DNA of 64,000 bases from Chrysomallon squamiferum (lineage: Eukaryota > Animalia > Mollusca). Shown here piece after piece: positions 1 through 64,000 of the stretch (position 1 is the stretch's first letter; each line of letters begins with the position of its first letter). The notes under the pieces were generated by a model that did not search any database, had not been told where the DNA came from, and worked only from the letters and a program-made list of their open reading frames with translations. The stretch spans positions 15,004,001 through 15,068,000 of the forward strand of contig CM022666.1 in the NCBI GenBank assembly GCA_012295275.1, written 5' to 3'. A program made the translations under genes and the position numbers.

Positions 1-168
1 CATATTCAAACAGTGGGTCCCTGTTCACAAACAATTGGGATAACAACCAGTTTGAATAACAATGGTTCTTCTGAAGAAAATTTAAATTTGTTTGACGAAC
101 AGGAATTTGAAAAACAAACAGCTGCTTCAAAGTTGCAAAAACAAAAAGAAGAATCAATGAATGAATAA
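1..168 (+). CDS. Possible 3' end of an unidentified gene nested antisense in a calpain-5 intron (HIQTVGPCSQTIGITTSLNNNGSSEENLNLFDEQEFEKQTAASKLQKQKEESMNE*)
   Basis: Frame 1 is open from base 1 to TAA at 166-168 (55 codons). The sequence is non-repetitive and GAA/CAA-rich, unlike the flanking intron DNA. No homology recognised; truncated by the window edge. Confidence 0.35.
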   Translation, partial: HIQTVGPCSQTIGITTSLNNNGSSEENLNLFDEQEFEKQTAASKLQKQKEESMNE

Positions 169-824
169 CTATTCTATTTCAGCTTTTATTCTGTCTCAAA
201 CTTAACATACAGTATAAATCAATATTTTTGAAATTTAGATAACTTTAGTGAACAATATTATAATTTCTTCTTGCTATACATGCACATAAGGAGGACAACA
301 ATAGCAGTTGATATTGATTTTTTTGATTCTTTCTTTCTGGACATGCACAATAGTAGTTTCTAGCATTCTCAACATGTCCAAGTCTCCAGTCATACAAGTA
401 TCATGTTTTGTGTCCGAATTTGTTACCTTACTCAGTTACTGTGTCCTTTTTCTTGTTTTATATCTGAAGTAAGATTCTACATAACCATGTATAGCATAGG
501 AATGCTAACAAGTCAATTACCACCAAAATTAACCTTGAAATCATATTGAAACTCAAAAAAAAAAAGGAATAAGTATAAACAAGCTTAGTTCTGAGTATAG
601 AATGGTAAAATGTACAATTTCCTCCATATTCAAGATTTTTTACATACTTTTATATGCAATTTCAGAGGGGTTGGGATAAATTGCTTTCTGTTTGTATGTA
701 TTATTACAAACAATTCTGATGATCATAATGAACATGCTTCTTTTACACATCATGTTCATATGTACTAGCCACATACACACACACACACACACATACACAC
801 ATTTGTTTCAGTTGTTTTTGTTAC

Positions 825-2545
825 CTTGTGCCAAATTTCGCTGTACTGAGCAAGACAAGAAGAGGCTGCCACGAACCAACAGTTGCCTAGGCGACCCTGT
901 GTGACATCACCAGAACTGGCTCCTTCCACAAACAACTTGGGGTTGTCACAGATTTGCTGAAATTATAAATAACATTTAATGAAATTTGTTTGTTGGTTTT
1001 TGCTTTGTTTTTGTTTTTTCTGTTTGTTGTTGTTGTTGTTATTGTTATGCTAGCTGTCTGTACATTTCTACCCCTAATAAATTTATTAAAGTAAAATAAT
1101 TCTCTAACGCTTTAAATCTGATAACCACAATGTTCCAGTTTTCATATTTAAACTGTATTCCTTGATTTCTTAAATAGAATGTTCTTTAGAACAATACACT
1201 GCACATATATGACAAAGAAATTTCCTTTGATCCATATGTGTTTGTGTGGGAGGGAGGGAATTTGGAGACCCTCACTAGTTTGGGGGAATGGCATTGTCAA
1301 CTGAAGTAAGCAATAAAGAGTTAAACTGATATATTTTATAAAATACTTAATACAGATTCAATAAGAACAATAAATAAATAAATAACATTTTCTAAACATT
1401 AATAAATTAGTTTATTGAGGAAAAACAAAAGGTTTGGAGACTACTAAAACAAAGATTAAATTATATAAATAATAATAATAAAAATAATAATATTAAGCAT
1501 CTATTTAAATCTATGTACTTTAAAATGTTATAGCTTTTACAAAAAAGTAATAGTTTACAGTATGTGCATTTACAAAATACCTAATAATTAATTTAACCTT
1601 TTTCAGACTAATTAAGAAAATTATTCGTAGTTATTCATTTCATCAACATAACTAATTTGTTGTGAGTGTGTAGTTTACACACACACACACAAAAAAAATA
1701 AAATTAAAAATAACACACAAAACACACACACATATATATATATAAATACACACATATACATATATGTTGCTTTTTTTTTTTAAAGAATACACATCTGTCT
1801 CTGGTTTATGTGATAAAAGATTAGACAGTTAATGAGAGTAACCCTCCTATCACTGTTACAGTGTGACAGGTTACTCTTTTTTTGCTTAAAGCAAGGTCTA
1901 TTTTTACATATATACCTTCCCAGAGAATGGAAAACAGTCTACAGTACACTAGTTCATGATCACTCATTTCAATGGCAAATACTCTGGAATTATAGATGTG
2001 TATGTGTATGTGTGTGTGTATGAACATGTATATGTGTTATATGCAATGGGTATATATCTATCTATATGTTGTATGTATATTCATGTCCATGTGTTGAATG
2101 TTGTTTGTGTGTATGTTTAATCAGATTATTGCCTGGTAAATGTTTTGTTATAAATGGTGTATAGATCAGGGTCATGCTGTGTACTGCTGACATTGATACA
2201 GTGACAGACAGGTACTGAGATAATTGTCATAGAAACGAGTCCGTTTGGTATACACTGCCTACCGTTCTATCTTATCATCACACTACACATACTTTTATAG
2301 GTGTCAAAACTGGATTGTTATTCTGCCCATGTATGGTGCACTTAGTCATGGGTGTATATAAACACACATACATATATATATACAAACATACAAACATACA
2401 TATATACATACAGACATACATACAAACATACATACATACATACATATATACATACGTACGTACATACATACATATATACATACATATATACATACATACA
2501 TACATACATATACATACATACATACATACATACATACATACATAC

Positions 2546-2590
<45 letters not shown>

Positions 2591-2691
2591 TGTATATATA
2601 TTTCAGGTTTAATCTGACTACATTTTACATTAGTCTTGAGACTGAAAGTCATTGTAAAGGAAACATATTTTTGTGGGTGGATGTATGTGTA

Positions 2692-2735
<44 letters not shown>

Positions 2736-3069
2736 TAAACACACATGGATGTAGGCAAGAATTGATTGTTGCTTTATGCAAAACAGACACAACAGAAATG
2801 TAGATGAATTGATCAGTTGTGTGCCAGCTGGATAGATTTGGATTAAATATGCACAACTACAAGAGAAAAATACAATAAAGCTTCATTATGATTCAAAATT
2901 GTAATTACTTCATAAAACTAGTCATGGTTAGTCATGGTTCAGTGATTAAATGTTGTGAGAAAAAATGTTAATATATCACCGAGTCCTATTACAGATATAT
3001 CCTGTTCCAACATCATCTCTACAGACCATGGTGTATGTGTACTGCATATGAAAAATGCATGCTGAAACA

Positions 3070-3137
<68 letters not shown>

Positions 3138-3228
3138 CATACACCACACACACATATATGCACACAAACACACACACACATATAGCACATACACAAATAC
3201 ACATGCATACTCACACATACATATACCT

Positions 3229-3282
<54 letters not shown>

Positions 3283-3299
3283 AAACACACACAAACACA

Positions 3300-3337
<38 letters not shown>

Positions 3338-6052
3338 TGTTGCCTTAACTGTACCAACACTCATGTATAAATGCTGACTCAGTCTATATTTGGTACAGCA
3401 ACACACACTGTTTAATTCTTCGTGCTAAATGAGAATTTACTTTATTTAATATGCTTCTTTTTTATTTGTTTGTTTCTTTGGATTTATTATTATTACTGTT
3501 GTTTTGTTGTTGTTGTCATTATTATTATTATATGATCTTTCTATGTTTCACTGATTGTTTTTTTTTCTATATTTCAGGTGGGGTTTCTGAGCTGTTTATA
3601 GTCATTTCAGTTCAGTTTAAACTGCTAACCATGTGTGTGTGTGTGTGTGTTTGCAGTTTATTATTAAACTGATCTAAATATCCTATTGCTGATACAAAAT
3701 ACAAGCTACACCCTGACATAATATATTCAAAGAGTCAAAATAAAAAAATAAACAACAACAAAAAAAAAGCACAATCTGCAAACAGTGCACATTTTTAACA
3801 TTAGACTGTCTGAAATGATGATGCAGTTAAATCAGTTCTTAACGTTCAGCTGATCTAAATACATGAACAAATGTATACCAATAAAAATATAAATAAAAAC
3901 TAATATAAAAATATATATAATATGAATAACAATCAAAATATAAATAAATACTAATTTCAAAAATATATATAATATGAACAACAATCAAAATATAAATAAA
4001 AAATACAAAAATATATATAATATGAATAACAATCAAAATATAAATAAAAACTATTTCAAAAAATATATATAATATGAACAACAAAATATAAAAATATTTC
4101 AAAAAAACATATAACAATCAAAATATAAATATAAAACCATACAAATATATATATATATATAATATGAATAACAATCAAAATATAAATAAAAACTAATACA
4201 AAAATATATATAATATGAATAACAATCAAAATATAAATAAAAACTAATAAAAAATATATATAATATGAATAACAATCAAAATATAAATAAAAACTAATAC
4301 AAAAATATATATAATATGAGTAACAATCAAAATCAAATAAAAACTAATACAAAAATATATTAATTTCAGAAAACAACATGAAACGGTGGCAGTGAATTCA
4401 ACCTTAAAGGTTAACGTTCACAAAGTCTGCATGAAAGTTCAGACTTGTTTGTTTCTGTTTTGGTCAAGCTCAGTGGGACAAGTTTTCAAGTCGCATCAAA
4501 TGAGTCATGTGACTCCAGCATGCTCACAAACCAATATCTTGTTGTTCCAGTCCAACCTGTCTGTGTTCTCGTATTTTATACTGTGTATCTGGCCAACTAA
4601 ATAAAATATTTATCTTTCTGATTTTTGGTTTACTTTACTTTTACTTTACTTTAGTTTGTTTTGCTTTCTATTTTTGTTTCTATTTTACTTTTACTTTTAC
4701 TTTCACTTCACTTTTACTTACCTTTAATTTACTTTTACTTTTTTTTTTTACTTTACTTTTACTTTACTTTACTTTTACTTTTACTTTTACTTTTTATTTT
4801 TTTAATTTTACTTTTTTACTTTACTTTACTTTTACCTTTACTTCTTTACTTTTTACTTTTTTACTTTAATTTTTACTTTACTTTACTTTTACTTTTACTT
4901 TTTACTTTTACTTTTACTTTTACTTTTATTTTACTTTTACTTTTACTTCTTTACTTTTAATTTTACTTTTACTTTTTACTTTTACCTTTACTTTTTATTT
5001 TTTACTTTTACTTTACTTTCTTTTTACTTTACTCACTTTACTTACTTTACTTTACTTTTACTTTTATTTACTTTTACTTTTACTTTTTTACTTTTACTTT
5101 TTTTTTTATTTTTACTTTTACTTTTACTTTTATTTCTTTTTTTCCACCTTTACTTTTATTTTTCTTTTCACTTTTACTTTTACTTTTTATTTTACTTTTT
5201 TTTTACTTCACTTTACTTTTTACTTTTTTACTTCACTTTACTTTTACTTTTACTTCACTTTACTTTTACTTTTACTTCACTTTTACTTTTACTTCACTTT
5301 TTACTTTACCTTTTACTTTTACTTTTACTTTTACTTTACTTTTACTTTTGATTTTACTTTACTTTTTTACTTTTTACTTTTACTCCACCCCCACTTTTAC
5401 TTTTACTTTTACTTTCACTTTACTTTTATTTTTTCTTTACTTTTACTTTTACTTCACTTTACTTTTTACTTTTACTTTTTTATTTTACTTTTACTTTTTT
5501 TTTACTTTACTTTACTTTACTTTTACTTTTACTTCACTTTTACTTTTTACTTTTACTTTTACTTTCACTTTACTTTTACTTTACTTTTCTTTTTTACTTT
5601 TACTTTACTTCACTTTACTTTTACTTTACTTTACTTTTACTTTTACTTCACTTTACTTTTACTTTTACTTCAATTTACTTTTACTTCACTTTACTTTTAC
5701 TTTTACTTCAATTTACTTTTACTTCACTTTACTTTTACTTTTACTTTTACTTTATTTAATTTACTTTTACTTCACTTTACTTTTACTTCCCTTTACTTTT
5801 ACTTTTACTTTTACTTCAATTTACTTTTACTTCACTTTACTTTTACTTCACTTCACTTTTACTTTATTTTCATTTTATTTTCATTTTACTTTATTTTATT
5901 TTATTATTATATTTATGGTTGCTGTTGTAGTTACTATCGTTAAAATGAAAAAGACAGAATAAATTAAACACTAAATCTAACACTTAAATTACAGTGTGTG
6001 TGTGTGTGTGTGACAAAATGATATATGTATGTAAGTATGTGTGTATGTAAGT

Positions 6053-6088
<36 letters not shown>

Positions 6089-6163
6089 CAAAATGATATA
6101 TGTATGTAAGTATGTATGTATGTATGTATGTATGTGTGTATGTATGTGTGTATGTATGTATGT

Positions 6164-6203
<40 letters not shown>

Positions 6204-6486
6204 ATGTATGTATGTATGTATGTATGTGTGTGTGTATGTGTGTATGTATGTGTGTATGTGTGTATGTAAACAGACTATAAGTAATAATAATATTAAAATA
6301 ATTTTTATCTCTCACCTTTGGTCTCTTCCAGACCACACCCCGAATTTTGTCCTTGGTGAAGAAAAGTGACCGGTCATCGGGTGGGAACTCGGGGTCAATA
6401 AACAAAGTTTTTTTTTCCACACATTCCTTCTTCAGTGTGTTGTAGTTCTGGTTCTTGTACTGTTTGATCTTGTCAAAGAATCCCAT
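825..6486 (-). CDS. CAPN5: Calpain-5 (tra-3/CAPN5-6 family), first two coding exons; gene continues beyond the left edge
   Basis: Exon 6316-6486 encodes MGFFDKIKQYKNQNYNTLKKECVEKKTLFIDPEFPPDDRSLFFTKDKIRGVVWKRPK (acceptor at 6513-6514, donor GTGAG at 6315). Exon 825-956 encodes QICDNPKLFVEGASSGDVTQGRLGNCWFVAASSCLAQYSEIWHK, with the catalytic Cys motif QGxLGNCWF. The junction is phase 0. The short N-terminus and GNCW variant match calpain-5. Confidence 0.93.
2350..3335. repeat. Compound microsatellites (CATA)n, (CA)n, (TA)n in a calpain intron
   Basis: Visible runs at ~2350-2600, 2680-2732 and 3070-3335. Confidence 0.95.
3870..4360. repeat. ~51-bp AT-rich minisatellite (AATATGAATAACAATCAAAATATAAATAAAAACTAATACAAAAATATATAT), ~9 copies
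   Basis: The unit recurs at e.g. 4161, 4212 and 4262. Confidence 0.9.
4628..5900. repeat. ~1.3-kb (TTTTAC/TTTAC/TTCAC)n simple satellite
   Basis: Almost G-free on the + strand over more than 1.2 kb. Confidence 0.95.
5995..6270. repeat. (TG)n/(TATG)n compound microsatellite
   Basis: Visible repeat just inside the calpain intron, downstream of the donor at 6315. Confidence 0.95.
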
Positions 6487-9345
6487 CTTGTCAGTCCCTC
6501 ATTCACCAAGACCTGAAAAACACACGATTTTAACAAAACACACCAACATTTCACCAACAGTGGTTGAGGTTTTTGCCTTACTCCCTTTCAGAGTTACATT
6601 TGAAAACTGTTTAAAAGAGTTAACTTGTTCAGTTCAAAAAATATACAACACTGCATGTGAAAATGATGATTAAGTATAATAACTTTTGCAAAGCGATTTT
6701 AACCCTTTGCAACTGGTTAACGCAACAAGAACGTGTTTATATGACTACGAAATTTTGCAGAAAAGCAAAATTAGAAACAAAATGTATGACAGTTGTACAT
6801 TTCAGTGCTTTGGTGTTTATAATCTGCCAAAAATTAAACACCACACACACACACACTAAAAATATAAATGTCTATTTTCATAAATGAAAACCATGAAATA
6901 TAGTTTATTTTTTTAATATGCATATTTTTTCTTTGTACTATGGTAATAGTTGTAAATCTGAAACAGTTTTGTATCCAAAATCTTATGTTGAACTTTCAAA
7001 AATCTGTGATGTTGTTATTCAGTTCCAGTATTTTAAGGCTAGTTACAGAATCACAAAACCACTGAGGTAGTTTTAGGCTAACTGTAATTATAACCTTTCA
7101 CAAGTTAACACTGAAATACATTATAAAAAAATATAAATAAATAAAGAATTCACCAAATTAAATTTTAAGCACTGAAAAGAAATTTAATTTTAAAAAAAAG
7201 TAATGGTAATAAAAATAGTTAATCAGTTCAGTTTAAATTTTGTAAAAAAATAAAAATAAAAATTAATGTTTAATTCATTGAGAAATGTCATTTACATGTA
7301 ATTTATTAAAATTTTCTTTTGTTATTTTATATGTATATGACTAATATTTAATTACTTTTAAAAAAGATTCTTTTTCTTTTTTCTTTTTAAAGGTTTACTC
7401 TCATATTTATTATTATCATTATTATTATTTTATTTATTTATTTATTTTTTAAATTTATTATTTTTTAAATTATTATTTATTTATGTTTTTTAATCCTAAG
7501 ATTTAATTTCATTTTTTTAATTATTTTTTTCCCCTAGTTAACTATATAAAATCAAGAAGTTGTTACTTCAGGGAAAAAAAAAAAAAAAAAGACATAATAA
7601 AAGTAACAACAAAAATGCCGAAGCTAAGAATTCATCTTACATGTAAATATACAAACAGGTCATATTCATTCAAGTGTGATATTTTGTGGGTACATATATT
7701 TATTTACAGATCAGCTACTTCAGTGTTGATCTTACTTATTACAGATTCAAGGAAATTCTGTAATGAATTCAGTACGTTACATTCAGTATTCATGGATTAA
7801 ACGTAAAAGGTTTAATGTAACAATATGTATGACACAAACAAAACACACCCTTTCTTTTTTCTACTGATACACTGAGTACTATTATTTTCTGTTTCCTTTA
7901 TTTTTTGTTTTTTTTGTATGAAAGAGGAAAAACTTTAAAAATAAACAATATGAGATTCTAACTTCACAATAATTTTGTACAAAGCAAAAATATGTGATAA
8001 ACCTCCAGACCTTTTAACTTTTCTTTGTAGTAAAAGAATTGAAAAAAAACAACAACTAAAAACTATTTTATGTTTTAAGAGAAAAAATCTAATAATGCAA
8101 AGAAATTTATAAAGTTTACGATAATTATGTACTAAACAAAAGTATGTGATAAACCTGCACAGGCTTTTTCTTTTCTTTTTGCTAAGAAAATTGATAAAAT
8201 AAATAAATAAAAGAACTATTTTAATTTTAATAAAAAGGGAAAAAATACAATTTATAAACAAAACAATATCACAAAATACCACAGTCACTTTACTTTTTAT
8301 TAGGAAAGTTGAATATTACTATGATACTTTTAAAAAATAAACATTTAAAATAAAATAAATAAATAAAACAAAAGCAATGTGGCAGTCTGGTTTCATTGTT
8401 ATATATGCGACACAAATAAATTTTTAAAACTGACACAATTTCACTTTCCTTATTAAATGAAGTTTTAAACTTAAAAAATTGAAGAAAAATATATTTAAAT
8501 AAATAAATAATTTCATTATCATGATCTATGCATGATCTATGAAATATTTTCTTTATTTTCTTTATTTTCTTTATTTTATTATTTTTTATTTATTTTATTT
8601 TTTAAGTTTTTCAAAATTACTATAATTTAAAAGAAGAAAAACAAAAATACCTGTATATAAATACAGAGACAAAGAAATAAATGAACATGACATTTTAATT
8701 TTATTATAATTACATACCAAACAAAATAATGTCATAATATGACATAAACCATAATAACTTGTACAAGATATAAATATAAATAAACAAAAAATAGTTTAAT
8801 GAATATTCTAAGTTTATTTTGATATTTATTATGTACTTTATCTTTTACTTCTTAAACAAATTTGAATACTACTATATATATATATATATAAATTACAGTT
8901 TTCAAATTTATATATTTATCATGGCTGTAACTGGACTCTTTTTAAAATGAGGCAAAAACACTTAACTTCTCTGACTTGAAAGTGGATAGCGGAATAGAGA
9001 TATATATTTTATAAACAAAATATTTATATTAAAAAATAAATAAAATAAAATAAAATATATATATATATTTTTTTTTGTTGTTGTTGTTATTATTAATATT
9101 GAGAAGATTGAGTATTTTTTAAAAATAATAATAGTATTAATGTCTTTCTTAAATAACACTTTCAATAACAGGAAAAGGTAATTAATTAATAATTTAAAAA
9201 TAATTCTTAAAAAATAAACATTAGCAATAAGTGTAAACAATCTAATTCAAGTTATGAAAAAATTAAAATGGGTAAATTTTGTATTTATGTTATAAGCACC
9301 AAATCAATATGGCAACTTAATTGGTAACTATTTGATATTTTAATT

Positions 9346-9412
<67 letters not shown>

Positions 9413-10154
9413 TAATAATGAAAATTAACTATTATAGTTCTACACTGACTGGATCACTGAAAACATTAGACTTCAACATTTATTAAAATATTAGAAAGAT
9501 TGAAAAAATTTGAAAACAAATTAAATTAAATAAAATTTTAAAATTAAAAATTAAAAAGTCACCTGATAATTTTAAAACGCGAGCTAGCCAAATAACGTCA
9601 ATTTATTTATTTTTATTTTTATTTCCCCACGTTTTTCTCTGATAATTTTTTAGACAATAGAATAACATAATTATAACTAAATGTTATGAGGATCTATTTA
9701 GTAATTTAAGTCCGTTAGTGATCACTAAATCAGTAATTCACCAGACGATGATTACAGAAATTATGTCAATCTTACGATACGTTCATCGAACGAACTGCTG
9801 TATTTACTTTTTAATGCCACATTATTGTTAAACATGTAACAATGTTCAGATCTTGTTCAAATTAATAAAAAAAAAACTGCACTTTCAGTTGATTGTTTTA
9901 ATGCTAAGCAAACAGAAATATTGTAAACAAGAGCACATATAAATATAATATATATATATACATATATATGTATATACACGAAATATGAGACGTCACGCTT
10001 GAATGCACACACCCATTTTCTAGATTTCATAACATTCTTTAACAATCAGCAGACGTTTCAGTTTAATTGTTTATTGGTATCGTTATTATCCAACAGTATG
10101 CATATTGCTTTGTTACTTAAGATGCTATTATTTTACGAAAAAAGATTCAAAATG

Positions 10155-10290
10155 TTTACTTACTTCTGAAATCGTAGCAAACCAACCCAACAAGTTTTAC
10201 TAATGCTATCTTCGGCAGACTTCGGTAAACCCCGCCCTCTATACCATAAAATAAACAACCTGACCTAAGGGGAATTAACCCGCAAACACT
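10155..10290 (-). promoter_or_regulatory. Candidate non-coding first exon/promoter of calpain-5
   Basis: Minus-strand donor AA|GTAAGT at ~10158-10163, GC box CCCCGCCC at ~10230 and a local CpG increase. The ATG exon has its own acceptor, so an upstream UTR exon must exist. Confidence 0.35.
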
Positions 10291-10396
10291 TATTTCATAA
10301 GAAATATTTTTCGATGTCCACCACGAAAAAAACCCTCAAAATATTAGTGTCATCACTATAAAAGATACATGAAAAATTATTGTGTTATTTAACAGC

Positions 10397-10640
10397 GTTT
10401 GTTTTGGGTTTCCGCCCACTTTAAAAAAAAAAAAAACGATTAATGCGTTTTGTATATTTTGTACAAAAAATCGTAATTACCTAAGTTTTAGCTGTAAAAT
10501 GAACGCGACAAAAATTAAGCTGTTTGTTTTGGGTTTTCCCCCCATTTTTAAAAAAACGATTCATGCATTCTGTATATTTGGTAAAAAGATCGCAGTTATC
10601 TAAGTTTTGACTGTAAAATGAACGCGACAAAAATTAAGCC
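10397..10640. repeat. Two ~120-bp direct repeats
   Basis: GTTTGTTTTGGGTTT...CTGTAAAATGAACGCGACAAAAATTAAGC occurs at ~10397-10520 and ~10521-10639. Confidence 0.85.
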
Positions 10641-10787
10641 ATTTGGAATTTTTAACTTAGCAGTAAATGGCTATAGATTCATAATACACTAAAAACGTTA
10701 CACAAATAACTCGTTGACATTTGCATGACGTGAAAATAAACAGCAACAAGAATAAAAATAATTAATTAAGTGAAGTTTTCATTTAAC

Positions 10788-10860
<73 letters not shown>

Positions 10861-11278
10861 TTAAAAAGGAAATTAATTTTGATTTAAATTTTGCATTACA
10901 GTTGATTTCTGTAATATAGTTTCTTTTCTCGTTCAGCGCTGGTAGGTTGTTCCTACAATATTGATGTTAATTGATCTGTGATTTTAAATACAGACAAATA
11001 TTTGTCATATAAAGGCTAGTATAAACAAGTTAAGTTTGTAATTTTATTATAAATCACTGAGCCGAAAAATAAATATTTAACCAATACTTCAGTCCTATAT
11101 CACACTTATGATATAAATAATAAAGATTTCTAAATATACACTGATCAAAGCATTATTTAAATCATCTGTAGTAGAAAATGTGTTTGATTTTTTTTTGTAA
11201 CCGAATTTCATTGACCAAAAATTGGACTGCGAATATACTTCGATTTTTTAAAACATTTTCAAAAGCTATGATCTGTAA

Positions 11279-11328
<50 letters not shown>

Positions 11329-11699
11329 ATGTTACGAAATATGTCTGATCACGATAAGGAAAACAATAGTCACGCAGTTGTCCAACAGAATATAAAATGT
11401 AAGTTTCTGTGACATAAACATATGCATGGATTGTCTTAAATCTTGATTGAAATGATTCAACCTTTTCATCCGTCAAAAAAAAATAAAATAAAAATAAAAT
11501 AAAATCTTATCTGAAATTTTGTCCCTTATTTTGTCCCTTTTGTGTGAAACGTCGTACAAAGGGAAACGTATATCTCTGTAAAATGCTGAGATCAAAGGTC
11601 ATACAACGTAACTTTGTTCGGTATTTCTGGAAACAGTTGCTGTGGAACCCCCACCACTTGAAATTAATGCAGTTTCACTATGTGTGCTCGTTTGTTTAC

Positions 11700-11843
11700 G
11701 TGTAAGTATAACTAATGTTTGTGTTGTTCCTGTATGTGTGCATAACAGAGTGTACGTGTGTGTTTGTGTTTGATGGTGAGTACGTATGTATGTATGTGTG
11801 CGTGTTTGTGTGTACGTGTGTGGTTGTGTTTGATGGTGATTAC

Positions 11844-11889
<46 letters not shown>

Positions 11890-12310
11890 GATATAAATTT
11901 ATGTTTGATGATGGGTTTCTGTATTTGTGTATCTAGGTGTGCTTGTGTTTGGTGATGTGTACGTCTATGTTGGAGTTTATATGTACGTATCCCTTTGTGA
12001 ACGTTCTGTGTGCTTGTGTCTGTATAGACTTTTGTATATGTGTATGTAAGTACGTGTGTGCGTGAATATTTATATCCATGTACAGGTATATGCGGATGTC
12101 TGGCTTTGTATGGGCATACCTGCTAGGTTTTATTCTATGTTCGTGCATATACGTATCTCGAGTATGTGTTACTAATGTATGTGTGGATGAGTGTGTTTAT
12201 ATTTGTGTGAATGTTTTATGTGTACGCACATCTGCATTTGTTTTTGTTAGGAGTTTCTACATATGTTTCTCTCTTTTTTCTCTGTGTGTGTGTGCGTGTG
12301 TGCGCATGTA

Positions 12311-12358
<48 letters not shown>

Positions 12359-12420
12359 GAGCGAGAGAGAGAGAGAGAGAGATATGTACATACTAATAGA
12401 CAGACACGTGAACACACAGA
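11700..12420. repeat. Degenerate (TG)n-rich tract with (TA)n and (GA)n
   Basis: Visible low-complexity sequence. Confidence 0.85.
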
Positions 12421-12427
12421 AACAAAA

Positions 12428-12555
12428 ACGCGCGCGCCGCGCTCTCACACCGTACATTCATACGCATTGGTGTTTGTTGCTATGGCAAGTCCAAAACAAT
12501 GGCAGTTAATTCTCTCTCCAGATTACCTCGCGTACGAGTGAGTACGTGTGGCCCA
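12428..12555. promoter_or_regulatory. CpG-rich regulatory-like patch with an RFX X-box-like site
   Basis: CGCGCGCGCCGCGC, ATTGG (12466), GTTGCTATGGCAAG (12476-12489; close to the X-box GTTGCCATGGCAAC), AACAATGG (Sox-like) and nearby splice-donor-like sites on both strands. Confidence 0.4.
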
Positions 12556-12939
12556 GCATACATAACTTATTCTCTATCTTCTTTCTGTGTGAACACATTT
12601 TTTGAAAGTTAATATTCGTTCCACTCGTTTCCATAACGATATTGAATAATAAGAATCGCTTTACATTTTGAAAATAAAAATAAAAATAAAAATGATTAGA
12701 AAATTCCTCCCCCTTTTTTTAAGGAAATATAATTCTTTCGGGAATTTCGAATGCAATTATAAATGAAATCAATATTTCATCCAAAAATAACTGATATTTA
12801 TTTATCATAAATTTGGTATAGTAGCTCATAAAATGAATGGCTGATCAGTGTTTTCTTTGTAGGTTTAAACATTTGCTGTTAGGATATTTGTGTTTCGAGT
12901 CTTTTTCTGTCTCTCTCAAGGTCTCAACATTGAAAGTGT

Positions 12940-12978
<39 letters not shown>

Positions 12979-13856
12979 TAACACTGTCCCAGAAACACTG
13001 CGAAGTGCTTGCGTTCCATATAGAATGTTCTGCATCATTTTGCAGATTGTACTGTTAAAAAAAAAAAAAAAAGAGTAATAAATAAATAAAAATACATTTC
13101 TGACATAATGCTTAGCAACACGGTGTTGTTAGAATTCATATCGTATTTCACTGCTCACAGCTATGTGATTTAACTGGAACACTTCTAGCGGTTGCAAGTG
13201 TGAGTGCTAAATAAAGAAACAGGCGCAGACGTAACTAAGGATGTTCTGCACTGTTGTATTATGTTGTTGTTTAAGTTACTTACACTACAAGCTGGGCAGT
13301 ATTATAATTTGATTAACACTTATATATGTATTGACCTTTATTATTATTTTTTTAAATTAATAATAAAAAAAAAAGTCCGTTTGTCTCAAATGTATTGTAC
13401 AATATCTAAACAAAATTTTTAATTAATCATCCCCTTATTTTAATTTAAAAATATTAATAATAATAAATTAATAGAACTGTACGATGAACGCATCGTATTG
13501 ACCAATACGAGAACTTTGTACTAGCAAAATTAATTAGAAACAGAACACAAAACATCGTGCCATTTAAAAAAATGCCTGAAAATAATTTTGACCCAAATAG
13601 ACATTAGCTATATTAAAGCATAGTACTTTTTTTTTTTTTTTTTTTTAAATGTCAGCATCGGCTGCAGCAAAACAAACATGATAGAAATAACATATAGTAT
13701 ATTGTCATCATGTTCTTTGTAACTGTTTAACAGTAATTTTTAAAACTTATTTTATTAATTTTATTATTGTTTGTTTTATTTTAAAGAGAAAACAAATGAA
13801 AACTGAAAATTTTAACCCAAAATTTTATTTCAAAATTAAGATTTGTCACGACAAAT

Positions 13857-13859
<3 letters not shown>

Positions 13860-13942
<83 letters not shown>
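13860..13942. repeat. (AG)n microsatellite
   Basis: Pure run of about 41 units. Confidence 0.97.
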
Positions 13943-13946
<4 letters not shown>

Positions 13947-15513
13947 ACTCCAAATAAATGTTCAGGCATATCAAAGCATGCATTAACTTTCTAAATTTTG
14001 TAACAAATTCAACAATGAAATCTGTATATGACAAAATAAACACTTTTGAATATTAAATGCAACATCTAAATTTTATTTAAAAAAACAAAACAAACAACGC
14101 TCTCATTTAAATAAGCAGAACCAGGATTGATGCTTATTCTGACAAGACCAATTTTCTTCTCCTTATTGACTTGCTCCATCTTGAAAGATACATCCAACAC
14201 AACGACGTCACTTCACCTTCGATTTAATTATGGATGCATGATTCTACCAACATGTAACATTCTTGGCAAATATACCTAAATACACTTAACTAATTAGTAT
14301 AATTGTTATTGTTAATATTTTGGTTGTTCTTCTTGAAATGAAGAGGCAATAAACAATAATACAAAAAGTATCATGTACACAAAATCCAAACTGCTTTTCC
14401 ATGGTCATGACCAATTCAAGTTTTCTGCAGTTATATCACAATCACAGTATTACATAAAAAACAACAACAACAAAAAAACCCACAGATCTTATCTCATTTA
14501 TCTGTTCTGGTTGATAGTTTGAAATATTAAACAAATACAGATGTGCAGAAATTCCATTTTACACACCTAAATAGAAAGTGATTTTTGAATGTGTTTGGCT
14601 TGCATGATGCTTTGCGCTGCGTTTGTTTAGATTTTCAGATCACATTATGCAAATTCATCCAAGAATTTATACACGGTATAATTTTGTGAAGTGGAATTTT
14701 AATTAAATAAAATCTAATGTACAATGTATCCCAAGTGCCCCAAAAGGTTTACAGCGAAAACGCGATAGACCGCGTACATGTATTGTACTCGAGAGCCAAT
14801 CGGCTGTGATTTAATGTAGGTATTCAAATCTCCGACAACACACTGGACAATACATTCCTGCAGGAGTACAGTCTAACCCAACACAGCGCCAAGTCACCGT
14901 AATGAATGAGAAAATCAAATTTCTAGACGTTATCTTCTTCATTTGGAACTGATATGACGCATTATGAAAACATTTTGAAATCGGGAGTTTTATTTCACGA
15001 CGGACCAGTCCAGCTATACAATAGCGAATGTCACAAAATACTCGCAATTCACTTTTTGTGATGCAAAATTATTTTCAATATCTATCCACTAATATTAAAG
15101 GGGAAGAAAATAATAATTAATTTTTTTTTTTTTTTTTTAGAAGATAATTCATTACATTTAATTTTATTTTTATCATTTCACTGAAACAGAAAATTCTTTT
15201 TTTATGCTAGATTAGTAATCCCATATACAAAATACAGATAACTGACTGGAATTCATAATGTTCACAGAATTCACTTAAAATATTTTTTTCATTTGTCAAT
15301 GTCAATCAGAGTTCTCTTTTGTATTTAAACTTTTCACTTATGAAATATATTTCTGGAGAAATCATTGCCTTCTGACTGATGAAAATAATAAACTTTCAAA
15401 TTCATGGATTTCCTTTAGACGATTTTTGGTGCTGTATTTTAGACAGTATCTGTTCTTGAGGCTTGTTTTAGCCTTGTAAATGTTTTAACATAAAATGGAT
15501 TTAACATTGCAGA

Positions 15514-18500
15514 TCATCGTTGAATATGAGATGGGTAAGCTCCAGTTCTTCTGAGATCTGACTGATCTCTGTGTTGATAGTTCATGGAGTAAGGATCTGC
15601 ATAAGTGAAGGGAAGAGTAGATGGTGTTATCATAGGCTGCTTTTGTGTAGAAGTATGTTCTCGATGTAATGACCCAGGAATATTCAGTGTATTATTTCCT
15701 GTACCGAAAATATTTTGTATTGTATTTCCGACTGCAGTAAATGATGAGCATGATGCAGTTTGTTGAAGCATATTATCATAAGACTGGTGACTTCCAGGAT
15801 CCCATAAAGAGTTTGGAGGCTTCTGTTTGACATGAAAGTCATCATATGAAACTGGAGTTTCCGAATTAACTGAATGATGCATTACAGATGATAACGAACT
15901 AACACCCACAGCTGGCGTTAAGCTTCCACTGTTATTAAACAGTTTTGTAAATTCAAACGATGTAGTGCTTCGTGAGATTATTTCTTCATGTTCATTTCTG
16001 TTTTTGGTAATCTGTTCATCTCTTCTGAACTGCATAAGTTTATTATAATCTACAGCAACCGAGGTATTAACAGGATAAACCTTTTTATCTCTTGATTCTG
16101 ACAAATATTGTTTTACATCGTGAAAATGTTCTCTTTGTCTGCTTGATCTATGATAGAATTCTTCATCCGCCTCTCTTCTGTCTGGTGAAAGTTGATAAGC
16201 TTTTTCACTTACTTCTTGTTGGTTAAAGTCCATCAGCAGATTCGAAACTTTACTTTTTCTTTGATATTTATCCTTTTTATTGTATTCGTCTATCACTGGT
16301 ATGCACTTGTATTGATTACAGTCATCTCGTCTGAATCTAGGTTCTTCTGCACTGATCATACTTTTTTCTGTAACATTTTTTAGTTCTTCCTTGAATAAAT
16401 TAGATGAGCGCTTTGGAAGACATGATTCTATTCGATAATGTTTAATTTCCCGATTCAATGACTCGTCAATTCCTTCTGAAGTTAAATCGGGTAAACCTGA
16501 TGTTTTATGACGTGGCTGATGATCCCTGTCAAAATCATAATCATTATCCTTTCCCTTTGAATGAATGAACACAGTTCTTTCAAGCTTTTCATCAGCATCT
16601 GAAAAGTGAGATCCTTTTAACATAAGAGGTTTCTGTGGTTGCATCCAAACACTGCCTTCCTCTGAAGATTCGTGATCAGAAAACTTTGGATGGAAACAAG
16701 ACAACAGTTTGTTAGATGTTTCTGGATTAGGACTATTTGAAGAATCAAAACTGACATTAAGTGGGTCATCAGAAACTCTGGAAGTATTTAAAGAAGGTTC
16801 TTGTTCCAAAGACGTTTCATGATCTGATTCAGACGAGTCACTTTCAAGAGAATCTTCACCATCCATTACTAAGTCGTTATTTTTGACGCTGGTCTTTCTG
16901 CCGTCTTCTAGTGCATTCAGAATCTGGTTCACACTAACAAAATCAACACGGAGTCTCTTATCCAAGCCTCCCATAGGCCAGCCATGAAATTTAAGGCAAG
17001 CAGCTTGTGCAGCAGAATTACTTTCATACTGAACATAAGCAAAATCAGTTCCCGCTGGCCACACAATTCTTCTGATGTCTCCAAAGCGTCGGAATTCTTT
17101 CCTGATGGTTTCAATATTAACCCAGGATCCTAGACCTCCAACCCAAAGACAGGATGTCACAACAGACTTTCCATAACCAATTCTCAATTTACAATCCTTA
17201 AATATTTTGCCGTTCATGGCAACTTTTGCTTTGTATGCAAAATCCATGTTGATGTATTTAACAAATCCATAAGCTTTATTACCTTGCAGTCTTTTGATGG
17301 TTACAAATTCAATTGGTCCAAATGTCTCAAATTGTTGGCGTATTTCTTTTTCTGAGACATCAGAGGGCAGATTTCCAAGAAACAATGTTCTTGTCGCTTT
17401 TTCATCCAATTCAGGTTCTAAAGTTGTATCATCAGTTGAGGAAACTTCATCTTCATCTGTCACAGAGCGTTTAGTTAATGGCGACACTGACACCGTTGCT
17501 TTCATTATTTTCAATGGAATGTCTGCAGCAAGAGCTTCCACAGCATAACTTGCATGGCTAAAATAAACGTAGGCTATTTTGTGATTTTTCTTTATTTTGA
17601 CAACCACTTTCATCCTCTTGTTGATCTGCTTGTAAGTTGCTTGAAGGATGTTCTTAAGCTCGTGATCTGATATGGATATAGGAATCTGACTAATTTGCAG
17701 TCCAACAATTTTCATTTCATTCTCAAATTCTGGATGTCTGTGTGATCTTTTCAATATATTTTCTGTTTTTGCCTTTTCAGTCTGCGATCCTTTGCTGTAT
17801 CCCAATTTCCACACATCTTTCCCAGTTTTCTTTCTTGAAATTTCCTTGTATGCTCTTTCAGCAGAAGAAACACTCTGAAATGTCACAAAAGCATACCCTT
17901 TTCCATTCTTTGATGTTTTGTAATCAATATCATCAATATTTCCAAATTTGCTGAACACATTCATTAAATCATATCTGCGAACATTTGAATCCAACTTTCC
18001 AACAAACAGAAGATTTGTAGGTGTGTCACTTGCAGTGTGCTTTTCACTGTGGACATCTGAAAAATATTTACTTTTAGTTTCAAGGTTTTGGTGGTAATCA
18101 TGAGACTGGCGTTCTCTTTCTGGGTATCTTTCATGCTCTAAGCTAATGCCATCTGATTTTAAAAGTGGAACAATTTTTACAGGCTTATTGTCTAAAAACA
18201 GGTTGTGATTTGCTTCAAGAGCTGACTTTGCATCTTTGTGATACTGAAAATGAATATCTGCAGTACGATTATCATTGATCCTGTTGATATCAATATCCAT
18301 AGGTCCAAAACGTTTAAACTTTTTCTTCAGGATAACTATTAGCTCTGAGGTCGAGAGATGGTGTGGAATATGTTTTACTGAAAGTGACTTCCACTTAGTC
18401 ATACTTTTAGATTCTGATGCTTCTGTGTGTGGTTTGTTGACTCTGTTCTCTCGGATGACATCAGCATCTAACTGTCCATAACCAATTTTGCATATTCTGC

Positions 18501-19359
18501 CCTTTATGTAACTGTTGTGCAAATTCTCTTTTGCTTTTACTGCTGAATGAACGCTGGAAAATTTTATAAATGCAAAAATCTTCAGCATTTTCGATTTCAA
18601 CCTAATTTTGATATCAATATCTTCTATTGTGCCATATTTTCCAAATATTCTTTCCAGATCATGTTTCTCTACATCTTTAGGCAGGTTGCCCACAAACAGC
18701 ACTCTGGTCGTCATGCTACTTCTATCATCCAAGGTGGAATCATTAGATTTTTCTCTGTATCTTCTTTCACCCATTACACTTCCAGACCTGGAAAAATTAG
18801 GAATTTCCAGTGCCGATACATTCTGTAGTAATTCTGGTTCAAAATTCTTCTTGTAGCATGGTACGACATCAACTTTTCTGTTATCCAACAGTAATGGATG
18901 CTCTTCAATAGACCTGTAAGCCCTCCTGGCACTCTCTTGGTGTGCAAATCTAAGGTATGCAAGTCTGTCAACACCACTGTTCATTATTTTAACACTAACC
19001 CTACCATATTTTTCAAATTCCATTAACAAACCATCCTCTAAATCTGAATCAAGAATTCGACTTGGTATGTAGCTAACACATAAATCCTTGTATTCTTGTT
19101 CAACTTGCCCTCCACTATCAGAGGAACTGTAACCAGCCTCACTTCTTTTATCAATTTCATTGCGAGATTTGTAATATCTTCTACCACTTCCAATTCCATC
19201 ATAACTATCTTTATTCCAAATGATGCCATCCTCTGCGTAACTAGATTTCATAATTTTACTGCGTTTGAATCTATCATGTTTTTCATCTTCTTCACTCCAG
19301 TCCCTGTTACGGTGAGGTCGCTTTACAACATGTTCAGAAACAAAATGTTGTCGCTTCAT
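15514..19359 (-). CDS. RBM15/Spenito-like RNA-binding protein with 7 RRMs, (RRM1-RRM2)x3-RRM3, and no SPOC domain; single coding exon, 1281 aa
   Basis: Uninterrupted 3.85-kb ORF; the ATG at 19359 directly follows the acceptor TCTTTGCAG. RBM15-type signatures: LEDGLLMEFEKYGRVSVKI (RRM1), DEKATRTLFLGNL...AKVAMNGK...RIGYGK (RRM2) and LWVGGLGSWV...EFRRFGDIR...AYVQYES..AAQAAC...GWPMGGLDKRLRVDF (RRM3). The C-terminal ~470 aa are S/D/E-rich and low-complexity. Confidence 0.9.
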   Translation of the reverse strand: MKRQHFVSEHVVKRPHRNRDWSEEDEKHDRFKRSKIMKSSYAEDGIIWNKDSYDGIGSGRRYYKSRNEIDKRSEAGYSSSDSGGQVEQEYKDLCVSYIPSRILDSDLEDGLLMEFEKYGRVSVKIMNSGVDRLAYLRFAHQESARRAYRSIEEHPLLLDNRKVDVVPCYKKNFEPELLQNVSALEIPNFSRSGSVMGERRYREKSNDSTLDDRSSMTTRVLFVGNLPKDVEKHDLERIFGKYGTIEDIDIKIRLKSKMLKIFAFIKFSSVHSAVKAKENLHNSYIKGRICKIGYGQLDADVIRENRVNKPHTEASESKSMTKWKSLSVKHIPHHLSTSELIVILKKKFKRFGPMDIDINRINDNRTADIHFQYHKDAKSALEANHNLFLDNKPVKIVPLLKSDGISLEHERYPERERQSHDYHQNLETKSKYFSDVHSEKHTASDTPTNLLFVGKLDSNVRRYDLMNVFSKFGNIDDIDYKTSKNGKGYAFVTFQSVSSAERAYKEISRKKTGKDVWKLGYSKGSQTEKAKTENILKRSHRHPEFENEMKIVGLQISQIPISISDHELKNILQATYKQINKRMKVVVKIKKNHKIAYVYFSHASYAVEALAADIPLKIMKATVSVSPLTKRSVTDEDEVSSTDDTTLEPELDEKATRTLFLGNLPSDVSEKEIRQQFETFGPIEFVTIKRLQGNKAYGFVKYINMDFAYKAKVAMNGKIFKDCKLRIGYGKSVVTSCLWVGGLGSWVNIETIRKEFRRFGDIRRIVWPAGTDFAYVQYESNSAAQAACLKFHGWPMGGLDKRLRVDFVSVNQILNALEDGRKTSVKNNDLVMDGEDSLESDSSESDHETSLEQEPSLNTSRVSDDPLNVSFDSSNSPNPETSNKLLSCFHPKFSDHESSEEGSVWMQPQKPLMLKGSHFSDADEKLERTVFIHSKGKDNDYDFDRDHQPRHKTSGLPDLTSEGIDESLNREIKHYRIESCLPKRSSNLFKEELKNVTEKSMISAEEPRFRRDDCNQYKCIPVIDEYNKKDKYQRKSKVSNLLMDFNQQEVSEKAYQLSPDRREADEEFYHRSSRQREHFHDVKQYLSESRDKKVYPVNTSVAVDYNKLMQFRRDEQITKNRNEHEEIISRSTTSFEFTKLFNNSGSLTPAVGVSSLSSVMHHSVNSETPVSYDDFHVKQKPPNSLWDPGSHQSYDNMLQQTASCSSFTAVGNTIQNIFGTGNNTLNIPGSLHREHTSTQKQPMITPSTLPFTYADPYSMNYQHRDQSDLRRTGAYPSHIQR

Positions 19360-21226
19360 CTGCAAAGATAAATTCTATAATGATTTGAAAACCAATTTAT
19401 TTTTGTTCATAAATTTGCCACATTTTCATGCCAGTAGAAGGTATACAGACATTTATTGCCAAATTAAATGGCAAAATGCAGAACAAAAAAGAAATGGTAA
19501 CAAATATTGTTGTTTTGTTTTCTAAACATATGTCCACAGGTGGAAAAAAAAAAAAAAAAAAAATGATTTACTTTATGATTTACAAAACAAATAATAGTTA
19601 ATTTAATTTGAGTGTTTTCAGATATTAATAGTCCACTAATTTGATTTAGTATTAAAAAAATATCAGATGAATCTATATTAAATAGTACGATATAAACAAA
19701 ACTATTTTACAAAATCCGTTTCTTAATGAAAACGATTTTTAAAGACATTTTAACAACATGACAAAAAGTAAGACAGTATTTTTAAAAAGTGTTACCACAA
19801 GACATTCCTATATAATTCAATTTATTAATTATTTTATACAGGCAATGTGTGTTGCAGAAAAGTACTTTACTGCAAATATGCTTTAACATGAAAAGAATGT
19901 TTCCTGATCAATTTGATGGACTGCTTTATTATGAATTAATAACATCTTCAATTATTCCTGTAACCATCTTCAAATGTCACCTGTTAGTGATAATCAGCAA
20001 CACTGTAAGTTAATATTCTGAACCTGATTCATGTATCACATAAAATTAATGTTTAAGATCAGACAAACTTTGCCACTCTTTGTAATAAGCTTCAGTCTCT
20101 TCTTTTTCGTCTATATAAGTATATATATATATATTCACCACTGCTTGTTTTGCTGTTTTTTGTAAGCATAATGTGGGGAAAAAAATTAAAATCTTTACAA
20201 TATCAGATAACAGAAACTTTCAAGAATGTACAGGATTCGTTAAAAAGAAAATATATATATATATTTTTATTTTTAAGTATTTATTTGATTTTATTTGAAA
20301 AAAAAATTTCAACTTTTCACAAGTAGTTTAAAATCCCCAGCTATCGTCTTGACATTGCATTACCCAATCAGCCAACTGAGATCCCCATTCAGTATATAGC
20401 ATCATTTGAATCATTTAAAAATTAATTTATTAGCTAAATTACTTTGTAATTATGAAGTAAAATACTTTTTCTATCATCAGCTGTTAAATATTAACATTTA
20501 CAGACTGTGGTTGTTATTAGAATTAGTCTTCAAATGTTTGCTTGAAATCATGTACAAAACAGATGATAAAATTTATAAATATTTAAACAACTCTTGTAAA
20601 TTAAAATATATATATATAAACAATAAAATAAATTCTAGTGAGAAAAATACAATTGTCTCACTAGTTCCAACAAAGATAGAAATCACTCCTTTTGTTGACA
20701 ATTTATTCATGAGACATGTTTTCACAATGAGATTTATCTGTTTTTTAAGTTGTTCTTACTGATGCAGACTACAGCTGCTACATTCTATCAAACCTTTTTT
20801 TTTTACCACAAGTCTAATTATGAAGAATAAATTAAATTAAATAAATTGCTTTGATAGGCTGCAAGAATATAATTTTTCAAATGTCAACATTTCTCATTTT
20901 ATGTAATCAGTTAACATCATTTGGCAAAGTTAAATAAAACTGATAAATTATCAGTGAAAATTATCTTTTTACATTTGTCGTGAAAATAGCAGAAAAAATT
21001 TAAATATTTAACTCCATCATACAAACTGTGAAATAATGAATAAAATACTTTATTTCTACAATAATAATTTCAGTACGAGTTTTCCAGTTTTATGAATAAA
21101 GCACAAGAAATTATAGCTGTAATCTTTCATGTAAAGCACAAGAAATTATGGCAATCTTTCATGGCATATTCATATTTTTGCTTTTAATATTTAAAACTAA
21201 AGCATCTGTGATATTTAAAAGATTAC

Positions 21227-22480
21227 CTTGAATAATAAACAGCACCAGGATGTCTTTAAACTCCTGCAGTGTTATTCTCTCTGCTTGTACAAAATGTTTA
21301 TCATAGAATATTATTTATCCTATAGTAAATTCGGTTATGTATTTGGAAATTTCCAACTTCCTCCCTCAAAGAAGCACTGATCTATTAAAAATGGATTTCA
21401 AATATTCAGTTTTAGAAAAGTTAACTTTGGTTAAAGATTTCAAGTACAGTATGCATGTATCTGCAATTGTGTACATCACAATCTTATTATAATTTTAATA
21501 AAATATATATAGATTACTCTGTCAGTCTGCGTACATAAACATTAAAATTGTACTTTTGATTTACCGAGATCATTTCTGTTAGTATTTATCTTAATTATTC
21601 AATTTTCTATGGAAATCAATCTTAACATGACTTTAAATTTACATTTTGTTTTTTTAAAAATAACATTAAAATAATAAAATTTAAAAAAATACAAATATAC
21701 TTCTTTCATTCACTGTTCACATAAATGTTTATTTATTAACAATATGACAAATGATTCAGGGTCAAAGGAATGAAATAATAAGCAATAACATATCTACTCT
21801 ATTTGCCCATACATGTTACAAGCACTGGCAGTGTCAAAAACAGAAATCAAAAACTAGATCCTAAACTATCACTGGCAATTCTGTCACTATGTCAGGCCAA
21901 TGAACACAGCAGAAATAAATAGTCACATCACATACAGTAACACATCTTTATTATTATTATTATTATTATTAAAAGAGTATTATTATTTTGGTTATCTAGC
22001 TAAATTTAACACTTATTTAGTTATTACTATTAGTATTACTAATTTACTACATTAGCAGAAGCTGTACTCAACATTTTGTTTTACTGCTAGTTCAGATACT
22101 GTCAAAACCATTCCGAAAATACAAATGGGGGGGGAGATAAATGTTGCTATAGAGTATCATTATCATTATGTATACAGTATAGTATATAATAAAATTAATA
22201 TATTTTTCCACTAGCACAGAAGCCTCAGTAGCAATAAAACCAAATAAAACCTCTGCCAACAAGGGATAGAACCATACTGCAACAAAAGTGTTATTTTTTC
22301 TTTACTACACCTTTCACGTAAGTTACAAACAATACTCAGTATTCATCATATCATTATTGTTAAAACGCCACAAAATTTCACGATTGCTACTTCTACAGCA
22401 GACGTTTCCGGTCCAATTAACAGAGCATGCGTACGTGTTAACTCGACTGCGACTTACTCGACTGTACTGTCTTCCAAATC
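21227..22480 (-). other. Candidate 5'-UTR exons of the RBM15-like gene (21227-21381, and an exon ending at the donor at 22457)
   Basis: Minus-strand acceptor TTTTTAATAG at 21382 with donor AAG|GTAATC at 21226; donor CGA|GTAAGT at 22457 in a CpG-enriched patch. Splice-motif evidence only. Confidence 0.3.
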
Positions 22481-22501
22481 ACCTTCTACAAAAGAACTTG
22501 C

Positions 22502-22504
<3 letters not shown>

Positions 22505-22564
<60 letters not shown>

Positions 22565-22600
22565 TAATAATAATAAATATAATAATAATAATAATAAGAA
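22505..22600. repeat. (AAT)n microsatellite between the divergent RBM15-like and EMSY genes
   Basis: Visible run. Confidence 0.95.
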
Positions 22601-23972
22601 GAAGAAGAATAGGTGATGTTACTGAATTTATTATTATTTAAAAAAAATATTACTATTAAAGCTACTACTACTAATACTAATTTTACTACTAGTATTATTA
22701 TTATTGTTGTTGTTGTTGTTATTGTTAAACTACTTTTAATTAAACATCTTGAAATACATGTAAAATACGTGTAGAGTACATTTACATATTTATAATAATT
22801 GTGAGAAACATGCATAGGGTAAATATATCAATCCATTCCAAATTTTTCACGATTTGGTTGCACCAGATTGGGTGAATAAAAATATTAAAATACATTCACT
22901 GAAACTTAAATTCGTTTTAGTTTGTATAATTAAAATATCTATAAGTAACTGATTATATGATCGTATATAAGCGACAAATGCAAGAAATATCAGTTGTTTA
23001 TAGGAAAGTAGTTTATTGGTAATACATTTACTCGACAACTGGTTCCCTCTAAAGTATTCGCAAAATAATTGACAAAATGCGGAATGTTCAGTATTAGTCT
23101 AATCAAAATGGTAGACAAAAAGTAGTTGGCCTCTTTTAGAAGAATGAAATTTTAAAATTATGCAATTTTAGGACTGTTTCTAGACATTGCAAAGCACTGG
23201 CAAGACTTTTTATTTAAATGTATTTGTCATTCTAACAGTTTTTAAATATTAAAATATGGTACTATATGTTAATAATGAATTATATTGTAATTTTAGCGAT
23301 TCAGTTCCTAGGATCCTGGGTTAGTTACTTTGTTTAACCGCACAAAACTAAGAACATTTCATTTTGAATTAATAAAACTCATATAGATTGTCCTTTAGGT
23401 TTTTGTTTTTTTAAAGAAAATACACAAGTTTTAAATAATTGAAATCTGCGCGATTCATTTGAAATTCGTCACACAGACTCGCACGATTTTTGTCTTTATT
23501 TTATTTTATTTTTTCTACTTTTTAAAATTAAGATCTCTTGTATTTTATAGTTGTTGGGGTAAAACTCATTCAAACAATTACTAACGAGACAAATGAAAAG
23601 GAAACTCTTTAAATTGCTCTAGAATTCATTGTAATTTAATCTACTACATTGATAGTTTTAATATATCTTAGGCGAAAAGAAGAGAGGCACGTAACAGATT
23701 AAAAATTTTAACAATAGCATAACCCTATCTTAAAACTGTATTATAATTATACAGATTGAAATAAATGTGTTTACAGTCAGAAATGTTTCAGAATTACATC
23801 CAGTAAATATGATAATTTAAAATAAAAACAAATAAATCACATCTTAAAATATCTTAAAAGTGTTTCTTTACAGTTGTTTTTATTATTACTACTACCATTA
23901 TTATTATTAATTATTATTATTATTATTATTTTTTTTTTCTTATTTTCAGTATTAGTAAATTGGTAGAAAATA

Positions 23973-26792
23973 ATGTGGCCAATGTTGCTGGATCTTTCAC
24001 GAGACGAATCAAAGCGAGTTCTGCGTCGCATGGAGCTTGAGGCATATTCTTCGGTGATCACTGCGTTCAGAGCGCAAGGTGATTTGACAAAAGAAAAGAA
24101 GGCTATGCTTCAAGATCTTCAAAATGTTCTCAGGTTAATAAATCTTTATTAATTAACATATTTGGTAAAATTAAAGGTAATAATTAATTGAAAAAAAAAA
24201 TATATATATTATATATATGTATATAGTAATAAATAATTCAATTTTTTTTTTTTAATTCCTGAATAAAATATATTGTTTTAATTGTGCATTTTAAAAAAGA
24301 ATTTACAATTAAACAAAAAATTAATTTCAGTTTGATTGTCTGATTAAACTAATGTTCAGTTCAGTTTGTGAGTTTCGTGTTTTGTTTTTTATAATCTGAC
24401 AGTATTTCAACTGAACGACATCGTGCAGAAGTCAGAAGAGCTGTGAATGATGAAAAACTGGCCACAGTTGCAGACAAGTATTATTCTAAACAGTTTAAAT
24501 TTGCTAATTAAAATTTACCGATTTATTATTATATTTATTTAGTAAAGTGATGTTATCTCTTTGGTACATTTTAAATTGGAAGTCTGTCTTTTGCATATAA
24601 TTAACAAACTAACAATATAAACATTTCTGTCTGTTTGTGAATAACAAGTATGAAAGAAAATTATTTCAATACAGTACAGTTTCAAATTATTGGCGGAAAT
24701 TATAGAATCTAAACAAATTGTGTATTAATTATTCTTTAAATTTTCTAGTCTTCTTTTCTTTATATTTGAAATCAAATGAGTGGGGTTCTTTTTTCAGCAT
24801 TGCTGGTTCAAACACGACCTCAGAGTGGATGATAGAAGGCAGGAGGTTGGTGCCGTTGATGCCAAGACTTGTTCCACAAACAGCGTTCACCGCAACGGCA
24901 AACCAGGCAGCACACTTGCAAGCTGAGAAGAACCTCACACTTCCTTTGCCAGTTTTCACAGGAAACAAGGAAGGTAAACTGATTCACATAAAAAACAAAA
25001 AACCCACTGAACATGTCTAATGGAAAATAAATTCCTTCCGTATTTATAAACTGTAAAATAATTGTGTTTAAAGACTGAGAAATTTTATTAGGATGGTACA
25101 TTGTTAATAAAAAGTAATAAAAATTGTTTTAGGGGAGAAATAAAAGAAATAAATAAATCATGTTTCTGTTTACAAATTAAAATGATTGTTTTGAAAGGAA
25201 AAAGCATTTATCATCTGAAATCTGACTAAATTAATATAATGTGAGTTTAATGATACTAAGTACTGATACTTTTTTAATGGTGTTTGTTTTTTAGTGAACA
25301 ACGTGACGTCGGTGTCAACAAGCACATCCACATCAACCCCACCCACATCGCGGCCGTCTTGCCCCACCAGTCCCACCTCAAACGTTGTTGTACTTCCCAG
25401 TGGGGCTTCCATTCACATCAAAGGTTTGTCACGCCTCAAAGTTTTCAGTCGTCTGCTTCGTGTTGATGAAAAGAATTTAATTTAAAACAGAACATTTTTA
25501 TGTTAGTGGTGTCATTATTTAAAGATTTATTTAGTGATATGAATTTTGATGTCTAAACTGAAGGTTTTGTGAAGTTAGATTTATTTTATATTTATTATTG
25601 AATATTTAAGGGCAACAATTTGAATGCTAATTCTGTGTGTATATTTAGATATATTTAGATATCAAGTTATGAGTTTTTGTATTATGGTATGAGTTAAAAT
25701 GTTGAAATATTAATTTTTTATGTCTGATCTGAATATATTTAATAAACCAGAGAGTTTGAGGTTTTATTTTATATCTGTGCATATTATTTATTAATATATC
25801 CAACATAAATGTTTACTTTCATCTTTTTATGTTAAAAATGAAAGATTACTTATATATTTTGACATTTAAAATAGATGTTTACTAACATGTTTTAACATTA
25901 AAAATATATGTTTTCTGATGAATTCTGATGTTAAAAGTAAATATTTTTATCAATAATTTTAATTATATCTTTTAATTTTAAAAGTAAATGTTTACATATG
26001 TTTTCAGATTAAAAATAAATGTTTCCAGGAAAGGTTTAATTGCAAGTTTTGGTGTCAAAAGTGAACATTTACATAACTATTTTGTAAATTAAATGATTAG
26101 TTACAGGTTTTGATGTTTAAAAGTAAATGTTTATTTACATGTTTTGACACTGAAAGTAAATGTTTTGATGTTTCAGGATGTTTGAACACAGACTATGAGG
26201 AGGAGATGCACACACGAAAACGTCGACGTAGTTTGTCAAACGACAGCCTGAGCTCGTCAATTGGAACTCAGACACCCAGACTTACGTACCCAACTACTAC
26301 AACGTCATCTGTTCCAAGCATGTCGCCAGTAAAAATAACCATCAGCAAGAGTCCACAGGGCCGAACAATTGTATCAACACCAGGAGTACAACCTCCAAAG
26401 GTAAATTCTTCATTTCGCACGTTTATGTAATAGTAATTTTTATATTACTCCTTAACTTTGTAAGATGGAACATTTATTTATCCCTTGTTTACAAATTTCC
26501 TTGTGAGATACATTACAGAAAAATTTGTTTTTCCAGAGAGAGAGAGAGAGTGTGACTGAGTGTGAATAAATGAGTTAGTTGATAGTTTCTGAGATACATC
26601 ACAGATAAATTTGTTTTCCCAGAGAGAGAGAATGTGTGAATGAGTGAGTGAGTGTGTGTGTGTGTGAGAGTGAGTTGATAGTTTCTGAGATACATTACAG
26701 ATAAATTTGTTTTTCCAGAGAGAGAGAGTGTGACTGAGTGTGAATGAATGAGTTAGTTGATAGTTTCTGAGATACATCACAGATAAATTTGT

Positions 26793-26854
<62 letters not shown>

Positions 26855-29800
26855 GATAGTTTCTGAGATACATTACAGATAAATTTATTTTTTCAGAGAG
26901 AGAGAGAGAGAAAGTGAGAGTGAGTTGATAGTTTCTGAGATACATCACAGATAATTTATTTTTCAGGTTATTCTTGTGACAACATCTGGGCAGACTGTGG
27001 GACACAACGTGTTTCAGAAGTCAGTGTCTGTGCCAGTTGTGCGAGCAACAGCTTCGACATCGCAGGGCACAGCTAGAACTCCCGTCATGGTTCCCAGCAG
27101 CTCGCCAGTGTCCTCTGGAAACTTCAACAACGTCTACGCTGTGACTACCACCTCTCTGACATCATCCATAACTACTCCAGGTTGTTTTTCTTAAGCTGAA
27201 TTACGTTACTGTTAAAATCTAAACATGGTGATAATATGTTTGCAGATTCGTTTTAGTATAAGTATACTCATTAACCAGATAATCTGTCTGTTAATTAACA
27301 TAATCAGTTTACGTATGAGTTAAGTTGTTGCTATGTGTAGCCAGTTTGTAATGTTCTACCTTCAGATAAATATAATCATTTACCATCTAATCCACATTTC
27401 ATATTAATTACAGTAACAAAAAAGTTACGGTTTAGCTGTCTATGACACATAATTTGAAATAAGGTGAAAAAATTTAGCAACATCAATGTAATGTTTAAAT
27501 TTTATTTTATTTGAAATAGCATAAATGTATATTTAAAGTGATTTTTAAAAAATATTTCAAATTTTAATAATTTTTTTATTGATGTCTGACAAATTAATAA
27601 TTAGTAGATTCTTTAAATGTTATTCCTAAGTTATAGAAAATGTGTAGTTTTTTAAGACATTTTCAGAAATTTGGCCCCAAAGATATTTTTCTTTGTCTTT
27701 TTCTTTTTTCTTTTTTTATTATATGAAAAATATTTTATTTTAGATATGTAAGTAATAGCAGTAAAACTAAATTATTAATTGAGTGTTTTTTTTATTGTTT
27801 CAGTGACAACATCAGTTCTGGGGTCACCACCACCAATGGTCATCAACTCTGGTCTGCCAAAACCAAGACCTAAAATAATACCACGTCAACGACTGCCACA
27901 GGTAACATCAGTTACAACAGCTTCATTTACATATCAGCTGTTAAAAAATAACAAAGAAGAAACCGTCACAAAATCCCAATAGAATAAGCAGATTTATTGC
28001 ATTATTAAGATTAAAATAAAACAAGTTAACAAAATTAAGAACAAAGAAATATTTTGAAAATCATGTGATATCTAAACTAATCAATGATAATGATGTATAT
28101 ATGATGATATATTATTTGAAAATGTTAATGAAACACACAAACGCAATACATATACATACATGTATACAGACAGACAAAACATATGCAGACACACACACAC
28201 ATACATAAACTATATATATAATACATACATGCATGCAGATACAAATGCATACGTGCATGCACACAGTCGGTCTCAGAAATATTAAATTTTGTTTGAATAC
28301 GTGATACATTTTCATGTGCTGAGTGTTAATATGATGTAATTTTATTTTTTTAATTCATTTTATTTTTGTCTAATTTTCTTGTAACAGCCAATACCAAGCC
28401 AGAAACCTGGAGTTGTAATTCCCATGACTCCACAGCCAGTTCAACCTTCCCCACAGAGCTACCAGATCAAAACAGTCAACAAACCAACCATACAGATAAA
28501 GCAGGAAGGAGGTATGTGTGTGTCTGTAATACTTTATGAATCAAAATCAACGAACTGCATGAATAATTAACACAATATCCAGTTTCTCTCAGATCTGTCA
28601 TTTCCCCATAATCAGTTAATCAGAAGTCACAGTTTGTACTTCATTGCCTATGGGAAGGTAAATAAAAAGCATTCCATACTGCTATTCAAACTAAACTGTG
28701 TTATCTGCTAGAGTGAGTTTTGTCTCTGTCTCGATTTTACATGAAACATTTTGTTTGGGTTATTACAGAGGTGCATTATTTTCATAAAAATTGTTTGGAA
28801 AATTCTTCATTTCATATCTGATATTTTAAATGCAAGCATGCTTGGATTTTTCATAAAATTCAAAAGATACAAACTGACAGATAAGCAATACATAGGAAAT
28901 TCTAAATAGACATTAAAGAATTCTTCAAAATTTCCCACACATCTGTGCTGGTTTTTCTTCCGATAACACTGATAATAAAATAACAATAACAATAATGACA
29001 GTAATACTAAAAATAATGATAAAATAACAATAAAAATAATGACAGTAATACTAAAAGTAATAATAAAATAACAATAACAATAATGACAGTAATACTAAAA
29101 GTAATAATAAAATAACAATAACAATAATGACAGTAATACTAAAAACAATAATAAAATAGCAATAATCATTAGTGCGATAACAACTGATCTGATTAACTCG
29201 CACATCAAAAGACAACCGACTTGAAATCGTTATTCTGTTTTAAATTTCCAGGCATGAAAATCATAACTCAGAGCCTACCCCCCGGTACCAGTAAGATTTT
29301 ACCAAAGCCTGCCCATCTTTCCAGTAACTCTGGAACTCCAGTAGTTGTCGTCAACGCAGGCCCATCTGGCACAGCAACCACCACGGTTAGCATGGTAACC
29401 AAACCTGTGACAACGCTGTCAGGTAAAAAACTCTCTTTGTGCTTTTTGTGATCTTGAAAAATTGTTGTATTAGTGTGCGTGTGTGTGTGTGTGTGAGATA
29501 GTACATAATATGTAGTCTTTATGATGTATGAATGTCTGTATATGTGTTTATGTACATACAGATGAATGTATGTATTGACAGATATATGTGCATATGTATG
29601 TATGCTATATATCTGTCGGTTGTGTGTATGTAGGTATTAATGCGTGTGTATGTATATATGTGTGAAAAAATGTATGAATTCAGTGTGTAATCATTACAGT
29701 ATATTTTTAGATAACAGTTTCAGACACAACATTTGTTTTATTTTACAAGTTGTTTCTGAATTGTGTTGAATAAAATATATTATAAATTATTTGAAATTTA

Positions 29801-31906
29801 TGATTTGAAAGTCCAATCTTGAAATGTCTATTAAAAATATATCACAAATACCCTTTGACACTGAAATGTTCTTTAAATAAAATTGCTAAATTTGATTATT
29901 AATTAAAATTGTATAACTTTTATAATATTTTTAAATAAATAATTAAAACATTTTAAAATGTAATTGTTATTAAACAACTTTTTAAATATTATAATAATTA
30001 TTACAAAAAAAACCCCAACAAATGTTATAATTAAAGGTAATCATCCAGCTGGAAAAGTTTTGAATATTTCAACAGCAGGGGGTCGGGTCATCGCCACGAC
30101 AACCAAGTCATCAAATGTTGTCACAGTAAACCCCAAAACCCTCCACCTGACTGCTGTTAAAACTGGCGCAGGAACAACAGGTACGTTTTGTTTTATTTTA
30201 TTTTATCTTATTTTATTTTATTTTGATTTCATTTTTTTAATTTTTAATTTAATTTAATTTAATTTTATTTTATTTCATTTATTTTTTTTAATTTTTAATT
30301 TAATTTCATTTCATTTTATTTTATTTTATTTTTTATTTTTTATTTTTTTGTCGATGCTAACAAGTGTTGTAAATACATTGCACATACTTCCAAATGACTT
30401 TCATTTCTTCCTGTTAAAGTATATTTTATAAATTTTCATTATTTTAATGGCAACTAATTTTTATTTAATAGCAACTACAATATTAAAGTATGCCAGCACA
30501 GTTTTTGGTAAGGTTGTGTGGATGCACCAATTGCTTTTTACTGTTGTATATATCACTTTGTAAATAGCAGCTAAGAAATTATCTAACTCACACAAAATGT
30601 GCAGTTTGGTTAAATATCTTTCTTTTCTTTTTTTACCAGGATCAAATTATTATTATTAATGGCAACCATTCTTTGTTAATAATAAAGAATGATGATAGAG
30701 TATCATTAACACGGTTGTGAGAATGCAGTTTTTATTATTATTATATATATCATGTTCTGAAAAAGCAGCTAAGAAGTTACCTAACACACACAAAACGTTC
30801 AGTTTGATACAAGTTTTTGTTGTTTTTTTTCTCTGTAGAAAGTCAAAGCACGCGGAGATAGATGTGATGATAATTCTTGTTGTATTCTTGCAGTGTCGAA
30901 ACCTAATGTGATTGTTGTGCAGAAAACTCAGACGAGGCGAGCCTCCACCCCGACACACCCAGCCCCTGGCAGCTCACAGGAGTGTCTCACTGTGAAAGTT
31001 TGTCTTCGTTTCTTCTTTTGTTTCTGTTTAAAATGTATCTGCATGACGCTAAGAAGTCATTCATTTAGAAAATGTGTTCATGAAATAGTGCCTCTGCAGC
31101 ATTTGTTTTTGTTTGAAACATATCTTCGCAATGTTAACTTACAGACTGTGCTTATAACAACACTGAGTTATTCATATAGAAAAAGTCTTCTTAAAAATAG
31201 TGTCCATGCAACTTTTTTCTTTTTTTTCTCAGTAATAATTATTGTAAAAGTGTAAAAAAAAAAAAAAAATGTTATGTAATATTTAATGAAAGTATAAAAT
31301 AAAGTGTCATTTGATGTCACTGATTTTTGTATATGACATTGCTTGTCATTATTTGTAATGAAATTTTAAAACATGACGGAAGTGTGCTCAACATGGCTGA
31401 AAACATTCATTCACCACTTTGGTGTTTGTGGTGTGGCTCATGTTTCCTTAGTTTACAGACATTTGACTCGCATTTTGACAGTCTCACTTCAAACACCAAA
31501 CAGTTAAATACACCTTGTATACTTCCAGTAGCTTGTCTTGTTTCTTTCTTGTCTGTGTTGCTCTAAAAATGTGTGCGAATTACATACAGTTTTAGCTGTT
31601 GTTTTATGTTATGGATGCATTCCAGATATTTGCGTTAATATTATTAATTTTTTTTCAAACCTGGAATGAAATGACTTTCATATATGTAAATCACTGTTGT
31701 TGTTGTGATCAGTTACTTTATCTTAGTTTCAAACTGAAAATTAAATACTTTTTTAAAAATATTTTTATTATTATTGTTATTGGTGTTATTGTCTTCAGTA
31801 ACTTATCTTAGTTTCAGACTAAAAATTAAAGATATTGTTTATGTATTACACGCAAACACACACCACACATATTTTTATTTATTTTTATTTATTTATTGTT
31901 TAACTT

Positions 31907-31937
<31 letters not shown>

Positions 31938-33124
31938 CTTATTTATTTATTTATATATATTTATAGTTTTACTTTTATTTATTTATTTATTTATACCTTT
32001 ATTTATTTATTTATTTATACCTTTTTGTATGTATTTATTTATTTACTTACATATTTATTTATTTATGAAGGAATTGGCTAATATAATTCAGAAACAAGAA
32101 AAGAACATATCAGTGACGTCTGGGTCTGCTTTGAGTAACTTGGGTTCTGCCCTGAGTAAAATTGGAGACAGAAAAGTCATCATTACAACACAGACAGTGG
32201 GAGAGGCTGCTAAACATACAGTAAGACATTACCTTCATTCTGTCCTACACTCAGTAACACTGAGTTAGCAGAAGAGAGAGAAATTTCACAAAAAGCTTAC
32301 AAATATTAAAATACTGATGTCTGTTTTCTTCATTCTGTCCTCCACTCAGTAATATTGAGTTAGCAGAAAAGATAGAAATTTCACAAAAAGCTTACAAATA
32401 TTAAAATCCTGATGTCTGTTTTAGAGTGGTCCTATTTTACAACGTTCACGACCGGAACAAGAAGGAAAAACATCGTCACTTCTGGCTGAGCTTATCCAAG
32501 CTGCTGGCATCGTACCAGAAGCAGCAGCAGAAACTGGTAAAGTTGTTTTATCTTTCTCATCCTTTTACTGATACATATACATACTCTTTACTTATATCAG
32601 AGAAGAAAAATAAAGAAACAAGAAACATCATTTAGGCATGTGTTAAGAATAAAATTAAGACACTAGTGTAAATGAGATATAGCAATAATAATAATGATAG
32701 CAATAATAATAATAATAATAATTAAAAAAAAATGATAATAACAAGAAGAAAGAAAAAAAGAAAATGATGGCCCACTCCCCCTTCATGAGATATTTATAGA
32801 AAACTTTTACTGATGTTCAGATGTTCCCGGGACAGGAAGTGGAAATGAGTGGTTTGAGTATGACGTGACAGATGACCAGGGCCACACCGTTGTCACGACA
32901 ACGGAAGACTCCACCGCCATCGATGCTCTTCTGCAGAGGCAGGCAGCAGACGCCGCAGGCAAAGTGAAAGAGTCGAGGTAGGTAAAATAAAATTTGTTTA
33001 TTTATTTATTTATTATTTTACTGATTAGTTTTTTTATTGTTAGTATGGGGGGAAGGGGTGTGAGCTTTCATTTCCTTTATTCCTTTCTTATTGTTATTAT
33101 TATTTTATGATTATTATTGCTATG

Positions 33125-33169
<45 letters not shown>

Positions 33170-33246
33170 TTTATTATTTTATTATTATGATTATTATGAT
33201 TATTATTATTATTATTTTTATTATTTTATTATTATTATTATTACTA

Positions 33247-33281
<35 letters not shown>

Positions 33282-33308
33282 TTTATTATTTTATTATTAT
33301 TATTACTA

Positions 33309-33345
<37 letters not shown>

Positions 33346-35557
33346 AAGTCTGTTTAAGTTTTTTTATAAAACAGAAAATATTCAGAAACACACATACACA
33401 AAGATATCAAACAACAAACAAAAGTGTCTTATAGTCGGATTTAGATTAAGGCCACAAGAAAAAGATTTGTTTTAGGAAAACTGTTGATGTGTGCTGAAGT
33501 GGAATTTAAAAAAAATCGTTGTGATTCTGAATTTCAGTTTAGCAAGTGCACAGCTAGAGAGACTACAAGGTCAACAGCCAGAAACACAGTATTATACAAT
33601 AGGTCAGTATGAACACAGTATTATACAACATGTTAATATCAACATAATATTTATACAATAGGTCAGTGTCAACACAGTATTTATACAATGGGTCAGTGTC
33701 AACATAGTATTTATACAATATGTCAGTGTCAACACAGTATTATACAATATGTCAGTGTCAACACAGTATTATACAATATGTCAGTATTAACACAGTACTA
33801 CACAATAGGTAATTATTAACACAGTATTATATAGTAGGTGAGTATCAATACTGTACTGCACAATTATGTGACAAAGGTCATTAATACAATATTAAGACAG
33901 TCATATTCAATAGATTTGTTTTTGCACAGTACTCTGCAACAGGACATAGGTCAGCATTAAAACAGACTACACAAGAGATCTTATTTTTTTGTTTTTTTGT
34001 TGTTGTTGTTGAAGTGTGTGTTGGTGTTTGCAGATCAAGCGATGTCACTGTTAAACCAGACAGAGAAAGATAACTCTTCCACTGACACTTCCCAGTCATC
34101 TAGCGATAATACTGCAGTGAAATCAGAACAAGCCCAGGTAAAATATTTTAACTTTACCATTTATCTGCATTTACTTGTGTTGATGAAACACATAAACACA
34201 CAGCAATAAATAATGAAGTAAAATATAGGGTTGGGTGGTGTGGTATAATGTAACATGAAACAAAACCAAAAAAATAGAAATTTTGAATTTTAATTAAAAC
34301 AAAAAAAGAAATCTCTTGTTTCAGATTCACATAATCAAAACTTCGTTGCCAGGCAGCAAGCTGCCTGCAGAACACATACAGCACATCCGTGTTCCTCTGC
34401 CGTCGTCCCGGCAACCAGGTCTGGGCAGCAGAGCGCTAGAGATCACTAGAGGTCAGAGTTCAAGTGTCAGAGAGCTTGACCCCCAGACGGGTCTCTTTTC
34501 ATCCAGTGGTGTCCGCAAACAGCGCAAAAACACTGTCATCGTTGGACTCGCGCCAAAAGTTGTTACACCTCCGGTGGGGACAGCAAAATCGCTGACAACA
34601 GCAACCACACAGTCTCAGAACTTTGACTTACTCAGCAGCTCACTGGCTCAAGCACAGATAGACCTGGACTCGTTTGAATATGTCCAGTCGAAAGATGCAG
34701 TGACTGTTGGTGATTCTGCGGAAAATTCTAATGTTAAAGAGACCAGAGACATATCAGCAGATAAAATAGCACCTTCCATAGGAGACACTATAACACCTGT
34801 AGACGACAGTGTGACACCTATAGGAGATACTGTCACAGCTGCAGGAGACAATGTGACAGCCGTAGGAAATGAAGTAGTGACTGTAGGAGACAGTATGCTG
34901 CGTGTAGGAGATACTGTGGCTCCTTCTGTAGGAAACAGTGTAACCATAGCTTTAGCAGATAACGTAGGAGACATTCATTCTGTAGGAGACAAAGTGATGC
35001 ATGCTGACAGTGTCCCGCCGACTGAAAATGTGACAGTTAAGCTTGCAGGAGACTCTGTCGTCACTGAGACTGTAGGAGATGTCGCTGACTCTGAAGGAGT
35101 CGTCATCACAGAATCAACAGAGGAGATTGTCACCCAGTCGTCAGGAGACACCGTCACCCAGTCTTCAGGAGACACTGTCACCCAGTCTCAAGGAGAGATT
35201 GTAGGAGACTCAGTGACTATCATAGAGACAGCAGACACGTTGACAGAGACAGGAGAAAGTGTCACCCTGTCATCAGATGTCATTCATTCTAAAGATGTCA
35301 CTTCACCTGAAGACACATCCACTGTCAGTACAGATGATTTACAAAAGGAAGATAGTTCTGAGAAGCCACATGAAGGTAGTGTTATATACACATTATTTTT
35401 TTAAAGTATTTTATTAATGTAAATGTTAAAGCAAAAAAAGAATTTTGTTTTTATTTGTAATCTTTTTTTCTTTTTTCTTTTTGAAAAGTTTTATTATTCA
35501 TGCTGTCAGGTTTTGCAGAGTTAATTCATACATATTTAGTTTTATTTAAAGGTTTAA

Positions 35558-35617
<60 letters not shown>

Positions 35618-38600
35618 CTTTGTTATCTTACTCCTATATTTCAGATAAGTCTTATGATGTGGGTTTGTCATCATCAACTTCAAACATCTCAGATGACACT
35701 GACATCCAGTCTTCAGCAACATCAACAACATCAGTCCCGCTGACAGACAACAGCAGCACAGTTCAAAAATCTGCCATCAACATCATCATACACGCACAGG
35801 TAATATACAACCCATGTAAAATGTGAAATCATGTATAATAACAATTTGAACACCAAACATCAGTTGGCTATACATTATAATATTAATGCAAAAAATGGAA
35901 GACATGATATGTAAAATGTTTTAGCAATATTAATGCAGAAAATGCATTCATAATAATATGAAAAATGCAACAACAGATTACTAGCAACAACAACAAAAAT
36001 GTCGTAATTAATATAAATTTAAAAAACAAATAATCAGAATAATAATATTAAAAATAAAATGCAATAACACTTTTAATGAAAAATTCCATCTTGTATATAA
36101 TTATTTGCATTAATAATATGTGAACATAAATTTGAAACTAAATTTATATAATCCAGGTGTGATGGCAGTGCAGTATTTGCTAATCTAGCATTCAGCAGTT
36201 ATTTGATTGTTAATGCAGAATAGTGAAAATTTAGCAGACTTCAAATAACTTGTGCAATACATTTAATGATTATTATGAAACTCATGAACATAAATTGATC
36301 TTAGAATAGCTATTTACTTGTTAAATAAATATGATTATACATTTTTGTTAATTGGCAAAAAAGGTTTTTTTTTATAAAAGTTGGGTAATCTCAAAGGTTG
36401 GTGACTTTTTAGTAATTTAATTAAATTAATATCACATTTTTATCTGGCCTTAATCTTTCATGTTAGTTTACAACATTTTGATATTTTTTTCTGTTAATTA
36501 TTTCAACTATTGCATTAAGCAAATAGCTATATATATATTTTTTTTTTAATCGACAATTTAAATTTACTTACAAACGCAGTTTTTAAATTTAAATTAACAA
36601 ATCTGTTTCAGACACACGTACAAACAGACCTGCTGGACACATCAGAAGAAAATAATTCGAGCAGCGAAAATATTATGGTTACCATGGATCCAACAGTTGA
36701 ACTGGTGCCTCTGACTAGGGAGGAACTAACTTCACAGCAGACAGGCGAGAAACACGTTGGCAGACGCAGTGAAGAGAAGATTTTTCTTGACAAGACAGAA
36801 GTTGTGTTGTCAGAATCTGGTTCACCGACAGGTAGGTTCAAAAAAATAATTAAAATGTTCTTTTCTGAATACATTCTCTAATAAATTTTGTTGTACTTCA
36901 AAGTTTTTATTTGTGTTATTTTGGGTGGCATATCGTTGCTTTTAGCAAAGTATTATAATAAAATAAATTTGTTATAAAACATTTAAATCCTGCCATTTTA
37001 TCTCTTCACAAATGCATACTTGGCAGACTGGTAACATTGTGTTGTTGTTTTTTGGTTTTTTTTTATATAAATAGAATAAATCAGTTCTTTCATTTGTACA
37101 CAGTGATGTTACAAGTAAAAATCGTTTGACAATACAATGATGGTTTTTTTGCTGTTAATGTTTTGTTGTTGTTAATGTTTTGTTGTTATTATTAAATATA
37201 AATAAAAATAAAAATAAAAATAACTTTTAAATATCCAGACTAAATTCATCAACACAGATATGCTCAAGTATGTAAAAACAAACTTTACTTTCCTAACAAA
37301 CCGACATAAAATCCTTCAAACTTCTTCAAGAGATAATCAATTCGCTGATCTTTCGTAACGATTAATTTGGAAAACTTGTAAGAACTAAACTAATCACTCA
37401 TAACGGATTTTACAGGCAGCAGTTGCGAAGTCCAGGAGGAGAGAACTCTTGGTGACTCGGGTCATGAAGCGAACAATGCTTTACGTTTGAGTTCTCGGAA
37501 ACGAAAGCAGGGCACCCTCGCAGAAGAACCTCAGCATATCAGTACCATGGGGGGATGGGTGAGGGCATCGTTAGGGTAAGTGGTGAATAAATCAGTACAT
37601 TACCTTGGGTGTGTGGGGGAGGGGTGAATAATAAAGACAGTTAAAACTTGTGTTATGTTTTATTTATCTGCATTCGCTTGCAAAGTAAAATATTTTTTGT
37701 GTTTCAGTTTAATTCAGAGAGTGTCGAAGTTCCGAGGTGCTAACAGAGAGAAAGGAGACTTGAATGCTGCAGCATGGTTCCTTAAACCAGGTGAAAATAA
37801 GTTGTTTTTTTTGTTAATTGTTCACTGGAAAAGTCTAATAAACAAAAATAAAAACAAATATATACATATATGTATACAGATAAACACAGAGACATAGAAG
37901 CATATGTATCTATCTATCTATCTATCTATCCATATATATATATATATATATTTACACATGCACATACACATGCATTCATGCATATCTATATTAATGATTT
38001 AAAAAAAATAAGAAATAAATAAACAAGAGAATAAAGGAAAAACAATAAATAAATAATAATAATAAGTCAAAACACTGATTTAAAAAAAAATATATATATA
38101 TTAGTAATTAATAAATGTCAAAACATTTTTAATAAATTTTGTAAATTTTATTGTTTTGGTTCTAGTTGATCCAGTGGATGCTCCAAACTATTACTCAGTT
38201 GTGAAAAATCCAATGGATTTTGGAACAATCAAGAAAAAAATAGAGGTAATTTTCACAACTAGTAAATCAGAATTATTGAAAGAAAATATTACCTGTGAAA
38301 CTCAATTTGATGTTTCTCTTTTCGTAAATAAAGTTTCTACTGTAAATAAGTGAAAGATTTTGAAAAGAAAAATTTAGTTTTGGAACTGAATTGTTTTTCA
38401 GTTATTAGGTTACAGTTCTGCTTGTTAAACATTTTGACAAATTACTGCACAATTTTTAATACGTACTTATTTTCACTTGTTTATTCTTCATCAGTTAATA
38501 CAAAAAAAAAAGCTAAAGTTTAGGGATGAATTGAATTATATTTCAGGTTTTACACTTCTGCTAGTTAAAAGGTTTTGACTGAATACTGCTCTCAGTAATA

Positions 38601-40058
38601 GTATACAGTTTATAGCATGTTGATTGTGATAGTTGGTGATGTTTTTGTACATTAGTTAAATAAATTAATTCTGTGAGAAATTTAGTTTGAATGCCTGACC
38701 GGTCCTAGAGTGATCGAAAATGCAAGAAGTTTGCAAATGAAACCTACTTAAATGAAAATTAAATTTTATTTAGATTTTCTTTACTGGATATATTATACAT
38801 GTACACCTATAAAAAACAGTATTTTACTGTGAGTTGTGAACAACTGTTTTACACATTTTATAAAACCTTTAGAAAAAAACTTATTTTAAAACTGTGTTAC
38901 AGACAGGAGATTACAAGTCTTTTGACGATTTCCACGCCGATATGATTCTTGTACAGAGCAACTGCAACCTCTACAACCACCCAGACAGCAAAGTGAGGCA
39001 GGATTGTGAGGAAGTGTTTGCATTTTACCAACAAGAGCGAGCTAAAGTGCTAGACAAGCTGCAGAAAGTGAGACACATCTTTGTTTCTCACTTTAAAATG
39101 TCACTAACTTGTTATGTTGTTATTCAGTAAACAAGCTGCAGAAAGTGAGACATATTTATTTCTCACTTTAAAATGTCACAAACTTGTTATGTTGTTATTC
39201 AGTAAACAAGCTACAGAAAGTGAGACACATCTTTATTTCTCAATTTAAAACAGTTTTATCTTGTTGTGTTCTTGTACATATCTTTTTTAACCATTTTCAC
39301 TTGTTTTATTTCATGTTTTTTCACCACCCCAGTCAGTTTTCTGTGACTGATTTATCAAATGCTTTAGACTCTGTTTAGTACCTTTTTTTCTGGAACAATC
39401 ACTTTCTGCAAATGAAAAGGTGTAACCAGCAGAGGATATTCCTTTTTCATTATCTGTATGTTCCTTAACCATTGGTTTGACATATGCTGTAGCTTAAAGA
39501 TATATTGTTCAGCAAAAAGTTATTTTTGATAAACTTTATAATAACCGGTAGTCTGTTAATTCATTATTGGTCAAGGAGGAGCTGTATGAGGTACTTACTC
39601 TTCAAACTGATTTCAACTGGCATAACTGAGATGTGCCAACTGAATTTATCTCAAAGATTATGTCCAACATTTGGTCAGTATTTTCTAGAGGTACAGTTTT
39701 CAGTGGATTTACTGAAACTTGGCCCTTTCAGGAAATGTGACCTTTTCAACCTGGCAGTAATAAAGATTTTTGAAATTACAAAACATCTACACCAAGAATT
39801 TGCTCACTAATCTAAAACAATTGTTTCTTTCGAAACTGAAAATGGTCGACAGACAAGTTTCATATTTCCCTTTGTCATTTTATGTTTTTCAGTATTTCTT
39901 ATAAAGTAGATAGTTTTTAGTCTTTATTGTGTTCTTGAATTACATTTGAATAACATTACACAGTTAAAAATAAAATTTAAATAAATTTATTTCAGGGTAT
40001 GAACTTTTCTCCAGTGGTGAAGAAATTTCGGATAGATAAAAGTCCTGCAAAATCCTAG
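23973..40058 (+). CDS. EMSY: EMSY (BRCA2-interacting transcriptional repressor) homologue with N-terminal ENT domain and C-terminal bromodomain; 24 coding exons, ~1394 aa
   Basis: Exons: 23973-24133, 24403-24477, 24798-24973, 25295-25423, 26177-26400, 26967-27180, 27804-27901, 28388-28511, 29252-29422, 30037-30180, 30894-30997, 32071-32220, 32425-32536, 32821-32977, 33538-33602, 34034-34137, 34325-35375, 35645-35799, 36612-36831, 37416-37575, 37708-37790, 38166-38245, 38903-39067, 39996-40058. All junctions are GT-AG and phase-compatible, total 4185 nt. The ENT domain reads MWPMLLDLSRDESKRVLRRMELEAYSSVITAFRAQGDLTKEKK...ISTERHRAEVRRAVNDE, followed by EGRRLVPLMPRLVPQTAF. Further EMSY motifs: NVVVLPSG, KPTIQIKQE, PNVIVVQKT, LDPQTGLF. 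Confidence 0.9.
26500..26966 (+). repeat. Six tandem copies of an acceptor-containing unit (GATAGTTTCTGAGATACATYACAGATAAATTTGTTTTTCCAG) separated by (AG)n/(TG)n
   Basis: Copies at ~26503, 26581, 26678, 26759, 26855 and 26927; the last ends at the real EMSY acceptor at 26966. Confidence 0.88.
28978..29165. repeat. ~42-bp minisatellite (AATAACAATAACAATAATGACAGTAATACTAAAAGTAATAATAA), ~4 copies
   Basis: Visible tandem units in an EMSY intron. Confidence 0.85.
32233..32424. repeat. Two ~95-bp tandem copies making up almost the whole EMSY intron 12
   Basis: CTTCATTCTGTCCT...CACAAAAAGCTTACAAATATTAAAAT.CTGATGTCTGTTTT occurs twice; the second copy ends in the acceptor TTAG. Confidence 0.85.
33090..33345. 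repeat. (TAT)n microsatellite
   Basis: Visible run. Confidence 0.95.
33582..33860 (+). repeat. ~29-30-bp minisatellite (AACACAGTATTATACAATAGGTCAGTGTC), ~9 copies, first copy spanning an EMSY exon/intron junction
   Basis: The first unit contains the exon-15 end (TQYYTI) and the donor at 33603. Confidence 0.88.
37545..39067 (+). other. Bromodomain-encoding exons of the EMSY gene
   Basis: GWVRASLGLIQRVSKFRGANREKGDLNAAAWFLKPVDPVDAPNYYSVVKNPMDFGTIKKKIETGDYKSFDDFHADMILVQSNCNLYNHPDSKVRQDCEEVFAFY contains the canonical FxxPVD, PxYY, PMD, Y..F..D and NCxxYN motifs. Confidence 0.92.
39053..39260 (+). repeat. Three ~75-78-bp tandem copies of the end of EMSY exon 23 plus its donor
   Basis: ACAAGCTRCAGAAA|GTGAGACA at ~39054, 39131 and 39206. 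Confidence 0.88.
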
Positions 40059-41254
40059 CAGAGATTGGAGGAGAAAAAAGAGAAGAAGAATGGCCAAAAC
40101 AAAATGTAATTTTATTTGATCTTAAAATATTTTCTACAGCTTCAACAATATTTTATTATTTTATTGTTCTTTTTATTTTATTTATTTTTTTTTTTTTGCA
40201 GGGATGGGCTGGGAAGAGAATTGTACACTTTTTATTGTGTAATTATATGTGCTAAATTATTGTTTAAAATTACAGTGATCATCTAAACAAAATAAATAAA
40301 TAAATAAATAAATAAATTCTTAATTCTTCAGTTCAGACTTACACATGATAGAAAATACATACAGTTTAGTGAAAACAAAAATAAATAATTTAAATGTTTA
40401 AAAAGAAAAAAACGTTTTTGTAAAAATGACACAACAACAGTTGAAAAGAATACTGAGACAATGGTAGAAGAAACAGAAAATAAAAGAAAAATGTGTCTGT
40501 TGTATTTTGAAATTTCCTCCATTTTCAAACTTGAATTGAAAAAACCTGAAATATTTAACAAAATTCGAAAATAATCTGGATTCAAAACAATGTAAAAAAT
40601 AAAATAGTTTGTTGGAAAAACATATTAAAAAAAAAAAAAAAAAAAAAAAAAGAAAAAGAAATATTCAAAAATGATATTATTTATTTAAAAATTACAGAAT
40701 TTATTTGATAAAGATTTTTATTTTTCTTATTTTATTTAATAATATTATTTTAACAATAATATTTTTGAACATATTTCCTTATCAGGTATTCGACATCAAA
40801 GTATTTTGTATTTATTTTTATTTATTTTCTCCCTTATTTAAACTTGGAGATTTGTCTTTGCTGATGTTAAAGGATGACTGTTAATGGCAAGTGTGTGGAG
40901 ATTTCAAAGATGCTGTCATTTTTCCTGTGCATTTAACATCTTACATTTTACAATAAATTATTTTGAAAAATAAAAATAAATACTTAAAAATGTATCATAG
41001 TAACTTCAGGAATGCTTTATTCACAACAGTTTTTTTTTTTTTTTTTTATTATCTAGGAAGCACAAAGATTTTTATTTATTTTATTTTATTTTATTTTATT
41101 TACTACATATATTATTTATTTATTTTATTTTAGTTTAGTTTATTTCATTTTATTTTATTTCCATGTATTTATATATATATATATATGTTTTTTAAAATTT
41201 ATTTGTTTATTTATTTATTTATTTATTTATTTATTATTATTATTGTTATTGTTA

Positions 41255-41307
<53 letters not shown>

Positions 41308-42034
41308 TTTAATGTAAGTCTTATCAAGTATACCTAAAAAAAAGGGTGGGTGTGGAAATGGTTATATTTGTGGATATATCAGTCTAAAGTTTTCAGACTG
41401 TTTTGCTTGACAGTCATACTTTATTATTAGCAAAGATGTCCCCAGATTATAAAATGTATTTCAGCTAGATATTTATATTTCTAAAATTATACTTAAACAA
41501 CAACAGTACAAATCAGAATGTGTTTCTGGGTTTTTGGTTAATTTGTGATCTGTATTTGCAAACATTGTAGCACTACAAAGGTGACCCACTTAAAACTGGT
41601 CTAACTGAATATTTGATAATCTCATGAAGGAAATCTTTTGTTTTGCATTTTTGCTTGTGACTATAAAAACTGGTTTATCAAAGATAAATACTGTGTTCTC
41701 TCCTACTTATGAGCAGGTGCACCTATAAAGATAGTTTACTGCTAATATGTTATTGTTACATAAATAATTATAATGGCAGCAGATTCTGTTTCTTATAAAG
41801 TTGTATGCACTGGGGTTAAGCATAAGATTGATTCTTAAAGCATTTAATACATTTATTTTAAGAACTTATTGATATTCTTCTCTTAAATGTATTTATAATC
41901 AGTTGTTAAATGAATGTAAAATATTTCAGTTCAGTTTTATTATTATTGCAACAGTAAGGTATGACATGTATGTCATTATGTTAATAAAATAGAAAGTAAA
42001 TTAAAATAGAAAGTAAATTGTTCAAAAGAAAATA

Positions 42035-42144
42035 CAGTGGTATTTCAGTTAATTTCAGTTGAGAAAACTGATTTGACATAAGAGCAATTTGAGTTACAAG
42101 CTTGGTCTTGGAACAAATTAAACTTGTAAGTCAAGGTACCACTG
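42035..42144. mobile_element. Short non-autonomous Tc1/mariner-pogo (Tigger-like) MITE remnant
   Basis: TA|CAGTGGTA ... TACCACTG|TA gives inverted termini with a TA target-site duplication. The right end read inward, CAGTGGTACCTTGACTTAC, resembles Tigger/pogo-type TIRs. Confidence 0.6.
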
Positions 42145-42718
42145 TATATTTCAGCTGTTCTGTTTATAACACCACATATCAGATCTGTTTTTTTAAGCTG
42201 TATGGCTTGACTCAGACATTCCTCATTTTATTTCTTAGAGACTGAAAGATATTTCACTGAAATTTGGGCATTTTTGTTTTCAGTTTTCAATTCTGTATTA
42301 ATTTTTAATTTTTTTTTTTTTTTATTTAGTTGTTTATTATTATTTTTTTTTTTTTAAACAGACCCATAGAACTCTTGATGATCTACATCAAAACAGTTTA
42401 TTTAACATTTTAATGCCACATCAAGACTTTTTTTTTTTTAAATCCATCTTTAATATCAGCCCATTCAGTTAAAGAAGCTTTAAAAAAAAAAAAGAAAAAG
42501 ATCTAAACTTAAATAGTAACTTACATGATAAAAAACAAAACAAAACAAGAACAACAAAATAATAACATGTTAAAGTAAGATGGAAGAAAAGTACTTCTGT
42601 CAGTTGTATTTTAATTTCAAATTCAGTTGATTGTTGAATATATGTTATATATTATGTGTTCTATTGTATTAATATCAAAACCTACCGATTTTTATCTTGG
42701 GTTTTGATGGATTTTTTA

Positions 42719-42755
<37 letters not shown>

Positions 42756-42761
<6 letters not shown>

Positions 42762-42862
42762 CAAAATCAAAATATCAAATCAAATCAGATCAAATACAAA
42801 AAAGTCAAAAACAGGTTTTGATATTTCATCTGATTTGATTTGTTATTTTGATTTTGATTTTT
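42756..42862. repeat. 41-bp inverted repeat (2 mismatches) with a ~25-nt spacer
   Basis: The left arm AAAAATCAAAATCAAAATATCAAATCAAATCAGATCAAATA (42756-42796) pairs with TATTTCATCTGATTTGATTTGTTATTTTGATTTTGATTTTT (42822-42862). Confidence 0.85.
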
Positions 42863-42987
42863 TAATTTATCTATTATTTATCTTTTTTTATTTTATTTTT
42901 ATATTTCTGTTTCAATTTCAGACTTCTTATGCTGTCCTTTGTGAAGTATTGTATATTAAAAGGATGAAACAGTTAAAAAGAGGAAAT

Positions 42988-43025
<38 letters not shown>

Positions 43026-43344
43026 CATGTTAGAGATAAATGAATAAAGAAATACAAAATAAGAAAAACTATCAAATTCGTTATCACAGTATGTACAAAA
43101 TTAGTCGTGTACACTTTACATAGATTACAGTTAGGTTTTTCAGATTTGTTTGTTACGACAAATGCAGTTGGTTTCTACAGTTGTCACATTGTTAGTTACT
43201 GGTGTTATTTACAGCTAGTGTTAAGTAAAACCATAGTGCAATAAAAATATTATTAACCAAATCAAAATTCTTTTGTTTTTTGTTTGTTTTGTTAAATGTA
43301 TTATTTTTATTTATTGGCAAGATCATCCATCATTATTTGAGCTT

Positions 43345-43650
43345 CCTGGTATAGAATGTTGTTGTTATTTTAACTTACTGTTATGGAATTGTGTTGTTAT
43401 TTTAGCTTATTTGTATAGAATGTTGTTATTTCAACTTACTGGTATAGAATGGTGTTATTTCAACTTATTGGTGTAGAAGTATTATTTTAACTTACTAGTA
43501 CAGAATGTTATTTTAACTTACTACTAGAGAATATTGTTATTCTAACTTATTAGTATAGAATGTTGATATTTTGACTTACTACTATAGAATATTGTTTATT
43601 TTAACTTACTAGTATAGAATGTTGTTATTTTAACTTAATGGTATAGAATG
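43345..43650. repeat. ~27-30-bp minisatellite (TTTTAACTTACTRGTATAGAATGTTGTTAT), ~10 copies
   Basis: Visible tandem units. Confidence 0.88.
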
Positions 43651-45094
43651 ATGGCCTAAGATTTCATAAGTAATTGGCTCAGTGCTCTATTCTTGTTACT
43701 GGTGTTGGATGCTGTGTTTTGTTTTGTTCACCAGTTTGTACTTAATGACTTGCTTATCAGATAATATGGTATATAATGTCCTGTTTGCAGGTCTGTGAAT
43801 GTATGTTTGTACATTTGTCCATGTATGATAAATGTGTGTGAGCATGCATGCATGTGTGTATGTGAGAGAGATGCATGTAGATTTAATGGGAAAGCTACAC
43901 TTTAACTGGGATAGAAACATAAAAATACCTTCTACATTGACCACATCTGTTAATATATGTTCAGTAAAACATATTTGTTAGTTTGATGAGAAAACATTTT
44001 TCTCTCTTTATTAGCACAGACAACATGTTCAGTCTGGCTTTATTAGAATCAGCATTTGACGTGTACAAATATGCTAAGAGTAGGATATGTTCTCTTTGCC
44101 AGGCTCACAACTGAACATAAGAAGCACAATTTTAATGAAGGAAAAATGCCATCATAATGAAAAGCAAAAGAACCATATCCAGAAAACTATTTTGACATCA
44201 ATCAAAATAAAATAATATTAAAGTTTAAAAATTAATAATAAAAAGAAAGAAAAATATAATACAACAGTATAGAAGTAATTAGTTTTCTTATATAATTATA
44301 AAGCAAGAAAACTAAATAAAAATTAAAAGCTGATATTTTTCACATTTTCAGTGTTTCTTCTGAACTTAAAGTTACCTTTGATCATAAGCTATTTAAATAC
44401 AATCTCCAAGTTAAAATTTATTTTTTGCCTTTCTTCACTAATAAGATAACAACAATAAATAAGTAAATAAAAAAAATAATAATAATAATAAAAAAAAAAT
44501 ATATTTCCTGAAATATTTTGTGAAAAAAAAAAAAAAGAGTATTTGATTAAGCCAAAACAATCAGATTTTCTGAATTTGGTTTTAAAATAAAAGTTATTTG
44601 CTAAACAGAATAAATAGAGTAATAGTGACTGAATTAGTGAATAAAAGAAAACATTCATAACAAAGATTTAAGGGAGAAAAAAACCTTTATTATTATTATT
44701 TTTTTTTTTTTTACAAGTCGGTTATATTAATTTTATTTATGAACAAATTTTCATTTCAGTGCATTTTAACTGTCCACAAAAATGAAATTCAGTTTTATTT
44801 GAACAGGATTGGATCCATCCAAAATTTATTTCAGTTTGTAAAGCTAATCCAACGAAAACAATTTTATAGAGCTTGCAAACTCTGTCATTCTCTTAACAAA
44901 CAAATATAGATCAAATACTGAAGATTTCACTTCTTTGTAAATTTAAAGAAATGTACGGTTTTTTCACCAAAGAATGAAAAAAAACACAAAAAAAAAAACA
45001 CAACTGGAATCGGAGTAACAATGCTAATAATTTCTCATTAAACATGCAAATTGTTTGGAACTAAATTGTCAGTCATGAGTTAAATAAACATCTG

Positions 45095-46075
45095 CTCCAT
45101 GTTGAATCAAAATAACATTTATGTAATAATGAAAGTAACATATTTGCTAAACCCAGATCAAAATAACTCAATTTTCACATTTACTAAATATGAATCAAAA
45201 TAACTTGTTTTTACATTTGATGAATTTGAATCAAAATATCTCTTATCTTTGATTAAAATAACTTCAGGGAATCTGAATCAAAATAACTTATATTGCTACA
45301 TTTGCTAAATCTGAAACAAAGTTAACTCATGAATTCACATTAGTCAAGCAATAATGAAAAGAATACATCACTACATCTGCTAAAAGTAAGTCATTTATCG
45401 ATGTTTGCAAAACCTGTTAGCTACATCTCAAAACTGAATGTCTCATTTTAACATCTGTACCTCAGAAGACAAATAATTCGTATTTCCTAAATCTGAAGAG
45501 ATATAATTAACAACTTAATGTCTGTTGTACAATAACAAAAATCACTCATGATAGCTGTATCTAAATTGGTGACTGATGTTTCTATATTTATTGTTTCTGA
45601 CTCAAAATAATTCTATTTCCACATTTACTCCTTGAGAATCAAAATAAAAAGTTTCCACGTTCTGGATCAAAATAACTTCTGTATTTCTGTATTTGACAAA
45701 TTTGAATCAAAATAACTCCTGTTTGTGCATTTGCCAAATCTGAATCAAAATAACTCCCATTTCTGTATTTGCCAAATTTGAATCAAAATAACTCCTGTTT
45801 CTGTATTTGCCAAATGTGAATCAAAACAGCTGCAGTTTCCATATCTGCCAAATGTGAATCAAAATAGTTCCTGTTTCTGTAACTGCCAAATGTGAATCAA
45901 AACAGCTGCAGTTTCCATATCTGCCAAATTTGAATCAAAATAGCTCCTGTTTCTCTATCTGCCAAATGTGAATCAAAATAGCTCATTTCAATATTTGCCG
46001 AATTTGAATAAGAAATAACTGATGTTTCCGTATTTTGCCAACTTTGAATCGAAGGAACTGATTTTCCGACACACT
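45095..46075. repeat. ~38-bp minisatellite (TTGCCAAATYTGAATCAAAATAACTCCTGTTTCTGTAT) in the presumed ENOX 3' UTR
   Basis: Well-conserved core at 45690-46010 with degenerate copies on both sides. Confidence 0.88.
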
Positions 46076-46101
46076 GTGAATTTTGACTGGGAAGAAGTAA
46101 C

Positions 46102-47177
46102 TCATGAGTCGACATTTCCTGTGTCTGTGTAGGCCTGGAACACCCACCGACGTTCCAGACGTGCTCCGCACCCTTTCAGCTCCTGCTGAAACAGACTGGG
46201 CAGTTTGTCGAGGACGTCCTCCACCTCGCGCACACGCACTGACACCAGCTGATTGAGGTAAGACCACAGGTAGTCAATGGTGGCGCCAAACGGGTGCACG
46301 TGAAGGAAACAGCAAACCAAACCTAAAAAATGTCACAGAAAAAAAAAAAAAAATGTTTTGCTACACCATTATTTTTAAAGTAATTTCGTAATTTTAAGTC
46401 ACGTTGTATAAATTAAATCCAGTGTTCTAAAAGGCTGACTTAAGAATACATGTTAAACTGATTATTTTATGATATATCTCTGGTTTACCAAATAATTATT
46501 AATTGTAAAATATAACTGACACAAATTTACACTGTTTTGAAAATGATTATATCATATACCCATCAGACTAAAAATAAACTGATTACAGGCATAATATTTA
46601 ACTGACTTTTAAAATGTTATTATACAAGATACATCAAGTAATGATTGATATAAAATATAATAAACCTGATTTTTTTCAAATTTAAACTAACTGTAGATGA
46701 ATATTAAACTGATTACTACATGTGTAATTCTATAATTATGACCGATTTTGACAGTTTTAAATAGATTGCAGACATAATGTTAAATTAACTTCAGGTAAAT
46801 TTAAAAAATTATAACAATGGATCTGACACAGCTGGCAATTATTAAAATAAAAACACGGATCTGCAAGATTTAAACTAACTGTAGATGTACTATTAAACTG
46901 ATTACAGGTAAATTTCAAACAGGTGTACTGAACGTACTGAGGATTTTGGCTTCTTTCTGGGACAGTGTGATACCAGAGCTGCTCACAGTTGGGTCAGTGC
47001 TGAGGAGACTGAGCCCAGGGACTGCCAGGGTGGGGGAGGCACTTGAAAAGTTTGTGTCTTTCTTCTCAGAGCTCTCTTCACCTGCCTGCTGAGAAAAATA
47101 AACTTGAAAATTAAATAATACCACAAAATGACGGTGTTTCACTAAAAACATCTTTGCATATTTCTCTGAAACATCAG

Positions 47178-47209
<32 letters not shown>

Positions 47210-50200
47210 CTCAGAAAAATAATTAAGATTTTAATTTATTTAAAAAAAATTTTTTTTTTTTTTTCTGGACAGATATTTTATTTTATCATAATGAATTAAG
47301 ATAGTCTTTACATCATGTTAATCTAAAATGGTTAATTTGGAGAGTAAAGTCATTGGTATGTGATACCTGTATGTGTGTGAATGCTACTGTTTGTTTGCAA
47401 GTCTGTCTTTGTGAATGCTGAAATGTATAGTCCTGCATACCTATGTGCATTATGTGTGTTTGTAATTGAATGAATGCCTTCAGAGGTGTTTCTGCTTGTA
47501 CAAATATAGCTGTTCTTATTTGTGTATATAACAGATTTCTCCTACCTTTTCTGTTGCAGCATCGGTTCCATTCTCTTGAGTGGCCTGTTTTTCCACTTCC
47601 TGAGCAGACAGTTCTTTTTCTCTCAGCTCCTTCTCTTTCTGCAGAGCTCTCTCTTCCGACTGCTTCATCTGGCGCTGGGAGTTTATCAGTTGCTAAAGAC
47701 AACACAGCTGCTTTTAGTACACATACACGTAAACAAGGTTTACAAACAAGAATCATCTAATCCCAAATGAATGTGGATGATGTGCTGACAGAAGATGATA
47801 AGATTTAACAAAGAAGTAATTTTGGGGACAAAAATGGGCTGATGAGATTTTTGAAAGAGCTTGTCTCATGGAATATTACACAGTAATGTTCTGTGTTTGT
47901 AAAAACCAACCTGCTGCATTCCTTGCAGAGCGTTCTGCAAAGCTTTGATCTGTTTGTCTTTCTCCATTATTGTGCTCTTTGACTCCTCCTTCACAAAGTC
48001 CACCTCATTCTTAAACGCCTCCATCTGACAGCGCAGGATGTCGTTCTCATCCTTCAGGTTATTGAGAGAATCTGAAATCGCGAGAAAACTATGAATAAAC
48101 TGAAAACTATGAATAAACTGAAAACTTAACCTTGTATGGACGAAGATACTGAAGGAAAAGAATTGTTGTCTGTGACTGAGTGATATGTGAATGAAGTGAG
48201 GTTTGGATTGGGATTTTAGAGCTATTTTTTAGAACTTATGAAAGTCGCCACTTTTTTTTTCTGTTTTGCTTTATCCAGTTTATGAGACATTAATATTAAA
48301 CCAGCTAAATTATTTACTGACAGTTCACTTGATTTACTTATTTAAGAAAAAGTGCTGATCAGCCAATTACTTAAAAATATAATCATTACTTTTATCAAAT
48401 ACTCACTTGTATAAAATATAATCATTACAGTTTCATCTAGTACATACTGGTATAAAATATAATCATTAGAATTTCATCAAGTACTCACTGGTATAAAATT
48501 TAATCAGTTTCATCTAGTATTCATTGGTATAAAATATAATCATTACAGTTTCTTCAAGTATAAAATATAAGTATTAGATTTTCATCAAATATTCACAGGT
48601 ATAAAATATAAGCTTAAGAATTTCATCAAATACTCACTGGTATAAAATGTAATCATTACAGTTTTTTCAAGCATTCAGTGGTAAAAAATATAATCATTAG
48701 TTTAATGATGTACTCATTGGTATAAAATATAATCATTTCAGTTTCTTCAAGTATTCACTGGTATAAAATATAACCATTACAGTTTCTTCAAGTACTCAGT
48801 GGTATATAATATGAAGATTAGAATTTCATCAGGTTCTCACTTGTATAAAATATAAATATAAATATAAAAATTTCTTCAAGTTTTCACTTGTATAAAATAT
48901 AAACATAAGAATTTCATCAAGTACTCAGAGATATAAAATATAAACATCAGAATTTCATCAAGTACTCAGATATAAAATATCAACATCAGAATTTCATCAA
49001 GTACTCAGTGATATAAAATATAAACATCAGAATTTTATCAAGTACTCAGTGATATAAAATATAATCATTAGTTTCTTGAAGTACTCAAAGGTATAAAATA
49101 AAAACATCAGAATTTCACCAGGGGTGAAAAATATGAAATAAAATTATCAGTGATCTATCAAATACTCACCAGCGCCAGTTTCTGGTTTTCGTTTTTTCGC
49201 TGGTGTAGAATCACTTTCCCCATCAGACAGATCCATTTCATCTTCCTGTCGGTCCTTGAGAAAATCATCTTGTTGTACCTTTATTATCTCCTGCAATATA
49301 ATTTTTGAGGAAGCCAAACAATTTAAAAACAATAAATACATAGCTAAAATAAACTTAAAAAATCAAACAAGAATTTTAAATTAAATTTAAAAACATTTTT
49401 AAGAATTAAATAAGAAAATTAAACAAATAATCAAAACAAAAAGACAAATTTATTTTTATTAATTTCTTTAGTTTTTAAAAATAAGTTTTCTTTAATTTTA
49501 ATAATAAGTTTTACATTTGCTTTTGAGATGCATTTTGCATGGAAGATAAAAAAAAATAATAATAAATAATGATAATAATGAAAAAAACTGTTATGTTAAA
49601 ATCAAAAACCTTTTGGAAATTAATTTTTATTAAAATTATATTCATTTTAAAATAAATTATAAAAAAAAAAAATGTAAATTTTAGAAAAGTAAAATAATAA
49701 TAACAATAATAAATAATAAATAAATTTGTGTGAATTTTCATTCATTCTGAAAGAAAAGTATAAAGCATAATAATCAAAATTTATCAACAATATCAGCAAA
49801 AATTTGAAATAAAAAACCCCAAAACATCTAGGTAATAAATCCGAATAAAATGTCTGAAAATGAATACATTAAAAATGTATTACCAAATTTTTACCTGACT
49901 CCAAAACGCGACTTAACGAGAATCACATTACGGTTCTTGTTCTCTCCAGCCTCCCATTAAAGTAAATTACTTACACAAATAACAGAGCAAAAATGTAAGA
50001 ACTGTTCATAAAAATCAAGAAAGTTTAACTTCTTTACTCAAACTTGCAACATCAACTGTATAATCCTCATTTTAATACACATCTTACATTAACAGTATGT
50101 CCATAGTTTAACTTTTTACATTAACTGTATGTCTAAGCTGTAATTTAACATTTTGCATTAACTGTACATCCTCTGTTGTAACTTAACATTTGACATTAAT

Positions 50201-51251
50201 TGTACACCCTCTGTTTTAACTTAACATTTTACATTAATTGTACATCCTCTGTTGTAACTTAACATTTGACATTAATTGTACATCATTAATTGGAACTTAA
50301 CATTTAACATTATCTCTCTTCAGCTGTAACTTAACATTTTATATTAACAGTTAACAGAATGTCCTCTATTTGTAACTTGGCATTGTACATCAACAGTACA
50401 TCCTCATCTGGAACTGAACATTTTACATTAACTGCATGTCCAGTTGTAACATTTTACATTTTTGCATCTGTTCATCCATGTTTACCCAAATCAATATTTT
50501 CCTTGATGTGTTTAAGATTTTAACACATTGTATATTAACAAACAGTCTGCATTCGTTGTGTGAGCAGTGATGTAGGAAAACAATTCAGAATAAAAAAAAT
50601 TAAACACTGAATAATTTAATTTACTTAGAAATTACCTTTCACAAGCTGTAAAATAAAAAATAAAAAATATATAGTACAAAATATGAACTTAAAAATAAAA
50701 ATTAAAAAATTAAACAATTTACTGATGAATTTAAATAATAATAATAATAATGATAATAAGTAATAAAAATAACAGCAAACAAAAAAATAATAATAATAAC
50801 TAATAAAAATCATAACAACAACAATAATAATAATAATAATAAACGTTTCTTTAATTTTCTGGTATCTCTGAAGATGAAATGCTGACAGTTTTTCTAACTA
50901 ATATATTAACCTGATTCCAAATTTGTTTTCCGATATCATCACTCGTCCACAGTTTAAAATAAAGTAGATTAGACTTGTAAATCACGTTACTCTCAGCTGA
51001 TGCAATGCCTGTTTATCCGGCCTATTGTATTCACTACTTACCATGTCCATCTAATTCACGGAGAGATATGTCACTTATAAATGTACGGTGTATCTGTAAT
51101 ATCCGATGCCCTTTTGGCAAAACTATTAATGTGGCAAACTAGTTTCTGTAGCCAGTTTTATTATGTTTCTAAAGATACATTTTTCTATAAAGCAGACTGA
51201 ACTCTTGTTGTTGTTGTCAGCTAACTTTATCTATATCAAAGGGGATTACAC

Positions 51252-51302
<51 letters not shown>

Positions 51303-51320
51303 AACACACACACACACACA

Positions 51321-51353
<33 letters not shown>

Positions 51354-54300
51354 TCAAGTGCGCAGGGACATAGCTTATACTCTCACTAACTCATTCTGTC
51401 TCTGATAATTTAAAATAGGCAAATTATTATTATTATCTAATTATGGCATGACATGGAGAAAATATTCAAGTCTTATTTGCTAATGAAATCAAATTTAGGT
51501 GATCAGTTTAAACAAACTACCTCCATTTTACAAAATGTTTGTTCATTCCTACTGAAAGGTTTAAGACTGGAGTGTTACGGTCACAGCTATTATCAAAGAA
51601 TCAATGGAATTTTATATAAATTTTGAACAATTTATGAATTACAGATCGTTCAAATTTCTCAATTTATCTATAAAAATTACCCCAAAATTTCAAATGAACA
51701 ATGTATTAAGACGGTATCTCAAATGTAACAATATTACTCTTTTTTTTCACGAAAACAGCAGTGATTTAGATCAGATTTCATTTAGAAGTAGCTTCATCTG
51801 GATTCATTATTATTGAAAGTATTAGTTATTTCAGAAGATTTATATTTTAAATCAGGAATACATTGTTATGGGAAAAAAAAAAAAAAAACAGAAATAAATA
51901 AATAAATACATTTTAAAATTATAATATAATAAAAAAAAAATAATAATTATAATATTAATAAAATAAAATAAATCATTTAAATTCAGTGATATGTACTGAA
52001 TTACCAAAAAGCTAACACAATAAATGATTGGGAGGGTCACAGACACATGTAAATCTGTATAACATTTATGCCCTTTCGGAAGTAAATTGCTCCTTCCCTC
52101 CAAAATATCGAACTTGTTTAGCAGAATCTATACAGGCATTACATCCACTGCAATAAGATTTTTTTTAATTTAACATTGATAAAGACTTGCTTTTAATAAG
52201 AAGCTTGACACTATCCATTTTATTTCAAAACAGCAATAATGACAGTGTAAATCTGAACAAGGGTACACTTTATAATTTTAGCATGCTTGTTACGTTTTAA
52301 ATATCTGTAAATATAATTCCATCTGCATGAACTATCAGTAAATTGAGAATTTTACCAAGATTGTGCTAACATGCTAAAGGAAAAGAAATGCCTTTAATTG
52401 TAAAACACCTGAATGAAGTGAAGTTTGGATTGGGAACTTGAAGCTCTTTTAGAACTTCTGATAATTTACTGCATACTTTGGTTTTATTTTATGAGACAGT
52501 AATATTAAACTACTTACTGGTAGTTCACTTGATGTGGATCTTATTTAAAACTGACATTAATTTTATGTTATGTTAAAATATATTAATTTAAAATGATGAC
52601 GGATTTTGATTTTAAATAACTGAAATAACTAGATATTTATTTACATCAACTTTTAAATTTAATTTAATTTTTTTATTCCGGAAATATAAAAGATATTTAA
52701 AAAAAAACATGATTAAAAATAGTACCATGGTCAGAATCAAGCTCCTGTTGAAAGCAATGCTAAAGTCCTTATCAATCACATACCTTACACTGCTTATACC
52801 ATAAGTCTATGTTCTTTCGCTGAGCCTTTGTGAAGTGATCCCATGCTTTCTGTCTGAGTGCTGCCGAGAACACTTTTTCTATCTGATCAACTTAAAATGG
52901 CAATAAAACAGCAATGAATACACAGCACAGCCTAGAACATCCAGCCAATATCTACCAGGCAGAAATTCGTCAGTCATTTTCAGTGGATTTTTACATATAA
53001 AATAACACTACAACATCTAAGTAGTATAATGTTTAGTAATGTGGAAAAAGAAGTTATACATTTATTATTTATTTATATTTTATTTTTTTTTATTTTTTTT
53101 AAACTGAATTTAATTGGTGGAAGGCTTTTTTTCTTTCTACATTTTTTATTTAGAGGTTTATCTCTATTTATTTATTTTTTAGTTAGTCTATAATACATCA
53201 ATACTGTATTGATAATAAAATAATCTTTCCACTGAAAATAAATAATGGATTTCCACACAACTCAATGTGTATACAAACCATAGAAAAGATTCAGCTTTGC
53301 TGTTCTCATAATTAATATTAGCTCTGAACAGTCATCAAATATTTAAATTTTAGTTAAAATTAAAGTGTTTAAATTTTTGTTCACATGTAATATTCAAAAT
53401 ATAATAGTTTGGTGTTCTTAAAATTTTAAAATGAATTTGTAACATTTTTTCAAAAATATATTTAATTTATATTTCAAATTTTTAATTTAGTATTTACTTT
53501 TTATAATGCTAATAAAGTAATTTCATAATATATTTAATAATTTTGAGATCCTGAACAAAGATAAATCAACATGTTTTGAAGAGATTTTATGGCTGTATAA
53601 ACATTTTATGATTCATGTTTAATTAATTTACTGCAAGACACACATTTAAACAATTTCTGATACGTCACTGCAAAAACACACACACACAATGCACAAACAC
53701 GTGTGCACATATGTGAACACACACTCACACTCACATACAAATATTACAAATGGTACATAAATTTATAGTTAAAAAAAAAAAAAAAAAAAAAAAACCACAA
53801 ATAACTTAATAAAAATCTAAAAATATACTATTTTTAAACTTCAAAGATACGTGATATAAACATCGGCTGTTTAGAGGTGTTCTGCAGTAAATTCATTAAA
53901 ACTGTTTAGCAGTAATTCCAATACAGACTTTTATTCACCTACCTTTGTGGATTTGACACACTATAGCGAAGTAAAACACGACGATATAAAGATTATCTCC
54001 TTCTTGGTAAGTAAGCAAAAGCTCAATACACCATCATCTATTTTCAAAAGGTTAGTGGGAATTTGGTTTCACAACTACTCGATTATTCTTATAATCTGTA
54101 TGACTTTGTTGTAAGATGATAAATAAAAAAGAAAAGGAAGTTTTGTTTCCAGATTAAATCATGAATATGAAGAATATGCAAAACTATTTTATTATTTTTC
54201 ACTGCTTCTCTGCATATTAATAAAAACCTCCAAAACTTTTCTTTAAAAAACTATTTTATTAAATGATTAATTTCTGAGCTATAGTTTGGTGATAGTTTTA

Positions 54301-55158
54301 ATTTAGGACATAATAATCAGAAAAGAAATTTAGATTGTCAGTTGTGAAGCAAATGTTGAAAATAATGACAGAAATTTGATCTCAAACATGAAGATGTTCA
54401 AACACATTGTACTCAAAAACTGCAGTGACTAAATGAGATAAATCATCATTATACTGCAGAATGACACATTTTTAGAGCAAAAGTGCATTTATTATATACC
54501 TTAGTACATACTATCTATCTACAATTTCTAACATGAGGAGAAACAATATGATCCTGCTTTAAGTATTTTTCTCTGTATTTCAAACAAGGAAGTTTAAAAC
54601 AAAGGTGTACTTATTACAAACATCAGACGCCAGTTTCTTCTAATATGATCAAGTAGTGTTTGTATTAAGAATTCACAATATATTTGCAACTGAAGAAAAT
54701 GACAAACAACCTTGTTTTAAATATTTCTGTTTCTGCCGTTTCAAATAATGCAATACAATAAAAGTGTTCTGAAATTGATGTCAACCCCATATACAAACTA
54801 ATATTACTTTTTCATATAGCTTGGAGCATGTTTTATTTTCTAGATGATGATGATGATGATCATTTTTGATATTTTTGCCTACTTACCAAGATATCTTTCT
54901 GCGAACATTTATGATCCGACCGATATCCGATTTGAAATCTGAATTATTTCTGTACGAGTACACTAAGAATTTCCCCAGGCTGCAGCATGGTTTCAGCAAA
55001 ATGCTAATGTTTGCACTGATGTGAACAAATAATTTAAATTTTTGGTGAATTGTTGATTCTATTCAGCCATTAATCATCGTTAATAAAAATAAAATAAAAT
55101 AAAAATAAAATAAAAAATAAAATAAAATAAAATAAAATAAAATAAAATAAACAAATTA

Positions 55159-55206
<48 letters not shown>

Positions 55207-58200
55207 CAGAATCATAATAAAAACATGAAAAAAGAAAATTAAGAAAAATGATATTAACAAATATTAACATTATTTTTAAATTAAAAATAATAATAAAAAC
55301 CAGGCTGATGTAATTTTTTAAAACCTAAAATTGAGTGCATGCTGTCTGTTAAGTGTTAGTTGTGAATGTTATTTGTGAAACTGCCGTGCTGCAGCACAAG
55401 GAAAATCTTAACTGTTTCTGATCTACCTGATTTCGACTCATCCTTGCTTGTATACTAACCGTGTGAGCGACGCGTCACTATCGTGTTAATAATTAACGTC
55501 TTACGTTAATGGTTTAGCTAAGAATCATATGGTCTGTATGTTAAAACAGGCGAGGGTTTTATTAATATCCAAACTGATTCTACTGCGAGTCAAGACATTG
55601 GCTGGATATGTTTTAATTACTTACAAATCAGACACGACACGATCCTCAGCATCGGAAAAAAAAGAAAGAAAAGAAAACAACAAAAAAAACCGCACATTTA
55701 TCTTCAACAACGAAAACCGCGGAAACAATTCTGAGAAATTCCAATAATCCTTCGAGATACCGATTCTAATTACATTTCAGAAATTTTTTTAAATTGAAAA
55801 CAGGATTTAGTAGACTGTATATATAAAAAAAAAAGTACATACATTGTTTGATAATATCCTGAACTCTCATCCGAATTCGTATCTTCAGGTTTTCCAGCTC
55901 CTCCTCAAGCTGCTGTTTTTCATTGAGAAGTTTGCGTACATGCGAGTTCACAGCCTGAATCATGCTGTAGAAGACCACAGCTGACCTACGGTTGCAGTGA
56001 CCACGGTCAATCCACTGGACAAGGGTATTGGATGCTACTGTAAACTCTGCATCGTCTGATTAATATTAACAATATTAACAAAAAACGTTTTAACTGGTTA
56101 TAGACACTTGCAATAAAGCATGTTACATCTTGGTGTGTACTGTCACTGTATTTATGTATAAACTGCGAAGTATTACCTTCAAATTGTCCTTTACAAAATA
56201 TACTACTGTGTTGGATATCACTGTTATTTTTATAAAAGTATTTTTCAACTGTTATTTGCCAATTAATATTTATTACATCAACAAGATACATCTAAACTGA
56301 AATATCTTAAAACCCTGATTCATTTACAACAATTTATCAGAAATGGCCTTTAAGAATCATAATCTCATTCGAAAACATAATAAAATCTTTCTCTAACATT
56401 AAAAACATTTATTAAAAATAATTAAAAAATTAAAGCATTTAAAGACAGATTTGAAAAATTTAAATATTAAAAAAAAAAATGAAAAATGAAAACATTTAAT
56501 TTACTTGTGCATCCTTTTATTTTCTCAGAGAGTACTGAGGCCTCTGAGTCGGTGTAGTGAGTGAGCGGTGGGGGACTAGGAGGGCGGAGCAGGGCCTGCT
56601 GTAACCTCTCCTGGTGTCTCATCTCTCTCAGCAGCGCCCTCTCCTGGCACTCGTACTCGTACTGGTCATCACGAGCGTTGGCGTAGTCGACGTGGATACG
56701 GCCAGTGTTTGCCTTGTCATCTTTATCTTCAATCTTCATCCTGTAACCTACAAGAATTATGTCACAGAAATTGTTTCAGATACCAGCCTAGGAAGATTTT
56801 CTCATCAAAAATGATCAAAGTAACATAAAAGAAATATTTAAAGTACTCAGGTTTAATGCATTTGGCAGGTCTTCATGACATAATTCTGAAAGCTAATTTA
56901 TTAAACTTCTACGCAAAATATCCATGAAAGAACTACAAAATGGTTGAGGTATATTTAAATAATTCTACAGCCAGTGGACCTTAGAACAGGAGAGGCAATT
57001 ACTGCAAAACCCTTTACAACAGTTTAAATGGAAACTTGTTTTAAAATAAAACATCACTAACACCATTGATAATTATAAAAATATCACTAGTTATCTCTTA
57101 AACTATTCTTCTTATTTTTAAATAACCTTTGACAATCAGGAAATATCAAACTCACCTGATATAAAAAGAGCTTTTTCTACAGAATCCTGAAACTCAAATC
57201 GGATGTGAGCAAAGTTTTTCTTGCTGATGCGTAAACTGACGATGTTGCCACATTTCTCAAACACCTCAGTGAGAATTTCCTCAGTTATGTTTTCTGGTAA
57301 ACCACCAACAAAGATTGTTCGACAACCTGGTGGTCGTTCACGCACACTTCGTGGCGCAGCATCTACAACATTAATTAAATGTTATCATTACAATGAAATC
57401 TAATGTTACTGCTGGGGACTGTTTTGCTTGTTTCGTTTATTTTAATTAACTGATATCAGCGGAAACTGAATTTTTAAGATATATATATGCAGAAATAAGA
57501 AATTCAATATTTGTTAAAAATATATATTTAGAAATTATATTTGTGGAATTCTCTATTAGTAAGACAGGTGACAATAGAAATATCACACAGAATAAAAATA
57601 CCAATAAAAAAAACTAACACAAAACATTAAAACATTTTAAAATATTATATCTTATTCATTTTGTAAAACAATATTCTTCTGTGTCATACATAATTCAAAA
57701 ACTATAAAATGAAATACAAAATAAAATGATACTTTATTCTTTTCTAACATATCGATATGCTTATTTATACAAACTGACGAAATTATTTTTGAATTATTAA
57801 GAGAACGGAGTATCTTAAATTAGGCAGTATCTTAAATCTGACAAAAGACGAAGAATTCATTTACATATAAATATATAAATATCTGTTAACACTAAAGTAT
57901 ACTCACTCTGTGGTGGGGGGTAGAGGACGCAGGACTTCAACGTGATCACCTCCCTCTCGGGTGGGGGACCCATCATCGTCATGTTCATCAACGCAGGATC
58001 CATTGTCCCCATTGGTCCCATCATACCATACTATCAACAAAGCCAAAAGTTTTTTAACAATTTTAAAATATGTAATTAATTACTTATGTTTCAGTAACTT
58101 TGCAATCGTAATTTTGAAGAAGACTGGGTAAATCGAGTTTGTTTGTAAAAGCAAGCCTCATCCTTTTGCGAACACTTTTTATTAGAATATTTCTGTCAAG

Positions 58201-58783
58201 AAATCATGGCTCCTGATTTCATTCAGAGTCACACTAAATTCATTACTTTTCAAATAATAACAGAAACACCTGTGTTAGCTGTAGTAATTAGTAACTTCTT
58301 TAAAAGAAGTATTTTTTTTTTTCTGGATTGAAATGAAATGGTCTTCATATAAGATTATGAAAAAAACATTGTCAAACAAGCAGTGATTTTCATTTTGCAG
58401 AAGCATAGAAAACTAAACTAGAAAAAAAAAAAAAAAATTCTTAAATGTTTAAAGGTTTATTAATATTTATTAGCTTATTTTTTAATCCTAATGGACAACT
58501 CTCTGAGTCAATCAATGCAATAAAATTCACAGTTATAACAAAACAATACAGACTGGAATACATACCTGATTCATTGCCATCGGCCCCATCATCATCATGT
58601 TTGGATCCATGTTCGGTCCTATCATATTAATCTGCGAGTTTGGGTCTATGTTTGGTCCCATCATGTTCATCATGTTCATGCCATACATTCCTTGGGCTGG
58701 CATCATTGGTCCGGCTGGCATATCAGCACTTTGAGTCGTTGTACTTGACGGCATTTCATCTGTCAGTAAATCAACCATGCACA

Positions 58784-58814
<31 letters not shown>

Positions 58815-59344
58815 TAGCATCCATCATATTACAAAAATTAAACTCATAAAAATTTTCTTATTTTAAGTCTTAATCTTAGTATAAACTCAGTAGATTTATC
58901 ACAAAATGCCTATCCTATTAAACCTCTCCATAATACTAGTAAGTAAGGCCATACTCCCATGATACAACACAATACCAGAGCAGTAAAATAATGTACTATC
59001 ACAGCAAATGTATAGTAGTAATACAACATCTGCCTATCCCAACATAAACAAAAATGCAACATAGTTTATGACAGTTTTGCAGAAAAATTTTAAACACTTT
59101 CACTGAAAACAGAATTTAAACTCTTCGAAACTTTCTTTCGCAGATTTTCTCATTACTTTCAATTTCCCATCTTATTCTCATAAAAAAAAAATAACAAAAC
59201 AGTCAGCTAGTAAATAAATTCAGAGCTGAGACTGTACAAGATCATACACTCACCTTTCCCTGAACCATCATCGTATCTGTGCACTGGAGGTTTGTTCTTA
59301 TTCATGTTGAAAGCCAATGGCAAGTTATTGCTTGCAGGATCCAT
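46102..59344 (-). CDS. ENOX1: Ecto-NOX disulfide-thiol exchanger (ENOX1/ENOX2 co-orthologue), RRM protein; 12 coding exons, ~659 aa
   Basis: Exons (-): 59254-59344, 58566-58759, 57907-58030, 57156-57362, 56505-56747, 55843-56055, 52784-52890, 49170-49290, 47911-48071, 47546-47692, 46938-47088, 46102-46322; total 1980 nt, phases consistent. ENOX motifs: RERPPGCRTIFVGGLPEN, GRIHVDYANARDDQYEYEC, RPPSPPP, FYSMIQAVNSHVRKL, QKAWDHFTKAQRKNIDLW, LKDENDILRCQMEAFKNEV, FLHVHPFGATIDYLWSY. Confidence 0.92.
48372..49140. repeat. ~37-40-bp minisatellite (GGTATAAAATATAATCATTACAGTTTCATCAAGTACTCACT), ~19 copies, next to an ENOX donor
   Basis: Visible tandem units; part of the unit matches the real intron start (+ strand ATCAAATACTCAC at 49157-49169). 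Confidence 0.9.
50080..50460. repeat. ~37-38-bp minisatellite (TTGTAACTTAACATTTTACATTAAYTGTACATCCTCTG)
   Basis: About 10 tandem, partly degenerate units in an ENOX intron. Confidence 0.85.
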
Positions 59345-59346
59345 GG

Positions 59347-59364
59347 TCAGACAAATCTAGTCAT
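59347..59364 (-). promoter_or_regulatory. 5-codon uORF (MTRFV*) ending 2 nt upstream of the ENOX start codon
   Basis: The minus strand reads cag|GA ATG ACT AGA TTT GTC TGA CC ATG G. Confidence 0.6.
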
Positions 59365-60684
59365 TCCTGAAAAGAAAGAATTAAAAATATATAATTTCTC
59401 TCACTAGGCCTTGTAAGTATGATCAAATAAATTTTTAAGGAACCACTGATTCAATCACACGAGTAATTATTAAAAGTAAAATCTCAAAATAAACTTGCGT
59501 ATTAGATCTAGATCTTGACAAATGAATTTTTGTTTTCAGCATTTTCATGTGATGAACAATTCCTTGCAAATTTATCATTTTGCATTCAGAATGTGATACC
59601 TGTCTCACTAACATGGCAGGACACAAGTCTCCATCTGCAACTGGGAGGGTCTATCAAAATTCAGATGAAAATCTGGATTGTTTTTCAGTAGCCAAAGTTG
59701 CTAGAATTTTGTTAACTATATGTCTGATGTTACATAACTGTGTATTAAAAACAAGTGCATTTTTAAATACATTAGTCTTTTATCACGTCCCTTTAGGTGT
59801 TTGTTTTTTCAGTGTGTGTTTTTTCTTTTGTATTTTTTTTTCTTCAAATAAATCATTTTCCTTTCACATTTTGTTTATATTGTTTGTGCTGTTACTCGAG
59901 TGCAGCTAATAGCAGGATTCCAAAATGTCTCATATTTATGTGAATTAATAACAGTTTCAGGTCAACTGTCTTCCGATACTTCTTGAATGCTGCTTGTAAT
60001 TCATGTGGGTCTGAATAATTATAAAAACAAATAATTATATATTGTATAATTAATACAAACATATTATTCAGTGTGTGCATTAAAACCTTTGATAGCGTAA
60101 ATGTAACAGTAAATATGTATTCATCGTAGTGTAATTTCTGTTGAAAATAATTAACAACTGTCTAAGATGCTGGGTGTATTTCAAGTATAATGTATAGTAC
60201 AAACAATAAATTACTATTTTGGACAAAAGAGATAATAAATAAATTTGGATTTAAAAAATAATTATTATTCTATTTATTTTAGTTTATTTGACTGCTGTTG
60301 TGCCGTGTACATATTGTAGAGTTGTTCAAAACAACAATCAATAAAAAAAAAAAATTGTCCAAAATTCACCGACAATACTGTGAATACATTAAATGACTTC
60401 TGGCATTTTATATGATCTCATTATTCATACAAATGAACAAAAGTTGGCCATTACGCAGGCACAATCATTATAATGCAGCGAAAATTCAAGAAACCCAACT
60501 TTTGTGAAAGCCTGGACAAAGTCACGAAAGTGACACAAATGATCAATCAGACACAAACTGCAAATATGAAGCCTAACCTAAATTTGACTTCGCCAATATT
60601 TAATACATAAAAATTAATGGATTTTTCATAAACAATTTAACAAGAAACAAGTAATTTGATGATTTAGTTACAAGAAATTAGCTA

Positions 60685-61562
60685 ATACATTTACGCACCA
60701 CAATTTCACTTCAAAATGGCTTCTGACTAGTCATTAAATGATCGAAATGCCGCAACTGCGTTAGATGGAAATAAATCAAACAAACACTAAATTTTACTTT
60801 AAGCATGTCAGATTAACTTTCTGATAGTTATCTGATAACATTAATGCAAACAGAGGGAAAAAAAAATTAACTGACAAATTTATGCAAAATTATGCACTAA
60901 ATTTAACAAAATATCTTCGTTCTTTCATTTTTTTAACCATTAACCGGAAATAAACGATCAACATTTCCGTATAAAAATATTATTTTTCTAGTTTCGTATT
61001 AAAATAAGAAAAGTAAGTTTAATTTACAATAATATAGCTGCTGTATTTTCTATAATTAAATTAATATTATTTATCTGAATTTTAAAATTCCAATGAAAAA
61101 ACATGTATTTTAAAAGGATCCAAGTGAAAACCGTAACCGACGTTTGAAACCTGTATTATTTTTATTGTCACTGGGAAAATATTGACTGTCGGACCGTATG
61201 ATATTAACATGTTTCTTCTTTTTTATACTGATTTGTAATTTCAATTTTAAAATTCTTATTTGCAATGCTTCTTTAGTTGATATTTATCACCAGAATGTTT
61301 ATCTGACCACTAAATTACCACTATCAGACTGTAAGATACATTAACTTTAAGGTAAACCATAATATATTAATAAACAAATTAATATCTTCTAATGAAATAT
61401 ATTTCACGACTGATGTCATTTAATTTGAACATTTTGATTTGCATTAATATGCTTAATGTAGAAAAAAGATTTCCTATGGTACTTTATTAATGGTGGTTTG
61501 ATGTTCTTTTCGGTTATTTATCAGGTCGCAACCTTTCATTAACTTTACTTAGGATTTACAAA
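60685..61562. promoter_or_regulatory. Candidate shared bidirectional promoter region for ENOX (-) and MPI (+)
   Basis: Head-to-head gene arrangement; minus-strand donor-like GTAAAT at ~60689-60694; YY1-like CAAAATGGC at ~60712-60720; ETS-like CCGGAAAT at ~60945. Confidence 0.4.
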
Positions 61563-62455
61563 ATGGGCGATAATCCCAAAGGTTCGGTAGTTATAACTGT
61601 TTAAATTATTTTTCCACGACTGTGAATTATTGTATTATTGCAGTCTGGATTTATTAACTTTAAAAATATTATGCATTGACTAACACTTGCAACAGTCTTA
61701 AATTAAGTTAAACAAATAATAATTTGCAGGCATGTTGAAATGGTATTTGAAGTAAGAATCAGAATGGGGGCTAACTAGTATCTTTGTACATACATTTTGG
61801 ATAGAATGTGTCCGGAGCAGTAAATACGAGATAGGGAAATCAGGGAGATAATAGAAAGAGAAGAAAAATAAAATATTACCTAAATATATATATTTTTTTT
61901 CACGTTCCTGATGCAAATGTTTTATTACTTGTACGATGACGTAGTATTATAAATTAATACTGATCTAATAATAATTAATATAGTCATATAATAATATATA
62001 TTATATACAAAACGATTATCTTAAGGGTATAAATAATATTACTGTATTGTTACTCAGCATGGAGAAGCAAAACTTTATCCTCAAAATACAGATGACTTAG
62101 CAGCAATAGCTTATTCAGTGCAAGAAGCCTGTACATAAAAACTGATTTTGTTATTATTTGTTGAGAAATATTTTATCTTTTAATATCACAATATGATATG
62201 TATTTGATACAATTTGTAGAATAAAATAGACTAATATTATTGAAACCATTCTTATTTGCTATATAAATTTTCACAGTAATATGATGACAAAACTGTACTT
62301 CTTATTTTGTTTTACAGTATTCTTTTTGAAGTGTAGTGTTCAGAAATATGCCTGGGGTAAGATTGGAGAGGAGAGTGAAGTTGCCAGATTGGCTCGTTGT
62401 GCAGATCCAGCATTTACTATAAAACCAGATGAAGCATATGCTGAGGTGTGCATTT

Positions 62456-62491
<36 letters not shown>

Positions 62492-63543
62492 CCTATCCCT
62501 CTCCCTCTACCTATCTATCTCTACCTACAAAATATTTAGATTTTCCTGTAATATAAGCTGCTGTAATTGATAATTTATCTACATAACAATGATCTTTCAT
62601 GCACCAAACATAGGTAACATTCAGAATGTGTGTGTGTGGGTGTGGGTGTGTGGGTGGGGGTGGGTGGTTTCATGGCAGAACCACTTAAATTCGTAATATT
62701 GCAAAATTACATTTTTCCAGTTAATTTTTAATGCTTCATGTTACAGCAGGGTTACATTTCACTTATCTGATTTTAAGACTTTACATTTTAGTTAGCTGCA
62801 GAGTTCTTTAACCTTCAAGATTGAAATATTTTTACAAATTTCAGCTGTGGATGGGAACTCATCCCAATGGCCCATCAATGGTGGATATCGAGGGTAAAAG
62901 CCACGAGTCACTGGGTGACTGGATCAAAAGGAATCCAGATAGCCTTGGATCTGAGGCGAAAACATACTTCAATGGAGAACTGTCATTCCTGTTCAAAGTC
63001 CTTTCAGTAAACACGTCCCTCTCAGTCCAAGCTCATCCTCATAAGGTGATTTGATGATATCCGTATGTAAATCAAAAAACATTTTACTGATAAAACCTGC
63101 ACACCGATAGCAGTCTTTAAATTTATTTTCTACATGTGTATACTTCAACAAAAGGATTTTAATTTTATTGTTATTGCTTGTATATTTTAAGGTACATGCA
63201 GCCCAACTGCACCAAAAGTTCCCTGATTTGTATAAAGACAGTAACCATAAACCAGAAATGGCGATAGCCTTGACACCTTTTCAGGGTCTCTGTGGGTTTC
63301 GACCTATTGTTGAAGTAGCCAAGTTCATGACAGGTATCAAATTATTTTTTATTAATATTTTACAAGTGTTTCTGTCAGAAAAGTTGGTTAGTATTTAAGT
63401 GTGCTGCTGAATTTATTATGATGTCTGTGTTTGTTTTAATCAAAGATCAGTATATCTTCTTTTTTTTTTGCTTAACTGAATAACTTGCTTTAATACTTAA
63501 GATTAAAATTAGTTCATAATTTACTCACTAATATAAGTTTGTA

Positions 63544-63604
<61 letters not shown>

Positions 63605-64000
63605 TTTCAAATTTTGAATGGGTAAGAAAATTCCTTTATTCTTCCATATGTGTTTTAGATATTGCTCCATATGGATTTTTCAGGATCGCTGATATTTCCC
63701 ATCTAATGAAAATTGCATATAAATAACTCATTGCCTTTCATAAGTAAGATGTAGCCCATGTTTCTCTCTTTACATCTAGTAACCATTAATACTAAAAGAA
63801 GTAAAATGTATTTTTCATCCATATAATTTTTTTTCCCTATCTTTTATAAAATACTTTTTTTATTCAAATGTTTTTTTTTTTTAATAGAAATTGATGAATT
63901 TCGAAATGTGGTTGGGAACAACAATGCAATAAAGCTGATCACCGCCAGTCGCAGCATGGACATGGTCATGCATCGACAGGTGATGAAAGAGTGTTTCCAT
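61563..64000 (+). CDS. MPI: Mannose-6-phosphate isomerase (type I PMI), 5' part; continues beyond the right edge
   Basis: Exons 61563-61581, 62318-62445, 62845-63045, 63192-63333 and 63888->64000, phases consistent. Motifs: [64 protein letters not shown]. Confidence 0.95.

What the first reader, a model, noticed from the sequence alone, without database searches (positions are those of the whole stretch)
23973..40058. EMSY fused in-frame to a C-terminal bromodomain
Seen: one phase-consistent 24-exon reading frame joins the ENT domain and the adjacent RRLVPLMPRLVPQ motif to a complete bromodomain (exons 20-23). The domain retains the acetyl-lysine pocket Tyr (PNYY) and Asn (NCNLYN), and has a short insertion (RGANREKGDL) before AWFLKPVDP where a WPF-like shelf normally sits. 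Established: vertebrate EMSY has ENT as its only recognised globular domain, binds HP1-beta through the motif next to ENT, and recruits reader proteins such as the bromodomain-containing ZMYND11/BS69. Inference: this protein could carry its own acetyl-lysine reader, coupling HP1/repressor recruitment to acetylated chromatin. It may be an ancestral architecture lost in vertebrates or a lineage-specific fusion. I cannot tell whether databases already list it.
Basis: partly seen in the sequence, partly recalled or inferred. Interest (0 to 1): 0.75.

Follow-up and report, generated by a model that had tools for sequence, protein, structure and literature searches.

The report
EMSY's ancestral bromodomain, lost in vertebrates

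Summary
A 24-exon GT-AG frame (23973-40058) joins ENT to a bromodomain. One assembled RNA contig runs from the ENT exon into the bromodomain, and others finish it. Its length points to an exon-10 acceptor at 30037 and 1394 aa.

It is not a lineage-specific fusion. ENT plus bromodomain is already in NCBI/UniRef for a sponge, placozoans, cnidarians, molluscs, annelids, a brachiopod, a nemertean, arthropods, echinoderms, hemichordates and amphioxus. These bromodomains form one group (100/99) with pocket Tyr 75 of 75 and Asn 74 of 75, and are at most 33% identical to listed solved structures.

None of 57 named vertebrate rows has it; most end 26-34 residues after a motif that elsewhere precedes the bromodomain, which fits loss by truncation.

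Acetyl-lysine binding and tethering of a SIN3/HDAC/KDM5 complex are inferred, not tested. Eight literature searches showed no description. Verdict: ordinary for invertebrates, listed in databases, apparently undescribed.

The parts
23973..40058 (+). EMSY gene, ATG to stop, 24 coding exons; 1381 aa as first modelled, likely 1394 aa as expressed
23973..24477 (+). Exons 1-2 (23973-24133, 24403-24477): ENT domain
   Evidence: Pfam PF03735; joint seen in 3 RNA runs
24798..24973 (+). Exon 3, with the motif next to ENT (24841-24879) that the finding calls the HP1-binding motif
   Evidence: the homologue P0001 is identical over this motif to human EMSY in the solved chain 2fmm_E; joints
25295..29422 (+). 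Exons 4-9 (25295-25423, 26177-26400, 26967-27180, 27804-27901, 28388-28511, 29252-29422): Ser/Thr/Pro/Val-rich linker
   Evidence: joints 3-4 and 4-5, loose end 5-6
30037..30180 (+). Exon 10, upstream acceptor (30037) likely used instead of 30076
   Evidence: exact length match of the RNA contig and open frame; the added residues match P0001
30894..35799 (+). Exons 11-18 (30894-30997, 32071-32220, 32425-32536, 32821-32977, 33538-33602, 34034-34137, 34325-35375, 35645-35799): low-complexity linker with short conserved motifs
   Evidence: exon 18 and joint 18-19 in 4 RNA runs; exons 11-17 by length match only
36612..36831 (+). Exon 19, with the pre-bromodomain motif (about 36678-36740) whose counterpart lies at the C-terminus of vertebrate EMSY
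37416..37575 (+). Exon 20: basic RKRK stretch (possible nuclear localisation signal, inferred) and start of bromodomain helix Z
   Evidence: joint 19-20 in 4 runs, 20-21 in 1 run
37708..37790 (+). Exon 21: end of helix Z, family-wide basic insert (37733-37762) and AWF shelf
   Evidence: joint 21-22 in 1 run
38166..38245 (+). Exon 22: ZA loop with the conserved Tyr (PNYY 38183-38194) and helix A
   Evidence: Pfam PF00439, 31 bits; joint 22-23 in 2 runs
38903..39067 (+). Exon 23: helices B and C, pocket Asn (codon 38975-38977), Val gatekeeper
   Evidence: Pfam PF00439, 28.1 bits; joint 23-24 in 2 runs
39996..40058 (+). Exon 24 coding part: basic tail and stop

Best explanation
This is a spliced, expressed EMSY gene that carries ENT and a C-terminal bromodomain, likely the ancestral animal form of EMSY, and its bromodomain is predicted to bind acetyl-lysine on histones and so would anchor EMSY and its likely SIN3/HDAC/KDM5 and HP1 partners on acetylated promoter nucleosomes. 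Shown: one frame and RNA joints; the same architecture across animal phyla; one bromodomain group with an invariant pocket; absence in the jawed vertebrates seen. Inferred: loss in vertebrates by truncation just after a shared motif (about 0.9); acetyl-lysine binding (about 0.8); histone ligand and tethering of the deacetylase/demethylase complex, a read-then-erase loop at active promoters (about 0.5).
For: Gene model and Pfam. In RNA run X2 a contig of 3861 nt, depth 12.5, holds exons 1-5 and exons 18-21; it is taken as the same contig from equal length, depth, strand and consistent record positions. Runs X1 and X3 give joints 21-22 to 23-24. Pfam rescan: both domains in 8 of 8 chosen invertebrate proteins (Gigantopelta, Sycon, Trichoplax, Acropora, Hydractinia, scorpion, tick, amphioxus), ENT only in the 4 others (skate, macaque, damselfly, Limulus) (names). 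Tree: 32 EMSY-type domains against 34 others, insert and helix Z left out, one side of a branch at 100/99; same result with 60 others. Pocket: Tyr 75 of 75, Asn 74 of 75 distinct domains, the miss being a truncated model. The model of the nearest homologue's domain is a four-helix bundle, pLDDT 90.7, matching bromodomains at Z about 17. A motif profile from bromodomain-bearing proteins scores 12 bits or more in 48 of 59 long ENT-only proteins, 26-36 residues from their end, against 0 of 295 shuffles and 0 of 148 control proteins. Mammalian EMSY complex at H3K4me3 promoters: review passages in PMC10578193 and PMC9309374.
Against: No binding was tested. The fold was predicted for the Gigantopelta domain (83% identical), not for the window's own. 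RNA evidence is assembled contigs from one study, not single molecules; the long contig ends 44 nt into exon 21, and 12 of 23 joints rest on a length match. Partners are known only for mammalian EMSY. The motif seed was picked with a pattern shaped by the vertebrate motif and was found in 19 of 32 proteins tried; it scored below zero or not at all in the cnidarian, sponge and placozoan proteins. The 57 vertebrate rows are heavily redundant isoforms and include no lamprey, hagfish or tunicate. The tree is unrooted and its outgroup lacks named BPTF, GCN5, CBP and BRD9 rows.
Confidence: 0.65

Rival explanations
1. Same ancestral architecture, but the bromodomain's main ligand is not a histone: it reads an acetylated partner protein, or uses its basic insert to grip DNA or another subunit.
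For: A 7-9 residue insert (relative to BET domains) with near-invariant Gly (72 of 75) and Lys/Arg (73 of 75), an invariant helix Z Trp (73 of 75, two gaps) and an xWF shelf mark the family. No listed solved bromodomain exceeds 33% identity.
Against: Pocket Tyr and Asn and a small hydrophobic gatekeeper (Val 47, Ala 21, Ile 4, Thr 2 of 75) are canonical. This fits acetyl-lysine binding but cannot name the ligand.
Confidence: 0.22
2. The domain mainly serves HP1-linked silencing: it spots acetylated nucleosomes at heterochromatin edges and brings in HP1.
For: The motif next to ENT is near-invariant in bromodomain-bearing proteins: 46 of 75 read LVPLMPRLVPQ or LIPLMPRLVPQ, 9 are variants and 20 gave no match to the pattern. 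EMSY-HP1 binding is cited in PMC8394001 (passages).
Against: Review passages place the mammalian complex at active H3K4me3 promoters, with activation of some targets. The plant bromodomain-EMSY-like pair sits on acetylated, H3K4me3 genes (10.1101/2024.07.25.605061, passages).
Confidence: 0.1
3. Lineage-specific fusion, read-through between two genes, or a gene-prediction artefact.
For: Some annotations split the locus into an ENT gene and a bromodomain gene (Centruroides sculpturatus; Elysia crispata).
Against: RNA contig from ENT into the bromodomain. 4-5 kb Logan contigs of other animals encode the whole ENT-bromodomain frame (P0018, P0023, P0028). A congeneric scorpion has the fused 1259-aa form. 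One bromodomain group from sponge to amphioxus.
Confidence: 0.02

Closest known systems
Invertebrate 'EMSY-like' database proteins, e.g. Gigantopelta aegis XP_041352455.1 (P0001)
   Same: Same architecture, PF03735 plus PF00439; 68% identical over the whole length, 83% in the bromodomain.
   Different: Nothing essential. They are automatic annotations; no study of them turned up in my searches.
Human / jawed-vertebrate EMSY (C11orf30)
   Same: ENT domain, the adjacent motif and the motif near the C-terminus.
   Different: No bromodomain in 0 of 57 named rows; most end 26-34 residues after the shared motif.
Solved bromodomains of BPTF, CBP/p300, TRIM24, GCN5, BAZ2 and BET
   Same: Four-helix fold, Z about 16-17, rmsd 1.1 A over 104 residues to BPTF; pocket Tyr and Asn.
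   Different: At most 33% identity; at most 84 bits for any single-domain chain against the EMSY profile, against 150-216 for EMSY-type domains; xWF shelf and a basic insert. No single nearest family.
Arabidopsis GTE4-EML1/2 complex; Leishmania BDF5 with an ENT protein
   Same: An ENT protein works with or near a bromodomain protein on chromatin (10.1101/2024.07.25.605061, passages; PMC9279504, passages).
   Different: Separate polypeptides. EML has an Agenet reader and GTE4 is a BET protein; the Leishmania link is proximity labelling only. An analogy, not shown homology.

Membership tests
EMSY orthologues | N-terminal ENT domain | tested here: met
   PF03735, 52.1 bits on exon 1 alone against a cut-off of 28.5
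EMSY orthologues | Conserved motif directly after ENT | tested here: met
EMSY orthologues | Similarity beyond ENT to annotated EMSY | tested here: met
   68% over the full length to P0001; C-terminal motif shared with vertebrates (partly circular seed)
EMSY orthologues | Binds BRCA2, HP1 and the SIN3B/KDM5A complex | not testable with these tools
   known for mammals from review passages
Bromodomain (PF00439) | Profile match above the curated cut-off | tested here: met
   exon 22: 31 bits, exon 23: 28.1 bits, cut-off 21.7; P0001: 76.6 bits
Bromodomain (PF00439) | Four-helix Z-A-B-C bundle | tested here: met
   model of the 83% identical P0001 domain, pLDDT 90.7; Z 17.2 to CBP and TRIM24
Bromodomain (PF00439) | Pocket Tyr and Asn | tested here: met
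   75 of 75 and 74 of 75 distinct domains
Bromodomain (PF00439) | Binds acetyl-lysine | not testable with these tools
   needs a binding assay
BET-type bromodomains | WPF shelf, tandem domains and ET domain | tested here: not met
   shelf is xWF; single domain, no ET family in Pfam; separate side of the tree
Other named subfamilies (BPTF/GCN5/CECR2, CBP, TRIM24/BAZ, BRD7/9) | Grouping with that family in a tree | tested here: inconclusive
   their sequences were not in my tree; structural scores are tied within 1 Z unit at the top

The most novel reading that the evidence does not exclude
EMSY-type bromodomains are an undescribed, animal-wide reader subfamily that humans lack, whose basic insert gives a distinct ligand or nucleosome contact. 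ENT proteins would pair with a bromodomain as a general rule: fused in most animals, in trans in plants and trypanosomatids. Vertebrate EMSY would have swapped its own reader for partner readers, which would explain how the cancer-linked complex finds chromatin; grafting the invertebrate domain back on human EMSY in cell lines would test this directly.
Probability: 0.25. Interest if true: 0.7.

Novelty: new variant of a known kind. Interest (0 to 1): 0.45.

Why it matters
EMSY is studied almost only in mammals, where ENT is its one recognised folded domain. If the ancestral animal protein ended in an acetyl-lysine reader kept from sponges to amphioxus, then the human protein is the derived, truncated case. 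That gives a concrete hypothesis for how the EMSY deacetylase/demethylase complex was first aimed at acetylated promoters, and it adds a bromodomain subfamily with no close solved structure. The weight is limited: the architecture is already visible in public annotations, this gene is ordinary for its lineage, and no function is shown.

Tried and rejected
Own-genome search: no genome is held for this window. Earlier findings of this scan: none by words or by sequence. The Atlas search returned only generic bromodomain clusters. The 50% representative search was dominated by multi-bromodomain proteins and added only a few EMSY rows. The bromodomain-region search with a single protein found only 7 hits among 169 candidates. 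A motif profile built from vertebrate tails alone was a weak test: its best hit lay within 200 aa before the bromodomain in only 20 of 87 proteins, because a similar N-terminal stretch outscored it; the reverse test was used instead. The first pocket count mixed in unrelated domains and was redone. 'Loss in chelicerates' is rejected as a general claim: tick and scorpion have the fused form, and the ENT-only scorpion entry is a split annotation. Limulus (5 isoforms without the domain) and the damselfly Ischnura (one protein) may be further losses, paralogues or truncated models; not resolved. Low-depth RNA pieces inside intron 23 were not pursued. No complex prediction was run, since no specific binding pair is claimed. 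The primary EMSY-complex paper (Varier 2016) was not held. The supplements of the chromatin-evolution survey could not be seen and may list this architecture; its main text has no 'EMSY' or 'ENT'.
Full report
Observation. Exons read off the sequence give a 24-exon frame from the ATG at 23973 to the stop ending at 40058. All 23 introns are GT-AG, the protein is 1381 aa and has no internal stop. Of 8 single exons scanned, Pfam finds ENT on exons 1 and 2, Bromodomain above its cut-off on exons 22 and 23, a weak off-target hit on exon 20, and nothing on exons 3, 17 and 21.

Transcript. Four RNA runs of one study hold the region, as assembled contigs. On 35620-40140 they show joints 18-19 and 19-20 in 4 of 4 runs, 20-21 in 1, 21-22 in 1, and 22-23 and 23-24 in 2. 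On 23250-26480, joints 1-2 to 4-5 appear in the RNA runs, and loose ends read on into exon 6. In run X2 a record of 3861 nt, depth 12.5, holds exons 1-5 at positions 2-790 and exons 18-21 at 3281-3860. I take these for one contig, running from ENT to 44 nt into exon 21. The 2494 nt between exon 5 and exon 18 equal exons 6-17 exactly if exon 10 starts at 30037, which gives 1394 aa and adds residues that the nearest homologue also has. Contigs are not single molecules.

Distribution. An ENT search gave 2213 hits, of which 120 were listed: 36 carry both PF03735 and PF00439, and 0 of the 57 named vertebrate rows do (many are isoforms of few species; all are jawed vertebrates). The nearest protein is from the gastropod Gigantopelta aegis, 68% identical over the whole length, so the window is likely a gastropod. 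A profile of 16 bromodomain stretches extended the fused form to a chiton, annelids, echinoderms, hemichordates, a tick and Trichoplax. Cluster look-ups named Sycon, Acropora, Oculina, Hydractinia, Acanthaster and a scorpion. A Pfam rescan of 12 chosen proteins confirmed both domains in 8 and ENT alone in 4.

The bromodomain. Among 379 proteins held at that point, 84 of 175 ENT-bearing ones had a bromodomain. Of these, 81 scored 150-216 bits against the profile; apart from 17 ENT-less fragments or split models of the same type, no domain scored above 84 (16 rows are the profile's own seeds). In trees the 32 EMSY-type rows lie on one side of a branch: SH-aLRT 100 against 60 other domains, and 100/99 against 34 others with the insert, helix Z, ten long rows, 14 further rows and two rows without the anchor motif left out. 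The trees are unrooted, and the outgroup is mostly BET, polybromo-like and fungal domains. Among 75 distinct EMSY-type domains the pocket Tyr is kept in 75 and the Asn in 74; the gatekeeper is Val, Ala, Ile or Thr; the shelf is xWF; and a 7-9 residue basic insert relative to BET domains follows helix Z. The insert is thus a family signature, not a quirk of this species. The AlphaFold model of the Gigantopelta domain is a four-helix bundle with pLDDT 90.7. It matches CBP, TRIM24, BPTF and others at tied Z of about 17 and at no more than 33% identity, so no donor family can be named. The labels 'shelf', 'gatekeeper', 'pocket Tyr/Asn' and 'helix Z' rest on recalled bromodomain knowledge.

Gain or loss. 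A short motif lies 48-151 residues before the bromodomain in 19 of 32 bilaterian proteins tried. A profile of it scores 12 bits or more in 48 of 59 long ENT-only proteins (46 named vertebrates, one unnamed, Limulus), 26-36 residues from the end, against 0 of 295 shuffles and 0 of 148 controls. The seed pattern was shaped by the vertebrate motif, so the test is partly circular, and the motif was not found outside bilaterians. Together with presence in sponge, placozoans, cnidarians, protostomes, ambulacrarians and amphioxus, the simplest reading is an origin at or before the sponge-bilaterian ancestor and loss by truncation on the way to jawed vertebrates (inference, using the accepted animal tree). 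Further losses in Limulus and in an insect are possible but unresolved; one apparent loss in a scorpion is a split annotation.

Mechanism. Mammalian EMSY binds BRCA2 and HP1 (PMC8394001, passages). It sits in a SIN3B/HDAC/KDM5A complex at active H3K4me3 promoters (PMC10578193 and PMC9309374, passages; the primary paper was not held). It also occupies domain boundaries (PMC13504289, passages). I infer that the ancestral protein uses its N-terminal module and linker motifs to hold these partners, and its C-terminal bromodomain to dock on acetylated nucleosomes. Parallels in trans: the Arabidopsis BET protein GTE4 binds EMSY-like EML1/2 (10.1101/2024.07.25.605061, passages), and a Leishmania ENT protein is proximal to BDF5 (PMC9279504, passages). 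None of the binding steps was tested here.

Novelty. The architecture is in NCBI and UniRef, so it is not new to databases. Eight searches of the held library (listings and abstract openings only; 40 of 51 papers were listed) showed no paper describing it. A chromatin-evolution survey lacks the words EMSY and ENT in its main text (10.1101/2021.11.30.470311, term counts and passages); its supplements were not seen and may list it. Subscription journals are mostly not covered. Verdict: a real, ordinary invertebrate EMSY that reveals an apparently undescribed ancestral bromodomain subfamily; new variant of a known kind; interest 0.45.

Noticed in passing
window 768-6498, - strand: First exons of a calpain gene (PF00648), closest to calpain-5 among solved structures, 17 kb upstream of EMSY. 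Human EMSY is at 11q13.5 (PMC5915152, passage); that CAPN5 lies in the same band is recalled, and fits a reference title seen. Possible ancient linkage.
   Followed up: partly
window 15517-19374, - strand: Uninterrupted 1286-codon frame with six RRM matches; resembles RBM15/Spen-type proteins (recalled); single long exon or retrocopy, divergent from EMSY.
   Followed up: partly
window about 45900-59356, - strand: Multi-exon gene with an RRM exon at 57139-57381 and coiled-coil-like exons; looks like ENOX1/2 (recalled, untested).
   Followed up: no
window 62230-63051, + strand: First exons of a type I phosphomannose isomerase (PF20511).
   Followed up: no
window 34325-35375: Exon 17 is 1051 nt and holds short in-frame tandem repeats (21 and 24 nt periods) that encode an acidic Val/Thr/Gly/Asp-rich stretch unlike the matching part of P0001.
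   Followed up: no
window 33583-33855 and 39054-39250: Tandem repeats that begin inside the ends of exon 15 and exon 23 and so copy their donor sites into the intron; RNA shows the first donor used for exon 23.
   Followed up: partly
P0385, P0387 (Centruroides sculpturatus); P0019, P0151 (Elysia crispata): Public annotations split EMSY into an ENT gene and a 'bromodomain-containing' gene, which hides the architecture.
   Followed up: partly
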